Virus record (IMG/VR): IMGVR_UViG_3300023174_004605
Coordinates: 31,737-95,736 of that record
Source of the DNA: a virus
Reading direction: 5' to 3' (one strand)
Length of the DNA: 64,000 nucleotides
Below are positions 1-64,000 of the stretch, in pieces (the stretch's first letter is position 1; every line of letters begins with the position of its first letter). Made by a program: the position numbers and the translations under genes. Under the pieces are notes generated by a model, which was not told where the DNA came from, ran no database searches, and saw nothing but the letters and a program-made list of their open reading frames with translations.

Positions 1-912
1 CTATCTGCAAACAAAAATAATGGTGAGATTTCGGAAATCGGAGTAGGTGGTAGCACCTATGTGTTGACAGAACTATCCGAACTCTTGGACAAAACATTTT
101 TTATTTTTGATATTGATAAAGAATATACAGATATAGTCGTTAACAATGTTCACTTTTGGCCAGGCGCAAAGTTAAAAATTTGCATAGACAACAGCACGAA
201 TTTGCACAATTACCCAGATATTCCTAAATTATCATACTGTCATGTTGATGGTGCTAAAGAATTTGACATTACTGTATCTGATTTGCAATTTTATCTTGAC
301 CATCTGTCCGTAAACGGCTTGATATGTCAAGATGATTACGGTAACAATAAATGGCCCACAGTAACTGATGCAATTAAACATTTAGAGCAAACAAACAAGA
401 TAAAGATTGTTATGATTGGTGACTCAAGTGCCTGGGTGACCAAACCAGAGTATTATGATTATTGGATGGACATTTTAAATAATGACTATGAATTTTCTTT
501 ATTAACAGCATTGTGTAGTGTTTCTAGTTCAGAAAAATTAAACAAAGTTCCAAAATATTTTTTTTTACAATCTATCTTTAACTATAGTTTATTGACTGGC
601 TACACTGAATCAGAGAAAAAATATTTTAAAAATATTTTAGCGGCAAAGAATCATCAAAATTATCTAACAATGCCGTATTATGCACAAAGTGAAATAGGCT
701 TTGCTTTAGATAATAATGTTGACGATGGATATATTTTAACTGTGGCATGGGATAGCATCAAAGGACCAGACTGGCCACAAGAAGCTCCGGTTCTCAGAGA
801 AGAAATTGAAAGATTGCCTGATTGGATAAAACATGAACTTTTTCATGTTCACAACTTCAATGATCTTTTTAAATGTGTTGTAAAAAAAACAAATTTTGAA
901 ATAAAGGAATAA
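1..912 (+). CDS. Class I SAM-dependent methyltransferase-like protein (5' partial)
   Basis: Frame is open from base 1 (LSANKNNGEISEIGVGGST...). EIGV motif I, HVDG and GLICQDDY motifs resemble the Methyltransf_24 type. Confidence 0.6.
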   Translation, partial: LSANKNNGEISEIGVGGSTYVLTELSELLDKTFFIFDIDKEYTDIVVNNVHFWPGAKLKICIDNSTNLHNYPDIPKLSYCHVDGAKEFDITVSDLQFYLDHLSVNGLICQDDYGNNKWPTVTDAIKHLEQTNKIKIVMIGDSSAWVTKPEYYDYWMDILNNDYEFSLLTALCSVSSSEKLNKVPKYFFLQSIFNYSLLTGYTESEKKYFKNILAAKNHQNYLTMPYYAQSEIGFALDNNVDDGYILTVAWDSIKGPDWPQEAPVLREEIERLPDWIKHELFHVHNFNDLFKCVVKKTNFEIKE

Positions 913-924
913 TAAACAAATAAA

Positions 925-1383
925 ATGACACTAATAGCCAAACCAGTAATAGACAAACAGTTTTGGATCTTACAAGAAAACGATCGCAAGATCGGTAATA
1001 TCGAAGCCTGCAACGGAGGGTATCAAGTCAAGATCAACAATCAAGTAGCACAATTCCGAACAATCAAACTGGCAGCAAAATATATTAATATTGAATTCGA
1101 AGCTCCAGTGAAAAAAATCAAGTCCAAGATCCACTCAGATCATGTGCATGGATATCCGGTATCGGGGCGTATGCATAATCCCATGTGGGACGTGCCACAA
1201 CAGTTACCAGTGTACACTAAATCAGTCAAGAGCAAATCGTGGTTTGCCGCAGGATGGTACAATGTGCGCCGGGGACGGCATTGGCGCACAGTGCAGTGCC
1301 CAAAATTAATCGTTCTACAGCGATATGCCTACCAAGGTCCTTTCTATACCGAACAAGAAGCCCATGACCATACATCTAAATAA
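925..1383 (+). CDS. Hypothetical phage protein (152 aa)
   Basis: ORF with AAGGA upstream; operon-like packing. Confidence 0.75.
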   Translation: MTLIAKPVIDKQFWILQENDRKIGNIEACNGGYQVKINNQVAQFRTIKLAAKYINIEFEAPVKKIKSKIHSDHVHGYPVSGRMHNPMWDVPQQLPVYTKSVKSKSWFAAGWYNVRRGRHWRTVQCPKLIVLQRYAYQGPFYTEQEAHDHTSK

Positions 1384-1573
1384 ATTCATAGAACGTGTAC
1401 TGGGACACGAAGCACGTGGTGCTCGTGATTTTGTCATGAGCATGAAAGACGCACGAGACCTACATGCAGATATTACCAGATTATTGCTGGAATTGAACAA
1501 TCTGCGTGAACAAGACACCAAACACAGCCAAGAAGAAGTGATCACTGTACAGGTCACCGGAGGCACATTCTAA
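1364..1573 (+). CDS. Hypothetical phage protein (MTIHLNKF...)
   Basis: ATG at 1364 overlaps the end of the upstream gene. Confidence 0.65.
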   Translation: MTIHLNKFIERVLGHEARGARDFVMSMKDARDLHADITRLLLELNNLREQDTKHSQEEVITVQVTGGTF

Positions 1574-1618
1574 AACTACCTATATTTTCTGATAAATAAA
1601 ATATAGGAGTTTAATGAC

Positions 1619-1906
1619 ATGAGTCGCCCAAAACCCAGCGTATTAATTGAGCATATCAACAAGACCACCTACAAAACCGAGCAGGTCTTGGCCAGTGAAG
1701 GTGTGTGGGCCGTGTTCTATGATGCCAAACCCATCAACTTAAAAACATCAAACATGTTGGTGCAGTATCCTGGCCCAAAATACAAAAAGGTTTCATTTAG
1801 CAATCCGGGGCATGCCAAAAATCTGGCCAAAAAACTCAACACGCAATTTAAAACAGATCGATTCACAGTGGTGTTGTTAAGAGCCGGGGATCAGGTCTAT
1901 CCCTGA
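1619..1906 (+). CDS. Hypothetical phage protein (95 aa)
   Basis: AGGAG RBS and an upstream ATAAATA late-promoter-like motif. Confidence 0.8.
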   Translation: MSRPKPSVLIEHINKTTYKTEQVLASEGVWAVFYDAKPINLKTSNMLVQYPGPKYKKVSFSNPGHAKNLAKKLNTQFKTDRFTVVLLRAGDQVYP

Positions 1907-1910
1907 TGAT

Positions 1911-2282
1911 GTGCGTGACAAACATCTACTGACACAACAACTCATCGAGCTCTTGCCCGAGGCCGATCGTGTGCCTATAGATGCGGCCTTGCCAGCCTGG
2001 TGGTTCAACATCCGACGTACCGGTGGCATGCGATTGACAGGCATTGGATATGATGTATTGTCTCGTCGGTTGGACCTCGAAAACTACGAGTATGCCATCA
2101 CAGATCCTTTGACTTTCAACAAGCGTCTCATGCTCAAATTGGATAGGAAAATGCAGATGCCCTACTATATTTCGGCCACCAAAGGCATACCCAAAAAGAT
2201 CGTGTTTTTTGGAAGCCGAGAAGCGGTCATGGTCAATCTCTACGGTAATTTGGAACAATTTCTTGACAACTACGGGCCTTGA
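1911..2282 (+). CDS. Hypothetical phage protein (123 aa)
   Basis: GTG-start ORF directly after the previous gene. Confidence 0.7.
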   Translation: MRDKHLLTQQLIELLPEADRVPIDAALPAWWFNIRRTGGMRLTGIGYDVLSRRLDLENYEYAITDPLTFNKRLMLKLDRKMQMPYYISATKGIPKKIVFFGSREAVMVNLYGNLEQFLDNYGP

Positions 2283-2291
2283 TGCTATACT
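2263..2291 (+). promoter_or_regulatory. sigma70-type promoter for the tRNA(CAT)
   Basis: TTGACA-N17-TATACT with extended -10 TG, 8 nt before the tRNA. Confidence 0.8.
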
Positions 2292-2299
2292 GTAATCAA

Positions 2300-2387
2300 G
2301 GGCCGAACGCCGTATTGGTTGCAGGCAGCGGACTCATAATCCGCCTCAGAAATGACACTGTGGGTTCAAATCCCTCTCGGCCCACCA
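2300..2387 (+). tRNA. tRNA with CAT anticodon (Ile2 or Met) and a long variable arm
   Basis: Acceptor GGGCCGA/TCGGCCC, A73, encoded CCA; anticodon arm GCGGA-CTCATAA-TCCGC; T-loop TTCAAAT; variable arm TCA-GAAA-TGA. Confidence 0.85.
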
Positions 2388-2404
2388 GTTAAAAGGTAAA
2401 TATC

Positions 2405-2584
2405 ATGACCGTGGAACAGCAAAAGAAACCGCCTGTAGAACGCTATTACTACTCGGAAGACGAGTGGGCAAGACTGGGTTGTGGTCCGTTGCCACCCGAA
2501 AGAGATCGTGCTCGGCAACTAGAAAATGTTATGGCAAAAGGAAATCCCCGGATTGACGGCAAAAACATCAAAGGGTATAATTAA
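2405..2584 (+). CDS. Small hypothetical protein (59 aa, MTVEQQKKPP...)
   Basis: Manual translation; AAGG upstream; below the ORF-track cutoff. Confidence 0.6.
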   Translation: MTVEQQKKPPVERYYYSEDEWARLGCGPLPPERDRARQLENVMAKGNPRIDGKNIKGYN

Positions 2585-2585
2585 C

Positions 2586-2669
2586 ATGTGGTTGATATTT
2601 TTTGCATTCATGGCCATAGTGATTTGCTATGGTATTATGTGGTTGAATGAACATCAGGACGAACAATGA
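2586..2669 (+). CDS. Putative single-TM micropeptide (27 aa, MWLIFFAFMAIVICYGIMWLNEHQDEQ)
   Basis: Manual translation; starts 1 nt after the upstream stop; hydrophobic. Confidence 0.5.
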   Translation: MWLIFFAFMAIVICYGIMWLNEHQDEQ

Positions 2670-2758
2670 ACATATTGAAAAACATTCCCTGGGCAGCTAT
2701 AGCTGCCCTGGCAGTATTTGTGGCCATGGGAATAGTGGCTCACTTGTTTGGTAAATGA
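2666..2758 (+). CDS. Putative single-TM micropeptide (30 aa, MNILKNIPWAAIAALAVFVAMGIVAHLFGK)
   Basis: ATGA overlap with the previous ORF; AGGA upstream. Confidence 0.55.
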   Translation: MNILKNIPWAAIAALAVFVAMGIVAHLFGK

Positions 2759-2759
2759 C

Positions 2760-2828
2760 ATGAATCAAGACTACAGTTTTGCCATTGGTGTAGTAGTAGT
2801 GGCTATTGTGTTTTTATTGCTTTTTTAG
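2760..2828 (+). CDS. Putative single-TM micropeptide (22 aa, MNQDYSFAIGVVVVAIVFLLLF)
   Basis: Starts 1 nt after the previous stop; hydrophobic. Confidence 0.5.
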   Translation: MNQDYSFAIGVVVVAIVFLLLF

Positions 2829-2866
2829 TTTCCAATTTTGATCAAAATTGGTGGTAGGACGGGTCT

Positions 2867-2974
2867 ATGAATAAAATACAAGTTTTCACACTGGGCACAG
2901 GACTAGTGATCATGTGGTTGTTTTACAAATTAACTTTGGAAATTTGGTGCTGGATTTATGGTCTATTCTATTGA
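2867..2974 (+). CDS. Putative membrane micropeptide (35 aa, MNKIQVFTLGTGLVIMWLFYKLTLEIWCWIYGLFY)
   Basis: AGGA upstream; hydrophobic. Confidence 0.5.
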   Translation: MNKIQVFTLGTGLVIMWLFYKLTLEIWCWIYGLFY

Positions 2975-3023
2975 CAACGAACTTGAAAAATATCATCTAA
3001 CCGGTGGCCTATGTCGTTTTTAT

Positions 3024-3031
3024 TATAAATA
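3024..3031 (+). promoter_or_regulatory. T4-type late promoter (TATAAATA)
   Basis: Exact consensus about 30 nt upstream of ORF 3060. Confidence 0.6.
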
Positions 3032-3059
3032 ACACTATTAACCAAAAAAGGAAAAAAAT

Positions 3060-3332
3060 ATGGCATTCGACACTTTAACAAGTTTTGCTCGACAGCTAAC
3101 AACTGCAGAAGAGACTTCAGTCCAAAACTATGTGACGACTCAAATGGGGTCAGGAACAACCAATGGTATATCGTATAGTGTTCAACGAACCGGAGTAACC
3201 ACCGCAGAAGGTCAACCCTTAGCACTCATTCTTCGCGGGTGGGTTGATGAAAGCTCAGCCAACGCCTATATAGCATTTTTGAATACTTTTAGCCCGGCGC
3301 CGGTTTATGCACAGACGGTGCAATCTGTATAA
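3060..3332 (+). CDS. Hypothetical protein (90 aa), probably late-expressed
   Basis: AAGGA RBS and late promoter motif. Confidence 0.75.
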   Translation: MAFDTLTSFARQLTTAEETSVQNYVTTQMGSGTTNGISYSVQRTGVTTAEGQPLALILRGWVDESSANAYIAFLNTFSPAPVYAQTVQSV

Positions 3333-3336
3333 TACC

Positions 3337-3366
3337 TAGACTGGCAAAGTAAAATTGTAGTATAAT
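3337..3366 (+). promoter_or_regulatory. sigma70-type promoter for tmRNA
   Basis: TAGACT-N18-TATAAT directly upstream of the tmRNA acceptor piece. Confidence 0.6.
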
Positions 3367-3372
3367 GCCTTG

Positions 3373-3685
3373 AAAGAAAGGTGTTGCGGACCTGGGGGCA
3401 GAACCCAGCAGGTCCACCATAAAGAAATTACATAGACATTGATCATAGTTGTAATTGCATTGGTCTTCCATGTATTGAACAATTAGTTTCTTTATGATGG
3501 GCCTGACACAGTTTCGACGTGGCAACAAGTATGGACAGGATCTACACGGCAAAGCAGAAGCCGTAGGACTGGGGATTCCTGGTCGTAGAAGCAACCTTAT
3601 TAAATGCAAACGCATCTAATGACGAGGTTTTTGCCTTAGCGGCATGATCTCCGGGGCAACTATGCCTTGTCACCCAAACTAGTCT
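3373..3685 (+). ncRNA. ssrA: Circularly permuted (two-piece) tmRNA
   Basis: Acceptor piece ...GACCTGGGGGCAGAACCCAGCAGGTCCACCA ends at 3419. It precedes the coding piece starting GGGCCTG at 3499, which pairs with CAGGTCC and includes the G3:U70 Ala pair, followed by GTTTCGAC. Tag frame 3606-3647 reads ANASNDEVFALAA*. Outer ends are approximate. Confidence 0.92.
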
Positions 3686-3712
3686 AAAAAGCCTGAGAAA
3701 TCAGGCTTTTTT
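3686..3712 (+). terminator. Intrinsic terminator after tmRNA
   Basis: AAAAAGCCTGA-GAAA-TCAGGCTTTTTT. Confidence 0.85.
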
Positions 3713-3789
3713 GTTGGCCACTAAGTAAAAACCACTAAATAAAGAGTTGGGTGATCACCCAGCATTCTTTTAAAAGGAAAATCTCAAGC

Positions 3790-4530
3790 ATGAAAAAATT
3801 ATTAATCGCATTAGCCTTGTCCGCTGGCTTGGTTGCCTCGGCTCAAGCTCAACTCACCGGCAATTTAGGTTTGACCAGCGACTACCGTTTCCGCGGTGTT
3901 AGCCAAACTCAAAATGCTCCTGCAGTTCAGGGCGGCATCGACTATGCACACAAGAGTGGCTTCTATGTTGGTAACTGGAACAGCTCGGTCTCTAGCCAAG
4001 TCTACACCTCAGGTGCAGGTTTAGAAAGTGACTTGTATGCTGGTTACAAGAAAGAAATCTTCAAGGGCATTAGTATTGACGTTGGTAGCTACAATTATTT
4101 CTATCCACGTGCAACCACTTCCGCAAAAACTGGTTCAAACTTTGACACCTATGAAGGCTATGTCGGATTGGGTTACAAAGATATCATCTCTGCCAAGTAT
4201 AGCAGAACCTTAGGCGAAGGCTACTTTGGTACAGCCAATGCACAAGGCACAACTTACATGCAAGCAGATGGCAAGTTGCCAGTTCCTGTAGTAAAAAATC
4301 TAGCTGTTGTTGCGCACTATGGTCGCACCAATGTGGCCAACAGCACAGCATATGATTACAATGACATCAATGCTGGTTTTGTTTACAGCTTACCAAAAGA
4401 CTTTGACTTGAGCGTGAAGTATTTTACCAATACTGGCACAACAAGAACTTTCGAAACTGCAAACACTGTGAGCGGTCAAAAGCTATACAAAAACGCAGTG
4501 GTAGTTGGCTTGACAAAAACTTTCAATTAA
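3790..4530 (+). CDS. TorF-family (TIGR02001-like) putative outer-membrane porin
   Basis: Signal peptide MKKLLIALALSAGLVASAQA, then SDYRFRGVSQT, PAVQGGIDY, GFYVGNWNS and ESDLYAGY family motifs; C-terminal TKTF beta-signal. Confidence 0.85.
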   Translation: MKKLLIALALSAGLVASAQAQLTGNLGLTSDYRFRGVSQTQNAPAVQGGIDYAHKSGFYVGNWNSSVSSQVYTSGAGLESDLYAGYKKEIFKGISIDVGSYNYFYPRATTSAKTGSNFDTYEGYVGLGYKDIISAKYSRTLGEGYFGTANAQGTTYMQADGKLPVPVVKNLAVVAHYGRTNVANSTAYDYNDINAGFVYSLPKDFDLSVKYFTNTGTTRTFETANTVSGQKLYKNAVVVGLTKTFN

Positions 4531-4545
4531 TTCCGAAAGTGATAC

Positions 4546-4573
4546 AAAAAAAGCTCCTTCGGGGGCTTTTTTT
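4546..4573 (+). terminator. Intrinsic terminator after porin
   Basis: GCTCC-TTCG-GGGGC followed by T7, preceded by an A-tract. Confidence 0.85.
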
Positions 4574-4588
4574 GTTGACCCAACCCGG

Positions 4589-4617
4589 TTGACAAGATAT
4601 AAATAGATCTATATAAT
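4589..4617 (+). promoter_or_regulatory. Consensus sigma70 promoter with embedded late-promoter motif
   Basis: TTGACA(4589-4594)-N17-TATAAT(4612-4617); TATAAATA at 4598-4605. Confidence 0.9.
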
Positions 4618-4623
4618 ACTATT

Positions 4624-4725
4624 ATGTTGAATCGCAAAGTCGACCATCTCGTACCACAGCCCAATTTTGCAGGGAGCGTGGTTCTATGGACAATTTGTAA
4701 AGAAGGAATTCAGGGTATTGAATAG
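4624..4725 (+). CDS. Leaderless attenuator leader peptide (33 aa, MLNRKVDHLVPQPNFAGSVVLWTICKEGIQGIE)
   Basis: ATG sits at the predicted +1; the stop lies inside the antiterminator 5' arm; 27 distinct codons among 33. Confidence 0.7.
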   Translation: MLNRKVDHLVPQPNFAGSVVLWTICKEGIQGIE

Positions 4726-4785
4726 TATAAAACATCATACAATATTCAAAAACCCTGGAACTAAACACTCCGGGGTTTTTTGTTT
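4709..4785 (+). promoter_or_regulatory. Attenuator: antiterminator (4709-4759) overlapping an intrinsic terminator (4748-4785)
   Basis: CAGGGT/ACCCTG, TTGAATA/TATTCAA and GTAT/ATAC compete with CCCTGGA/TCCGGGG plus TTTTTTGTTT; segment 4752-4759 is shared. Confidence 0.8.
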
Positions 4786-4802
4786 AGAAAGAAAGGAAAA
4801 AG

Positions 4803-4976
4803 ATGTCAATTGATTATGAAAAATTAAACGATCAAATCGTAAAACAGGCCTGGGACCACACTTCGGTATTTTTGAACGAGGCACAAAAGCAACGGCTGTT
4901 TCAGAACAAGATCGATCGTGCGGCCGCAATGATCCGGGCGCAGGAGCAGTTCCGTATGATGCAACAAGAACAGTGA
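4803..4976 (+). CDS. Small hypothetical protein (57 aa, MSIDYEKLNDQIVKQAW...)
   Basis: AAGGA RBS; first gene after the attenuator. Confidence 0.65.
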   Translation: MSIDYEKLNDQIVKQAWDHTSVFLNEAQKQRLFQNKIDRAAAMIRAQEQFRMMQQEQ

Positions 4977-4982
4977 AACAAT

Positions 4983-5058
4983 CGCGGGGTGGAAAAGTTG
5001 GCATTTCGTCAGTCTCATAAGCTGAAGGTCGTCGGTTCGAATCCGACCCCCGCAACCA
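4983..5058 (+). tRNA. tRNA-fMet(CAT), initiator-like
   Basis: CGCGGGG/CCCCGCA acceptor with C1:A72 mismatch; anticodon arm TCAGT-CTCATAA-GCTGA; TTCGAAT; CCA. Confidence 0.9.
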
Positions 5059-5060
5059 AT

Positions 5061-5208
5061 TATGATCTGGGACGGCAAGCGGCAAAGGCTGTCACAGCAG
5101 GATCTCGAAAGTTGAGGCCGTTGCTGAGTTGTTGACATACAGCCGCAGAGGCCACTGGTTGTTCCAGTTTACGGATAAGATCTCCGTTGAGGTAAACGAA
5201 TAAGGTCA
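5061..5208 (+). ncRNA. Candidate structured RNA of unknown class inside the tRNA array
   Basis: Nested helices TGATCT/AGGTCA, GCGGC/GCCGC, TGTCA/TGACA, CAGCAG/TTGCTG, ACTGG/CCAGT, CGGA/TCCG; no credible + strand ORF. Confidence 0.45.
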
Positions 5209-5304
5209 AAATGTATTCCATGTGTATAACTCCTAGTAATATATATCGCAGTTTATATGCGATTTTTCAAGGGATCCAATACATTTTTGTTATGAGCTTA
5301 TTAC

Positions 5305-5382
5305 AGTGAGGTGGCAGAGTGGCCCAATGCAAGGGACTGCAAATCCCTAAAGCCGTGAGTTCGAATCTCACCCTCACTTCCA
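5305..5382 (+). tRNA. tRNA-Cys(GCA)
   Basis: AGTGAGG/CCTCACT, U73, CCA; AGGGA-CTGCAAA-TCCCT. Confidence 0.95.
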
Positions 5383-5388
5383 AGTTTG

Positions 5389-5462
5389 GTCGGTCTGGTA
5401 TAATGGCATTACAGCGGTCTCCAAAACCGTTAATTGAGGTTCGATTCCTTAGACCGGCGCCA
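5389..5462 (+). tRNA. tRNA-Trp(CCA)
   Basis: GTCGGTC/GACCGGC, G73, CCA; GCGGT-CTCCAAA-ACCGT. Confidence 0.95.
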
Positions 5463-5487
5463 TGTTTAGAAAAGAAAGGAGGCACGT

Positions 5488-6078
5488 ATGCCAGCAGTAT
5501 TTTTAGTCAGCGACACACACTTTGGTCACGCAGGTGTATGTCGCTTTACCCGTAACGATGGTGTGACCAAACTCAGACCATGGACTGATCCAGATGAAAT
5601 GGACGAGGCCATGGTAGCAGCGTGGAATGATCGTGTGCGTCCAAATGACAAGGTTTACCACTTGGGCGATGTTGTTATCAACCGCAAGGCCTTGGGCATC
5701 ATGCGCAGGCTCAACGGTGAAAAGGTCTTGATCCGCGGCAACCACGATATTTTTAAAGACGAGGATTATACACCTTATTTCCGTAGCCTACGTGCCTACC
5801 ATGTGATGAATGGCATGATCTTGAGTCACATGCCTATTCACAGTGAAAGCCTGGGTCGCTTTGGTGTCAACATCCATGGACATTTGCACGCCAATCGTGT
5901 GATGTTGCCCGGATTCAATGGCAAGATCACCGACATCGTTGATACTAGGTATCATTGTGTGTGCGTGGAGCAGACCGACTTTGCGCCAATCCTGTTTGAA
6001 GATGTGGTCAAAAGAATCGAAGCAGAAGGTGGTGTAATAGGTTTCAAGAATGGCAATGGAACCACGCAAGCGACCTAG
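5488..6078 (+). CDS. Calcineurin-like metallophosphoesterase
   Basis: SDTHFGH, HLGD, GNHD, SH and HGHLH metal-binding motifs; GGAGG RBS. Confidence 0.9.
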   Translation: MPAVFLVSDTHFGHAGVCRFTRNDGVTKLRPWTDPDEMDEAMVAAWNDRVRPNDKVYHLGDVVINRKALGIMRRLNGEKVLIRGNHDIFKDEDYTPYFRSLRAYHVMNGMILSHMPIHSESLGRFGVNIHGHLHANRVMLPGFNGKITDIVDTRYHCVCVEQTDFAPILFEDVVKRIEAEGGVIGFKNGNGTTQAT

Positions 6079-6085
6079 TAGTTCG

Positions 6086-6162
6086 ACCCCGGTGGCGCAA
6101 CAGGCAGACGCACTCTCCTCAGAAGGGAGCTGTTGAAGGTTCGAATCCTTCCCGGGGGACCA
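6086..6162 (+). tRNA. tRNA-Leu(CAG) with short variable loop
   Basis: Leu-type D-arm GCGCAACAGGCAGACGC; CTCTC-CTCAGAA-GGGAG; GAAGG-TTCGAAT-CCTTC; A73, CCA. Confidence 0.85.
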
Positions 6163-6191
6163 TTGACATCATTGATCTTTTGTAGTATAAT
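6163..6191 (+). promoter_or_regulatory. Consensus sigma70 promoter for the omega-like gene
   Basis: TTGACA-N17-TATAAT. Confidence 0.85.
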
Positions 6192-6212
6192 TGTTGTTCA
6201 CAAGGAGAAGCC

Positions 6213-6434
6213 ATGAGTGTAAGAATTGAAAGTCGTAGCAGTGAAATTGATACCGAACGCTGTGTAGAGCATGCTGGTGGCCGTTATGATCTTGTGATCG
6301 CCGCCGCACAACGCTTAAGAGAAATGAAACGCCGAGCCAGAGAAACCAACTCTTGGGTCACGCCCATTGATGCACTCAAAGAAGTACAGAGTGGAACTTT
6401 TAATATGACTGATTATTTGGTAAAGGTAAAATAA
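6213..6434 (+). CDS. rpoZ: RNA polymerase omega subunit homolog
   Basis: ERCVEHAGGRYDLVIAAAQRLRE...ALKEV matches the RpoZ pattern (C.E...NRF.LV..A..RAR...AL.EI); AGGAG RBS. Confidence 0.75.
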   Translation: MSVRIESRSSEIDTERCVEHAGGRYDLVIAAAQRLREMKRRARETNSWVTPIDALKEVQSGTFNMTDYLVKVK

Positions 6435-6436
6435 AC

Positions 6437-6595
6437 ATGGCAAAACGTCAAAGTGCAGGTGAACTAAGTCGAACCATTGCTGGACAATGGTCAAAAAGCG
6501 AAAAGCGTTCAGCGGCCAGTAGAAGCATCACAGAAGCCAACAAGAAAGCACATCAAACTCTCAAAAAAATTGCTCAACAAATGAGAATGAAGTAA
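6437..6595 (+). CDS. Small basic protein (52 aa, MAKRQSAGELSRTIAGQWSK...)
   Basis: Manual translation; starts 2 nt after the rpoZ stop and ends just before tRNA-Glu. Confidence 0.6.
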   Translation: MAKRQSAGELSRTIAGQWSKSEKRSAASRSITEANKKAHQTLKKIAQQMRMK

Positions 6596-6598
6596 CAT

Positions 6599-6674
6599 GC
6601 ACCCATCGTCTAGAGGCCCAGGACTCGGCCCTTTCACGGCTGCAACAGGGGTTCGAATCCCCTTGGGTGTACCA
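6599..6674 (+). tRNA. tRNA-Glu(TTC)
   Basis: GCACCCA/TGGGTGT; D-arm GTCTAGAGGCCCAGGAC; CGGCC-CTTTCAC-GGCTG; CCA. Confidence 0.95.
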
Positions 6675-6685
6675 ACATTTTGAAT

Positions 6686-7273
6686 ATGTCAACATCAGTT
6701 TTAGTCACCGGAGGTAATCAAGGGCTTGGCATAGACTTGGCTCAATACTTTGATGCTCATAGTGTCAGCAGAAGCACAGGGCACGACATCTTGGCAGGTC
6801 GTGAAGCCATCGCCGAACTCAGTGCCAATTATGATGTGTTCATTAACAATGCATATGATGGGTTGTTTGGGCAAAGCAGAACAGCATATGGCCAGGCACA
6901 GTTGTTGACCGAAGTGGCCATGCTGTGGCGTGATCAGGGCAAAGCCGGGCACATCATAAACATTGGTGGAGTAGGCAGTGAAGACACTGGTGTACCGTAT
7001 CCAGGCTGGGAAAGTTACAATGCCAACAAGGCCGCACTCAAACATGTGAGTCTACAGTGGACGCAGGCCTTCCGTGCCAATCAGGTCTTATTCCGTACTA
7101 GCTTGATCACTGTGGACAGATTGGACACACCAGCAGGTCGTGCCAGACCTACCTGGACTGGCAATGGAGTTGCGTCTCAAGATATCATTGGCATGATCAA
7201 ACTCTGCCTAAACACTCAACCAAATACCTGTATAGGCGAAATAACTAGCTGGGTTAATCTTGATTATAAGTAG
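6686..7273 (+). CDS. Short-chain dehydrogenase/reductase (SDR)
   Basis: TGGNQGLG, DVFINNA and YNANK (YxxxK) motifs. Confidence 0.85.
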   Translation: MSTSVLVTGGNQGLGIDLAQYFDAHSVSRSTGHDILAGREAIAELSANYDVFINNAYDGLFGQSRTAYGQAQLLTEVAMLWRDQGKAGHIINIGGVGSEDTGVPYPGWESYNANKAALKHVSLQWTQAFRANQVLFRTSLITVDRLDTPAGRARPTWTGNGVASQDIIGMIKLCLNTQPNTCIGEITSWVNLDYK

Positions 7274-7297
7274 ACATACAAAATCAGGATCACAATC

Positions 7298-7513
7298 ATG
7301 TCAAACAAACTCATCCGCAAAAAACCTGGCTACACCCGAAGTGGCGAAGTCAAGATCATCAGTCTCGGCATCAAGCAGTTGATGGATCTCAAAGAAAAAA
7401 CACAAACCAATAAAAAACGGGCCAAGATACAGCGTCGCATAGACTTGCTGAAACGTAGATCTGGATATGTGGAACCTGTGGTCGAAGTCACAGAAGAAAC
7501 ACAGCCGGTTTAG
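7298..7513 (+). CDS. Small basic hypothetical protein (71 aa)
   Basis: AGGA RBS; stop codon falls inside the tRNA-Thr 5' end. Confidence 0.65.
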   Translation: MSNKLIRKKPGYTRSGEVKIISLGIKQLMDLKEKTQTNKKRAKIQRRIDLLKRRSGYVEPVVEVTEETQPV

Positions 7514-7578
7514 CTCAGCGGTAGAGCAGTGGTTTTGTAAACCAAAGGTCGGGAGTTCAATCCTCTCAACCGGCACCA
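7504..7578 (+). tRNA. tRNA-Thr(TGT)
   Basis: GCCGGTT/AACCGGC; TAGCTCAGCGGTAGAGC; anticodon loop TTTGTAA; CCA. Confidence 0.95.
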
Positions 7579-7595
7579 TTAACAAGGAAATAACT

Positions 7596-7760
7596 ATGAG
7601 CAAAATGAGCGATTTCTTAAAGAAAGCCGCAGACAAGAAAAAAGGCATCCATCACATTGAAAATGAAGATGCGCCTGTGGTAGAACGAAAAACAGCCAAA
7701 CAACGTGCACCGGTAATTGGAAAAAAACCACCCACACGATCGGCTGGCAGGGGAAGATAG
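7596..7760 (+). CDS. Small Lys/Arg-rich protein (54 aa, MSKMSDFLKKAADKKK...)
   Basis: AAGGA RBS; 3' part of track ORF 7467..7760. Confidence 0.65.
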   Translation: MSKMSDFLKKAADKKKGIHHIENEDAPVVERKTAKQRAPVIGKKPPTRSAGRGR

Positions 7761-7793
7761 ATTACTAAAAAAATTATTTGGCCTATCTGGGCA

Positions 7794-8714
7794 GTGGCAG
7801 TACTGAGCACTTGGCTGTACTTGATCTTGACCGGTCCAGGGTTTGAGTTGTATGAAACACATTGGCTCTATGCTCTAATGATGGTGTTTGGTTCGGCTGT
7901 AGCCGGCTTTACTCCCGAAGGCGGCGGCGCTGTGGCGTTCCCTATCTTGAGCTTGTATTTTAACATACCACCAACAGCGGCCAGAGACTTTAGCTTGGCC
8001 ATACAAAGCATTGGAATGGTATCAGCGGCCATATGGATCCTAACAAGGAAAGCACATGCCCTAAGAACATTTAGACACATACCGTTTTATGCGGCTGTGA
8101 ACATGATTGGTTTTGTGCTCATGACTGCTGTAGCAGGAGCCTTTGCTTTCAAAACCATACAGATGTTGTTTGTGGGCTTGGCCCTGGCATTTATTGTAGC
8201 TTACCTAGTCAGCCGTGGGCGTGGAACGGTAGATGACGTGGAACTTTCTGGAACTAGATTTGTGACTTTTGCTGTGTTTTCATTCATAGGTGGCTGTGCC
8301 TCTGCCATGTTTGGAACTGGAAGTGACATGTTGATCTACATAGCCTTGACCTGCTACTATGGTATGAAAGAAAAGATCAGCACCGACATCAGCATTGTCC
8401 TCATGGCAGTGGTCACAGTGTTTGGTATTGCTTATCGTAGTTTGTTTTTAGACGCGGTGCATCCAGATGTTTATTTGATGTGGTTAGCGGCCGCACCGGT
8501 GGTGTTGTTCTTTGCTCCATTTGGTAATATCTTGTTAGGCTGGGCACGCAAAGAAACTATGCTTTACACCGTGCTGGCCATGAATGCAGTGAACTATTTT
8601 TATTTTATAAGTAAAAATATGAATTTGATTGTGCCAACCTTGATTACACTTGTTGTGTTTACAGCAATGTTTGTTTCAAGTTTTTATGTCAAAAACAAAC
8701 TAAAACATGATTAA
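7794..8714 (+). CDS. TauE/SafE (TSUP) family membrane transporter
   Basis: Multiple TM helices; AGFTPEGGGAVAFP and SAMFGTGSD repeat motifs; start uncertain. Confidence 0.8.
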   Translation: MAVLSTWLYLILTGPGFELYETHWLYALMMVFGSAVAGFTPEGGGAVAFPILSLYFNIPPTAARDFSLAIQSIGMVSAAIWILTRKAHALRTFRHIPFYAAVNMIGFVLMTAVAGAFAFKTIQMLFVGLALAFIVAYLVSRGRGTVDDVELSGTRFVTFAVFSFIGGCASAMFGTGSDMLIYIALTCYYGMKEKISTDISIVLMAVVTVFGIAYRSLFLDAVHPDVYLMWLAAAPVVLFFAPFGNILLGWARKETMLYTVLAMNAVNYFYFISKNMNLIVPTLITLVVFTAMFVSSFYVKNKLKHD

Positions 8715-10341
8715 AAAAATTGTGATAGTAGGTGGCGGATTTGCTGGGTGGTATACAGCAGTTTCGTTGCAATACAACCTTCCAGAATTAGAAATCATTA
8801 TCGTCGACAGCGAAAAGCATCCTACCATTGGAGTTGGAGAAACTGTGGGCTGGGATGCCCCGCTCAACTTACAAAGATTATGCGGCTTATCAGACGACCG
8901 ACTTTTTATGTACGAGACCGGAGCCGTATACAAGTTCGGTGTAAGAGGCATTAACTTTTTTTCTGATAATTCGATTCACCGATGGGGGAAATTCCTAAAC
9001 CTCAAAACATCAGCGTTGTGCAATTACTATAACGAATTTGATTATTCTGATTTTGATGAACCTTGGAATCGATCTCCCAATGACATTGGCACAATGAAAG
9101 CATGGTTGATTCGGTATCATGCCATGAAAAATTATGAAGATTTGTGTCTTGACTTAGGAGAATTAAATCATTTTTTAACCGAACCGGTGGCTCCTTTCAA
9201 TCGCAACAACAAATACGTTTTGCGATCAGCACCAGGTCATGCATTTGGATATCATATTGACGCAGAAAAGTCAGGGGTTTTCTTGAAAAAAATAGCCTAT
9301 CAAAGAAACACTGGTAAACTTAAACACATCACCAGCAGTGTTGTCAATGTTGCACTTGCAGATAATGGTTCAATAGAAAAAATACAATTAGAAAACGGAG
9401 AAAATATCACCGGCGATTTATTCATTGATGCCTCTGGACTGCAACGAGTGATTGTGAGTCGCAGCACAAACTACAGTTGGACCGGCAAGGACCATAGATA
9501 TTCTAATGCAGCATGGGTATGTCCTAGTCGCTACACTGATCCAACCAAAGAATTAATAGGTGCCACTGAATTTATCGGCGACACATGGGGATGGCGATTC
9601 AAAATTCGATTGTTTCATCGTATAGGCAATGGTTATGTTTTCAATTCCGATCAAGTTGATCCAGAGAAACCATTGGCCACTATAAACGCCGCAACTAAAA
9701 CAACACAACTCAAGGAGCCTAAACTTATAAGATGGTCTCCTGGCGAGTATGTGCATCATTGGCATAAAAATCTTATTCCCGTAGGTATGGCAGCGAGTTT
9801 TATTGATCCTTATGATGCTCCAACTTTTGATGCGCACAGTCGATCACTTGATGATTTGTTAGATTTGTTAAAAAATCCAAACAAATATAAAAACCCTGCA
9901 GAAGAATACAACAAACGCAGATCTTATACCGCAGAAGAAAGGAATCTACGTTTAGATATAACATTCGGTATATCTCAACGTTCCGGTCCATATTGGGATT
10001 TACGTCGACAAATAGCACAGGAAAAAAATTGTTTGCGTGAACTAAAAAACATTATTTTAGAAAAAAGACTAGACCTCGAATCAAGGATGACCTGGCACTG
10101 GCATCAACAATATATTAGATCCGCTATGGCGGCCAAAGTAGACATGACCGATTGGGAGTTTCCTAAAGTGCCCGATAAAGACCTCGACATGCTGACAGCA
10201 TTTTATAATTTCAATAGGCAACGCAACAAACACATTACACAACAAGAATGGCCAAATTACTCAACATGGTTGCAACAAAACCGATTTAATGATCAGACCA
10301 ACCAACAGGTTTTGCAAAGACTACAACCACAGCTTTGTTAA
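8707..10341 (+). CDS. Tryptophan-halogenase-family flavoprotein (divergent)
   Basis: IVIVGGGFAGW, IGVGE, YKFGV, YHIDA, DLFIDASG and RIGNGYVF motifs. Confidence 0.85.
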   Translation: MIKKIVIVGGGFAGWYTAVSLQYNLPELEIIIVDSEKHPTIGVGETVGWDAPLNLQRLCGLSDDRLFMYETGAVYKFGVRGINFFSDNSIHRWGKFLNLKTSALCNYYNEFDYSDFDEPWNRSPNDIGTMKAWLIRYHAMKNYEDLCLDLGELNHFLTEPVAPFNRNNKYVLRSAPGHAFGYHIDAEKSGVFLKKIAYQRNTGKLKHITSSVVNVALADNGSIEKIQLENGENITGDLFIDASGLQRVIVSRSTNYSWTGKDHRYSNAAWVCPSRYTDPTKELIGATEFIGDTWGWRFKIRLFHRIGNGYVFNSDQVDPEKPLATINAATKTTQLKEPKLIRWSPGEYVHHWHKNLIPVGMAASFIDPYDAPTFDAHSRSLDDLLDLLKNPNKYKNPAEEYNKRRSYTAEERNLRLDITFGISQRSGPYWDLRRQIAQEKNCLRELKNIILEKRLDLESRMTWHWHQQYIRSAMAAKVDMTDWEFPKVPDKDLDMLTAFYNFNRQRNKHITQQEWPNYSTWLQQNRFNDQTNQQVLQRLQPQLC

Positions 10342-10518
10342 TTAATTTTGATTTTAATCAGCACATAAATACCTTTCGCAACGCCGGGTTCTTCCGACGT
10401 CGGCATTCAAATCGACGCTTGACATTGTGATGTCTTTACTGTATTATAATACATAACGCCGAGCCGTAGCAGAGTTCTTCTGCAAGCTCTTAAAAATTAA
10501 AAATTTAGGAGATCTAAC

Positions 10519-11445
10519 GTGATCAAAAAAATAGCCTCTCTGTTGGTTGTTCTGGCTGTTTGCACCAGTGCCAGTGCCCGAGAAATAATTACTGTATATT
10601 CCCCTTACAGTCCCAGCCATGCTGGAACCACAGCCACTAGAAAAGTGTTTGAAGTGGCCAATGCCGCTCAAAACAAGTATCAATTTATTTTGGAATTCAA
10701 AGCCGGTGCACAAGGTGTATTGGCCTTGAAGGAAATCGAAGACAATCCTGCAAACAAACTGGCCATTATCTTTGCGGCCTTTGTTGACAATGTTGAAAAG
10801 AAATTGATCAACGAGTCAGATTATGTGCCAGTACATGCACTGGGAGACGCTTGCTGGGCTGTGGTCAGCCTTGAAGGTGATCCCAGACAGGGAATAGCCA
10901 GTCTGGCCAGTGCCCGTGAAATAGTAGTGGGCAGCGTGGGATTTGGCAATGCCACCCATCTTACGGCCTTGCAGATTGGATCCAGGTACAACGTACCAGT
11001 GCGTTTTGTGCCATTCAAGTCTAACTATGACAGCATGATGGCCATGGTGGGCGGGCACGGGATAACCTTTAATTTAGAACGTGTCAGTGTGATTGAACAG
11101 TTCCGAGACAAAAATCCCAATCTCAAAATCTTGGCCATGAGTTGTCCTGTGCGCCATCCAGATGCTCCCGGTATAAAAACTTTAAAAGAACAAGGCATCA
11201 CAGCTCCTTATGTGTTTAACACCATAGTGGCACACCAACGCATGTCTAGAGAGCGAGCCAAAGAGCTAGGTGCCATCTTGGATCAAGCCACGCTGACAGT
11301 GGGTGTTGACGAACTACGACGACTAAGCGATTTCCGCCCTGCTGTTTTTGACAAGATTTCTGCTGAAGAATTTACACGTAGCAGAATATCCATGGTCAAG
11401 CAGTTGAGACAGCAACATCGCAGTGCCATCGAAGAAAGCCGCTAG
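10519..11445 (+). CDS. Tripartite tricarboxylate transporter substrate-binding protein (Bug/TctC-like)
   Basis: Signal peptide; KAGAQG, GSVGFGNATHL, VPFKS and PGIKTLKEQG motifs; AGGAG RBS. Confidence 0.8.
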   Translation: MIKKIASLLVVLAVCTSASAREIITVYSPYSPSHAGTTATRKVFEVANAAQNKYQFILEFKAGAQGVLALKEIEDNPANKLAIIFAAFVDNVEKKLINESDYVPVHALGDACWAVVSLEGDPRQGIASLASAREIVVGSVGFGNATHLTALQIGSRYNVPVRFVPFKSNYDSMMAMVGGHGITFNLERVSVIEQFRDKNPNLKILAMSCPVRHPDAPGIKTLKEQGITAPYVFNTIVAHQRMSRERAKELGAILDQATLTVGVDELRRLSDFRPAVFDKISAEEFTRSRISMVKQLRQQHRSAIEESR

Positions 11446-12599
11446 TGAGCCAATATCTCTATCACAACAAAGGTATCTACACCTGTAATGGTCGACATTT
11501 CCACAACAAGATAGATGCCATATTTGAAGCCAACACGTCCGGACGTCACGTGGAATGGGATTATCATCATGCAATTTTTGATCAGCATCAATGGCATGTA
11601 GATCCACCAGTAGAGCTGGAAGAATTGTACAAACAACGTGCCCTTCAATTGAGAGAGGCCTATGATCACTTGGTGCTGTTCTACAGCGGTGGCGTGGATT
11701 CCTGGTACATTCTCAAAATGTTTATCAAGTACAACATTCGCTTGGATGAAATCTACATGTACGGACCTTTCAAGGCCGAGGAAAAAATGTATGATCAACT
11801 GGGATTGGATCGCAGTCCAGGGTACTACACCAGAGAAATCCGACAAAGTTTGCCACTGTTAAAAAAACTAGTGGCCGAGTACCAAATCAAAATCAATGTT
11901 TTTGATTGGACCGAACACATAATCAAAGCAGCCGATGATCGCGACTGGTTTTACACGGCCGGAGTGCGGTTTGATCCCACCTGCATGGTTCGCTCAAAAT
12001 TCCATAAAATTTTTAGAGAACACAGTGAGCTTAGACACCGAGGTAAAAAAGTTGGATTTGTGTATGGTATCGACAAGCCCAGATTGATCAGAGATGACAA
12101 CGCCATCTACTTTGCATTTTTAGATGTAATCTTTACTACCAGTGTTTTGCCAACCAATGACATCCAGGGTGAGTTTTATGAAAATGATGAGTTTTTTTAT
12201 TGGACTCCAAACATGCCCGAACTGTCAATCAAAATGAGTCACGAAGTCGTCAAGTATTTGACCTCGATCAATCAAATCAATTTGATCAAACACGTAAAAA
12301 ATATCGCAGCCTTTCATGATGAGTCCTACTACCGCCAGGTCAATCGTGCAATTTATCCACTCTGGGATCACAATATCTGGCAGGTCAAAAAACCAACCAG
12401 TGCCATTTACAATGAACAGAGCAAATGGTTTTTAGACAGTGATCTTGAAGCCAAACTCAAATGGGAATCCAGTATCTATGAACTAGAAAGACTGTGCGGC
12501 AAACAATGGTTCAATGAAAATTCTGTCAGAAATGGGCTTAAAGGTCATCTCAGTCCAATGTATAAAATCGCTAATTATCAGGAGAAAATAATATCATGA
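11445..12599 (+). CDS. PP-loop / adenine-nucleotide alpha-hydrolase superfamily protein
   Basis: LVLFYSGGVDS (SGGxDS) motif; GIDKP. Confidence 0.7.
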   Translation: MSQYLYHNKGIYTCNGRHFHNKIDAIFEANTSGRHVEWDYHHAIFDQHQWHVDPPVELEELYKQRALQLREAYDHLVLFYSGGVDSWYILKMFIKYNIRLDEIYMYGPFKAEEKMYDQLGLDRSPGYYTREIRQSLPLLKKLVAEYQIKINVFDWTEHIIKAADDRDWFYTAGVRFDPTCMVRSKFHKIFREHSELRHRGKKVGFVYGIDKPRLIRDDNAIYFAFLDVIFTTSVLPTNDIQGEFYENDEFFYWTPNMPELSIKMSHEVVKYLTSINQINLIKHVKNIAAFHDESYYRQVNRAIYPLWDHNIWQVKKPTSAIYNEQSKWFLDSDLEAKLKWESSIYELERLCGKQWFNENSVRNGLKGHLSPMYKIANYQEKIIS

Positions 12600-13372
12600 G
12601 CAAGACAATCAAACAAGGCAGTTACAAATTAACAGTGTATGACAACGAAATAGATCCTGCGTTGCAATCTCTAGTATCTAATTTTTTAATGGACAGTGAA
12701 TATTGTGTGAATTTTTACGATCACAGCCACAGCCTTTGGTATCCTAGAGAAGATAAATTAGTAACTCCAAGGCACTTTCCCAGCCAACCCAGATTACCAA
12801 TAGCCTGGGATGAGGAAAGTCTGTCTCACCGGGCACCAGTGATCAATGAATTGTGGACCACGATCAACAATTTGCTGGACAATCAATTTGAAATACAAGG
12901 AGTTCCCGAAGGAATGCCTCGTTATATGACTGGAATTAGCCCTGTGGCTGGTTTAGATAAACCCAACGGCAACCCCGGCACTCCTGGCATAGGCTGGAGA
13001 GTTTATGGCAGTGGCAACGAGCGTGAACTTCAACAAGCAAGAACCAAAAGCATACATAGAGACAGTCCGTTGTTGGATCAAGAACAATACTTCAATTTGG
13101 TTTATTTTGCCAATCCAGAATGGCATCCGCAATTTTACGGAGAAACATTATTTCACAGTGATCATGCAGACACCGGCGACTATACCGGCAAATTTGAGAA
13201 CGATCAGGCCCGAAATTTTCCTATCGGCGATGTAGAAAACGTAGTGGCTCCAAGACCGGGGAGATTTATGTTGTTTGATGCCAGATACATGCATCAAGTC
13301 AAACCCAGTGCGCATTATGCCATGCCCATCATGGGTGTGGTATTTAGATTACGGTTAAAAACAGCTGGTTGA
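12596..13372 (+). CDS. 2OG-Fe(II) oxygenase
   Basis: IHRD (HxD), VYFAN.EW...YGET.F, PRPGRFMLFD...H. Confidence 0.85.
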   Translation: MSKTIKQGSYKLTVYDNEIDPALQSLVSNFLMDSEYCVNFYDHSHSLWYPREDKLVTPRHFPSQPRLPIAWDEESLSHRAPVINELWTTINNLLDNQFEIQGVPEGMPRYMTGISPVAGLDKPNGNPGTPGIGWRVYGSGNERELQQARTKSIHRDSPLLDQEQYFNLVYFANPEWHPQFYGETLFHSDHADTGDYTGKFENDQARNFPIGDVENVVAPRPGRFMLFDARYMHQVKPSAHYAMPIMGVVFRLRLKTAG

Positions 13373-13397
13373 CCATTAATTCATCATGTTGTAAAAT
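13369..13397 (+). promoter_or_regulatory. Early-type promoter for the MoxR gene
   Basis: (GG)TTGACC-N17-TAAAAT; same -35 context as at 16868. Confidence 0.65.
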
Positions 13398-13440
13398 GTA
13401 GTTTAGTAGTTATTTTTAATCATAATTCAAGGACACAGCC

Positions 13441-14526
13441 ATGTCAGATACAAGAACAGTAACCTCGGTGCAGGCCCGCAAGAGCTTGCTCAAAGCATTT
13501 GCAAAAAAACGCCCGTTATTTCTCTGGGGTCCTCCTGGTATCGGCAAAAGTGAATTGGTAGCAGATATTGCCCAAGAACTTGGTGGCCACATGATCGACC
13601 TCCGACTTGGTCAGATGGAGCCCACCGACATTCGTGGTATTCCGTTCTACAACAAAGATTCAGGCAAAATGGACTGGGCCGAACCAGTTGATCTGCCAAC
13701 TGCGGAATTCGCCAAGCAGTATCCCATCGTGGTCTTGTTCTTGGACGAGATGAACTCGGCAGCTCCGTCGGTGCAGGCCGCGGCCTATCAGTTGATCCTG
13801 AATCGCAGAGTAGGCAAATACTTCTTGCCCGACAACGTGGTCTTGGTTGCCGCCGGTAATCGCGAGTCAGACAAAGGTGTGACCTATCGCATGCCCACGC
13901 CCTTGGCCAATCGTTTCATACACCAAGAAATGCGTGTGGACTTTGCCAGCTACCAAGAATGGGCAGTCAACAACAACATCCACAAGGACGTGGTTGGTTA
14001 TTTGAGTTTTGCCAAGCAAGATCTCTATGACTTTGATCCTAAATCAGCGAGCCGTGCCTTTGCTACACCTCGTTCATGGACATTCGTCAGCCAGATTCTT
14101 GAAGATGAAGACGGCGATGATGACACCATCATGAACTTGATTGCAGGTACTGTGGGCGAAGGTCTTGCTGTGAAATTCATGGCTCACCGCAAGATTGCTG
14201 GTCGCATGCCCCGGCCCGAAGATATTTTAAGTGGCAAGGTCAAGGACCTGGATGTCAAAGAAGTGTCGGCCATGTATTCATTGGTCATTGGCATGTGCTA
14301 CGAACTCAAGGCGGCCATTGAGAAGAAGGTGCCGGACAAACAGTTCCATGAAATGGCTGATCATTTCTTCAAATACATGATGCAGAATTTTGAAACTGAG
14401 CTTGTGGTCATGGGTGCTCGTATTGCACTTACTACCTACAACTTACCGTTCCAGCCTACCAAGCTCAAGAACTTTGATGAGTTCCACAACCGCTACGGCA
14501 AGTATATCTTGCAAGCTTCGGCCTAG
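13441..14526 (+). CDS. MoxR-like AAA+ ATPase
   Basis: Walker A GPPGIGKS, Walker B LFLDE, AAGNR, LANRF, TPRSW. Confidence 0.92.
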   Translation: MSDTRTVTSVQARKSLLKAFAKKRPLFLWGPPGIGKSELVADIAQELGGHMIDLRLGQMEPTDIRGIPFYNKDSGKMDWAEPVDLPTAEFAKQYPIVVLFLDEMNSAAPSVQAAAYQLILNRRVGKYFLPDNVVLVAAGNRESDKGVTYRMPTPLANRFIHQEMRVDFASYQEWAVNNNIHKDVVGYLSFAKQDLYDFDPKSASRAFATPRSWTFVSQILEDEDGDDDTIMNLIAGTVGEGLAVKFMAHRKIAGRMPRPEDILSGKVKDLDVKEVSAMYSLVIGMCYELKAAIEKKVPDKQFHEMADHFFKYMMQNFETELVVMGARIALTTYNLPFQPTKLKNFDEFHNRYGKYILQASA

Positions 14527-14596
14527 AAATAGGCCCGGAAGGCTGTGGTCATCACAGGCTGTGTCCATCACAGCCTTCCACCTTTATTGAGATAAT

Positions 14597-14941
14597 ATGA
14601 ACTATACTGTTACCCGACTGGATCGTAGATACGCTTACTGGGAAGAATTTAACTACATGATTGAGTTTCATAAAAATCGTGAGTGGGGCATGGGCACAGG
14701 TGTGCTAGACTTTGACCGTGCTAGAAAATGGTTCAATGAGACCTATGGGTGGAGCCAGGAAGTGGACACCCGCAGAGAAATGGTTGCCAGCAAGGTGCGT
14801 ATGAACATAGACATACACGATTTCAGTTACCTCAACACTGACTGGGCCTGGAGTTGTAGATATCAAGAATACAGGATCTATGTCAGCGATTCAGCCCTGA
14901 CCATGTTTGAACTCCGTTGGAGACAGCATGCGCCTGCCTGA
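14597..14941 (+). CDS. Small phage protein, FxL[KR]W C-terminal family
   Basis: Ends SDSALTMFELRW. Confidence 0.75.
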   Translation: MNYTVTRLDRRYAYWEEFNYMIEFHKNREWGMGTGVLDFDRARKWFNETYGWSQEVDTRREMVASKVRMNIDIHDFSYLNTDWAWSCRYQEYRIYVSDSALTMFELRWRQHAPA

Positions 14942-15146
14942 TCCAGAATGGCCCTACATCTGTTACACCAGCCATGACTGGCAGGAAGTGTGTGACTGGT
15001 GTGACAAGACCATTGGTGTATTTGATCAGGATTGGTATAAACTGGGTGAGGACATCGCGGCACAGAGCATCAATCCTGACTACAAGAGCACCTACATGTT
15101 CCGTGACGAGCGACATGCTGTGCTGTTCCGGTTGAGGTGGGAATGA
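14928..15146 (+). CDS. Small phage protein, FxL[KR]W family
   Basis: GGAG RBS; ends YMFRDERHAVLFRLRWE. Confidence 0.75.
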   Translation: MRLPDPEWPYICYTSHDWQEVCDWCDKTIGVFDQDWYKLGEDIAAQSINPDYKSTYMFRDERHAVLFRLRWE

Positions 15147-15313
15147 GAGTGGCCAGTGTGATGGCGCCAGGAAACATCCGGTATGTGGGCTGGTTGCCAT
15201 GTATCAAGTGGTGTGATCAACACTGTGAAGGCGCCTGGCGCTTTGTCAGCGAAGGTGTGTTTGAGTTTGCTTTGGATTCGGACTACACCATGTTTATGTT
15301 GAAGTGGGCATGA
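15143..15313 (+). CDS. Small phage protein, FxL[KR]W family (56 aa, not in ORF track)
   Basis: ATGA-coupled on both sides; ends FEFALDSDYTMFMLKWA. Confidence 0.75.
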   Translation: MRVASVMAPGNIRYVGWLPCIKWCDQHCEGAWRFVSEGVFEFALDSDYTMFMLKWA

Positions 15314-15522
15314 TCAGGATCTTGGTTCAAAACGCACAACAGGCTTTAGAGCTCAAGGAGCAGATCTTGACAGCTGGATTACGACTCAATGAAGATTTTA
15401 CCTGGGAATATAGACCAGATCCTTACGATGGGTGGGATGACAGCTCACATGCACATCCTGAAGTCAGATTTATATTCCGTGACCCTGCTCAAGAAACTTT
15501 TTTCCGCATGCGGTTTGAATGA
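15310..15522 (+). CDS. Small phage protein, FxL[KR]W family
   Basis: Ends FIFRDPAQETFFRMRFE. Confidence 0.75.
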   Translation: MIRILVQNAQQALELKEQILTAGLRLNEDFTWEYRPDPYDGWDDSSHAHPEVRFIFRDPAQETFFRMRFE

Positions 15523-15749
15523 CTCAGTTAGAAACATGGCCGCCACCTGACTGGACAGAAGTTGTGATTTCCTGGGATACCATGTTAAACAACGCTGACC
15601 GAAGCCCCAACACTATAACCAAGTGGTGCGATCATTATCCTGGTCATGGTCGTTGGCACTTGCATGGCTGGAAGAAAACTGAAGGATTTGCGTTTCGTTT
15701 TGAAGATGCCCGAGACGCTACTACATTTAAATTGGTCTGGGATCGATGA
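15519..15749 (+). CDS. Small phage protein, FxL[KR]W family
   Basis: Ends FRFEDARDATTFKLVWDR. Confidence 0.75.
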   Translation: MTQLETWPPPDWTEVVISWDTMLNNADRSPNTITKWCDHYPGHGRWHLHGWKKTEGFAFRFEDARDATTFKLVWDR

Positions 15750-16027
15750 ACTACTACTACGAACTTGATGAACGCACACAAAAGGCCAACTTGGAACAGT
15801 GGCACCTGTGGTGCATGCCCAACTGCTCGCCGGCAGAAGGTGGCAGGATGTGTTTCAAGACCCACGATGACTTCATGTCCAACAGCCGTAGAGTTTGGTT
15901 GGAAAATGCCAATGGGGTTTACTTGGTCAAACCGCACTGGGGTATATACAGGGGTCGTGTGGATGATCGTGAGTTTATCATGATCAAACTGCGTGCCCGG
16001 ACTATCAAATGGTGGGAAGATGAGTAA
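15746..16027 (+). CDS. Small hypothetical phage protein (93 aa)
   Basis: ATGA-coupled; weak family motif VDDREFIMIKLR. Confidence 0.7.
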   Translation: MNYYYELDERTQKANLEQWHLWCMPNCSPAEGGRMCFKTHDDFMSNSRRVWLENANGVYLVKPHWGIYRGRVDDREFIMIKLRARTIKWWEDE

Positions 16028-16343
16028 AGACGATATTCGAACTCGTGTGTATGAATTTGGCCAACGCTTGGTGGACAAGGCCAAGGATGAATACTACGCC
16101 ACACCCGAAGCCAGGATTGATACCATATTGGGTGAAAATCAAGATATCTACCGACGTCTAATGAAAGTCAAACAGGAATGGGATCAGCGTTGGAAGTCTG
16201 GTGTTCATGACATGAGTTTTCCGGGATACCTGCGTGAAGTTTATGGCATAGAAATGACCATACAGCCCGAAGGTGTGGATTTACGCTATAAAATATTGGA
16301 TGAACAGAGGCACACCTTGTTCTTGTTGAAGTTTGGCACATGA
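16020..16343 (+). CDS. Small phage protein, FxL[KR]W family
   Basis: Ends YKILDEQRHTLFLLKFGT. Confidence 0.75.
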   Translation: MSKDDIRTRVYEFGQRLVDKAKDEYYATPEARIDTILGENQDIYRRLMKVKQEWDQRWKSGVHDMSFPGYLREVYGIEMTIQPEGVDLRYKILDEQRHTLFLLKFGT

Positions 16344-16549
16344 TCAACTGGGCCTACATTGTCGCTAGATTGGTTGGTGCTATTGGATCATGGATCGAAG
16401 CCAGCAACTTGCGAAACCGTTGCTTCAAGATGGCCGAGGAAGCCGAAATCATGATGACAGCATTGGAAGATATAGAACGCATGAGTCAAGAACCTCGGAT
16501 TAAACAGTATGCTCGCAGGGCCATTGACACCGTGAAGGGCTTGCCATGA
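16340..16549 (+). CDS. Small hypothetical phage protein (69 aa)
   Basis: ATGA-coupled on both sides. Confidence 0.7.
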   Translation: MINWAYIVARLVGAIGSWIEASNLRNRCFKMAEEAEIMMTALEDIERMSQEPRIKQYARRAIDTVKGLP

Positions 16550-16878
16550 AAGTAACCATCAAACCTGGCCTGATCATATTCCATAATCCTAAGGATTGGG
16601 AACCCATACAATACCGACTTGGAATTGACCACGGAACCCGTGTGTTGATCAGTTATGTTTGCAAGCGAGAGTTGGGATTCACTGTGCGCAGACACAAGGC
16701 CTGGGTACCCTGTAGTGAAAAATACAGCGATGACGAAAATGAGTTTCTTTCCAGCATTGGTCGGGATTTGTATGGTCGTTATACCCATCAGATGGAAATA
16801 CACCTGGATTTCTATGATCAAGCCCAACAAACTTGGTTTGTGCTAAAATATCTAAATAACTGCACGGTTGACCAATAA
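16546..16878 (+). CDS. Small phage protein, FxL[KR]W family
   Basis: Ends LDFYDQAQQTWFVLKYL. Confidence 0.75.
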   Translation: MKVTIKPGLIIFHNPKDWEPIQYRLGIDHGTRVLISYVCKRELGFTVRRHKAWVPCSEKYSDDENEFLSSIGRDLYGRYTHQMEIHLDFYDQAQQTWFVLKYLNNCTVDQ

Positions 16879-16896
16879 ATCCGTTTTTGCTATAAT
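16868..16896 (+). promoter_or_regulatory. Early-type promoter for the vWA gene
   Basis: (GG)TTGACC-N17-TATAAT with extended -10 TG. Confidence 0.8.
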
Positions 16897-16925
16897 ATTA
16901 TATACAGTCAGATAATAGGAGCAGT

Positions 16926-18218
16926 ATGAGCACAGCCGCTACAAGTCAGAACAAGAAAGAAGCCGACAAGTTCAAAGACTTGATTGGACCCATGGATCCT
17001 AAACTGGATCGCGAGGTGCGTGAAAAACTGATCACAGCTCGTGTGGGATTATTGCTCCGTGCCAGTTTTTTTGGTAACTTGGCTACTCGACTCAAACTAG
17101 TCAATGCCGACGAATGGTGTGGCACAGCTGCCACAGATGGCCGAAACTTCTATTATAACAGCAGATTCATTGACATGCTCCGACCCAAAGAGATCGAGTT
17201 CTTGTTTGGTCATGAGGTCTTGCATTGTGTGTATGATCATTTTGGTCGCAGAGGAGACCGTGATCCCATGTTGTTCAACGTGGCCAATGACTATGCTGTC
17301 AATGGTGACTTGAAAAAACATAGAGTGGGTGAGTTTATTACGTCGGTACCTTGCCTGTACGATTCCAAGTTCGAAGGCAAGAGCAGTGAGGAAATCTATG
17401 ACATCCTGTATGAAAATGCTGAAAAAATCAACCTGTCAGATCTTGTAGACAAGCTCCTAGATGATCATCTGGATGGCGAAGGTGACAGTGATAGCGATGA
17501 TGATGGTGATGAAAAGGATGGCAAGGGCAAGAAGCCCAAGCTGAGTGCCGAAGAGCGTCAAAAGATCCGCGATGAAATCAAAGAAGCAGTGCTATCAGCA
17601 GCCGCAGCGTCGGATGGTGCTGGCAACTTGCCTGCAGGTGTCCGACGCCTGATCCAAGACATGACTGCACCCAAGATGAACTGGCGTGAGTTGTTGCGTA
17701 TGCAGTTGGAAAGTACCATCAAGAGTGACTTTACTTGGATGCGAGCCAGCCGACGTGGCTGGCACATGGATGCAGTAATGCCAGGTATGAAGAATGACGA
17801 GCTGATCGATATTGCCATAGGCATTGATGCATCAGGGTCGATCGATGAACGCATGCTCCGAGACTTCTTGGCAGAAACCCAGGGTATCATGGATCAGTTC
17901 CAGAGCTACAGGATCCATATCTTTACCTTTGATACTAGGGTGTATAATCCTGCACAATACAATTCAGACAATCTAGACACTATCTGCGATTATGAAGTCA
18001 AGGGCGGTGGTGGCACAGACTTTGACGCTATCTTTAACTATTTAAAAGAAGAACAGATCGAGCCCAAGCGGCTGATCGTGTTCACAGACGGTTACCCATT
18101 TGGATCCTGGGGTGATGAAAACTATGCCGACACGGTATGGATTATTCATGGTAACACGACTGTAGTTCCGCCCTGGGGTCAGTATGCTTACTATGAAAAG
18201 GAAACAGCACATGCTTGA
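16926..18218 (+). CDS. Metallopeptidase-like + vWA domain protein (DUF2201 type; MoxR partner)
   Basis: TAATDG, HEVLH (HExxH), MIDAS DASGS, GGGGTDF, FTDG. Confidence 0.9.
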   Translation: MSTAATSQNKKEADKFKDLIGPMDPKLDREVREKLITARVGLLLRASFFGNLATRLKLVNADEWCGTAATDGRNFYYNSRFIDMLRPKEIEFLFGHEVLHCVYDHFGRRGDRDPMLFNVANDYAVNGDLKKHRVGEFITSVPCLYDSKFEGKSSEEIYDILYENAEKINLSDLVDKLLDDHLDGEGDSDSDDDGDEKDGKGKKPKLSAEERQKIRDEIKEAVLSAAAASDGAGNLPAGVRRLIQDMTAPKMNWRELLRMQLESTIKSDFTWMRASRRGWHMDAVMPGMKNDELIDIAIGIDASGSIDERMLRDFLAETQGIMDQFQSYRIHIFTFDTRVYNPAQYNSDNLDTICDYEVKGGGGTDFDAIFNYLKEEQIEPKRLIVFTDGYPFGSWGDENYADTVWIIHGNTTVVPPWGQYAYYEKETAHA

Positions 18219-18381
18219 ACGTTTTAGACATTGGTATTTGGCCAACGCCACAGAAATCACTTGGTTTATTATCGGGGCCATGATCATGAGTGGCATGATC
18301 TTCTTTGGTCAGGAGCAGTACGTAAATGCAGTACTTTGCTGGTTTGTAGCTGCGGCCAACTACTGGTTCCGCAACAAATAA
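18211..18381 (+). CDS. Small membrane protein (56 aa)
   Basis: AAGGA RBS; two hydrophobic segments. Confidence 0.65.
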   Translation: MLERFRHWYLANATEITWFIIGAMIMSGMIFFGQEQYVNAVLCWFVAAANYWFRNK

Positions 18382-18397
18382 GCCCGTCAGTTTAGCC

Positions 18398-18424
18398 AAA
18401 ACACCCCACTTTGGGGTGTTTTTT
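18398..18424 (+). terminator. Intrinsic terminator
   Basis: AAAACACCCC-ACTT-GGGGTGTTTTTT. Confidence 0.85.
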
Positions 18425-18469
18425 ACGGCAAAAATAAATCATTGGCTGTGCCTAGTCGTAAATATCTGC

Positions 18470-18679
18470 ATGGACAACTCACAAATAACAATCGCAGATC
18501 TTGATACCATCAAGAACATTATAGACCTGGCCTGCACTCGCGGAGCCTTCCGTGGTGCAGAAATCAGTCAGGTAGGTGCCGTTTATGACAAGCTATCAGC
18601 ATTTTTAGAAGCAGTCATAACTCAGGCTCAAGAACAAGAAGCAAACAACGCTGGTAACAACGAACCCAAAGGAGAATAA
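18470..18679 (+). CDS. Hypothetical phage protein (MDNSQITIADL...)
   Basis: ATG at 18470 after a GTAAATA motif. Confidence 0.7.
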   Translation: MDNSQITIADLDTIKNIIDLACTRGAFRGAEISQVGAVYDKLSAFLEAVITQAQEQEANNAGNNEPKGE

Positions 18680-18680
18680 C

Positions 18681-19412
18681 ATGGCATTTATGAAACACGT
18701 AGGCAAACACGGAGACCGCAAGGTTTGTATCCTGTTCCGTCAGGTACCCGGTGAAGATCACATGTGTTTGTGCATTTATCCTGAAGTCATGCCAGCACAT
18801 TGGCAAGACAGCGTACAGAAGGCCCTGGAAAGCGAAGTGGCACAGCAGAGTGAAGAGTTGGCCGATGCCCTACATAGAACCTTCCTGCCCGACGGTCGTC
18901 CCGTGTTGGAAACCTTGCATCAAGAGCGCATGATCAAGAAACTACGCACTGCCGATGTGATTGTAACACCCACATCAACAGCTACCATTCGTCTTGATGA
19001 ACTTAACAAAATGCTAAATGAGATGAAAACTGGCGAAGCTGCCATCAAGAAAATGGCTGAGAATGATGCTAGCCGCGGCCTAGTTGCTCCTGAAGTCAAG
19101 CGTAAAGCTGAAGCCGAATTCAAAGCAACACAGGCAAAGAAAGATTCTGCAGTCACAGCACCTGTCTTGCGTGCTGGACAAGATGGCGCACTTTCAGATC
19201 GTGATATTGCCGCAAACATGTTGTCACAGGCCAAGGCCATGGAAGCCAATGCACGTTCTATGATAGCTGAAGCTGGTCGCATGAAGAAGGAAGCTGAGAA
19301 ATTGGATCCTACTGTGTCAGCCAAAGCCGCAGTTCCAGTCACTGAAGACGCACCTGCCGCCAAGGCACGCGGTCGTAAACCCAAGTCAGTGATGGCCGAT
19401 GTTGCACAATGA
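18681..19412 (+). CDS. Hypothetical phage protein (243 aa, coiled-coil C-terminus)
   Basis: AGGAG RBS; long ORF. Confidence 0.85.
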   Translation: MAFMKHVGKHGDRKVCILFRQVPGEDHMCLCIYPEVMPAHWQDSVQKALESEVAQQSEELADALHRTFLPDGRPVLETLHQERMIKKLRTADVIVTPTSTATIRLDELNKMLNEMKTGEAAIKKMAENDASRGLVAPEVKRKAEAEFKATQAKKDSAVTAPVLRAGQDGALSDRDIAANMLSQAKAMEANARSMIAEAGRMKKEAEKLDPTVSAKAAVPVTEDAPAAKARGRKPKSVMADVAQ

Positions 19413-19701
19413 TGAATTTTTGACACACTGGGAACGCATAGTAGCAGAAGTAAACAAGACCGATGTTCCCTTGGAGTGTATAAAAAAGGTTGTTGTTAAA
19501 CTGGCAGGCGGTCGTCAAAAGACCATAAATGTTCATACTTTATTAAAACAAGGTCTTGAATTAGAAGAAGTCGAATCCATGTTGACTAGATTCTTCAACG
19601 ACAACAACGAGCAGATACGTGACGTAGACTTTGTAGTTGATGTTACCTCTGTGGCTAATCTAGTACAACCCGAGACAGATAAATTACTAGGTAAACTGTG
19701 A
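19399..19701 (+). CDS. Hypothetical phage protein (100 aa)
   Basis: Overlap-coupled ORF. Confidence 0.75.
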   Translation: MLHNDEFLTHWERIVAEVNKTDVPLECIKKVVVKLAGGRQKTINVHTLLKQGLELEEVESMLTRFFNDNNEQIRDVDFVVDVTSVANLVQPETDKLLGKL

Positions 19702-20360
19702 AAGTAACATTGGTAAGCAGTAGTGAGCCAAGCAAGGAACTGGTAGAACAGGGCATAGTTAATGCCCAAGAACTAGTTGCTTACTGCGCTAGGGTTAGCA
19801 ATCCATCTAACCAAACCAACACAGACACTAGCGAGAAGCTGATCCGCTATCTTATCAAGCACCAGCATTGGTCACCACTTGAAATGGTATCAGCTTGTTT
19901 GGAAATTGAAACCACACGCGATATTGCCAGACAGATTCTACGTCATCGTAGTTTCAGCTTCCAAGAGTTCAGCCAGCGTTATGCTGTAGCTGACTTAGGT
20001 ATAGAGTACAAAGAAGCTCGACTACAAGACGTTAAGAATCGCCAGAACAGTATTGAAGTTGACAATCCTTACTTACAAGAGTTGTGGGAAGAAAAACAGG
20101 CACAGGTTGTATCAGCTAGTAATCAAGCATACAAATGGGCACTAGATAACGGTATTGCCAAAGAGCAGGCACGTGCTGTATTACCCGAAGGTATTACCAC
20201 TAGTCGCTTGTACATGCAAGGTACACTTCGCAGTTGGGTACACTATATCGAATTGCGTAGTGGGCCAGAAACGCAAAAAGAACATAGAGAAATTGCACAG
20301 GCCTGTGCTGTCGCACTTGAATCTATCTTTCCAATGGTCTCCGAATTCCTTGTAACCTAA
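19698..20360 (+). CDS. thyX: FAD-dependent thymidylate synthase
   Basis: RHRSFSFQEFSQRY signature; HWSPLE; ARAVLP. Confidence 0.97.
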   Translation: MKVTLVSSSEPSKELVEQGIVNAQELVAYCARVSNPSNQTNTDTSEKLIRYLIKHQHWSPLEMVSACLEIETTRDIARQILRHRSFSFQEFSQRYAVADLGIEYKEARLQDVKNRQNSIEVDNPYLQELWEEKQAQVVSASNQAYKWALDNGIAKEQARAVLPEGITTSRLYMQGTLRSWVHYIELRSGPETQKEHREIAQACAVALESIFPMVSEFLVT

Positions 20361-20384
20361 TAGACTTTCTGTTATAATAGCAGT

Positions 20385-20852
20385 ATGATATTCAATCACA
20401 TTCGAAAATTAAAAGCCGAAGGCAAGACCATAGGTATTACCTTCTCGACATTTGATATGTTACATGCCGGTCACATTGCCATGTTGGCCGAAGCCAAGAA
20501 TCATTGCGATTACTTGATTGCTGGCTTACAAACAGATCCAACCATTGATCGTCCTGATACCAAGAACAAACCTGTTCAAAGTATTGTAGAACGTCAGATA
20601 CAATTGGCCGCGTGTCGGTATGTAGACGAAGTAGTAGTGTATCAAACAGAACAAGACTTAATTGACTTGCTACTAATACTTCCATTGGATATTCGTGTGC
20701 TAGGTGTTGAATACGAAAGTAAAGAATACACTGGTAAAAAAGAAGGCGCAGTTCGAGGTATTGTACCAATTTTCAATGGGCGTGACCATTCATTCAGTAG
20801 TTCTGGATTACGTCAGCGTGTAGTCTCAGCAGAAGCACACAAAAAGAAATAA
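20385..20852 (+). CDS. Cytidylyltransferase-like (TagD/HIGH-motif) nucleotidyltransferase
   Basis: FDMLHAGH, YLIAGLQTDP, YVDEV, FSSS. Confidence 0.9.
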   Translation: MIFNHIRKLKAEGKTIGITFSTFDMLHAGHIAMLAEAKNHCDYLIAGLQTDPTIDRPDTKNKPVQSIVERQIQLAACRYVDEVVVYQTEQDLIDLLLILPLDIRVLGVEYESKEYTGKKEGAVRGIVPIFNGRDHSFSSSGLRQRVVSAEAHKKK

Positions 20853-21092
20853 GTGCGAAAAATCGACTTCCACTCTTTTCGTATGGGCGATGTGGAGGAT
20901 CCAGAAATCTATGCCACACAACCGTTGTATGAGTGGCAACAAACAGAACAAGGGCAGTGGGTCATGGAGAATTGCCAAGACCCACGATATATTGTGCGAC
21001 CCGATGAACAAAATTGGGGTCACAAAATCATTGTCTACGGTGAAGTAGATGATAAGTTGGCAACAGAATACTTATTAAGGTGGGGCAAATGA
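20853..21092 (+). CDS. Small phage protein, FxL[KR]W-like C-terminus
   Basis: Ends DDKLATEYLLRWGK. Confidence 0.7.
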   Translation: MRKIDFHSFRMGDVEDPEIYATQPLYEWQQTEQGQWVMENCQDPRYIVRPDEQNWGHKIIVYGEVDDKLATEYLLRWGK

Positions 21093-22054
21093 AAATATTA
21101 GTAACCGGCGGATTGGGTCTTATTGGACATAACATTGTGCAACGTCTTGAAGAGCAAGGACATGAAGTTTATATCACAGATATTCGAACCAACTACGGAC
21201 TAGTTCCTCAGGCGGAATTAGATTACCTGCTGGCGGAACGTCGTAAAAAAATTAAAACAAGTCGCATACACGCTATTGATATCGCAGATCGCGAAGGCGT
21301 AGACTGGTTGATAAAAACATATCAACCCGATACTATCTTACACTTGGCTAGCTTTCCTAGACAAAAGGTAGTCAATGTAAATCCACAGCTTGGTAGCAAA
21401 ACCATGAGTGAAGGCTTGCTTAATCTATTAGAATCTGCAAAAAATAATCAGGTGGGCAAATTTGTTTATATTAGTAGTTCAATGGTCTACGGCGACTTTG
21501 ACGATGATGTCTGTGAAGATGCGGAATGTCGACCACAAGGGCAGTACGGTATTATGAAACTGGCCGGTGAATGGTTGGTTAAAGACTATGCTCGTAGGAT
21601 CGGAATGAGTTACATCATTATTCGACCCAGTGCTGTGTATGGACCGTTGGATGTTGAGGATCGTGTTATTAGTAAATTCATTCTTACAGCCATGCGTGGT
21701 GGTGTTATTAAAGTAAACGGTGCAAACGAAACCTTGGACTTTACCTATGTTGACGATGCCGCCGACGGTATTGTTGCTGCTACACTGAGTGAACATCAAA
21801 ACAAAATATATAACATTACAAAGAGTCATTCTAAGACCCTACTTGAAGCAGCTAAATTAGCTGTACAAATTGTCGGTCAAGGAACTATAGAAGTTCGCGA
21901 CAAAGATGCAGACTTTCCTAGTCGCGGTGCACTGAATATCGATGCAGCACGTAGAGACTTGGGATTTGATCCCAAGGTGGACATAGATGAAGGGTTTCAA
22001 CGCTATTATGAATGGCTTAACAATTCCGTTTACTGGGCTAAAAAAACAGTATAA
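21089..22054 (+). CDS. NAD-dependent nucleotide-sugar epimerase/dehydratase
   Basis: TGGLGLIG, ISSSMVYG, YGIMK (YxxxK), DFTYVDD. Confidence 0.93.
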   Translation: MKILVTGGLGLIGHNIVQRLEEQGHEVYITDIRTNYGLVPQAELDYLLAERRKKIKTSRIHAIDIADREGVDWLIKTYQPDTILHLASFPRQKVVNVNPQLGSKTMSEGLLNLLESAKNNQVGKFVYISSSMVYGDFDDDVCEDAECRPQGQYGIMKLAGEWLVKDYARRIGMSYIIIRPSAVYGPLDVEDRVISKFILTAMRGGVIKVNGANETLDFTYVDDAADGIVAATLSEHQNKIYNITKSHSKTLLEAAKLAVQIVGQGTIEVRDKDADFPSRGALNIDAARRDLGFDPKVDIDEGFQRYYEWLNNSVYWAKKTV

Positions 22055-23087
22055 CAATCTCCGCACCGAGATACTAGATGCCACTGATGTGGTCCTAAGG
22101 TCTGGCCATCTCATGGATGGCAACTACACAGCCGAGTTCGAAAGCTGGTTGGCCAAAAAGAACGGCGTCAAATATGCGGCCACTTGTCACTCGGGCACAC
22201 ATGCCTTGGAGATCATTGCCGAATACTATGCGTCACAGAAATTCTGGCCCAACCCTCCCCGAGTGCTGGTTCCTGCCATGACCTATCCGGCCACTATCAA
22301 TGCTTTCATGCGTGTGGGTTGGGATGTCGTTATCGTTGATACCGACTACTACGGCATCATGGATCTGCGTAAAATTGATCGCAACATGAGTGTACAGGCC
22401 TTGGTGGCCGTGGGCTTGTATGGACATGCACTCAACAAGCATGAGTGGCTCAACAACAATGGATCTGTGGTCATAGAAGATGCTGCACAGCACTGGTTGG
22501 GTTATGGATGCAGGCGTGTGGCCAATTCAGCCGCTATCAGCTTCGATCCCATGAAGAACTTGAACAACTACGGCAACGGTGGTGCCATTGTGACCGACGA
22601 TGTAAACTTGTTAGAGTACGCTAGAACCACACGCAACAATGGCAAACCCACACACATGGACACCGGATCAAATAGCCGTATGAGTGAAATAGATTGTGCG
22701 CAAATGTTGGTCAAGGCCAATCACATTGATGCCTGGCAGGCTCGTAGAGCCAAGATCAGTGCCTACTGGATGCAACGACTACAAGGCACTGCGGCACGTA
22801 GTTTGATCGATGAAGGCAATCATAAGTATCATGCCTACCACAAGTTTGTGATCGAAGTGTCAAATCGTGATATCCTACAACGTAATCTGGCCTTGCACGG
22901 CATAGAAACACGGATACACTACAGAGAACCTTTGCACGAGTTACCGGCCTATCAGCACTTGACAGGACCCGACATTCTAAGTGCGGCATCGGCCATGGCA
23001 CGTAGAGTGCTGACCTTGCCCTTGTACCCTGAACTAACTGATTTAGAAGTTGAATATATCGTGGATCAAGTGTTGGACAACATTTAA
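22008..23087 (+). CDS. DegT/DnrJ/EryC1/StrS PLP-dependent aminotransferase
   Basis: SGTHAL, VIEDAAQ, SFDPMKNL (PLP Lys), GNGGAI, NSRMSE, LTLPLYP. Confidence 0.93.
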   Translation: MNGLTIPFTGLKKQYNNLRTEILDATDVVLRSGHLMDGNYTAEFESWLAKKNGVKYAATCHSGTHALEIIAEYYASQKFWPNPPRVLVPAMTYPATINAFMRVGWDVVIVDTDYYGIMDLRKIDRNMSVQALVAVGLYGHALNKHEWLNNNGSVVIEDAAQHWLGYGCRRVANSAAISFDPMKNLNNYGNGGAIVTDDVNLLEYARTTRNNGKPTHMDTGSNSRMSEIDCAQMLVKANHIDAWQARRAKISAYWMQRLQGTAARSLIDEGNHKYHAYHKFVIEVSNRDILQRNLALHGIETRIHYREPLHELPAYQHLTGPDILSAASAMARRVLTLPLYPELTDLEVEYIVDQVLDNI

Positions 23088-24682
23088 TCTGCCACAAGAT
23101 TCCTTTTTAACAACGCATACGAGGCTAACCAAGCCCAGTCATAACTCTTGCGTAGTTCTGCCCGGTCCCCATTGACTGCCTCGTAGTATTCCACAGCATC
23201 TTCGGCGCCCCAACGACTCCATTCCGAGTTGATCAAGGCCTCGGGTACTGGTCCAAGCCACTTGTCTAATCTATACTGACTTTCCACATCGGTTTGTCCA
23301 CGCAGTTTCACACACTCACGGAATGCAGTGCGCCAGGCCATCCATGGTGTGTAGGCATAGTCAGCTGTGCCTGATAGGACGGGAACAACTTCATGAGCAC
23401 TATCTAATGTAAAGTCTAGACCTTGACCTGGATTCTCTAACACCAGACGACGGTTGTATGCTATCATAGCTTGATGTCCATACGTCAATCTGTTTATAGG
23501 GTTGAACGCATGGAAGATATAGTGCTTGGGTTCTTGTAGTCGATCAGGTTGCCAAGCCCAATCAAATTTTTCATTGACTCGGAGCTTGGCAAACACAGCA
23601 AAGAACCAGGGTGTGGTGCTCATTTCCGCTGCGGCATGATATGCGGCCACACGTCCAGTTACGCCGCGGCTGACAAACACTTGATTGTCTAAACTGGCTG
23701 TGGCCGCTGACAATGCACGCAAGTTATCTAACGCATTGGGCTCGCCATTTTCTATAAACACTATATCCAACAAAGGGTCCTGCCCATGGCGCCAGGTTTT
23801 GTCTATGTAGGGATAATCATATACCTGCCGACTTATGTGATTTTTTGCTTCTCTAGGCACAATCACAACACTAGCGCCTGGTGTTAGTGGTGTCACGGTC
23901 TTGGTTTTTTCTCTCCACAAGGCCACAGTGGGCTCAAAGGCTGTGCGGCCACCGGTGCTGAACATAACCAAAGGATCGCGAAATTCGTATTCTCGTATGG
24001 CCGCCACATGAGTGTCATGAGCATGATCGACCACGGGCATAGGCAATCTTGGCACAGAGACGTCTTCTACAAAGTGTATGGTTTCAAACCATTCCAACAA
24101 TTTTATGTCTTTGGATTTTTCCAAGAACGTGGGCACATGCACGTAGAATGTGTCCCCAAACTTTTGTGTGCCACTTGCAAATACATGCAACATGTCGGCT
24201 TGCCATTCCGACGGATGCCAGGTAAAGTCAAAGTTGGTGTAATTGCACACACTACTCACTACCCACACATATTCATGATCAACTTTAGCTAGAATTCTAC
24301 GCAGGGTACCTAGATAGTCACTGATGTATCTAGTAGACAGTTCACACTCTACACTTACTCCGGTTCCATGGTCAATGCCTATGCATGGTACCGAAGATTT
24401 TCTTGGTAACACAGTATGAGTTCGATTTACATCAAATCCACCTTGTCTAGGAACCAAAAGAGTTCCGCCGTTGTCTTGATGTTGGCTAGGCCAAGCATGC
24501 GTTTGATTGGCTTCCCATGGAACCGGCTCCCAAAGAAAATCATGATCACTATAGTCAGTTAAATAGTTCGTCCACCAAAAATATCTTGTTTTCGAAAGTT
24601 GCCGTGCCTGTTCCACAGATTCCGCTGCCTGTTCATGGGCAAATAGATTTGGTTTTGTTCCAGAATAAAAAACGTCAAACAT
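23084..24682 (-). CDS. Glycosyltransferase-like phage protein (532 aa)
   Basis: C-terminal half resembles 40075..41004 (GVTGRVAAYHAAA vs GVKGSDAAHKAAG; AWRTAFRECVKL vs AWRAGFREGVKM). Confidence 0.55.
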   Translation of the reverse strand: MFDVFYSGTKPNLFAHEQAAESVEQARQLSKTRYFWWTNYLTDYSDHDFLWEPVPWEANQTHAWPSQHQDNGGTLLVPRQGGFDVNRTHTVLPRKSSVPCIGIDHGTGVSVECELSTRYISDYLGTLRRILAKVDHEYVWVVSSVCNYTNFDFTWHPSEWQADMLHVFASGTQKFGDTFYVHVPTFLEKSKDIKLLEWFETIHFVEDVSVPRLPMPVVDHAHDTHVAAIREYEFRDPLVMFSTGGRTAFEPTVALWREKTKTVTPLTPGASVVIVPREAKNHISRQVYDYPYIDKTWRHGQDPLLDIVFIENGEPNALDNLRALSAATASLDNQVFVSRGVTGRVAAYHAAAEMSTTPWFFAVFAKLRVNEKFDWAWQPDRLQEPKHYIFHAFNPINRLTYGHQAMIAYNRRLVLENPGQGLDFTLDSAHEVVPVLSGTADYAYTPWMAWRTAFRECVKLRGQTDVESQYRLDKWLGPVPEALINSEWSRWGAEDAVEYYEAVNGDRAELRKSYDWAWLASYALLKRNLVAD

Positions 24683-25793
24683 GATTAGAATAGATGAAAT
24701 TTATAATAACACATTTTGGCCCTGGTTGCAACACAATCGGCCAGGCACAAGATTGTTTTTCTGTGATCCATTTGGTCATACTGATCCAGAACATCTATTT
24801 AATCTAAGCACCGGCACCGGAAAAGAAACCAACTACGTTTTTATGCATGATCAAGAACCGGCGGATGCTGACCTGTTTGATGCTTTGTTCCAAGACGTGC
24901 TTAGGAGAAATACCGATGTATGGTGGCCCAACAAACCCAATCCGTTTGGACATGTTATAGTCAGCGAACAAGGTGAACAAGTACAACAGTTGTGTGCAAA
25001 ATATGATTGGACTGCTCACTATTATTTCTTTCATGGATGGGCCTGTCTAGATTGGTTCCGCGGATATGATCGAACATTTTTAATTCCACGTGCCCAAGAT
25101 AGAACACCAACAAAAACTTTTATGAGTCCCAACAGGATCATAGGAGGCCAACGTGATCACAGGGTGTTATTCCTTTACCATATATTTAAAAATCAAATAT
25201 CCAATATGAATATCAGTGCCCCACGTGTGTGTCCTTGCGAAGATATAGACATCTCTGTGATAGCAAGAAAGTATTGTAATCAATATCCTGACATTGCAAA
25301 TGTATTAGACAACGCCGGACTACCTCGACTGTTCGACGGTGAGGCCCAACAACAGATGTCATCGTGCTGGCTAACTAATTTTGCAGAAGCTGCAGACAGC
25401 TTAGTTTATGTGCCAACTGAAACTGTGTACTTTGGACGTAGGTTGCACATCACAGAAAAAACTTTCAAGGCTATAGCTTTAGAAATGCCTTTTGTATTGG
25501 TAGCTCCCGGGGGCAGTTTAGAATACATGAAACGTTACGGGTTTCAAACTTTCGACTCGGTGTTTGACGAAAGTTATGATACTGAGTCCAATGACTTGTT
25601 ACGTGTAGAACAAGTAGCAAAACTCTTAAAAGATCTAGACAACTTGACCGAAAAAGAACGACAACAAATACACCGAGCATGCTTGCCAATGGTTGAACAC
25701 AACTATAATCATTTCTATCGTGGTGGCTTTGCTGACATTTTGTGGCACGAATTGAATACCATGTTAAATAATCTGAAAACCAAATTACAATGA
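24681..25793 (+). CDS. Glycosyltransferase-like protein (TEK motif family)
   Basis: PTETVY...ITEKTFKAI...PF, GFQTFD...DESYD; paralogous to 36400..37590. Confidence 0.55.
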   Translation: MIRIDEIYNNTFWPWLQHNRPGTRLFFCDPFGHTDPEHLFNLSTGTGKETNYVFMHDQEPADADLFDALFQDVLRRNTDVWWPNKPNPFGHVIVSEQGEQVQQLCAKYDWTAHYYFFHGWACLDWFRGYDRTFLIPRAQDRTPTKTFMSPNRIIGGQRDHRVLFLYHIFKNQISNMNISAPRVCPCEDIDISVIARKYCNQYPDIANVLDNAGLPRLFDGEAQQQMSSCWLTNFAEAADSLVYVPTETVYFGRRLHITEKTFKAIALEMPFVLVAPGGSLEYMKRYGFQTFDSVFDESYDTESNDLLRVEQVAKLLKDLDNLTEKERQQIHRACLPMVEHNYNHFYRGGFADILWHELNTMLNNLKTKLQ

Positions 25794-26809
25794 TAAATTC
25801 TTATACCAGCTGGCAACCACTTGAAGAGGTCATAGTAGGACGAGCCTTTCCGCCTGACTACTTTGATTTTATTGACAACGCACAGGTGCGAAATCAATTA
25901 CAACAAATCTTGGCAGAAACCGAAGAAGATTTATTAAATCTACAACGCATCATCGAACAATATGGTGCTCGGGTGCGACGACCAGATCTACCCAACAAAG
26001 ACAATTTTACTCAACAACAAATATATAATAATGGTGCATCTTTGCCACCACTGACTCCAAGAGATTGGCAAATTACCTTGGGTCAAAAATTATTGCGTGT
26101 ATTACCTATTCCTGAATTAGATCAAATTTGTTCTGAGTATAAAACTCAAGTAATCAATCCACACGGAGAAACCTGGAGTCCAGACTGTGTGTTAAATGGT
26201 GCAAGTGCATCATGCATCGTGCGTGTAGGGCGTGACATATTCTTTGATAATAGTGATTTTTTACGCCCAGAGCAAACACGCTGGATCGTGGACAATGTGT
26301 TGGGGTCGGAATACAGAATACATGAAGCTGTAACTGATGGCCATGGCGATGCTGTATTTGCTATATTGAAACCCGGGGTTATACTAAGCAGCAAACATGA
26401 CATGCATCTGCATCTAGCCCAGGATTTTCCAGGATGGGAAGTTTTAAAAATTTGGGACAGCTCAATTTGGGCTGCTATGGAAGTTGGAAAATTTAAATGG
26501 GAAGCGAATCCAGGTGCATGGTATGTACAAGGACAAACACCTACACCCGAATTTACTGAATTTGTAGATTTATATCTTAATAAGTGGACAGGGTTTGTGG
26601 CCGAAACAGTATTTGATGTGAACTGCTTGGTGCTGGACGAAGAGAATGTGATCTTCAGTGCCTACAATCGAGATGTTTTTGATTTTTGTAAAAAGCATAG
26701 AATCAATCCTATTATTTCAGAATTACGTCACAGTTATTTTTGGGATGGTGGAATCAGTTGTTGCACCCAAGATCTTAGAAGACGTGGAGGATTGGAAACT
26801 TATCTATGA
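25790..26809 (+). CDS. Amidinotransferase (pentein family)
   Basis: WQPLEEVIVG, TPRD, GHGD, FDVN, DGGISCCTQD (catalytic Cys region). Confidence 0.88.
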   Translation: MINSYTSWQPLEEVIVGRAFPPDYFDFIDNAQVRNQLQQILAETEEDLLNLQRIIEQYGARVRRPDLPNKDNFTQQQIYNNGASLPPLTPRDWQITLGQKLLRVLPIPELDQICSEYKTQVINPHGETWSPDCVLNGASASCIVRVGRDIFFDNSDFLRPEQTRWIVDNVLGSEYRIHEAVTDGHGDAVFAILKPGVILSSKHDMHLHLAQDFPGWEVLKIWDSSIWAAMEVGKFKWEANPGAWYVQGQTPTPEFTEFVDLYLNKWTGFVAETVFDVNCLVLDEENVIFSAYNRDVFDFCKKHRINPIISELRHSYFWDGGISCCTQDLRRRGGLETYL

Positions 26810-28065
26810 ATAAAAAATTGCAAGTCAAAAAACTTTATGACAAATATGGAGATAAAATTTGTTTGGCTCCATTTCTTAATAATTTTTACACTACAAGTCA
26901 CATAGTTGGAAAAGATCAGACAGCTATAAATCAGATAAAACCTTGCACAGTTATAAAATCAAATAACGAATGGAACATACAGAATTCAAGTATCAGTGAC
27001 TCAAGAAATAATATTCACTGGAAAAATCTTCGGTCAGCAATGTTAAATGGACAATTAGATCAGCTACACGGTTGTCGAGATTGTAGTGGTGCTGAAAAAC
27101 TTGGAGCTTCCAGTTCACGTCAACTCAATAATGAATATCTATTCGAGCATCTTGACCTAGATATCATGGCCGAAATAGAAAAAATTATCAACAATGGACT
27201 AACTGTAGATAGTGTTCATGCATTAGACTACATGCCCAGCAATTATTGTAACTATGCCTGTGTTATGTGTATTGCCGGTGCCAGTAGCCAACGCCATGTA
27301 TTTGAAATAAAAAATGGTGCGAAAACAAAAAATGTAACAAATCCAGTTGAGTCTGATTTTTTTGACCTACTAAAAGATGTAAAAATATTGGGTTTTACCG
27401 GCGGAGAAACTATATTGCAACCCGAGGTTCATAAAGTAATAGATCAAATAATTGAAAAAGATCTTGCTAAAAATATGATAATAACCATGCTAACCAATGC
27501 AAGTGATTTTCCCGACGAGATGGTTGAGAAGTTTAAACATTTTAAAAAAGTTTTATATACAGTTAGCATTGACGGAATTGGTGAGATTATTGAATATCAG
27601 CGCCGTGGAGCTGATTGGAACACTGTAGAAAAAAATACAATAAAGATACATCAAACTCCGGTGGTTCATGAGATTGTTAATCATGTGGTATCTGCTATTA
27701 ATATTTTACATGCCATGGATTTCGTCGATTGGTGTCATGCCAATGACATGAAATTTATTGCCATAAGCCCAGTCTATCAACAAAATACCTTGGGCGTAGC
27801 TGCGTTGCCTCCTGAATTGAGAACCGTGGCCCTTGAAAGATTAAAAAATGGTAGAAAAAGATACGAGCATTACAGAACTGGATACACCAACCATGAAAAA
27901 AACTGGTTAGATACTATAGACCGTTTAATAAGTAGTGTTGAAAATGTAGAATTTAGTCCAGATGCTTTGCAAAAATTTATTAAACATATTGAACTAGAAG
28001 ATATGTTTAGTAAAAGACCGCTCAGAGAAGTGGTTCCAGAATGGGCTCCTTGGTTTGTTAACTAA
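26806..28065 (+). CDS. Radical SAM protein with N-terminal twitch/SPASM-like domain
   Basis: CNYACVMC, FTGGET, SIDG; N-terminal C...PC...CRDC. Confidence 0.9.
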   Translation: MNKKLQVKKLYDKYGDKICLAPFLNNFYTTSHIVGKDQTAINQIKPCTVIKSNNEWNIQNSSISDSRNNIHWKNLRSAMLNGQLDQLHGCRDCSGAEKLGASSSRQLNNEYLFEHLDLDIMAEIEKIINNGLTVDSVHALDYMPSNYCNYACVMCIAGASSQRHVFEIKNGAKTKNVTNPVESDFFDLLKDVKILGFTGGETILQPEVHKVIDQIIEKDLAKNMIITMLTNASDFPDEMVEKFKHFKKVLYTVSIDGIGEIIEYQRRGADWNTVEKNTIKIHQTPVVHEIVNHVVSAINILHAMDFVDWCHANDMKFIAISPVYQQNTLGVAALPPELRTVALERLKNGRKRYEHYRTGYTNHEKNWLDTIDRLISSVENVEFSPDALQKFIKHIELEDMFSKRPLREVVPEWAPWFVN

Positions 28066-29533
28066 ACACTTTTACATTATACTTCTGTTCAAATCTATTG
28101 GCATCTGCACGATCATTGACCATGGGTTCGCCACGTATGTTTAATGAAGTATTCAGCAACATAGGACAACCTGTACGTGCATACCAAGCTTCTAAGAGTG
28201 CTCTAATGCCGCTTCCGTCAGCTTCGACAGTCTGTACTCGGCTAGTGTTATCCACATGACAGATAGCAGGGTATAAGTCAGGACTGCGACAAGTTGCGAT
28301 TGACTGCATATAAGGACTGCTACTCCAACCCCGGGGCATATCAAAAAATTCATCCACATGCTCTGCCAGGATAACCGGCGCAAACGGTCTAAACTTTTGC
28401 CTACGTTTGATCTCATTGACTTGATCCTTTATATCTGATCCTCGGGGATCGGCAAGGAGACTTCGATTTCCAAGGGCTCGGGGTCCAAATTCTGCTCGAC
28501 CGCTAGCGACACCGACGATTCTATCACTTTGTAAATGATCAACGAGGGCGCGAACAGGATATTCTCCTGGGATTTCGTGGCCAAGGTACGCATCTGTCCA
28601 GCGTAGACGTCTTCCATGGGCCAGTGCGGCAGCACCAATGCTATTGCCAGCATCGCCAGGACAAGGCATGATCCAAATGTTTTCAAAATATTCACCGAGT
28701 TTTCTATTTGCAAGACAGTTCAAAGCCACGCCGCCCTGGTAAACTAGATTTGAGCTCCAGTCAAATTCCTGGGCACGACGCATAACACTATATATCAATT
28801 CTTCTGTTAAAACCTGAGCACTGGCCGCAATATCTTCATTGTCGGCCAGCCACAGCCAATCTGGATCAATGCCTATGTGCAGGTTGTCTTCCAACAAGGC
28901 CCGGCATTCTTCAACGTACAGTGGCTTGCCCCAAGCTGCCATGCCCATGGTGATGTATTCTTCATCTAGCGGGTGTAGGCCAATTCGCTGAGTAATTGCA
29001 CTATAAAAGAGCCCGATACTCCGCGGATAACTTTGGCTCCAAAGTTTTTTATACGTTGCTTTATTTTTTGTATCATATTCTGCTCCCCAGATGCTGACAG
29101 TGTCAAACTCACCAATGGCATCTATGATCACACAGGTGGCTCGATCGTATGGGCTTGTTTGAAAACCTGCAGCCGCGTGGCACAGGTGATGACTGTAAGT
29201 TTTTATCTGTCTAGGCGGATGTTGCAACCATGCGCCCAATTGATTCCTTAGAACTTGATTGACCGTAACATTTCGCCAGTCTATGCCTTGCCCTGACACA
29301 AAATTGCGGGCTTGTTTCAACCAAGGACGTTCATAGTAGGCAATGGTATCTATGTGGTAATCACAAAATTCTTCCAAAAGACCCTGACACAGATTGGCAT
29401 CATTTTTGCGGCCACTGTAGCGTTCACTGTGACCAGCAAAAACTATTTCCCCATCACTGCGTATCAGTGTGGCGGCTGCATCATGAAATCCGGCACTGAT
29501 ACCCAGTATATGTTTAGTTGGTTCCAACTTCAT
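28058..29533 (-). CDS. Carbamoyltransferase (NodU/CmcH/TobZ family)
   Basis: LGISAGFHDAAA, HHLCHAAA, GGVALNC, EFGPRALGNRS, FRPFAP, LLNTSLN. Confidence 0.96.
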   Translation of the reverse strand: MKLEPTKHILGISAGFHDAAATLIRSDGEIVFAGHSERYSGRKNDANLCQGLLEEFCDYHIDTIAYYERPWLKQARNFVSGQGIDWRNVTVNQVLRNQLGAWLQHPPRQIKTYSHHLCHAAAGFQTSPYDRATCVIIDAIGEFDTVSIWGAEYDTKNKATYKKLWSQSYPRSIGLFYSAITQRIGLHPLDEEYITMGMAAWGKPLYVEECRALLEDNLHIGIDPDWLWLADNEDIAASAQVLTEELIYSVMRRAQEFDWSSNLVYQGGVALNCLANRKLGEYFENIWIMPCPGDAGNSIGAAALAHGRRLRWTDAYLGHEIPGEYPVRALVDHLQSDRIVGVASGRAEFGPRALGNRSLLADPRGSDIKDQVNEIKRRQKFRPFAPVILAEHVDEFFDMPRGWSSSPYMQSIATCRSPDLYPAICHVDNTSRVQTVEADGSGIRALLEAWYARTGCPMLLNTSLNIRGEPMVNDRADANRFEQKYNVKVFS

Positions 29534-29631
29534 TTGTAGATAAACGGATCTCGTTTACGCAGTTCTTTAAGCTTCTTACGATAACGTAGCTCTAGTCGTA
29601 TGCGACTGATTATGTTTTTTATCCAAGACAT
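29530..29631 (-). CDS. Small basic peptide (33 aa, MSWIKNIISRIRLELRYRKKLKELRKRDPFIYK)
   Basis: GGAG RBS; ATGA-coupled to the carbamoyltransferase. Confidence 0.7.
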   Translation of the reverse strand: MSWIKNIISRIRLELRYRKKLKELRKRDPFIYK

Positions 29632-30674
29632 TTGATTTGTTTCTCCATGTAATCTGAATCTGCCCATGAGTAAGTGTACTCAGCACTGGCTGTGCTGGTT
29701 CTAACTGCTGTCACATCAAGATGGGTATTTAACTGAGCCCATATCTCTCGGTAATCTTCTGTGCCAAAACTACGAACTAGATCTACTTGTCCAATTTGTG
29801 GGTGCCCAATGGTCAATGTTTTGTCATTGGGATCAAAATTGTTAGCCGCTAACCATTCTCTAAATTCTTTTAATCTTATTTTTTGCCAATGAAATTCTCC
29901 TGGATTGTTGCCCCATTCAATGTCGAAATCACCAGCGGCTTCGGTCTGTGCTTTGAGACTGGTTGTAGTTAGTTCACCAAGTCTTGACTCACGTCCTTCG
30001 TCCTGGAATACTTCCCAATGGTGTTTGCCCACTGCTTTGTTCACACCTATATAAACTCCGCCTAAACTGCGATTGATAGTTTCTATGCCGAACAGCTCAT
30101 AGTCTTCCTCGTCCAAAACAAATCTTGGGGCCCTTAGCCAACACATGAGTTGGCTTGGACGTTGCCATTCAGGGGCGGTGTATTTTTTCCTCCAGCTCAG
30201 TTGCCAGCTTTCGAATTCATGGCACAAGAGATTCAATTGGCGGATATGCCATCGTGTGACATTATCTGCCCGCCAGTAGTAATCACTGATATGGCCGCTG
30301 CCGCCTTGTAGGTCTTCAAAGTATCTGTGCAACTGATTGAAATGAGCATGATTGATACCTCCGCTATCGTTTACACTATTGCTCATGTCAAAATGATCAT
30401 TGATACGATATCCTAGATTGCTGTCATTGATAGCCTGTATACTACGATTTATTTGATCAAGCAAATAGTTTCCATTCCTCGGACCATCTGGAAATCCAAA
30501 AAAACAGTAATTTTTTTCTAGATGATATTGGTTGGCCAACAGGTTGTTCAAGGACGTCAACCATTTGCGACTGAGACTGTTATCGTAGATGTTGGCATAT
30601 ACACGCAAGGTATCATCTGGCGTGCCTAGATCTATTTCCACTACATCAAGTAGATATTTTCTGGTACCAATCAT
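29619..30674 (-). CDS. Hypothetical protein in the modification cluster
   Basis: Long ORF (track 29619..30722); start uncertain. Confidence 0.75.
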   Translation of the reverse strand: MIGTRKYLLDVVEIDLGTPDDTLRVYANIYDNSLSRKWLTSLNNLLANQYHLEKNYCFFGFPDGPRNGNYLLDQINRSIQAINDSNLGYRINDHFDMSNSVNDSGGINHAHFNQLHRYFEDLQGGSGHISDYYWRADNVTRWHIRQLNLLCHEFESWQLSWRKKYTAPEWQRPSQLMCWLRAPRFVLDEEDYELFGIETINRSLGGVYIGVNKAVGKHHWEVFQDEGRESRLGELTTTSLKAQTEAAGDFDIEWGNNPGEFHWQKIRLKEFREWLAANNFDPNDKTLTIGHPQIGQVDLVRSFGTEDYREIWAQLNTHLDVTAVRTSTASAEYTYSWADSDYMEKQIKCLG

Positions 30675-31953
30675 ATATGTCCGGGTCTTTTTTGAGTATT
30701 TGATCCATGGTAAATGTGTCACCTCGGATGTTTTCTAATTTTAACATACGTTGTTTGCCTTTTGCAAGACCTTCCTGATAAGTTTCTGGCCATTGTTCGG
30801 CAAAAGTTGGGCGAGATTTCAATTGCAATAGAACGTCTTGTAAGGCACCCGCTGGTAAATTGGAAATTATAAGATCTACAGTTTTGTTTAATAATTCTCT
30901 GGGCAAGGCCAGGGGACTCATTATGATGTCTGGGCCAAAACTGAACACAACCTTGGCCAAGATGTCTACGCCCAACTCGCTGGCCAGTTTTTGTATCGAT
31001 TCAACTTCAAATAGCCCGGGCAAGGTCAAAGTAAAATCGATACGCATCTGACGACGATGGCGGGCAATATCCACGCCCTGTTGAAAATTTATCAACCAAG
31101 AGTTATAGTTTAAACCAGTTCTTATGTATTCTCCTACAGCACCAGTGCCGTCTAGGCTGGCACAAATCTGCCAGTCACGCATGTGTGCCAAAATGTCCTT
31201 GTAGAGATTTATTCCTTTGTACTCGATTCGGCTAAGATTGGTGTTATATCGGGCATACACACGTGGCCCATCACCCAACTCAATGATACGTTTCATGTAG
31301 CGCCAATGTTGTTCGTACATTAGAGGTTCGCCGCCTACCCAATAAACTTCTTCCACACGATGTTGTTCCACAGCCAAGGCAAATTCAGCTTCAATCTGGC
31401 TGTCTTGATAGGCCGAAATCTGTTCACGTACTTCCGGAAGCATCCAGGTGTTCTTGGAATTTGACCAGTCGATCATGTTGTGTTGCCGTTGTTCCGTTTC
31501 CCAACTACTGCTGAGCATGTCTCCACACATACGACATTTGAAGTTACAAAGATTGCTGAATCTATAATCCCAACTCACAGGGCGTACCTTGGTAAATCCA
31601 TAGCGGTCTGTGGCTCTTACACATTCTTCGTACTTGTGGGCAAACAATCTATTGAAATAGTCTCTATATACGTCGGTGTTCAATAGTTTGTTGTTGCAGA
31701 CTTCACATTCTGGCAAGATTTCGCCTTTCATCATACGCAGTCGCACGCTTCGCATGTGAGGACTATTCCAGTGTTCATCCAGGCTCACAGGTTTGTATTG
31801 CCCAGAACCAGTGGCAGTGTCTATGTATTGCTCAAAGTTTTGAGCAGGTTCACGGCTGGCACAACACATTCGCCGTTCAGTTTGTGGGCTGAGATAGGTA
31901 TGTGTCCAAGGTGCCATGCACAGGGTATCTGGTCGTTCAGGTGGGGCCGGCAT
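30646..31953 (-). CDS. Twitch-domain radical SAM protein
   Basis: CMAPW...MCC...CEVC; CNFKCRMC; GGEP; YNTN; SLDG. Confidence 0.93.
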   Translation of the reverse strand: MPAPPERPDTLCMAPWTHTYLSPQTERRMCCASREPAQNFEQYIDTATGSGQYKPVSLDEHWNSPHMRSVRLRMMKGEILPECEVCNNKLLNTDVYRDYFNRLFAHKYEECVRATDRYGFTKVRPVSWDYRFSNLCNFKCRMCGDMLSSSWETEQRQHNMIDWSNSKNTWMLPEVREQISAYQDSQIEAEFALAVEQHRVEEVYWVGGEPLMYEQHWRYMKRIIELGDGPRVYARYNTNLSRIEYKGINLYKDILAHMRDWQICASLDGTGAVGEYIRTGLNYNSWLINFQQGVDIARHRRQMRIDFTLTLPGLFEVESIQKLASELGVDILAKVVFSFGPDIIMSPLALPRELLNKTVDLIISNLPAGALQDVLLQLKSRPTFAEQWPETYQEGLAKGKQRMLKLENIRGDTFTMDQILKKDPDIYDWYQKIST

Positions 31954-33154
31954 AATCAATCAGTTGTGCAAATTCTGGTTCTACCACTGCTAGATTTTGA
32001 TTGCGTTTACGATCCAAATCTGCCACTCTCATGCGCAGAATAAAACCATCTAGGCTGGTTCCGTTATTCATAAAATCTGCAATTTGATCAAATTCTTTTC
32101 TGGTTGCTGGATCCACTTGAGCCGAGCAAAGTTTTTGCGTGATAGCTTTTTTGGCCGATTCTGGAAGAGTAGCTATACTAAAATAATAGGCATCATGCAT
32201 CATGTTCCAGTATACAAAATCAAAATTTTGTTGTCTAATCCATTCAGCCACGTGTTGCAGGTAATACACATTGAACACGTTGACGGTGGTGCATACTTGT
32301 AGTTGGATATTTGCATATTGGGCTCTGAGTTGTCGGAATCGTTCTATATTATTACAAACCTCAGACCAATCTGCATTTGACCGTTGATATTCAAATCTTT
32401 CTTTGACATCATCAATGCTGAATGCTATTTCTACTGTTTTAAAATGTTTCCAAATCGTTTCGGCCTTCTCTGGCCAATGAGTCCCGTTGGTGTTGTAGTG
32501 TATTTCTACACTGCTGGCGATGCCACGATCAACGATTCCTTGCAACATGTCAAAATGTTCTTGGATCATGAATGGTTCACCACCAGTGAATTCAATGTAT
32601 CGTATTTGATCTATGACCTGATCTATTTCGGACCAGAATGTTGGATTTTCTTTGGGCCATGCGCCCTGGCGTAACATCTGGTAATGATGGCTGGTTTTGC
32701 GATCTTCGTCTGCAGGTAAATTGGTTAATTCTTCGGTGGCAAAAGTGCTGCTGCTCCATGATCCACAAATGCGGCATTTAAGATTGCATATGTTTCCCAA
32801 CTTCAAGTCCAAAAACAACAAAGGTCGAGCCTGTTGAGTCCACTCTTGATCACCAACAATGTGTTTGAGTCTGTCTAGGGTATGGATGCGTTTGCTGGTT
32901 CTGCCGGCACGTTCTTCTCTCCAACATTTTCTACAGGTTTTTGGCTGGTTACCATTTAGAAATTCCTCTCTCAACTTCAACATGTGATTACTGTTTTGAA
33001 TTTCCAAAAAACTTGCAGTTGCTAAATTAAATTTTTCTCCTAGGTCATTTACAATTTCGTCATCGGCCAAGCAACAAGGTCTTACCGTGCCAATAGGACT
33101 GGTCTCTAAACTTACCCAAGGTAAAACACAGAATTTATCGTGCGGTATGTTCAT
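31937..33154 (-). CDS. Twitch-domain radical SAM protein
   Basis: CVLPW...PCC...CRKC; CNLKCRIC; TGGEP. Confidence 0.93.
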   Translation of the reverse strand: MNIPHDKFCVLPWVSLETSPIGTVRPCCLADDEIVNDLGEKFNLATASFLEIQNSNHMLKLREEFLNGNQPKTCRKCWREERAGRTSKRIHTLDRLKHIVGDQEWTQQARPLLFLDLKLGNICNLKCRICGSWSSSTFATEELTNLPADEDRKTSHHYQMLRQGAWPKENPTFWSEIDQVIDQIRYIEFTGGEPFMIQEHFDMLQGIVDRGIASSVEIHYNTNGTHWPEKAETIWKHFKTVEIAFSIDDVKERFEYQRSNADWSEVCNNIERFRQLRAQYANIQLQVCTTVNVFNVYYLQHVAEWIRQQNFDFVYWNMMHDAYYFSIATLPESAKKAITQKLCSAQVDPATRKEFDQIADFMNNGTSLDGFILRMRVADLDRKRNQNLAVVEPEFAQLIDYAGPT

Positions 33155-34407
33155 AACAGTGCCTGTAGTTCTGGTATCACGTCTAATATCTTTTGTTGTC
33201 TGATTGTGTCAAGTTGTCTAGTACGAGACCAAAATTGAGGAAGCAAATGGGTGTTATCTGTGGACATCATAAAATTTACAGCACTTTCAAAACCCACAGT
33301 GGCACGAGCCAACGAATCTTGAGGACGCAACCAGGCCAAATGTTCTTCAAATTTAAGGCGAAGAAGCTGTTTGTATTTGTCAGGAGCAACATCTATTCTA
33401 TAGAACGCAGGATCTTGTAGAATGTTTACATTAAGATCTTGTGCTTGTATTAGACCCTGATCAACCCAGGCTCGATGAAAGTCTGGTAGGTGCAAGGCAT
33501 TGAGAATACTTAGTGTAGGACTGATATAAAAATCAACATCGGGGCAAATTTTTAACATCTGTTGTCGATTGTGTTCTACTGTGGCCCAATTGGTGCCATT
33601 ACGTATGTATTCTGCACGTGAACCCATGGCGTCGAGACTGGCACCTACCGCAACATTTCTAAATTTTTTCCAGTAATCAAACACTGTGCGATCTTTGAGC
33701 TTGACCTGTGTAAAATTGGTGTTGTAAATCAATCTAACATCAAATCTGCCACGACGCTCTAACTCGTCTAAAATATTGTAGTGTTCAACCATCATGAGTG
33801 GTTCGCCGCCGGCGAAATAAATTTGCTCCACGTAGTCCAGGTGAGGAATCAATTGCTCCCACATGTCTGTCACGGTACGGCCAGCATAGTTTAAGGTAGT
33901 ATTTTTGTTTGCCCAGTCACCGCCGGCTAGCTTGGCTTGATCTTGATACCAACTGCTACTGAATATATGTCCACAACTACGACAACTTAGATTGCACAAG
34001 TTACTGAATCTAATATCCCAGTAAGTCATTTCAAAAGGATTATCCTGTAGCTTTTTAATGTGATGTCCATGGTGTTTATTGGCACTGCGTCGTCCACTGA
34101 AGAATCCCGAGGCCTCCTGTTCATAACAACGATTACATGCAGGGTTGGTACGTTCATTCAACATGTCATCTCGTAACTGTTGCATTTTATCGTTGTGCCA
34201 GATTTCTTTTAGGGTGTTTGTGCGACAGTTACCCACAGGGTGTGCCATTTCAGCATGACAGCATGGATAAGTTTCGCCGGTAGGATAAGCATGCAGATGT
34301 ATCCAAGGATAGATACAAAAAGTTTTACTGTCCTGTAATAAAAATTCTTCTCGCGTTGTAAGGTCTACAGGCCTGATTAAATCAGCTGAATTATATTTGT
34401 ATGACAT
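33151..34407 (-). CDS. Twitch-domain radical SAM protein
   Basis: CIYPW...PCC...CNRC; CNLSCRSC; AGGEP. Confidence 0.93.
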   Translation of the reverse strand: MSYKYNSADLIRPVDLTTREEFLLQDSKTFCIYPWIHLHAYPTGETYPCCHAEMAHPVGNCRTNTLKEIWHNDKMQQLRDDMLNERTNPACNRCYEQEASGFFSGRRSANKHHGHHIKKLQDNPFEMTYWDIRFSNLCNLSCRSCGHIFSSSWYQDQAKLAGGDWANKNTTLNYAGRTVTDMWEQLIPHLDYVEQIYFAGGEPLMMVEHYNILDELERRGRFDVRLIYNTNFTQVKLKDRTVFDYWKKFRNVAVGASLDAMGSRAEYIRNGTNWATVEHNRQQMLKICPDVDFYISPTLSILNALHLPDFHRAWVDQGLIQAQDLNVNILQDPAFYRIDVAPDKYKQLLRLKFEEHLAWLRPQDSLARATVGFESAVNFMMSTDNTHLLPQFWSRTRQLDTIRQQKILDVIPELQALL

Positions 34408-35069
34408 TATAATTTGTAATGTTTGATTATTTGTTCAGCAAATAATTTTTGCTCATCAGCATTGGGATGTCGTAACATGGCTGGATACCAATCTCCGATC
34501 AATCCCAAGTTTACATCGACTCCAGTGATTTTATCAGACCAACAAGTTTCTATCAATTTAATATTGTTTGTTACGCAGTAGGATCGTAGTGCAGAAATAT
34601 AGTTGTTTCTTTTTTTAGTGTAAATTTCTGTATCAAATTTATATTTGATAAGCATTTTGTATATGCTATCTAACACAGGCATATATTCTGCCAAGTCCGC
34701 ACACAGTTGTGGCGTAGAATCCGTGCGGGGTGTATGTTGTCTAAATGTTTTCCATATATTAGTAGTGGTTGCCGACCACGATGGTATAAATTGCCAGGTC
34801 CGTCCAGATGATTGCCATACTTCTCGTTCGACACTGGTCCATCCCACCATGACCGCAGTAATTCTGTCATGGTAATTAGGTATAGTTTCTAATGCTGTAT
34901 GAAAAATGTTTTCGTTGCTGTTGCCACAAAATGATAGATTAACACACTCGACACCAAGGTATTTGGCCACTAGTGCTGGATAACTAAAAGGTATATTTTT
35001 TTGAGAATTACCCAAGGCTGCTATTTCTGTGCCATGTGCAACCGAACATCCAAATGCTAATATTGTCAT
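34407..35069 (-). CDS. SGNH/GDSL-hydrolase-like protein
   Basis: AFGCSVAHG block I, NLSFCGNSN, C-terminal HP. Confidence 0.6.
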   Translation of the reverse strand: MTILAFGCSVAHGTEIAALGNSQKNIPFSYPALVAKYLGVECVNLSFCGNSNENIFHTALETIPNYHDRITAVMVGWTSVEREVWQSSGRTWQFIPSWSATTTNIWKTFRQHTPRTDSTPQLCADLAEYMPVLDSIYKMLIKYKFDTEIYTKKRNNYISALRSYCVTNNIKLIETCWSDKITGVDVNLGLIGDWYPAMLRHPNADEQKLFAEQIIKHYKL

Positions 35070-36403
35070 AGTGTATTATACCAAGTTACAAGTGTAGGAA
35101 ATGTTTTTGCAAAATCTTTGCTTCGTCTTTGATCATACTGAGTGTAAAATTGTCGAAAATCGTTGTGAAGCTTGGGAGTTTCAAAAGTGTCACTGTGCGG
35201 AGTTTTTACGCGATCCAAATAATCAATCAATCTGGACATGTGGTTGATTTCATGCTCGTGCATGTATTCCTGTTCTCGGTGACGTTCCTGCCATAGAATC
35301 AGGCGATTTCTATAATATACCAACAGATATTCAGGCAGGACCAAGGGACTCTGGAAACTGGGGAACCGCAAGATATTAAGTGTAAAATTAACACGCTCGC
35401 GACCATATACTTTCTTTAACCAAATCAACTGATCCAAAAATGTATCCAGACTATCTAAACAAAGTGCATTGATGGTACACATAACATGCACGGCACGTAT
35501 GTGATCACGTTCCAGTAGTTCCTGAAGATTATGCATCCATAGATCATAATCAAGACCGTCTCTGATGTATTCGGCCTGAGCATCAACCGCTTCGTTGCTG
35601 GTATAAATTTCTAGATGTGGAATATCTTGAGTCTTCTCTATAAATTCTAATAGTCGCAAGCGATCCATGCCCAGGTTTGAGTTAATGGCCAATCTTGTTT
35701 GACTCTTGCCCTTGTTGGACTTGAACCAATCAATCAACCGCCACAGTTCGCCGCTCATGGTAGGCTCACCACCAGTGATCCTGAGTTCTTGAAGCGTTTG
35801 GTGGAGATCGGTTTCCCACCATGCAAAAAATGCATCAACATAGGGATTGTGTTCACCAAATCGGTATAACTGAGCACTGGCATGTTCATGTGTAAAATGA
35901 TTACGGCCATCTGAAATCAAATTATTGTAGGAACCATTGTTTTTAATGTCCTTTGCCCAGGTGCTGGAGAATGCAGGATTACAATAGCTACAGGCAAACT
36001 GACATGTGCGATCAAAAGCAATTTCAAGAGTGCGTAGATTTACGTCAGCCTGGGGATCAGTATTAAATGCTTCATCCAACGCCGCCAAGGGATATATTTT
36101 GCTTTTATACACACGATCGCTAATAGCATCTACTCCCATGTCTTCGATCTTCCAGCAGTATTCACAGCCAGGTGGGCGAGATCCAGCCTGCATCATGGCA
36201 CGATCTAATTTCTTTTGTGGGGTGTTGTGTATGGCCTTGGGATTGGTTTTAAGTGATTGGGTATCTATGGCATGGGCCGGAGGATGATGACAGCTGGTGG
36301 TCTGGCCTGATCCCAGCCATATGGTGGCATTGTACCATTTGGCGCCACAAAAACTGGCACTTTTGGTGTCAAGATGTTGCCTACGAAATTTTAAATCCGT
36401 CAT
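35066..36403 (-). CDS. Twitch-domain radical SAM protein
   Basis: CGAKW...SCHHP...CEYCW; CQFACSYC; TGGEP. Confidence 0.93.
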   Translation of the reverse strand: MTDLKFRRQHLDTKSASFCGAKWYNATIWLGSGQTTSCHHPPAHAIDTQSLKTNPKAIHNTPQKKLDRAMMQAGSRPPGCEYCWKIEDMGVDAISDRVYKSKIYPLAALDEAFNTDPQADVNLRTLEIAFDRTCQFACSYCNPAFSSTWAKDIKNNGSYNNLISDGRNHFTHEHASAQLYRFGEHNPYVDAFFAWWETDLHQTLQELRITGGEPTMSGELWRLIDWFKSNKGKSQTRLAINSNLGMDRLRLLEFIEKTQDIPHLEIYTSNEAVDAQAEYIRDGLDYDLWMHNLQELLERDHIRAVHVMCTINALCLDSLDTFLDQLIWLKKVYGRERVNFTLNILRFPSFQSPLVLPEYLLVYYRNRLILWQERHREQEYMHEHEINHMSRLIDYLDRVKTPHSDTFETPKLHNDFRQFYTQYDQRRSKDFAKTFPTLVTWYNTL

Positions 36404-37590
36404 TGATATTTTTCTATAAAACGCCTAAACTGCTGAGGGAGTTCTTGAGGAACACGATGTCGATATTCTATGTAAAGCTGTTGATTGTATTTACATACAT
36501 TGTAACATTCTTGATAGAAACTTGCAAGATCTTGTTGGCACAAGTCTTCCACAACCTGGGCTATTTTTTCAATACGTGTTTGATTGTCTGTTATAGAATC
36601 AAAAGATTCATCAATGATATGGTCAAAAGTTTTGAATCCCATGCGTCGGATATCTTTATAGAAACCTGCGTTGGCCACTGCTATCCAAGGATGTCCTATA
36701 GCTATGGGTTTCCAGATTTTTTCTGTCCTGAAGCTGTAAGGATAATTGAACACAGTTTCAGTGACTAAGCTAAAATAGGTATCTCTGTAGGCTGTGCCAT
36801 CCACCGTAGCGTCGCCCCAGGTATTATCAAACAAATTACGTTTTACGTTTCCGCCACTGGGGATTTTGTCAAGATTGTTCCTGAATCTAGGTGCCTCATA
36901 TTGGGCAGGTAGCAGTTTTAATGATGTAGGTGAGTCTATCATGTCAATGCCATTGTGAAAATATTCTAATTTTACAGATTTGAGATTGTTGAAATTTTGC
37001 CAACGCTCTTGCGGCACACTCTTAATCAATGCAAGGTCGGAATCAAGATTGGTCCACAGGCTGTGTTCTAAAACACCAGTGATCCGGAATCTTTCCAGTA
37101 GATATTTCCTGTGTGCTCGCAGACGGCCATTCAAAAACAAAAATTTATAAGGTTTGTCGGTTTGAGCAAAATATTCATCTAGTCTGGTACCGGCCTCGAC
37201 ATTTTCATCGAAATCAAAGATCTTTGGCAGGAAATATTCATAGCTCATGTAAGGCCACTTGGTAGGATCCATGTCGCCACCACCTATTAATAGGAGCTTG
37301 CCTTGTTCAATCAATGGAACTAGTCCTTTAATGAAACACCATGTGACCAAGGTTTCACTTCCTTCGGCAGCGTTGTCTATCACGACGGTCACTGTTCCAT
37401 CCTGTGCCAGCTTTTGTATTTCTTGATTGTTTATATTGACTTGCTCTCGACACATGACATATACGGCACCCGGCACGATTGTGTGTTGTTTTAGATCCCA
37501 GAACTCATCGTCGGCCCAGGGCAACAGTTCTCTATAAACTTCGCTATGTGTATCTAATACTAATTTACGATTGCCGAGCATAATACTCAC
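36400..37590 (-). CDS. Glycosyltransferase-like protein (TEK motif family)
   Basis: FLFLNGR.R.HR, SLVTET, TEKIWKPI, GFKTFD..IDESFD. Confidence 0.55.
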   Translation of the reverse strand: MSIMLGNRKLVLDTHSEVYRELLPWADDEFWDLKQHTIVPGAVYVMCREQVNINNQEIQKLAQDGTVTVVIDNAAEGSETLVTWCFIKGLVPLIEQGKLLLIGGGDMDPTKWPYMSYEYFLPKIFDFDENVEAGTRLDEYFAQTDKPYKFLFLNGRLRAHRKYLLERFRITGVLEHSLWTNLDSDLALIKSVPQERWQNFNNLKSVKLEYFHNGIDMIDSPTSLKLLPAQYEAPRFRNNLDKIPSGGNVKRNLFDNTWGDATVDGTAYRDTYFSLVTETVFNYPYSFRTEKIWKPIAIGHPWIAVANAGFYKDIRRMGFKTFDHIIDESFDSITDNQTRIEKIAQVVEDLCQQDLASFYQECYNVCKYNQQLYIEYRHRVPQELPQQFRRFIEKYQ

Positions 37591-38980
37591 ATTCCGACCA
37601 CCAGGTCTTCATTTCTGGAAAGGTTTTTAAGAAATCAGTTCCGCGCCTACGGTCGTGTTCGGCAAAAAATTTATAAAAGTCTGCTTTGTTTTTGTTGATG
37701 TATACATGATCTAACTTCTGCCCATCGCGCATCCAGGCTATGTCTCTATCTAAACGAGCTATTTCGTAGTCTTTGAATCCTTGAAATCTAGTAGTTTCAG
37801 TCTCGATATTTTTCAACATGTAGGCCCACACAGTTTCTAACTGGTCAACGTAACTCTCGGGCAACAGTTGAAGACTCTGCCAGGCAGGTTGTCGTAATAC
37901 AGGAGTGTCAAACCATATGCGTTGATATGTTTTACTATAGATTTTTCTCAAGCCTAGTATGGCTGACAACAATTTGCCCAGGCCAGTCACACTCAAATTG
38001 TTCATGGTCACAATAAATGTAATGCTGTTACGACCTGGTATATCTGTCAAAAACTGATTTACGCGATCCCAGAGTAGATCAAAATTCAATCCATGACGTA
38101 TGTATTCAGCTTGAGTTCCAAAACTATCTAAACTGACATATTGCATAAAATGTTCGATCTGTTCGCCTTCACACAACTGTTTGACATATTCTAAATACCG
38201 TTGCCAGCTTTTTTCATCTACACTGAAGTTTGATGTTACATTTAAGTGTAAGTTGGGCTTGGGATTGGCCAACACATAATCAAACACACGATAGGTATTT
38301 TTGTCCAGTAGTGGTTCACCACCAGTCATGCGAAAATGTTCTAGCTCTGGATATAGCGTTGGCCACCATTGCCAGAACGCTTCTACATATGGGTTATGCT
38401 CGCGAACGGGTATAGGACGATTGCGCCCAGTAAAATAACTAGGATCGTTGTGTCTATTGCTAGTAGGGTAAGCGCCATACTGATCCATTTCTTGTTGCCA
38501 AGTTGAACTAAACTGAGGACTACAGTAGCTACATGCCAAATTACAAGCATGATTAAAATTAACTTCAACATAACTAGGTAAGACATCTTCATCTCCTGTT
38601 GAATTTACTACAATATCAAAGTCTTTGGCGGCCCATGATTCACCAGAACGATAATGACGATCACTAAGCTTGCCATTATCTTCCATGGTCCAACAATAAC
38701 TGCACTCACCAGGGCGTTCTTGCCGTAGCATGATCTTGCGTTGTGCTTTTTTGTGTGGTGTGTTGTGTAATGCCGATGGGTTGTTGGCCAACAGCTCAGC
38801 TGGTATTTCATGCAAGGGTGGATGGTAGCAGGAATTATTGAGTCCTGTAGGTAAGTGTAGACTTACTTGTTTCCATTTAGCCAAGCAGAGTGCAGGACCA
38901 AGATTGTCCTTCATAAACTCTGCATCACCTAAGAATTTTGATTTAAATTCTTGTGATATTTCGTCGCCTTTGTTATTCAT
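37565..38980 (-). CDS. Twitch-domain radical SAM protein
   Basis: CLAKW...SCYHP...CSYCW; CNLACSYC; TGGEP. Confidence 0.93.
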   Translation of the reverse strand: MNNKGDEISQEFKSKFLGDAEFMKDNLGPALCLAKWKQVSLHLPTGLNNSCYHPPLHEIPAELLANNPSALHNTPHKKAQRKIMLRQERPGECSYCWTMEDNGKLSDRHYRSGESWAAKDFDIVVNSTGDEDVLPSYVEVNFNHACNLACSYCSPQFSSTWQQEMDQYGAYPTSNRHNDPSYFTGRNRPIPVREHNPYVEAFWQWWPTLYPELEHFRMTGGEPLLDKNTYRVFDYVLANPKPNLHLNVTSNFSVDEKSWQRYLEYVKQLCEGEQIEHFMQYVSLDSFGTQAEYIRHGLNFDLLWDRVNQFLTDIPGRNSITFIVTMNNLSVTGLGKLLSAILGLRKIYSKTYQRIWFDTPVLRQPAWQSLQLLPESYVDQLETVWAYMLKNIETETTRFQGFKDYEIARLDRDIAWMRDGQKLDHVYINKNKADFYKFFAEHDRRRGTDFLKTFPEMKTWWSECEYYARQS

Positions 38981-40073
38981 ATTCGTGATTTCGTAAAATG
39001 TTATCTACTGCAAATGATTTAAAAGGCAATAGATCAAATACCTTTGCACCTCGTAGGTTATCTAATAATAGTATATGTGATATAGTTTGTTGAATTAAAT
39101 ATTGATTAATATTGCTATTGATTAAATTTTTAACATGCAACAGTAAGTCTAGGTCAACATCATATCTAGATTCGATATTGTTAATTTTGTCTAGTGCCAA
39201 GGATTTTAGCTTGTCAGGAATTACATCTAATGCCAGATAATCTGGACCGGTCAATATAATTGGCTGAACCATGATATTGTTAGACCAAGCATACTCATAT
39301 AATTCATCGATAAACCAAATATTTAAAATACTCAATACCGGAGACAGAGTAATATTGATATTTGAATCTTGAAAGATTTCTAATAGCTGAGCAAGATTTG
39401 ATTTTATTTTATCCCAGCTAGTTCCAGATCTAATATATTCTAATGGCTTGCCAACAGCGTCAATACTACACTGTATATCAACTTTTTTAAACTTTGTCCA
39501 TATGTCAATAATATTTTTATCTTTGTATTTTATTGTAGTTAAATTGGTATTATACATTAAAGATATATCAGAAGACCGGCCAGTATCAATTAGTTTTTCA
39601 AGCAAAGTCCAATGGTCTGCGCTAATCAGTGGCTCACCCCCAGTAAAATACATCCATTGTAACGAGTCTGTAATTAGTATATCGGTGTAGTTTTCCAAAG
39701 ATTGATGTTCTATCACTGGCAGTCTACCAAGTTCCTCGGCCCATTGATTACTAAAATGCGGGCCACAGTATCTACATTTTAAATTACATAGATTGGTATT
39801 TCTGATATCCACAAATTGTAAACCAACAGCCGATGTTTTTAATTGATCAAACATCATGCGATAACTGTTTAATCCATTATGCTCATTGACCATACACTTG
39901 TTACATGGGTGTGTAGGAGAAATCTCTACGTTTTTCAAATCTGCAAATCTGTTAGTATTGGATAATTCAGTAATAGGCTTCAAATATCCTGCATCAATTT
40001 GACAGCATGGTCCTATTTTTCCGTTAGGAAAAACAGTAACACCATGATCAAAAGCCGCACAGGTCCATGCCAT
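38973..40073 (-). CDS. Twitch-domain radical SAM protein
   Basis: C...GPCC...CNKC; CNLKCRYC; TGGEP. Confidence 0.92.
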   Translation of the reverse strand: MAWTCAAFDHGVTVFPNGKIGPCCQIDAGYLKPITELSNTNRFADLKNVEISPTHPCNKCMVNEHNGLNSYRMMFDQLKTSAVGLQFVDIRNTNLCNLKCRYCGPHFSNQWAEELGRLPVIEHQSLENYTDILITDSLQWMYFTGGEPLISADHWTLLEKLIDTGRSSDISLMYNTNLTTIKYKDKNIIDIWTKFKKVDIQCSIDAVGKPLEYIRSGTSWDKIKSNLAQLLEIFQDSNINITLSPVLSILNIWFIDELYEYAWSNNIMVQPIILTGPDYLALDVIPDKLKSLALDKINNIESRYDVDLDLLLHVKNLINSNINQYLIQQTISHILLLDNLRGAKVFDLLPFKSFAVDNILRNHEYE

Positions 40074-40074
40074 A

Positions 40075-41004
40075 CTACCAACCTTCTTGCTGTCGTATTA
40101 CATCAATCTCTCGTATCATTACACCGCGATTGTGCCAATTTGATCTATAATGTTGTTTGAAAAAAGCACTGGCCTGTTCATCCATCATGGTGATTGGTAA
40201 ATCCAATTGTGTGACAAGATCTTCGGCCACACGACCTGCTACAGTTTCAGGATCATGATCTTTTACAGTGTCCCAAAGTTTTTGTAATTCTGCAAAATCC
40301 TGCACCACTCGATGATCCCACTGTGGAGTTATCATGGTCATGTAAGTACCCATCCTGGCCCCGGCTATGGCCCAGATACCATGCTCTGCATCTCTACCCA
40401 CATTGTGCCATATGGTCAAGTGATCTAAATTGCGTTGATGCACTCGTTCGCGAAAAGCAGACACCGTAGGTCTGGCTCCATAATTCAAGCACATCTTTAC
40501 GCCTTCTCTAAATCCGGCACGCCAGGCATGAAAGGCACTGCCATTGGGGTAAGTGGTTGAATAACAGTCGTACATGGGCCAATATAATGGATGAAAACAG
40601 AATTCCACCTCGGTTTCGGTAGTTCCTTCTGTAGCCTCATGTGTGCGCATGTTGCGTACATGGGTACGTGTCCATGAACTGATTCCGCCATTGCCATACA
40701 TGAGTCCATTGACGTGATTTCTTGCTCGCCAACGGAACACAGCGGTTTCCCATTCACCGTCAGGTAATTGTAGGGTTAAGTTAAAAAACCTTTCATCGGG
40801 TATGTTGTCACCATCAATTAATATGAAACGTTCTGTGTCGCTGGCCTCACCGGCGGCTTTGTGAGCAGCATCCGATCCCTTGACACCATCCACCCGACGG
40901 GCCCAGGGAATCATGTTCTTGAGTCGCACCCAGAATTCCTCTTTCTGTGGCTCATCATAGGTCAAATAAATGCAATCTAAATCTGCTATGTCAACTTGCT
41001 TCAT
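40075..41004 (-). CDS. Glycosyltransferase-like (GT-A fold) phage protein
   Basis: CIYLTYDEP and FILIDGD (DxD) motifs; GAGG RBS before MKQVDI. Confidence 0.6.
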   Translation of the reverse strand: MKQVDIADLDCIYLTYDEPQKEEFWVRLKNMIPWARRVDGVKGSDAAHKAAGEASDTERFILIDGDNIPDERFFNLTLQLPDGEWETAVFRWRARNHVNGLMYGNGGISSWTRTHVRNMRTHEATEGTTETEVEFCFHPLYWPMYDCYSTTYPNGSAFHAWRAGFREGVKMCLNYGARPTVSAFRERVHQRNLDHLTIWHNVGRDAEHGIWAIAGARMGTYMTMITPQWDHRVVQDFAELQKLWDTVKDHDPETVAGRVAEDLVTQLDLPITMMDEQASAFFKQHYRSNWHNRGVMIREIDVIRQQEGW

Positions 41005-41353
41005 CTTCCTCGGGTTCCTCATGTTTTATGGCCCATTTTTTACTGGGCAACTGATCTGCAACAATCACACACACATCTTTTGGATCACAGGCTTGACCTT
41101 GCTCGGCTGGCACTAGTTTTTTTCCATACAAAACTTTGATGCGTTTGATTTTGCCTTCGACAATTCGTATGTGTTTGGGACTTTCTAGGTATGTTTGTCG
41201 GTCAATAACAACATAATTACCTTCTACCTGTTCGGTACTGTAAAATAAGGGCCACCCTTGAGCATCATAATAGAGCCGATATTCGATGTCAACCTGATCC
41301 GTGCGTTGATTTAACCATATCTCTAAAAACTCTTGTTCAGTCATCATGGTCAT
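40991..41353 (-). CDS. Hypothetical phage protein (MTMMTEQEFLEIW...)
   Basis: 3' part of track ORF 40991..41464. Confidence 0.7.
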   Translation of the reverse strand: MTMMTEQEFLEIWLNQRTDQVDIEYRLYYDAQGWPLFYSTEQVEGNYVVIDRQTYLESPKHIRIVEGKIKRIKVLYGKKLVPAEQGQACDPKDVCVIVADQLPSKKWAIKHEEPEEDEAS

Positions 41354-41609
41354 TGGGTTTTCTTTGATCAGCACGTATCTGCCCCTCAAAACTTTTTTCC
41401 TGTATGGTTTTTTCTTTCCAGGTGCGTCGGGGGTTTGTGCAAAGCAAACAATTTGGACGGCCACAATTCATGGCATGATGTTTGGCATATCTATGATATT
41501 CTTTTAAAGTAATACCATGAGCTCGGGCTATTCTGACTTGTCGTAATTCTGCATCTCGTGTTCTACTGATGCGTCTACTGTGTTTGATACGTTGAGAATC
41601 ATCACTCAT
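41337..41609 (-). CDS. Small basic protein with Cys/His cluster
   Basis: HHAMNCGRPNCLLCTNPR; GGAG RBS. Confidence 0.7.
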   Translation of the reverse strand: MSDDSQRIKHSRRISRTRDAELRQVRIARAHGITLKEYHRYAKHHAMNCGRPNCLLCTNPRRTWKEKTIQEKSFEGQIRADQRKPNDHDD

Positions 41610-42346
41610 GTTGCTCTCCAATCCTTGATGTGATAGTGAAAAAAACCCGACTGTGCCACAGTCTGCACACGCAAGCCAGGATCTGTGTTTTCCCAGACCA
41701 GTTCTTTGGTCCAGTCAGATGTTTGCGTGGGAATGATTGACTGTTTCATGTGTGTAACTGATGGTCCTAGGCCCACTGGCAGGGTCACTCGTTCTGGTCC
41801 CATGATTACTGCTACCATGGCATAGACCACGTCAGTGCTGGGCGTTTCATCGGGGAATTTTAAAAGACATTTGAATTGGTCCCAGTTTTCAAATATTTCC
41901 CGCACCCGCGAAAAAAATTCTTGTGCCGTGGCACTGAGACGCCAGTAGGTTATGGCATTGTAAACGTCGGGCAGTTGATTGTTGTCAAACAACTGTCGGT
42001 ATTTTCTTGATGTGGCGGGTTGGTTGTAAAAATTTCTGCAACCTTGGCTGATAACGACATCGCGGCGTTCAAACAAGGTCCACCAATGATCAACAGGACT
42101 GGTTACCAACATGTCGGCTTCCAGTTTGATGGTTTGCCGGTAAGGGCTGGCTTCAAAACACTGCCAATCGTTGGCCCATCCACCCTGATCACCGTGTGGT
42201 AACATTTCTTTTGTGAGTATGGTTATGTTGGCGTCGGGGTGATATTGACGCAGGCTATCAGCCAACTGTTCGGCACAGGCCACAAAATCGACCTGCCCTG
42301 AATTTATGGCCGGTATGACATAGCCGCGTTCAGCTGTTACCGGCAA
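41606..42346 (-). CDS. GT8-like glycosyltransferase
   Basis: SPYRQTIKLEAD (DxD-like); TDVVYA. Confidence 0.65.
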   Translation of the reverse strand: MPVTAERGYVIPAINSGQVDFVACAEQLADSLRQYHPDANITILTKEMLPHGDQGGWANDWQCFEASPYRQTIKLEADMLVTSPVDHWWTLFERRDVVISQGCRNFYNQPATSRKYRQLFDNNQLPDVYNAITYWRLSATAQEFFSRVREIFENWDQFKCLLKFPDETPSTDVVYAMVAVIMGPERVTLPVGLGPSVTHMKQSIIPTQTSDWTKELVWENTDPGLRVQTVAQSGFFHYHIKDWRAT

Positions 42347-43136
42347 TTATGGTCTCCAAGGCCTGTTTGCCCATGGCATGGAAATCTTGTTTTAAATACA
42401 TCCATTTGTTTTTTGATTCTGCAGTTTCATAAGTGATTTTGTATGTATCTTGATCAATCTGTTCCAGTTTGGTTTCCGGAGTAACTGTGACCAGACTCCA
42501 GGGTATGTGTGGCGATGACAGCGTGTGTCCATCCACTAGATTTTGGGCTATACTCATTGAGTAATCGTTGCGATAACTGTTTTCTCCAATGTGATAAAGA
42601 TGTCGATAGTGATCCCAGTTGTCACGTATCATCTGCATGGTATCAAATATGAATTGGGCTTTTTTACTGCGTTGGAAACACATGACCGTGGCCCAGCTCA
42701 TGGGCATGCGATACATGCCAAACCAGTTGTTGTCATAGAATGCCCCTTGGCCGGACACATCGTGGGCCCACCGATGGGCCAAAAAATCTTGGTTGGCACC
42801 GAACAAACAGGCCAATTGATCAGAGGCAACCACATAGTCCGCATCCAAGACCAAGGTATGGTCCCAGGGCGACAATTCATAAGCATTGGCTCGATTGGTG
42901 TTGTGCCACACTGCTACTTTTTTGTAGTCTTTGAAATAGCGTGGACGGCTTGAGCTGGGCAGATCTACCAGCACCACCCGATCAAAATTTGGATTGTCAG
43001 ATGCATCGGTCCTGTTGGTTACCACACACACAGGCAAATCAAGATGTCGATGTATGCGCTGGGCCGACCAAGCGGCCATGCTCAAATAGTCCACATGCTC
43101 GTTGTTGAAAGCAAATATTAAAACTCCACGAGTCAT
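42330..43136 (-). CDS. GT8-like glycosyltransferase
   Basis: YELSPWDHTLVLDADY; RNDYS; HAMGK. Confidence 0.7.
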   Translation of the reverse strand: MTRGVLIFAFNNEHVDYLSMAAWSAQRIHRHLDLPVCVVTNRTDASDNPNFDRVVLVDLPSSSRPRYFKDYKKVAVWHNTNRANAYELSPWDHTLVLDADYVVASDQLACLFGANQDFLAHRWAHDVSGQGAFYDNNWFGMYRMPMSWATVMCFQRSKKAQFIFDTMQMIRDNWDHYRHLYHIGENSYRNDYSMSIAQNLVDGHTLSSPHIPWSLVTVTPETKLEQIDQDTYKITYETAESKNKWMYLKQDFHAMGKQALETIIAGNS

Positions 43137-43435
43137 CTATTTTTGTTCATTTCCTGATATTCTACCAACCAGGCATTGAGTTGTTCTTGCCAGCGTTGTA
43201 GCACTTGTTCATAAAATTCTTCAGCATTGACTTGCACAGGTGTTTCATACAGGTCCAAAATAACCACAGGGCCTGTACAACATTTCAACAAGGTCAATAA
43301 TTCTGGACCAGCCTGCCACATACCGCCAGCATGGGCAAAAACAAATTTGGCTTGATATTTTTCTTTCAGTACCTGGCGGGCTTGGTGATGATCAAAACGG
43401 GCACGGCTGTGGGAGATGAGTTCGTTGGTATCCAT
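43133..43435 (-). CDS. Hypothetical phage protein (MDTNELISH...)
   Basis: ATG 6 nt after a TG-extended TATAAT on the minus strand. Confidence 0.75.
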   Translation of the reverse strand: MDTNELISHSRARFDHHQARQVLKEKYQAKFVFAHAGGMWQAGPELLTLLKCCTGPVVILDLYETPVQVNAEEFYEQVLQRWQEQLNAWLVEYQEMNKNR

Positions 43436-43467
43436 GTAGATATTATACAGCAAAAACTACGTAAGGT

Positions 43468-43489
43468 AAAGGGGCCGAAGCCCCTTTTT
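43468..43489. terminator. Hairpin terminator after the virion operon
   Basis: GGGGC-TTCG-GCCCC on the minus strand, flanked by A/T tracts. Confidence 0.75.
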
Positions 43490-43506
43490 GAGCAAATTAA
43501 GTTGCT

Positions 43507-44490
43507 CTAACTGTAAGGTGTTGCACTAACTGTGCTGGCCACTGTGGGTGCACCCCAGGTGTTGGTCAAGAAAGATGTAGATGGTGGGAAATAGGTCACA
43601 ACCGTAGTCGGAGCTGTTCCAAAAGTGATACCTGTCGTAGCAGTTCCGCCTGATATGCTTCGGCTACTTCCAGATGTGCTCCGTGCTGCCGAGAACCAGT
43701 TTGTGGTAAAGGTCAATACTGTGGCCGAGGTTTTGTTAACAATGACTTCAACATAGTTGGTGGTATAGGTATAGGCTGTGTCAAATTGTTTGTAGATTGT
43801 GACTGGCACGCCGGTAGACAGTTGATTGAATCCTGTGCCAGTGGCCAAAGTGGATGGTGTTCCTGTGCCACCAATGACCGTGGTTCCTGTGTATGACGTT
43901 CCTGCTATGGTCTTGCTGGACGCATCTGAAGAAAAATACACATCGCCACAAACGGTGTTGACTAGATTGTTCCATTCTGCGTCGGCATCATTGCCGGTGC
44001 TGGTCTTGCTGAATTCGGTCTTGATCAAGCCGCCGGCGCCAAAGAAGTTGGTGCAGGCCGTGGCATTGGCAAAAGTAATTGTGTCTGTGAAGGTTATGGT
44101 CCAGTTGGTGTTGGTATCTCCAACCTTGCTGGTCTGGCTAGCAGTTCCGGTCCATCCTGTGAATTGTGCTCCACTGCCTGCTGCAAAAAAGCGTCGGGTA
44201 TAACAACTGCCAATGTCGGTGTTGACATTGTTCAATATGGTGATGGTATTACCAGCACTTGGGCTGGTCCTACTAGTAATCGTAGTATTCTGATGGCTGG
44301 CCATGGTAGAAATGGTCGAATTCAATGTGGCCCATTGTGTGGCAGTGACTGTTCCGCCAGCGCTGACCGTGCTCAAGGCAGTTTGGCCGTAAGTGCTGTT
44401 CCAAGTTGCATTGATGTTTGCGTTTGAGGTAGTGCTTACAAAACCATTGTAGTCTGTTGCTTGTATTAGTCCGCCAACTGAATATGTCAT
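43507..44490 (-). CDS. Thr/Ser/Gly-rich virion structural protein
   Basis: Composition and position in the tail operon. Confidence 0.65.
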   Translation of the reverse strand: MTYSVGGLIQATDYNGFVSTTSNANINATWNSTYGQTALSTVSAGGTVTATQWATLNSTISTMASHQNTTITSRTSPSAGNTITILNNVNTDIGSCYTRRFFAAGSGAQFTGWTGTASQTSKVGDTNTNWTITFTDTITFANATACTNFFGAGGLIKTEFSKTSTGNDADAEWNNLVNTVCGDVYFSSDASSKTIAGTSYTGTTVIGGTGTPSTLATGTGFNQLSTGVPVTIYKQFDTAYTYTTNYVEVIVNKTSATVLTFTTNWFSAARSTSGSSRSISGGTATTGITFGTAPTTVVTYFPPSTSFLTNTWGAPTVASTVSATPYS

Positions 44491-44569
44491 TTTACTTTTT
44501 TTCCCTTTGTATTAGTTGATCAATTTCAACGCAATTATTTTGTAATCGCTGGGTTATTTTAACCTTTAT

Positions 44570-45856
44570 CTATTTAATTGTTACTATGGCCTCAACAGTG
44601 CCTTCACTGTGATCCAATTTGTCACGCAGGGCGCGGCCTATCACGTTGAACGCTGTGGCCTCGCCAGTTCGTGCTGCCCGGGCCTGCCCGTTGCCGGCAC
44701 TGACTAATCTGTCTCCTTTGAGCACTTGACCGACTACTTTTACAGGAACTCGCCCAGTCATTGCAACTGGAGGGTGTGTTTCATTTGAGCCTGCTTGGCT
44801 GTTCATCAAATATGCTGCTCGTGTACTTATTACACCAAACACATTTTCGCTAAGATCGCTTGTGACTTGTGTGATTTCTGCTGATCCGCCCAGTTCAACC
44901 ACGGTACCAGGAGCATAGGCCGAATCTGCTTCAAAGCGTTCTGCTACGTCGGCATAGTTGGCGTTGATCTGGTTGCCCGAGATAGTGCCGTCGGCGCCAT
45001 TGATGGTCATCACTGTGGTAGGTGTTCCTGCCACATTGGCGCGGAACAAGAGGTCACCGTTGGTTTGGGTATTACTGAGTGTTACATCAGATCCTGCTAC
45101 TGTGACAGCAAAGTCGCCATCGGCTCCTACTGCTAGGCCTGAGTCACTGGTAGTGGTCAATTTGCCTGTGGTGGTAGCAGCCGCATCGGCTCGCATGAAA
45201 CTGAGATATCCCAATTCAAGTACACCAAGCGTGGCAGCATTGGTGATTGAGCCCTGGAACACATAGGATGCACTGGCTGTGCTGAGTGATAAACCAGGTT
45301 TGATGGTGGCAAATCCTGTGATAGGTGTCTGAGGAGTAAATGTTGTGGTGTATTGGCTCAAGATGCCCATCAATGTACCGCCCGACCAAAGTTCCAGGAT
45401 GGTGCGGTCAGTGTTGGTGTTGTCTTTGATAGTCACAGGAATAGCACCTGTGGTTCCTTGGCCGGCGCTGAACGCAGGTCCTACCAATAACCAATCGGTT
45501 CCGGTATAGACTTTGAGTTGTTCATTTGTGGTGTCGTACCATAGATCACCAACCACATTGCTTGTGGGTGCTGTGCCACTGGCCGTGGCCGAACTGATGG
45601 TTTTCCAAACCGTACCATTCCATACATTCATTACGGCATTGCCACTGTCCCACCAAAGTTGTCCAACCAGCGGAGTGCTGGGGGCTGTGGTATTAGAACT
45701 ATTTTCTAACAAGTGAACAAAGTTTTCGTCCAAATAGATACCATAACCAGCATAATTTTTGCCTGGCAAGGCCATGCTACTAGCGGTAGTATTAAGAGTA
45801 CCGTCTGCAATGGTAGTTAATACAGCACCATCGGTTAAGTTAATTACATATGCCAT
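44570..45856 (-). CDS. Tail/baseplate fibre protein with C-terminal auto-cleaving chaperone-like domain
   Basis: GQLWWD/GDLWYD repeats; NYADVAERF...GVIS...AMTGRVPVKV...KGDRLV. Confidence 0.75.
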   Translation of the reverse strand: MAYVINLTDGAVLTTIADGTLNTTASSMALPGKNYAGYGIYLDENFVHLLENSSNTTAPSTPLVGQLWWDSGNAVMNVWNGTVWKTISSATASGTAPTSNVVGDLWYDTTNEQLKVYTGTDWLLVGPAFSAGQGTTGAIPVTIKDNTNTDRTILELWSGGTLMGILSQYTTTFTPQTPITGFATIKPGLSLSTASASYVFQGSITNAATLGVLELGYLSFMRADAAATTTGKLTTTSDSGLAVGADGDFAVTVAGSDVTLSNTQTNGDLLFRANVAGTPTTVMTINGADGTISGNQINANYADVAERFEADSAYAPGTVVELGGSAEITQVTSDLSENVFGVISTRAAYLMNSQAGSNETHPPVAMTGRVPVKVVGQVLKGDRLVSAGNGQARAARTGEATAFNVIGRALRDKLDHSEGTVEAIVTIK

Positions 45857-45878
45857 TTGTTTTACTCCGTCCTATTGT

Positions 45879-45886
45879 TATTTATA
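45879..45886 (-). promoter_or_regulatory. T4-type late promoter (TATAAATA)
   Basis: Exact consensus 22 nt upstream of the 45856 start, with GGAG RBS in between. Confidence 0.65.
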
Positions 45887-45906
45887 CAACCTTAATATAG
45901 TCATAT

Positions 45907-46524
45907 TTATGCAGCACTTAAATTGGTCAATGTTTGGATGCGCAGGGTGTAATCAATCTGTATCTGGCGATTCAGACTTTTCTGCACAGGGTGGAAAATC
46001 ACATGCGTGATCAAGCGCAGATCGGTGGCGCTGCCGTTCCAGCATTTTAGCCCTAGTTCATCAAACACATATTCACCATTGAAATTGGTGCTGTTGTCAA
46101 AGGCCTGTTGTCCTGGGGGCTCACCGTAGTCCAACAAACAGGTCACTAGTATATCTGTGTAAACTTTCCCAGCGGTGTGGATCACTGTCATGTAGTTGTT
46201 GACCGGATCCTGATTGGCGGCACTGTTGTCATCTACTACCTTGGCATAAGTTTCATTGTATAAGTCAGCGTTTTGGCCTGTGACGTTGGGTGGTAGATAA
46301 GTGATGATTCCAGTAGGATCCACTGAACTTCCGCCATTGCCAAATGCCATTTCATAGATCCAGCCACCGCCTTGTGCTGATGTGCGATTGCTCAAGGTCT
46401 GCGCCATGGCTATGCTGATGTTTTCATAGTGTATGGCGTTCTTTTTGTCAACCAGCACTGTGCCCGTGTTGGGATCGGTTATCTTGACAAAGCCTTCGAT
46501 TTTACACAAACCGGGTTGAATCAT
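45907..46524 (-). CDS. Virion structural (baseplate/tail) protein
   Basis: MAFGNGG, FDELGL, HPVQKS...IDYTLRI; context. Confidence 0.65.
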   Translation of the reverse strand: MIQPGLCKIEGFVKITDPNTGTVLVDKKNAIHYENISIAMAQTLSNRTSAQGGGWIYEMAFGNGGSSVDPTGIITYLPPNVTGQNADLYNETYAKVVDDNSAANQDPVNNYMTVIHTAGKVYTDILVTCLLDYGEPPGQQAFDNSTNFNGEYVFDELGLKCWNGSATDLRLITHVIFHPVQKSLNRQIQIDYTLRIQTLTNLSAA

Positions 46525-46667
46525 GCTCGTTTCTCCACAAATATCTCTCGTGTTTTTGGATCAAATATCTTGACAAACCCTTCCACGCTGATACTACCGG
46601 TTTCGTTGGGCCGTTTTGATCCTGGCTTGGGTTCCGGCGTTTTTGGTTGGGTGTTTGTCTGCATCAT
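46521..46667 (-). CDS. Small protein (48 aa) resembling the N-terminus of the next gene
   Basis: MMQTNTQPKTPEPKPGSKRPNETGSISVEGFVKIFDPKTREIFVEKRA; ATGA-coupled. Confidence 0.7.
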   Translation of the reverse strand: MMQTNTQPKTPEPKPGSKRPNETGSISVEGFVKIFDPKTREIFVEKRA

Positions 46668-46683
46668 AGATTATTTACCTAGC

Positions 46684-49600
46684 TTATTGACCCCGTAAAA
46701 ACCTTGCACACTGAGTATCCGTTTCGCTCAGTGGCCGATCAGGGGTAGCCAAGTTATACCAAGTATGGGCTCTGCGCACCAAGATAAGAACTTCTACTCC
46801 TTGCGGTGGGGCTGTATCAAACACCACAGTCACAGGACTTGGGTTTGTTATTGTGTAACCAGTTTGCACACGTTCGCCGCCCACATACACTTCTACACTT
46901 TCGTCACGCACAGTGCTGTCTTCTTGACTGATATCAATGTCTTGGGCTACAAAAGTTGTTGTAATGCCATCACCTTGATTCTCGCCGGGTACCAATGGAT
47001 TTGTGATGTTTGATACGATGTAATTTTGGCAAGACGCTGGCATGAGATTTCCACGGCCCATGTCATAGACCAAGGCATCTAGCTCATGGCTGGTAATAGC
47101 TGTGCCAGCTGTTCCACGCAACAGACTGCTAATCGTGTTGTTGACAGTGTCTCTGTCACGATACAAGATACGTTCACCATCTATCATAACCACTCCCCAG
47201 GTATTGGCAGCAAAGGCTCCTGAAGTCACAGACCAGTAAGTTGGGTTAGTGGGCAGATTTCCCACAGTCATGGACAAGGCCACATAAAAGCCTCCATTGT
47301 AAATGACCACATCACCAGAGTTGTAAACAAAGTTAATATTGAACTGTGCTGCCAGGCCTGGTTCAGGCAAGACACTGGCATCATCTACGTATATGACGTT
47401 GTCGGTGGCGCTGAGAGGTTGTGCCAATATAGTGGTAGTTGATGGAGTTATGCGATAGGTGGCCTGTACTCCACGCATATCTTGGAATATGCGGAATGCG
47501 ATTGGAGGTGGCACTACACTGTTGGTAAAGCTGGTCACTGCCAGCACTGCACTGGCACCAATGGTTGGACCAGATAGGGTTATTTCAGAACCCTGGGTGG
47601 TAAAATCAATGCCATTGAATAACCATGATCCATCTAAGCTAACCAGCAACCTTTCTGGATTGGCTATAAGGCGTCCAAGGTCAAAGGTATTGTTGTTGTT
47701 GATGCTAGGACCGACAAAAACTTGTGTAACAAGCCCTTGTTCTGAAGTATCATTCCAGGTTGTTAGAGTTATTATGTCTCCGGGATTAGGAACATATCCG
47801 GCTTCAAAAGTAATGGTGTCTGCTCCGGGTCCTGTGATCCTATAATCTGCATTGGTGGACACACTCAACAAGATCTGAGCTCCGGGTTCCGGCGCTGTTG
47901 TGAATGTGATGGTGCGATACAGGCTACTGCCATCCCAAGGATCAACCACAAACTGATCTCCCAACACCAGTTTGACGTTGTCAACATAAACCAAAACATC
48001 GTTATCAGACATCACAGCTGGGTTGTACCCATTGTTGTTGGGCAATTCAAAAGTGAGTGTGGTACCATCACCAGTGGCACGAACTCCAGAATATGGTCTG
48101 CTTCGTAGCCCATTGACTGTTATGACAAGATTGACCTGATTGGTGCCAGGACCGGCATAGGTCACTGGATAACTGATACTGCCATCGGCTGTGATATTTG
48201 GTTGGAATACCGGCAAGCACCAGCTGTGGGTTGGTCCGACATTGGCATATCCAAACACAGCTAAGTTGATGCGATCTGTGGATCCGTATGTGGCTGTAAA
48301 CGACACTGTGGTTGACTGTGTTCCACTGGCTGCATAGGTATAATCTACATCAGGTTCTAGTCTGATTTCACCGTTGTAGATTAAAAATTCCGAAATCAGA
48401 CTGATCGAAAATGGCACGGTGATCGTATCGCCAATCAGGTTGCCTAGGTAAGTGTTTAGATACAGTTGATTGCCGCCGCCTACACCAGTCACATAAATCA
48501 CCAAGACATCGCCAGCGTCTTCGGTAGCTCCTGCTGTGAGTGTGTAGTTGACCCAGTCGTAGCTGGAGGGTTCTATAGAGATGCCTTTGGTGGCATTGAA
48601 TGCCACCACTGTAAACGGATTTGGTAATACATTGGCAAAACTCAGCACAGGATTGGCTGGATCGTAGACATATCTAATAGAATTAGCCGGGAATCCATGT
48701 CCTGCACCATTATAATCGCTGCCAGGAGTGGTATAAACACGGAAATCCAAGGTATCAAATTCACTGCCGGGTACTAGTTCTTCGGGCGCATAGCTACTGA
48801 ATACGTCTATGTACCCGCCGCCATCAACATTGATATCCGTGGGTCTAGTACCCAAGAATTCATCTGTGTAGGAACTGCTGTAAAAAGCGTCTAATAGTCC
48901 TAGATCATAGGTTGGAAACCCTTCAGGGCTGATTGTAAGATTATCAAAGGGATTGATGTCATAGTTGCCCACATCGTATCCAGTATTGAACTCAAAGCCT
49001 AGACCATAAACCTGCACTCCAGGATAATCTAATCCGTCGATCAACAAGGGCAAATTGCGCCCAGGCATGTTGGCGCCGGGCAAGTAAAAACCTTGCGTGC
49101 GGTTAACGCCGCTGAGAGAGCTGGCTTCGACTTCGGTCCAGTCTTCAAGTATAAAGGAATCATAAAATGTAACAGTTGCTGGACCAAATGACACCAATAG
49201 AGCTTGACTCAGTGTCACTGATGTTCCAGCAGGATTATATTCCGTGACCAAGGTGCCCAAAGGTATACCCACTCCCACAACAATGGTACCATTCACCAGT
49301 GGTAAATTTGAAGGCACAGTCATTGTGAATGACCCGGCCTGGCCACTGGCTGCTACTGACACCGGTGGATTGGAGATTGTTGCGGTTGCTTGCCATACTC
49401 GATCAGTGTATCGAACTTGAGTTCCAGCTGGATATGATGCTACCAAATAACTCCAGTCAGTGATTGTGCTCTTATATTCATAACGGTCATACTTGATGAC
49501 CATGTTCATGTTGCGTACCAAGTTATTTCCCATAACGGCAATAGCGTTGGCTCCTGTGCCTCCTCCTCCAGTGAGTGTTATCGACACAGTGCTGTTGTAG

Positions 49601-52600
49601 CCAGAACCTGGCTCGATAATTTCTACTGCAATAACTCGTCCAGCTGAATTGATAACTGCTACTCCGGAAGCGGATTTGCCAACGTAGGTCAATACAGTTG
49701 TGCCGTTTTCTTGGCTGCCGGATATAAAACGTGGTGCAGCAACGCCAGACGTGCCGGATTGTGCTACCAAGTATAAGTTGCCAAAGTAAAATATTTGTTG
49801 ACCTTGAGCGTAAAGAGTTGATGCCTCCCAAGGTGTGCCTATGGTCACGTCGGGTTCACTGCTGTAGTTTTGGCCACTGTTGACTATGCGTACTGATTCC
49901 ACGCTTAACAAATAGTTGTTGAACCATTCGCTCCAGGGTGATATATTCCAAATTTCAGCATCAGCGGGTGTGTCTGCGATGTCGCTGGCAGTTCCAGTAC
50001 CCTTGGCTGTGCTCTTGGTATAGGGCAATAATATAGGGCTTACATACTGTGGAATTTCCAGTGCAGTATTATAGTAGCTGGGATTGTCAAAGTCAGTGAC
50101 AGCACCTGGATAGATGTCTTGTCCGTTATAGGCCAAGTTAAATTGTTTGACTTGCACATGATAAGGCTTGACTTCTTGCAAATAATCCAACACAAAGGTT
50201 TGGTTGTCTTGACGATAAATTTGGAATGGCAACAGTTCACGTATGTCATGCCGCACATCAATAAGGCTGGTCTTGTTCAACCAGTCTGGAGCTGATTCTT
50301 CAGTCAGGATATATTCAAACATCAAAGTCAAAAGTCTGTTGCGATAGATAGCCAAATCATCTATAAACAATTCTTGGTTGATGGCTTGTATAATACGACG
50401 AGTCTCTGTTACTGGTTCTTGATCATAGTAAGTGGCATCAAACACTTCCACATCAAACCCAAAGCGACCCAGGGCATAATCCCATAATTCTGCTTTGAAT
50501 TCTATAGTGCCGTCCTGTAGAGCCACACGGTCCCAGCCAGTGACCGTGCGCACATATATTTCAAATTTATTCTGTGCATTGGCCGTGACTTTGACACTGC
50601 TGCCTACTGCTACTGTGGTCAAAGAAGCCAGACTAGCATAGTTTGGAACTTCTGCCACTGGCACAGTGTTGGGATTGTAACCCAGCTGATACCAATCTAT
50701 GTGTTGCCAATAGTTTCTGGTGTCGTAGGTTTGTACCCTAGATAATTGAGTGGTTCGCGGAGCATCTATGGCTGCTGATTCAAGCACAACGGTATATATG
50801 GTCCAGGCACCGTTGTTGGCGCTGTCACTCAACACCAAATAATTATAGCCCAATGGTACTGCATATAAATTCTGATAGCCGAGTTCTTCAATGTTGTTGA
50901 CTATCTTGTTATACACTTGCTCAGATGGTGCCGGAACTGGTTCACGAGAATTAAGTAAAGTGAATCGGCGCAGTTCGATTATAGGCAGGTATTTTAGTAT
51001 TTCATTTGCACGTGTGAGATAATTTTGCAAGGCCAAGAAACGATTCACAAACATGCTTTGGCGTGGTACAAATTGCACGCCATATCGTTCGGGCGGACTC
51101 AAGAACGGATCTGGAACCTGTGCTCCGCTGGTATCGTAACCGCAGAAACTGTCCTGTAGTTTTCTATATAAATTTGCAGACAAAAAACTTTCAGGTTTGT
51201 CTTGCGCAATTAGCTGGTATTCACTATGGACATTTGCATCTGATAACTCCTGTTCAAAATCTATATGCAATATGGTGTCAAAAGCCGACAAGTATTGTAG
51301 ACCATTGTAGATAGCCACGGTGCTGGCATCCAGTGCTGCCAAATATGGTATACCGCTGCTTCTGGGATCTTCAATGTAGCGAGCTATGCCCGTGGTGCTG
51401 AGTGTTTTACCGGCATTGGTGTCGATGGTTGTTAGTCCGGTTACCCAGAAATAATACACTGTTTCAAAGGTGCCTACATTGGTCAAATTGGTCTTGATGG
51501 TATAGCTGACAGTGTCAAATGGAATACCAGGACCAGTGTAGCTGGCTGGTGGCACTGAGCTGGCCGTCCACTGATAGATCTCAACACGACTTCCAGGGAA
51601 CACCTGTCCCCAGCGCCGGCTGGCATAAACGATGTCATCTTGATTGGGGTCAATAAATCGCACTGAATCAGTATTCCACCAAATTTCCCCAACTCGATCT
51701 CCGGCCCAGAAATTGCCATAGTTGTTGACCGGGCCAAAGTTATATTGTGCAGGATCTATGGCTCCAATGAAATCTATATTTTGTTTGGCTGCTCCCAAGA
51801 TCTTGCCTTGCAAAGGATCAAAGAAATCAAAGAAATATGTTTCTGTGCTTTCTAATTTGTTGAACATGTAAACACTGTTCAACAAACGCACATCTACCAC
51901 TGGTCGCTGTTGCCGCAGGACTTTCCAGGCTGGTTCACGATTGGCGTTGTTGAATTCACTCACACGACCATAGTCACCGGTGCTGTCACCAAGATCATAG
52001 CCTGGACTACCTATCAATAGTTTGCCATTGGTATAATTGACTGCTGTGCCCCAAAGATCCAATGGTCTAATCAAGGTGTCAAACACTTGTTGACCAAACA
52101 CAAACTTACCAGGGTTGGTCACAGTATCTGTTGAGCTTGGCAGGTAATCGTATGTATAAACCACACCACTCTGTAACACAGGGTTGAAGAAAGTAGTGCT
52201 TCGGTCATCAAAGTATGTGGTTCCGTTGTCAAAAGTTTCTGGCTGGTATAAATTACCACCTGGCGCACCCACTACTAAGGTCGAGGCCGACGAGTCTATG
52301 TTTACTGCGGCACCAAAATTGGCATTGGCCACTGGGTTTGGACTGGTTATAGTTTGTGTATAAGCAAAAAGTTCCAGGCCTAGATCTGCATAGGCTGTGC
52401 CGGTGGTGCCTGGCAATACAGTCAATCGATTGAATTCATCTGCGGCTTCCACATTGACCACACTGATGGTCAACCGACCGTCACTGGCCGTGGCAGTTAC
52501 GTTGGGTATACCTTCTGCTACTATGGCAGCCGCCAGGCCCTCTACAGTGTTGTTGGGAGAATTGGGCACAGCGACTGGCATGTTGTTAATGTGTATAGTG

Positions 52601-55600
52601 TCTCCAAAAGTCAAGGTAGGATTGACAGTGGTAGAAGTGATGGTACCGTACACTCGCGCTTGGTTCACGTTGCGTTGAACTGAACCTGCTCCGACCAACA
52701 CAGTTCCGTCCACAGGAGCACCGGTATAGATGCTACAGTTATTTGGACACACATCAACGGTAGCGCCAAACTGTGATTCGTCAAAAGGAGCATTGGCTGT
52801 GATTTTTTGCACCTGAGTGAAAATATTGCTTTCCAGTTCCAGGATATCGCCCACAGACGTTGTCACATTCAAGATTACCTGATTACCGCTAACAGAAAAT
52901 TCGCCATTGATGTATTGAGCACTGTTGGTAAGATATTGATTGTTTAATAAAACTGCCACGGGTTCCTGGAATCCTACAGGCAATGTGTAGTTTGTCTGCG
53001 CAGTATTGTCAACGATAAAACGTTGCACACTGCGATCAAACACATATGTTGCACCAGCACGCGGATGATCTATATCTGCACTGTCGTTGCTGGCTCCAAT
53101 AATGACCTGGCGGCCATCGGTGGTGGTTTTGATCCGGCTGCCAAATCTAGCTGTGGGATCCAATCCTGCAACTGAGACAGTGTCAATAAATTGCCAATAA
53201 GTTCTTGCTAGTATTTTTATTAGGTCACCGCTGTCTGGTGCAACTGTGAAGACCAAGTCTGATCCAGAAAGTGTGTAGTCCAGCAAGGGTCTCTGTATGA
53301 CATCGTTGACATACACAGAGAAACTGTAAATATTTGTAACAGTGTATAGGTTGCTTTGCAGAGCATAAACTGTGGTGCTGCCATCACCGGTAAAATCTTG
53401 TTCAATTTTTCTAGTAATGATCAACCTGTTGTCCGCAGGTGGCGTAGAAGCCAACGTCACAGTGGTGCCTGCCACAGCATAATCTACTCCCTGAGTCAAC
53501 AGTTGATTGTTCAACACCACAGCCAGTTGATCAGAATTGTTGAATTCGATTAGTCCTGCTAAATTATAAACTTCAAAAATTCCTGTGGTTGTAAATTCCA
53601 CCATCTGTGTAGGCTGATCTACTCGCCCATAGGCATACACTTTGTTTTTTCCAGGTGCTGCCACATACATCCAACGTTCGTCGGCACTGATGGTGACAGC
53701 ATAACCAAATTCGGCACCTGTGAAATCCCCGTCAGGTGAACGCAATAGTTGTGTTTGTTGAAACGCAGAACTGGCTGAATCTCGAAATATGGTCACAGCA
53801 TAGCCTTGATTGCTGTTGCTGGCACTGGCACCTGCTATGGCCCAGTTTTGATGACCTATCTGCAGATCATTACCGTAGCCTTGTGTGCCAGTGGCACCTA
53901 ACAAAATGATAGGACTCTGGGCATACAGATTTTCAGTATCTCTTAGATAAGGAAACAGGCCACCGGTTCCGCCGTTGTAACTTGGAGCCCCTACCAAGGC
54001 CATGATGTTTTGCGAACCCTGCGAAATGCTGGTGCCATAATCAGACTGGCTTTCAACAGGTTCTACGGGAGTGAGTATCAGTCCCGATTTAAACGGATTG
54101 GTTTTTTCAATGACTTCCCATAGTCCAGCACCATTGTTGTCTACCCAGACCCTGGCACCAGGAATAAGATCATTGGCATAAGGTAAATTTAACACATCAC
54201 TGGCCTGAGGCACTCGCACTGTTTGGAACCTAAATGCTATGCCGACTCCGGCAATGGAGCCTGCAATATCCAAGGCTATCACAATGGATCTTGGATTGGG
54301 CACAGATAATACTCGATAGATACCATCCACAGCTGGATCAAAATATCTGATTACAACTATGTCATCAACGGTTAGTTCTATGCCCTGAGTGAATTGTATG
54401 ATTGCGGTGCCATTGAGATTTGACACAGCAGATTCAATGAACCCAGGCACTGCGTCACTTCTATACACATTCCAGTCGTAGCGATTGCTCTTGGCTGCCC
54501 AGACCGTGGTGCCAATACCAATGGTATCCAACACACCTGGAGCCAGACCCAGCTGACCCTCTAAGCTGAACACCGTGACATCCACGTCATCAAGATTCAC
54601 ATATCCTGCACTGGGCAAAGCTGTATCAGTGACCTGGACAGTGGTCGTTGGGAAAATTACCGGACTTGTGACATTATAACTTTCACGCCATAAATTTTGG
54701 TAGAGTATGGATTGATCGGCTATACTGGTCTGTTGCGGAGCAATGATCTGTACAGTGCTGGGGTTGGATTGCAACTGGGCTTCATTGAGTCGCATCTCAA
54801 TGAATCTACGATTGGCTGTGGCTCCATACAGGCCACGCAGTATGGCCCAATTTTCAAATATCTGATACTGTGCGACTTCCTTGTTGAGATCGGCATTGGC
54901 CAACAGTCTCACACTTTGTATGGTTCCTTTGTCTTTGATGAATTGTTGATAAACATTGACTTGACTGACGTCATCTAAATTCAAATCTGTCATGTATTGA
55001 CGTGGTCTGAATCCTATTAGGCCATAAGCAAACAAGTCTTGTTCAATTTCCAAATTGGCCTGGTTTACAGCATAGGTTGTGGCCAACTGATCGGCCTGAT
55101 TGGCTATGTTCTGCAACATGCCACGTTGTATCTTGGTATAATCACTTTGTGTCCAATCACTGCGTCGGAATTCAGCAGCTGGCTGGACAATGTTCAATGC
55201 AGAATAGTAACTGTTTTTGTAAAGAACAATCTCGCCTTTGGTGTATTTTTTATAAGGTTGCCATTGTTGAACCGTGGCATCGTTATTGTAGATAAAGCCT
55301 TGTGCATCTAGTTGTCCGTTCCAATCGGCACTGACTGTGGCTATAACATTGACACGACTTTGTCTTGCACCAGTGGCTGGATCGTAGATCAAGTCATTGA
55401 ATATGCTGACATTGTCCAAGACTACCATGCTTTCATAGCTGGTATAGCGCAGGTCTATGTAACTTATGGTTTGTGCGCTGAGGCTATTGACTTTGAAAAT
55501 ATTTTCAAAACGGTCTACCACTAGATCGCGTGTGGGTATAGTTGTCCTGTTTTGGTCAAGGATTAAATTTTCAGGAGTTTGCGCCACTATAGAATCTATC

Positions 55601-58600
55601 ACAGCTTCCGCCTTGACAGCGGTCAAACTAGTAGCTGTGGGATTTAGATTAATCACACTGCCTACTGCCCAGCCCTGATTGGTCCAGTATAAAAATTCTT
55701 GGGCCATTTGATCCCAATTTAGGGCGTAGCCATTTTCACGATCGTCGAAAACTATGCCTTGACTTTCCAGCAGGGCACCGTAGCTGAGCAAGAAATCACA
55801 AACCACTGTGGGATTGGTAAACACATATCCATAAGGTATCTGCACTACATCTTGATAGTAGGTGCTGGGCACCTGCACTGTGGTGCCTCCGGCAGATATG
55901 ATTTTCGTTGGACCGGCGGTACGACTGGCCAAGATTTCAAAGTATGGATTGGTTATGCTGTAACCAAAAACTGCCCATCCATCCTCGACCACTTGCACTA
56001 TGACTGAACTATAGACCACACGATCAAAAGGTTGATTTTTGTATACCAGGAGATTGTAACTTTCGTCTGGCAACAACAAACTACTGTTCAAACTTTCAGG
56101 ACTGCTTCGTTCGGTGAATATCTTGAGATATTGTTTGTCTGTGAATGCACCCATCCTGTAGCACAGTCTTACATCAAGCAAGGATAGATCTTCTGTTAGC
56201 TTGACCGTGGAATCCTGTCCAAGTTGTTGATTGTAATCAATGATCCAGTCTATGTAACTGGCCTTGCTGGTTCCGTTTCCATACACTTCTACACCATTGG
56301 CATCCAAACGATAACGCTGGTTATAAAGATATTGTCCTAAATCCGCGTCATATTTGTAAAGATCTCTGTCGGCAAACAGGCTGAAAAACTCTGCTGGCCG
56401 GGTCAAGGCCAACAAGCGCATGACCGCAAATGGATAACTGGAACTGCTCCTCCAGGAATACTCCACTGGCCCTTCATCGCCAAACACCCAACTCTTCTGG
56501 AATTGGCTTGAATCATACAAGCCGACCACGCTGTAGAACGGACTCAGCAGTTGTCCTTCACTGTCAACAGGTATAACTTGTTGCAGTCCGGGTCTAGCAT
56601 AGCGAGGTTTGAAGTATTCTCCCGCAGGATCTGCCACTCGGCCTACTGATAGATCATCCCACAGAACCAAGTTGCCTGAAGTATACGGTGCTGGGCCATA
56701 TTGGTCTTCCCACCAGGTGGGTTTTTCACTGAAACCCAACATCTCCCATGGTGTGGTGTGCGGTGTAGGAGTGTCGTAGAAATATTGATAGATACCACGC
56801 CAGGCTCCTACTGGTAAAGGTGTTTCTGTAGAAGCACTGGATGAACTGATCCTGTTGCCACAGGCGCTGTAGTTCCAGGTAAATTGATTGGCAGGATTGT
56901 AATCTTGTGCGGTATAGGCTAACTTGTTCCAGCCAACCCAGCTCAAGAAACTGGGTGCCAGGATCTGATTGACCTCGCTGAGGCTGTAATCAGTGGTCCT
57001 AAACTGCCCAGGAACCACATCAACTATGCTGAGTGGAATTGGTGATTTGATCTTGAGATTGTTGAAGATTCTGGTTTCAAATTCTAGCAACAGTTGGTCT
57101 CGGAAATCGCCAAATGCAACAGTTTTACTGCCGTCATGCCCTTGTATGATCAAGGTAGGATTGGTATAAGTTGCATCTAGATAAATTCTGGGCCGAAACG
57201 CTGGATACAGTCCTAATTTTGTTGGTGTGTTGGGCACAAAAGTGCCATAGGTGGTGGCATATTCTTGTATGACAATTACGTCTCCTACACTAAGAGGAAT
57301 GGTGACAGTTAGTGTAGGACCGTCGGTGCTGACCACATAGTCATAGCCAGCCTGCAAGATCACATCATTTACATAGACCAACACACTCTGATAGTTGCTA
57401 CTGGTAAAGTTGTAAGTTGTGTTGAGGTTGAATACAGGTGTGGATATAGGCGAATATGTCACTGTTTGTTCAGTGTAAACCGCGTTGGCTGGCAACATGT
57501 CTGTCCAGTAGAAAGGACTCAGTTGTGTGCGTCCAGCCACCAAGCCGGTGACAATGGCTGTGACCATGTCTGGTATGGTGTAATTGGTATAGTCATTGGT
57601 TACAGCTGCATTCAAAAACTGTGTTTTATATTGCTCATATTCGCGGCCGTTGTAAGCCAAGGAATTAAAAATATTGTATTGGGCTGATCGCATGAAGTAG
57701 CCAGCCAAGGTCATGGGACTGCTGTTTTGTATGATACTGGTACCGTAGGGTATGATATCGCCTAGGTCTCGTGAGTTGTTGTTGCCGTTGATCGGGCCCA
57801 CTAGATCCAACAAGTTTTGGCAGATGGATTCATAGTGAGTGCGTGCTGTGCCCAAGGTAAAATAAGGACTGTTGACGTTTAAGGGATTGTTTTCAAGATT
57901 GATAGGAACTTGATAAAACGCCACTTTGCTGGCTTGATCACTGAGCACGTTGACTTCGATTAGGTCACCGTCGGCAAAGGCTGCTCTGTCGTTGTAAGTG
58001 GTCTGCAAAAAGGTAATAGTTGTGCTGTCTGCTGTTGTTGTCACAGTATATTTGTAGGGTTCTTGGAACTGGCTACCTACATATAACTGCACACTGGGCA
58101 CAACATCGTCGGGCAACACTGCCACATCAAGTTGCAAAGGTCTTCCGTCATAGCTGAATTGGAATTGTTGTCGGCTTCGGCTAGGAACTGCGGCTGTTTG
58201 CCACCCTAGTTCACGTTGGTAATCCACACGATTGCTGTATTGGCGCACAAAACCATCACTTACAGATTTGGTATAGCTGACACTGTCTTTGGTATAGATG
58301 AATGTGTCGGTGTAAAGATTGTTATCAAATACAATGTCACCAATATTGGTCAAGCTCAAATAACGCAACGGAAATCCCAACACCGGATCATTGCCTCCGC
58401 TGGCCTGAGCGTAGGAAAACAATTTACTGCCTTCAAAATTGCTGCTGGGATATTTGATCTTGTTTGAAAAACTAAATCCATCTTGATCATACACATCAAA
58501 AAGAGGTGGTTGATTTACAGCAGTTTTTTGTTGTGCAGGAATCCAATCCACTCCATCAAACCAAAAACTCTTTCCTTGTTGTGTAAGACCACTGAGGACC

Positions 58601-60999
58601 ACCACAGTGTTGTTTAATAATGCACTGCCATCAGCGGCCGGAGTCAAATTGATTATTGGCTCGGCGATCAAGGGCGGTACAGTGTCAGGCGTGATAAATT
58701 CTACAGTGTAGATGTTGTTTCGGACCTCAGGATTTGAGTCGTTGGCAAATATTACCCGGGTGCCTGTGATAAAATTGTATCCGTCGACACCATAACCGGT
58801 GCTTCCGTTGATTGTGCTCAGTGCATCTGTGGCAACAAAATCAATGATATCAACCGGTTGTTTGCTGGCTGTTCCAAAATCATACAATCTAGTGCCTGCT
58901 CTAAATTCAAGTATGGGTCTGCGACCCCGGGCGAGATTGTCTACCACAGGCACTGTGTTGTTGTATTTGGCCGACTGTTCGATGACACTGACATGGAACC
59001 AGCGATTGCTACGACTCCAGGCATTGAGATCTGGACTGGATCGACTTATAGTGATATAGTCAGGTATCAACGGCTGATTAAGACTGGCGTCATAATTGCC
59101 CACATCGTAGGCCGTTGAATCGTAAGGCACCGAAGCACTTTGTGTATAGGTCTCTGGGGTTACAAAACTTGAAACCGGCAACAGTTGTATAGACGTTCCT
59201 ACCCCTTCAACATAGTATTCTTTGTTTTTATAACTTGTAGGTGTTACTTGACCCAAGAACTGCACTTTGAGTCCGTTGGTAAAAACTACACCATTGGGAC
59301 TAGTATAGTATTTTTGTCCTATAATGTCGGCAATATCTAATGTGTTGGCTTGATCAGCATCGATGATCTTGATACGACCAAAAATTTCTGGATCTGTTCC
59401 GTCTTGATAGAACAGCAGATTTCTAGTAGCAGTCAACAAAGGTATCTGATCAAATGCGCCGTCGGCGTCCTTGTACCAACCAGTATTGCTCCATTGAGAA
59501 CCAAATTGTATAACAAACTTGTAGAGATCGGGAATCTCATACACACTGGTAAGTTGCATGTATTGTCCGCCGCCTACGGCAGTCACATACTGTATCTGCC
59601 ACACACTGCGCTGTATGGCCACATCAACTATAGGGGTGGTCTGATCAAATGATATGCTATCAAAACTGCCAGGTAAACCATTATCGGTAGAGAGCTCAGG
59701 CAATGGATCATACTGGCTGTTGATCAACCATCCACCGGTTGCAGGATCGGTTTCAGGTTCAGTGAACACTATGGTACGACCATTGAGGTTTGTTATGCCA
59801 TCTATGCCCTGAGGAAACTGTGCCAGGAATTGATCAACAAAAATATTGTTGAGTTGATTGAATTTTACATCTGTGGCCAACAGATCCACAGAACCATTGT
59901 TAAAGGCTATGGGCGTCAATGCATAGTAAAAATCTTGTGCGGTGCTCAACGGCACATCAAAGGTTATGGTTCCAAGATCTTCGCCATTGTTGATCACTCC
60001 GTTGACTTCACTGAGTCGGCTGCTGATATTTGGAGTGCTGGGTATGCGTCCATTGACTCCGGGGTCAGTCTGTATCCAAAAGCCTGGGCCTGTGCCAGGG
60101 GTGGCATCCACAATGTTGATCACCCCTTGCATGTTTGGTTGTGTGGAGTTGTTGTAATACAATGTATCTGGCGCATTCTGTGGAACCACAAATGTTATTG
60201 TGCCATTGCTGGCTCCATTGTTGGTTACTCCTTGGGTGAACAGATTGTTGATGCCCAAAGTCTGTTGTGTTTTGATATAAAATCCCAACGGTGCTGTGGG
60301 AACAATAGTAAAAATATATGTGTTGCCACGCACCAAGGTCAAGGTAGGATTTGTGACATAGTCAATAACCCAGGCACTGGTGCCTTGATTGCTCACACGG
60401 AAATTAACTGTTTCTTTGGCGTTTTGCGCTACTTCAAAGGTATAACTTCCACTACGAACCAAGGTCAAGGAAGGATTGTTGCCAGCCACTCCAGAAAATG
60501 TGTACACTCCATTTTCTCTAGTGACCACAAAATTGTCAGTCAGTGGCACTGAGCCACTGAACACATCCACTACCTCAGGACCGGCCGGCAACCAATAATA
60601 CTGGCTGTAGTTGATAAATTTGTCAAAATCTACAAAGGGATCCCAGGCATAGTATTCGCTGGTGTAAAGACGATCGGCCTGGTTGGTTATGGCTCCTTGC
60701 AGATTCAATGCATCAGTGATGCCAGGATAGGTTATGGCGTCTTGTATTTTGTTGGACTGATCCGGGTTCCTTACAATCACTCCAGGTTCAAGTTGATAAT
60801 TTACACGGGTGTCCGTTTGTTCGGCCACATATTTGTCATTAGGATTGACTCCGGGTCCTACTCGTCTGCCCACATAACCTTGTATGCGCTTGAATTTGGG
60901 TTCTTGGACCAGCTGATCCAGCGTAGCCGACAAGACCTGGCGATTGGTACTGGTTTGGAAAATTTCTGGTAGGAAATCTACTGATCTGGTGCGGGCCAT
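46684..60999 (-). CDS. Giant virion structural protein (4771 aa; baseplate wedge/tail-associated)
   Basis: Uninterrupted 14.3-kb ORF; FG-GAP-like repeats, GDGxT repeats, CBM-like W/Y modules; follows a gp6-like gene. Confidence 0.8.
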   Translation of the reverse strand: MARTRSVDFLPEIFQTSTNRQVLSATLDQLVQEPKFKRIQGYVGRRVGPGVNPNDKYVAEQTDTRVNYQLEPGVIVRNPDQSNKIQDAITYPGITDALNLQGAITNQADRLYTSEYYAWDPFVDFDKFINYSQYYWLPAGPEVVDVFSGSVPLTDNFVVTRENGVYTFSGVAGNNPSLTLVRSGSYTFEVAQNAKETVNFRVSNQGTSAWVIDYVTNPTLTLVRGNTYIFTIVPTAPLGFYIKTQQTLGINNLFTQGVTNNGASNGTITFVVPQNAPDTLYYNNSTQPNMQGVINIVDATPGTGPGFWIQTDPGVNGRIPSTPNISSRLSEVNGVINNGEDLGTITFDVPLSTAQDFYYALTPIAFNNGSVDLLATDVKFNQLNNIFVDQFLAQFPQGIDGITNLNGRTIVFTEPETDPATGGWLINSQYDPLPELSTDNGLPGSFDSISFDQTTPIVDVAIQRSVWQIQYVTAVGGGQYMQLTSVYEIPDLYKFVIQFGSQWSNTGWYKDADGAFDQIPLLTATRNLLFYQDGTDPEIFGRIKIIDADQANTLDIADIIGQKYYTSPNGVVFTNGLKVQFLGQVTPTSYKNKEYYVEGVGTSIQLLPVSSFVTPETYTQSASVPYDSTAYDVGNYDASLNQPLIPDYITISRSSPDLNAWSRSNRWFHVSVIEQSAKYNNTVPVVDNLARGRRPILEFRAGTRLYDFGTASKQPVDIIDFVATDALSTINGSTGYGVDGYNFITGTRVIFANDSNPEVRNNIYTVEFITPDTVPPLIAEPIINLTPAADGSALLNNTVVVLSGLTQQGKSFWFDGVDWIPAQQKTAVNQPPLFDVYDQDGFSFSNKIKYPSSNFEGSKLFSYAQASGGNDPVLGFPLRYLSLTNIGDIVFDNNLYTDTFIYTKDSVSYTKSVSDGFVRQYSNRVDYQRELGWQTAAVPSRSRQQFQFSYDGRPLQLDVAVLPDDVVPSVQLYVGSQFQEPYKYTVTTTADSTTITFLQTTYNDRAAFADGDLIEVNVLSDQASKVAFYQVPINLENNPLNVNSPYFTLGTARTHYESICQNLLDLVGPINGNNNSRDLGDIIPYGTSIIQNSSPMTLAGYFMRSAQYNIFNSLAYNGREYEQYKTQFLNAAVTNDYTNYTIPDMVTAIVTGLVAGRTQLSPFYWTDMLPANAVYTEQTVTYSPISTPVFNLNTTYNFTSSNYQSVLVYVNDVILQAGYDYVVSTDGPTLTVTIPLSVGDVIVIQEYATTYGTFVPNTPTKLGLYPAFRPRIYLDATYTNPTLIIQGHDGSKTVAFGDFRDQLLLEFETRIFNNLKIKSPIPLSIVDVVPGQFRTTDYSLSEVNQILAPSFLSWVGWNKLAYTAQDYNPANQFTWNYSACGNRISSSSASTETPLPVGAWRGIYQYFYDTPTPHTTPWEMLGFSEKPTWWEDQYGPAPYTSGNLVLWDDLSVGRVADPAGEYFKPRYARPGLQQVIPVDSEGQLLSPFYSVVGLYDSSQFQKSWVFGDEGPVEYSWRSSSSYPFAVMRLLALTRPAEFFSLFADRDLYKYDADLGQYLYNQRYRLDANGVEVYGNGTSKASYIDWIIDYNQQLGQDSTVKLTEDLSLLDVRLCYRMGAFTDKQYLKIFTERSSPESLNSSLLLPDESYNLLVYKNQPFDRVVYSSVIVQVVEDGWAVFGYSITNPYFEILASRTAGPTKIISAGGTTVQVPSTYYQDVVQIPYGYVFTNPTVVCDFLLSYGALLESQGIVFDDRENGYALNWDQMAQEFLYWTNQGWAVGSVINLNPTATSLTAVKAEAVIDSIVAQTPENLILDQNRTTIPTRDLVVDRFENIFKVNSLSAQTISYIDLRYTSYESMVVLDNVSIFNDLIYDPATGARQSRVNVIATVSADWNGQLDAQGFIYNNDATVQQWQPYKKYTKGEIVLYKNSYYSALNIVQPAAEFRRSDWTQSDYTKIQRGMLQNIANQADQLATTYAVNQANLEIEQDLFAYGLIGFRPRQYMTDLNLDDVSQVNVYQQFIKDKGTIQSVRLLANADLNKEVAQYQIFENWAILRGLYGATANRRFIEMRLNEAQLQSNPSTVQIIAPQQTSIADQSILYQNLWRESYNVTSPVIFPTTTVQVTDTALPSAGYVNLDDVDVTVFSLEGQLGLAPGVLDTIGIGTTVWAAKSNRYDWNVYRSDAVPGFIESAVSNLNGTAIIQFTQGIELTVDDIVVIRYFDPAVDGIYRVLSVPNPRSIVIALDIAGSIAGVGIAFRFQTVRVPQASDVLNLPYANDLIPGARVWVDNNGAGLWEVIEKTNPFKSGLILTPVEPVESQSDYGTSISQGSQNIMALVGAPSYNGGTGGLFPYLRDTENLYAQSPIILLGATGTQGYGNDLQIGHQNWAIAGASASNSNQGYAVTIFRDSASSAFQQTQLLRSPDGDFTGAEFGYAVTISADERWMYVAAPGKNKVYAYGRVDQPTQMVEFTTTGIFEVYNLAGLIEFNNSDQLAVVLNNQLLTQGVDYAVAGTTVTLASTPPADNRLIITRKIEQDFTGDGSTTVYALQSNLYTVTNIYSFSVYVNDVIQRPLLDYTLSGSDLVFTVAPDSGDLIKILARTYWQFIDTVSVAGLDPTARFGSRIKTTTDGRQVIIGASNDSADIDHPRAGATYVFDRSVQRFIVDNTAQTNYTLPVGFQEPVAVLLNNQYLTNSAQYINGEFSVSGNQVILNVTTSVGDILELESNIFTQVQKITANAPFDESQFGATVDVCPNNCSIYTGAPVDGTVLVGAGSVQRNVNQARVYGTITSTTVNPTLTFGDTIHINNMPVAVPNSPNNTVEGLAAAIVAEGIPNVTATASDGRLTISVVNVEAADEFNRLTVLPGTTGTAYADLGLELFAYTQTITSPNPVANANFGAAVNIDSSASTLVVGAPGGNLYQPETFDNGTTYFDDRSTTFFNPVLQSGVVYTYDYLPSSTDTVTNPGKFVFGQQVFDTLIRPLDLWGTAVNYTNGKLLIGSPGYDLGDSTGDYGRVSEFNNANREPAWKVLRQQRPVVDVRLLNSVYMFNKLESTETYFFDFFDPLQGKILGAAKQNIDFIGAIDPAQYNFGPVNNYGNFWAGDRVGEIWWNTDSVRFIDPNQDDIVYASRRWGQVFPGSRVEIYQWTASSVPPASYTGPGIPFDTVSYTIKTNLTNVGTFETVYYFWVTGLTTIDTNAGKTLSTTGIARYIEDPRSSGIPYLAALDASTVAIYNGLQYLSAFDTILHIDFEQELSDANVHSEYQLIAQDKPESFLSANLYRKLQDSFCGYDTSGAQVPDPFLSPPERYGVQFVPRQSMFVNRFLALQNYLTRANEILKYLPIIELRRFTLLNSREPVPAPSEQVYNKIVNNIEELGYQNLYAVPLGYNYLVLSDSANNGAWTIYTVVLESAAIDAPRTTQLSRVQTYDTRNYWQHIDWYQLGYNPNTVPVAEVPNYASLASLTTVAVGSSVKVTANAQNKFEIYVRTVTGWDRVALQDGTIEFKAELWDYALGRFGFDVEVFDATYYDQEPVTETRRIIQAINQELFIDDLAIYRNRLLTLMFEYILTEESAPDWLNKTSLIDVRHDIRELLPFQIYRQDNQTFVLDYLQEVKPYHVQVKQFNLAYNGQDIYPGAVTDFDNPSYYNTALEIPQYVSPILLPYTKSTAKGTGTASDIADTPADAEIWNISPWSEWFNNYLLSVESVRIVNSGQNYSSEPDVTIGTPWEASTLYAQGQQIFYFGNLYLVAQSGTSGVAAPRFISGSQENGTTVLTYVGKSASGVAVINSAGRVIAVEIIEPGSGYNSTVSITLTGGGGTGANAIAVMGNNLVRNMNMVIKYDRYEYKSTITDWSYLVASYPAGTQVRYTDRVWQATATISNPPVSVAASGQAGSFTMTVPSNLPLVNGTIVVGVGIPLGTLVTEYNPAGTSVTLSQALLVSFGPATVTFYDSFILEDWTEVEASSLSGVNRTQGFYLPGANMPGRNLPLLIDGLDYPGVQVYGLGFEFNTGYDVGNYDINPFDNLTISPEGFPTYDLGLLDAFYSSSYTDEFLGTRPTDINVDGGGYIDVFSSYAPEELVPGSEFDTLDFRVYTTPGSDYNGAGHGFPANSIRYVYDPANPVLSFANVLPNPFTVVAFNATKGISIEPSSYDWVNYTLTAGATEDAGDVLVIYVTGVGGGNQLYLNTYLGNLIGDTITVPFSISLISEFLIYNGEIRLEPDVDYTYAASGTQSTTVSFTATYGSTDRINLAVFGYANVGPTHSWCLPVFQPNITADGSISYPVTYAGPGTNQVNLVITVNGLRSRPYSGVRATGDGTTLTFELPNNNGYNPAVMSDNDVLVYVDNVKLVLGDQFVVDPWDGSSLYRTITFTTAPEPGAQILLSVSTNADYRITGPGADTITFEAGYVPNPGDIITLTTWNDTSEQGLVTQVFVGPSINNNNTFDLGRLIANPERLLVSLDGSWLFNGIDFTTQGSEITLSGPTIGASAVLAVTSFTNSVVPPPIAFRIFQDMRGVQATYRITPSTTTILAQPLSATDNVIYVDDASVLPEPGLAAQFNINFVYNSGDVVIYNGGFYVALSMTVGNLPTNPTYWSVTSGAFAANTWGVVMIDGERILYRDRDTVNNTISSLLRGTAGTAITSHELDALVYDMGRGNLMPASCQNYIVSNITNPLVPGENQGDGITTTFVAQDIDISQEDSTVRDESVEVYVGGERVQTGYTITNPSPVTVVFDTAPPQGVEVLILVRRAHTWYNLATPDRPLSETDTQCARFLRGQ

Positions 61000-63900
61000 T
61001 AAATCACTCCACTGCCCGGAGCAGTTCTGATATTGGTGCTGGTCAAGGCCTCGATCACTTCAACATTGGCCACAGTGGCCGCATTGACAAAGATCTGATT
61101 TGGTGCACAACGTATTTCATAAAGATCGCCAAAATATTTTTCTGGATTTAGCGGCACTAATACCACACTGCTGATAATGCCGGCCATGTTGTCATGCAAG
61201 TAGGCCGACAGTTCTGAAAAATAAAAAGTGTCTCCAAAATCCCAAATATCCAAACTAAAATAGTTGTTGAGATTTTGCACTACAAGATTTTTTATTTCGC
61301 TGGTGGTGGCAACACTGTTAACAGCCCTGATTACCTTGATAGTGGCACGCAGTGGTTCGGGCGCCTTGGCACCAAACAAGGGTTGAAATTCCACACTGTT
61401 CATGATCAAGGTATCTGAAATCATTTTGTAATCTTGCAAGCCACCATAGGTAGTAGTGAGATAATCAATGGTAGGCACTTCGGGTTCTGGCACAGTGCCG
61501 GTGGTGTCTGTGATATAATTTTGATAAGCAATGTAATATTCATTGGTAACCACATATACATCGATAATATTGGTAGTGCCAGGATCTATCCTGTTGTTTA
61601 ATGGACTGTTGTGTCGGTATTGGAAAAACAGACTTTGGCGCCCGGTGCGTGCAATATAGTCATTGGTCTGTTGCAGAGTTCTAACACCTGTGATTAGATC
61701 TATGAACAGGATGTAAAACAATGCTGTTTCGTAGGCATAGAAAACTTGACCAGCTGCAAACTCGCCCTTGACCAATTCGATATCGTCCAAGGTAGCATAC
61801 AAGCTATTGACCAGCCCAGGTTCCATCAACACGTATCTCTGTAGATTATCAAAATCCACTATGCGTTGCAAGAACACCCAGGGACTGTTGATCGTGGCTG
61901 GATCTGGCACCGGTCCTACTATTTCTTCAAAAAAGTCTGGATTGTCCGGCACACCATCGTTGTCTCGATCTGCATAGCTGACCAACACTTGATAATCATC
62001 CACAACGCCATCACTCTGTATGGGTTGATCTATGATTTTTGTGATCACGTCTGAACCCAAGGGCAAGGACGAGTCAGGTCTGCTGTTAGTTTTGAGTATG
62101 TTGACAAAATCACTGATAGTGGTTCCGGTCCTGCTGTCATAGACCTGTTGATCGGTAGAGAAGAAAAATCTTGTTTGGACCACGCTGCCAAAATAGTAAT
62201 CAAGAGCACGAAAACTGGTTGTGTAAAAACTGCCATTGAACACAAATTCCACAAACCAGGATGAGTCCAAATTGGCACCCGAGGTGTCTCCGGCATGTGC
62301 TTGGCTCCATGGCGCATCAATGTCTAAATTTGTGCTAGTAATCAAATACCAAGTGCCTGATGTGCCGGTTATGGTTCCTAAGTTGTCAAATCCTATGCCA
62401 AAATTTCTTCTTAGTCTGATCTGCTCAGCCATGCTGGTTTCAAAACTCACAGGAAGATCTGTGACAAAGATAGGTATTACTTGGGTGGCTATTGCACCAG
62501 TTGGCACATAGTTGTTGATGGCCACTGGTCCTAACCCATCTATAACTTGAGTTCCTTCAAGATATACCTGTAAGGGGCTGGCCCAGATAACTAATTTTTC
62601 GTCGGCTCTGGTGGGTGTGCCTGCACGCAATCGGTTGTTGACATCGAAGTAATAACCCACAGGCGGCACAAATTTGACTAGACTTCCCGGAACGATATAC
62701 CGTGTGTTGTTACTGGTTGTAGGACCTATAGGCACAGCATTGCCTAGGCTGTTTTTAAAATAACCTGTGCTGGTGTTGGCCAATGTTGTATTGAGGTTCC
62801 AGGTCAGATTCAATGACGTCAAACTGGAACGAGGAAACTTTGCATAATAAAACTGTTTTGATTGGCTACGGGCCAACGCAGGTTGCACCTGGTTCACAAT
62901 CACATTGTCAATTTCGTTATTAGTAACGGTGGTAAACTGAAATGTGGGCAAACTAAAATTTTCATACAAGGCTCCGTCACTGCTGAAAGTGTTAGTGCTG
63001 CTGTATTTGCCGGTGTTGTCTACCAGATCTAAATATCTGCTGATTCCAATGCTGGCTCGATTCACTGCTTTGCTTTTTAATATAGAATTGTACGCAGTGT
63101 AAGGAAAATTGTTGTAGTCTTCACCATTGACCATGCGATTCTGTGTGTAGTATCTGGCTGGTGCCCGAGCCTTGATCTCATCTATGGTTTCTCTGGGTTG
63201 TGCGTTGCTGACCGGTGTGGTGATACCACAAGTAAAGGTAATGGTTTCTAATTGACCAGTGCGACTCACATAGCTGATAGGAATGGCTACTCCTTGCATT
63301 TCTTCAGGATTGATGATATATTGTAGGCCGTTGCTGGCACGGACATAACAACGGAAAGTGCCCACCGGTATGGCACTGAACACACCATCACCAAAGTTCA
63401 GGGTGATCTGATCATTGGTTCTGCTGGTGGTGCTGAAAAGTTTTCTTTGCCCAGGAGCAATTTGCTCGGCAGCGGCGCCATATACACTGGGCACAAATTC
63501 CCATTCGCTGGCTATGCTACCAACATTGTCCAGCTGATACAGCCAACGGTCTTCGTTGTTGACTCCTTCGATATTGATGTCAACTGCACGATTGCTCACA
63601 CGATCTGCAAGATTGAAGTCTTGATTCTGCAGAACACCTTGTTTGAACAAAAAGAAGTATCCGGTGTTGGCACTGGCAAACCCCAGTTGATCATTGCGGA
63701 ACAAGACGTTGAATATGCCATTGGGTCTGGGACTAGGTTCATACACAAAACTCTTACCCACGGTGCTGGCAGTGACTGCTTCAAAAGGCATGTTGATACC
63801 ATCCACTGTGGCTGTATACGGAACTACTGGCAAATAACCAGGAACTAGATTGATGCTGTATTCGGCGGTGTCTATTCCTAGAATAGTGGTGCGTGATCCA

Positions 63901-64000
63901 GGAACACCGATGCGTTGTGCATCAATCAAAGACGCATTGATGATGGCCGTGAACTGCTCTTGCCAGCTAAAGTTGGTGGGATCTGCCCAGTTGACTGTGA
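60999..64000 (-). CDS. Baseplate wedge protein, T4 gp6-like (5' partial)
   Basis: ITLNFGDGVF and ETIDEIKARAPARYYTQNRMVNGEDY motifs; frame is open to the window end. Confidence 0.8.
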   Translation of the reverse strand, partial: TVNWADPTNFSWQEQFTAIINASLIDAQRIGVPGSRTTILGIDTAEYSINLVPGYLPVVPYTATVDGINMPFEAVTASTVGKSFVYEPSPRPNGIFNVLFRNDQLGFASANTGYFFLFKQGVLQNQDFNLADRVSNRAVDINIEGVNNEDRWLYQLDNVGSIASEWEFVPSVYGAAAEQIAPGQRKLFSTTSRTNDQITLNFGDGVFSAIPVGTFRCYVRASNGLQYIINPEEMQGVAIPISYVSRTGQLETITFTCGITTPVSNAQPRETIDEIKARAPARYYTQNRMVNGEDYNNFPYTAYNSILKSKAVNRASIGISRYLDLVDNTGKYSSTNTFSSDGALYENFSLPTFQFTTVTNNEIDNVIVNQVQPALARSQSKQFYYAKFPRSSLTSLNLTWNLNTTLANTSTGYFKNSLGNAVPIGPTTSNNTRYIVPGSLVKFVPPVGYYFDVNNRLRAGTPTRADEKLVIWASPLQVYLEGTQVIDGLGPVAINNYVPTGAIATQVIPIFVTDLPVSFETSMAEQIRLRRNFGIGFDNLGTITGTSGTWYLITSTNLDIDAPWSQAHAGDTSGANLDSSWFVEFVFNGSFYTTSFRALDYYFGSVVQTRFFFSTDQQVYDSRTGTTISDFVNILKTNSRPDSSLPLGSDVITKIIDQPIQSDGVVDDYQVLVSYADRDNDGVPDNPDFFEEIVGPVPDPATINSPWVFLQRIVDFDNLQRYVLMEPGLVNSLYATLDDIELVKGEFAAGQVFYAYETALFYILFIDLITGVRTLQQTNDYIARTGRQSLFFQYRHNSPLNNRIDPGTTNIIDVYVVTNEYYIAYQNYITDTTGTVPEPEVPTIDYLTTTYGGLQDYKMISDTLIMNSVEFQPLFGAKAPEPLRATIKVIRAVNSVATTSEIKNLVVQNLNNYFSLDIWDFGDTFYFSELSAYLHDNMAGIISSVVLVPLNPEKYFGDLYEIRCAPNQIFVNAATVANVEVIEALTSTNIRTAPGSGVI

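Follow-up and report, generated by a model that had tools for sequence, protein, structure and literature searches.

A conserved leader ORF and terminator switch at the head of phage tRNA blocks: a candidate ribosome-mediated attenuator

A short element of phage DNA, covering 4589-4781 of the sequence analyzed here, combines a consensus promoter, a start codon near the predicted transcription start, a 33-codon ORF and an intrinsic terminator, and it stands at the head of a block of tRNA genes. The ORF ends within the 5' strand of a long hairpin that takes up the 5' arm of the terminator, and the same arrangement recurs ahead of tRNA arrays in related phages. With a confidence somewhat above even, we favor the reading that the element is a ribosome-mediated transcription attenuator, which would gate the tRNA block of the phage.

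Discussions of phage tRNA genes usually turn on codon usage or on the replacement of tRNAs that host defense systems have cut, and very little has been learned about the control of their expression. A search of the literature returned no description of phage tRNA genes under the control of a leader peptide. If our reading is correct, the phage gauges decoding capacity directly and makes tRNAs on demand, which would provide a testable link among tRNA-targeting defenses, starvation and phage tRNA expression. Classical attenuation would moreover be extended to RNA products and to leaderless leader ORFs. The element is about 200 nt long and cis-acting, and host polymerase and ribosomes should suffice for its function, so that the lack of a cultured phage is no obstacle to its study in a reporter or in a cell-free system.

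The window, i.e., the whole stretch of 64,000 nucleotides that was analyzed, comprises bases 31737-95736 of a 95.7-kb IMG/VR virus record that is estimated to be about 28% complete. Among the virion proteins encoded in the window is a T4-type baseplate wedge protein, and hence the source is taken to be a large myovirus. The phage is a giant phage from freshwater. The whole contig carries one permuted tmRNA and seven tRNAs, all of them inside 2300-7578 of the window, and no second copy of the element was found in its 95.7 kb. When 4400-5500 was compared with a phage database by blastn, tRNAs were the sole matches, and in RNA runs related sequence was limited to Logan contigs of relatives, mostly less than 95% identical.

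The element (Table 1) follows the intrinsic terminator of an upstream Gcw_chp-family gene, which is predicted to insulate it from upstream transcription. A hairpin with a T-run also precedes the promoter in many homologs, though the upstream genes differ. The promoter is one of only two sites with a 12/12 match to the sigma-70 consensus that a promoter scan detected within 2000-9000, and it is kept in the homologs that were found via protein anchors. The spacer between the two hexamers carries a conserved motif, ATAAATA (4599-4605). The ATG at 4624 is the seventh base past the -10 hexamer, with 6 nt in between, and no Shine-Dalgarno sequence precedes it. Given this distance, the transcript should be leaderless or nearly so and would leave no room for a Shine-Dalgarno sequence. 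The predicted leader peptide contains 19 of the 20 amino acids, with Tyr missing, and has no match to a Pfam family; 24 of its first 25 codons are distinct, AAT being used twice. A first-pass annotation made from the window alone had described a TTGACA-N17-TATAAT promoter with an ATG near +1, followed by a 33-codon ORF of 19 amino-acid kinds with 24 distinct codons among the first 25, and these points hold, as do the coordinates and the 12/12 match, the description of the ORF having been checked by direct reading. Its placement of the last codons and the stop in a long hairpin that sequesters 4752-4759 is reproduced by folding, here and in 47/47 homologs, and the downstream order that it gave (57-aa ORF, tRNAs, phosphoesterase, tRNA-Leu) agrees with our gene and tRNA searches.

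Table 1. Features of the candidate attenuator and of the genes behind it (window coordinates).
Feature	Position	Strand	Description and basis
Intrinsic terminator of upstream Gcw_chp-family gene	4547..4575	+	G+C-rich hairpin, then T-run; read directly
Sigma-70 consensus promoter	4589..4617	+	TTGACA 4589-4594, 17-nt spacer, TATAAT 4612-4617; 12/12 match
Leader ORF	4624..4725	+	33 codons + TAG; direct reading and ORF list
Candidate control codons TGG-ACA-ATT-TGT (Trp22, Thr23, Ile24, Cys25)	4687..4698	+	Conserved positions; presumed footprint geometry
Antiterminator, long hairpin (predicted)	4709..4759	+	Basal helix 4709-4716:4752-4759; apical hairpin 4718-4749; folding
Intrinsic terminator	4749..4781	+	11-bp stem (4749-4779), 9-nt loop ACUAAACAC, then U-run
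57-aa ORF, first gene past the terminator	4803..4976	+	ORF list; good ribosome-binding site
tRNA-Met(CAU)	4983..5058	+	Initiator-like C1-A72 mismatch; ARAGORN, Rfam
Spacer of 246 nt between tRNA-Met and tRNA-Cys	within block 4983..5462	+	ARAGORN, Rfam
tRNA-Cys(GCA)	5305..5382	+	ARAGORN, Rfam
tRNA-Trp(CCA)	5389..5462	+	ARAGORN, Rfam
Calcineurin-like metallophosphoesterase	5488..6078	+	Pfam PF00149
tRNA-Leu(CAG)	6086..6162	+	Last of the unit served by the 4589 promoter; tRNA search, promoter scan

Between 4617 and 6163 the promoter scan detected no further promoter-like site on the + strand. Thus, the genes from the 57-aa ORF through tRNA-Leu should depend on polymerases that pass the terminator. 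A second consensus promoter begins at 6163. The 57-aa product has no match to a Pfam family; its ORF is found in about 18 relatives, and other small genes take its place elsewhere.

The minimum-energy fold of 4624-4785 consists of a hairpin at 4719-4748 and the 11-bp terminator, with the U-run after it. When the terminator 3' arm is omitted, as it is during transcription, a single long stem built around this hairpin forms instead and uses up the terminator 5' arm, about 8 nt of which overlap the antiterminator 3' strand. The computed energies are -17.2 kcal/mol for the pre-terminator fold and -15.2 kcal/mol for the terminator alone. The TAG stop (4723-4725) lies inside the antiterminator 5' strand.

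This architecture is present in 47/47 homologous elements that were folded, and in each of them the terminator 5' arm pairs with a G-run just 5' of the stop. The mean pre-terminator energy is -19.9 kcal/mol; shuffling of the upstream part brings it to -12.6 kcal/mol, and the unshuffled sequence is the better one in 47/47 cases. The antiterminator core covaries, with one basal pair being AU in 17, GC in 11 and GU in 10 sequences, and all shuffle and slide controls fall below the real pairing score of this core. In the terminator, 95% of the cells are paired across the 47 sequences and four pairs show double-sided changes. The covarying antiterminator and terminator stems that the first-pass annotation expected in relatives are thus found across the 47 homologs; in one of them (L150), matched changes affect the upstream strand, the shared strand and the terminator 3' arm together. 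When the full-length elements are folded, 38 adopt the terminator state and nine the antiterminator state, and therefore the two states appear to be close in energy. The stop is located inside the antiterminator 5' strand in all homologs and 28-35 nt upstream of the terminator arm throughout. The end of the ORF is placed such that a terminating ribosome, with the footprint presumed here, would mask the antiterminator. Neither a trp-like anti-antiterminator (1:2) nor a pause hairpin is conserved in the ORF body or the full-length folds, and in the terminator state of these folds the antiterminator 5' strand has no consistent partner. Since no anti-antiterminator is conserved, an untranslated leader should default to read-through. 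The terminator loop (consensus AAYUAAACACU) is far better conserved than the neighboring hairpin loop. The element belongs to no Rfam family, either at E <= 1 on 1-12000 or at gathering thresholds over the whole window; Thr_leader (RF00506) scored 25.4 bits against its 55-bit threshold (E = 0.31), over the terminator region only.

Homologs were searched with the phosphoesterase and the Gcw_chp-family gene as anchors and then with the promoter motif. In this way 47 distinct homologous elements, together with nine that are more divergent, were recovered from more than 50 distinct phage contigs, in 15 peptide clades. The first 28 homologs had been gathered by blastn or through the downstream 57-aa gene, blind to any ORF; later loci were chosen by promoter pattern and an ORF-plus-terminator filter and are excluded as evidence of ORF conservation. 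Among the 28, all except one (27/28) have the promoter followed within 0-10 nt by an ATG, from which a frame of 31-53 codons stays open, and the remaining one belongs to a class with a 5' UTR, in which the ORF is present too. An open frame of 27-53 codons is kept in every homologous element, as anticipated by the first-pass annotation for a short ORF upstream of tRNA arrays, and all loci at which nhmmer matched the switch have a leader ORF. The reading frame tolerates insertions of up to 20 codons, the differences within the closest clade number 270/146/469 at codon positions 1/2/3, and RNAalifold detects no conserved pairing in the ORF body. Because the frame is kept across indels, changes are biased toward the third position and the ORF body is unstructured, we read the leader ORF as coding, which suggests that it is translated. 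At the level of the peptide, an N-terminal motif (x-N-x-K/N-L/V-H-x-S-L) is shared across deep clades, the 5'-UTR class included, and three residues recur across clades: a Gly around position 16-17, a Trp around 20-23 and a Cys that follows the Trp by two to four residues. Trp is present in 53/54 and Cys in 54/54 leaders, at positions that are conserved in most clades. The N-terminal motif counts against an attenuator, because a pure codon sensor would not need it.

The genomic position of the element is similarly constant. A same-strand tRNA array lies 3' of it at every locus with enough downstream sequence; in the majority of loci the array starts 200-1200 nt past the element, the largest distance being about 1700 nt at a single locus. 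On the other side, a permuted tmRNA precedes most elements by 0.5-2.8 kb, and the cargo between the two varies. Five relatives of 220-367 kb were searched with a covariance model built from the switch, and matches with E < 1e-3 occurred solely at the heads of tRNA blocks; a sub-threshold match (E = 0.02) is likewise located at the head of a tRNA block and has a 46-codon leader of its own. Three other weak matches in large relatives were rejected as elements and are ordinary terminators.

On this basis, the following course of events can be proposed. Transcription would begin at or adjacent to the ATG at 4624, and a 70S ribosome would load on the leaderless 5' end and trail the polymerase. If the ribosome is at the last codons or at the TAG while the polymerase is on 4749-4781, the antiterminator 5' strand (4709-4728) would be covered; with this strand covered, the terminator would form and an RNA of about 158 nt would be released. 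If initiation fails, or if the ribosome falls behind or stalls no later than codon 25, the hairpin 4709-4759 would form first and sequester the terminator 5' arm. The antiterminated polymerase would then proceed through the 57-aa ORF, tRNA-Met, tRNA-Cys, tRNA-Trp, the phosphoesterase and tRNA-Leu. TGG-ACA-ATT-TGT may mark the latest point in the ORF where a stall would still keep the antiterminator 5' strand uncovered. The leader would confront the ribosome with a near-complete set of amino acids and, just before the switch, with the phage-tRNA codons TGG, ACA and TGT and then GAA. The tRNA block would thus be made when decoding is slow, above all at the phage-tRNA codons, and be switched off once the supply is adequate. 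Coupling of ribosome and polymerase, as well as the direction and size of the effect, are predicted here from the layout of the element.

TGG, ACA, TGT and GAA in the leader match the contig's own Trp, Thr, Cys and Glu tRNAs, and the first-pass annotation, which had assigned these codons to the phage tRNAs, is corroborated by the tRNA set of the contig. The leader contains a single TGG and a single TGT, and the codon runs that mark the attenuator class are absent, the matched codons forming a loose cluster ahead of the switch. Two further points count against the attenuator reading: tRNA-Leu(CAG) sits in the controlled block, yet the leader has no CTG codon, and termination would need a ribosome no more than about 75 nt behind the polymerase in an element with no recognizable pause hairpin. 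The leader includes 13 amino acids for which the 95.7-kb contig carries no tRNA gene.

What the leader might sense can be approached through its composition. Its 19 kinds of amino acid compare with 15.2 expected for 33-residue windows of the phage's own proteins (P ~0.013), and an i.i.d. null in which M, W and C are compulsory gives its variety a z of 1.8. Across the 15 clades the mean variety z is +0.77 with an i.i.d. null (P = 0.011) and +0.85 with Met, Trp and Cys forced into the null (P = 0.003), the shared ancestry of the clades making these and the following P values optimistic. In seven clades, leaders of 38-53 residues contain 20/20 amino acids. Synonymous codons are spread at chance level in the window leader (z = 0.13, P = 0.57), where one codon is used repeatedly for each of Ile, Asn, Lys, Glu and Gln; the earlier claim that synonyms are spread by design is hence not upheld. 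Leader length or variety correlates positively, and not significantly, with the number of tRNA isotypes (rho 0.37-0.43, n = 10 clades). Taken as a family, the leaders lend modest support to a broad decoding sensor.

The codons that are read by the array show a strong dependence on position. In the window, codons of the six downstream tRNAs account for 0/19 in codons 2-20 and for 5/13 in codons 21-33 (background 14%, P = 0.027). Over 34 loci, array-read codons make up 17.8% of the N-terminal part and 36.8% from Trp onward (background ~21%), where the split at Trp puts Trp itself in the C-terminal part by construction. When every clade is given the same weight, the matched fraction climbs from about 0.3 to 0.59 at codons starting 10-18 nt before the antiterminator edge and then drops, and across clades the array-read codons cluster at -27 to -10 nt from this edge. 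A ribosome stalled 10-18 nt before the edge would sit directly against the switch and leave it uncovered. Amino-acid enrichment in the C-terminal part follows the frequency of the tRNAs in the arrays (rho 0.78, P = 5e-5) as opposed to the N-terminal part (rho -0.12), again with Trp assigned to the C-terminal part by the split; enrichment of Gly and Glu near the 3' end may stem from the RNA helices (GGG core, GAAUAG) and not from sensing. Leaders match their own arrays better than clade-permuted arrays (84.2 vs 78.6 +/- 2.6, P = 0.014), and if an array has a tRNA for an amino acid, the leader has that amino acid in nearly every case, although many arrays are incomplete in the available sequence, which affects all codon-matching statistics. 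The L213 clade has the only leader without Trp, and tRNA-Trp is also missing from the 6 kb of its array; its leader has a Tyr/Glu/Phe-rich tail, and its array has Tyr, Glu and Phe tRNAs. Of the general codon sensor that the first-pass annotation had envisaged, the variety above chance in 15 clades stands, but the matched codons are concentrated late in the leader and the sensor would not be uniform.

A more specific, and tentative, extension of the attenuator reading is one that we regard as possible while doubting it more than we trust it. The leaderless AUG would report on initiator tRNA and the late Trp, Thr, Cys and Glu codons on the phage-encoded tRNAs, such that the array is turned on when host tRNAs are scarce or destroyed, be it through starvation or through anticodon nucleases, and turned off by its own products. 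If so, this would be a feedback loop in the manner of the trp operon with tRNA as its end product, conserved across a large group of uncultured giant phages. That anticodon nucleases are the trigger is pure conjecture on our part.

The same architecture would also be compatible with a pure sensor of the general translation rate, in which all codons are equal, any slowing opens the switch and tuning to the identity of the phage tRNAs is absent. The above-chance variety in 15 clades, complete in seven of them, fits such a sensor, as do the 13 leader amino acids lacking a contig tRNA and the precedent of the whiB7 uORF. It is unlikely in view of the strong positional bias of the matched codons and the better fit of leaders to their own arrays than to permuted ones, and it does not account for the L213 clade, where leader and array lack Trp and tRNA-Trp together and a Tyr/Glu/Phe tail faces matching tRNAs; the chance-level synonymous spread in the window speaks against it as well. 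In a different reading the ORF would be a stand-alone gene for a trans-acting 33-aa protein, with a leaky terminator, a hairpin that stabilizes the 3' end of the mRNA and tRNAs made by constitutive read-through. Its conserved N-terminal motif, the fixed Trp and Cys across clades and the synonymous changes would be expected of a functional protein, and the unit has a promoter and a terminator of its own. We nevertheless give this reading a rather low probability, because the 3' base of the hairpin always overlaps the terminator 5' arm, the hairpin always encloses the stop and covaries, and the spacing from stop to terminator is fixed at 28-35 nt; moreover, the element is confined to the heads of tRNA blocks whose tRNAs have no other promoter, and the composition of the peptide, which has no Pfam match, follows the array.

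Conservation of the amino acids in excess of what codon sensing needs could alternatively point to an arrest peptide of the TnaC or SpeFL kind, in which the nascent chain with its Trp, Cys and acidic residues stalls the ribosome on a small molecule. In clades with 32-34 codons an invariant Trp is located 10-13 residues before the stop, and Trp12 of TnaC is at a similar distance. Taken over all clades, 10 to 33 residues separate Trp from the stop while the distance from Trp to the N-terminus is fairly constant, and the terminator is intrinsic, with no Rho-dependent layout; on these two grounds a TnaC-type identity was rejected. Furthermore, a stall at the stop would favor termination here and no ligand is obvious, which makes an arrest peptide quite improbable. 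Least probable, to the point of being very doubtful, is that the element exists to produce the terminated RNA of about 158 nt, which would be a trans-acting sRNA, possibly of dual function like rnTrpL, with the terminator loop as its functional site. A strong promoter followed by a strong terminator, and a terminator loop much better conserved than its neighbor, would suit an sRNA, and at least some sRNAs derived from attenuators have been described (PMC6614838). Sites complementary to the loop occur at chance level within the window, so that no candidate target site emerges there; the ORF body is conserved as coding sequence and not as structure, no Rfam family matches, and the position at the head of the array would be left unaccounted for. 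An sRNA role could coexist with attenuation. More generally, the terminator loop, the ATAAATA motif and the N-terminal motif would be compatible with a role beside attenuation, either of a peptide or RNA acting in trans or of the nascent chain.

The proposed attenuator can be placed next to several known systems. The enterobacterial leaders trpL, hisL, pheL, thrL and ilvL likewise combine a short ORF with mutually exclusive antiterminator and terminator helices, and the multivalent thrL and ilvL sense several amino acids together, as the phage element might. Polarity is also the same, in that the antiterminator is masked once a ribosome has come to the final part of the ORF and is set free by a stall further upstream. 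The first-pass annotation had called the phage element an inverse design; with a ribosome at the stop codon leading to the terminator and an upstream stall to the antiterminator, its predicted polarity is instead that of trp and his. In contrast to the enterobacterial leaders, the phage element lacks codon runs and a 1:2 or pause hairpin and has a leaderless start; it is encoded by a phage, and its regulated products would be tRNAs rather than biosynthetic enzymes.

The uORF of whiB7 in M. smegmatis contains every amino acid but Cys; once its only Trp codon is removed, the response to Trp shortage is weakened, and one Trp codon was shown to suffice for sensing this shortage (PMC10274678). The whiB7/wblC uORF attenuator hence resembles the phage element in having a longer, amino-acid-diverse uORF, and there efficient translation leads to termination and any translation stress to read-through (PMC10274678). 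It controls a transcription factor with positive feedback in Actinobacteria, whereas the phage element would control a tRNA block; it is cellular and its uORF is alanine-enriched, unlike the phage leader, and we found no sequence relationship between the two. The earlier statement that no such system had been described therefore remains valid for phage tRNA genes, for which we found none, but not in general, given this analogous attenuator (PMC10274678). The accessory tRNA operon (trn) of Anabaena PCC 7120 is a silent array that is induced by impairment of translation via the TrcR repressor, and the paper describing it mentions neither a leader peptide nor attenuation nor a terminator (PMC10272220). 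T-box riboswitches likewise report on the tRNA pool through a choice between terminator and antiterminator. A T-box identity was rejected for the phage element, as 1-12000 contains no Rfam T-box match at E <= 1 and the region is coding. T-boxes bind uncharged tRNA directly and without translation, whereas the phage element has a conserved ORF.

The tRNA directly 3' of the attenuator, tRNA-Met(CAU) at 4983-5058, carries a C1-A72 mismatch, a feature it shares with bacterial initiators, but it lacks their three anticodon-stem G-C pairs. Of the tRNAs that follow the leaderless leader in the closest clade, tRNA-Met usually comes first. The window encodes a second tRNA(CAU), which is immediately preceded by a near-consensus promoter at 2263-2291. 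Between tRNA-Met and tRNA-Cys lies a spacer that matches no Rfam family and whose fold is only slightly better than expected by chance (z = -1.9); it includes a hairpin and U-run near 5246-5270. The Met-to-Cys spacing is the same in one relative, L088.

Features of the region around the tRNA leader (window positions)
Feature	Position	Basis
Second tRNA(CAU), 88 nt, long variable arm	2300-2387	
Permuted (two-piece) tmRNA, phage-encoded	3326-3738	Rfam tmRNA_permuted, 106 bits
259-aa protein, Pfam Gcw_chp	3751-4530	E = 2e-47
Spacer between tRNA-Met and tRNA-Cys, 246 nt	5059-5304	
73-aa protein behind second consensus promoter	within 6163-6434	sub-threshold RNA polymerase omega (Rpb6) match

In most relatives, the leader element is found 0.5-2.8 kb downstream of a permuted tmRNA; the tag of the window's own tmRNA is ANASNDEVFALAA. 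Here, the Gcw_chp gene is cargo, with the tmRNA on one side and the tRNA leader on the other. Its product has an N-terminus that resembles a signal peptide, and the protein is kept in more than 50 related phage contigs at 45-96% identity.

Within the leader promoter, the spacer that separates the -35 and -10 hexamers holds the motif ATAAATA (4599-4605). Most homologous promoters located via protein anchors retain this motif, which does not belong to the standard sigma-70 elements. At the other end of the leader element, the terminator loop (4760-4768, ACUAAACAC) is far better conserved across clades than the adjoining hairpin loop, and no site complementary to it was found in the 64-kb window. 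A second promoter matching the consensus at 12/12 positions begins at the first base past tRNA-Leu, with tRNA-Glu and tRNA-Thr downstream; the omega match of the 73-aa protein behind it scores 23.9 bits, below the 26-bit threshold.

Elsewhere in the window, a single ORF of 4771 aa (46684-60999, minus strand) adjoins the baseplate wedge gene (60999-63929). At least three radical-SAM-domain proteins are encoded in succession at 33151-38980 (minus strand), close to a carbamoyltransferase (28058-29533), a grouping suggestive of a cluster for small-molecule or peptide modification.
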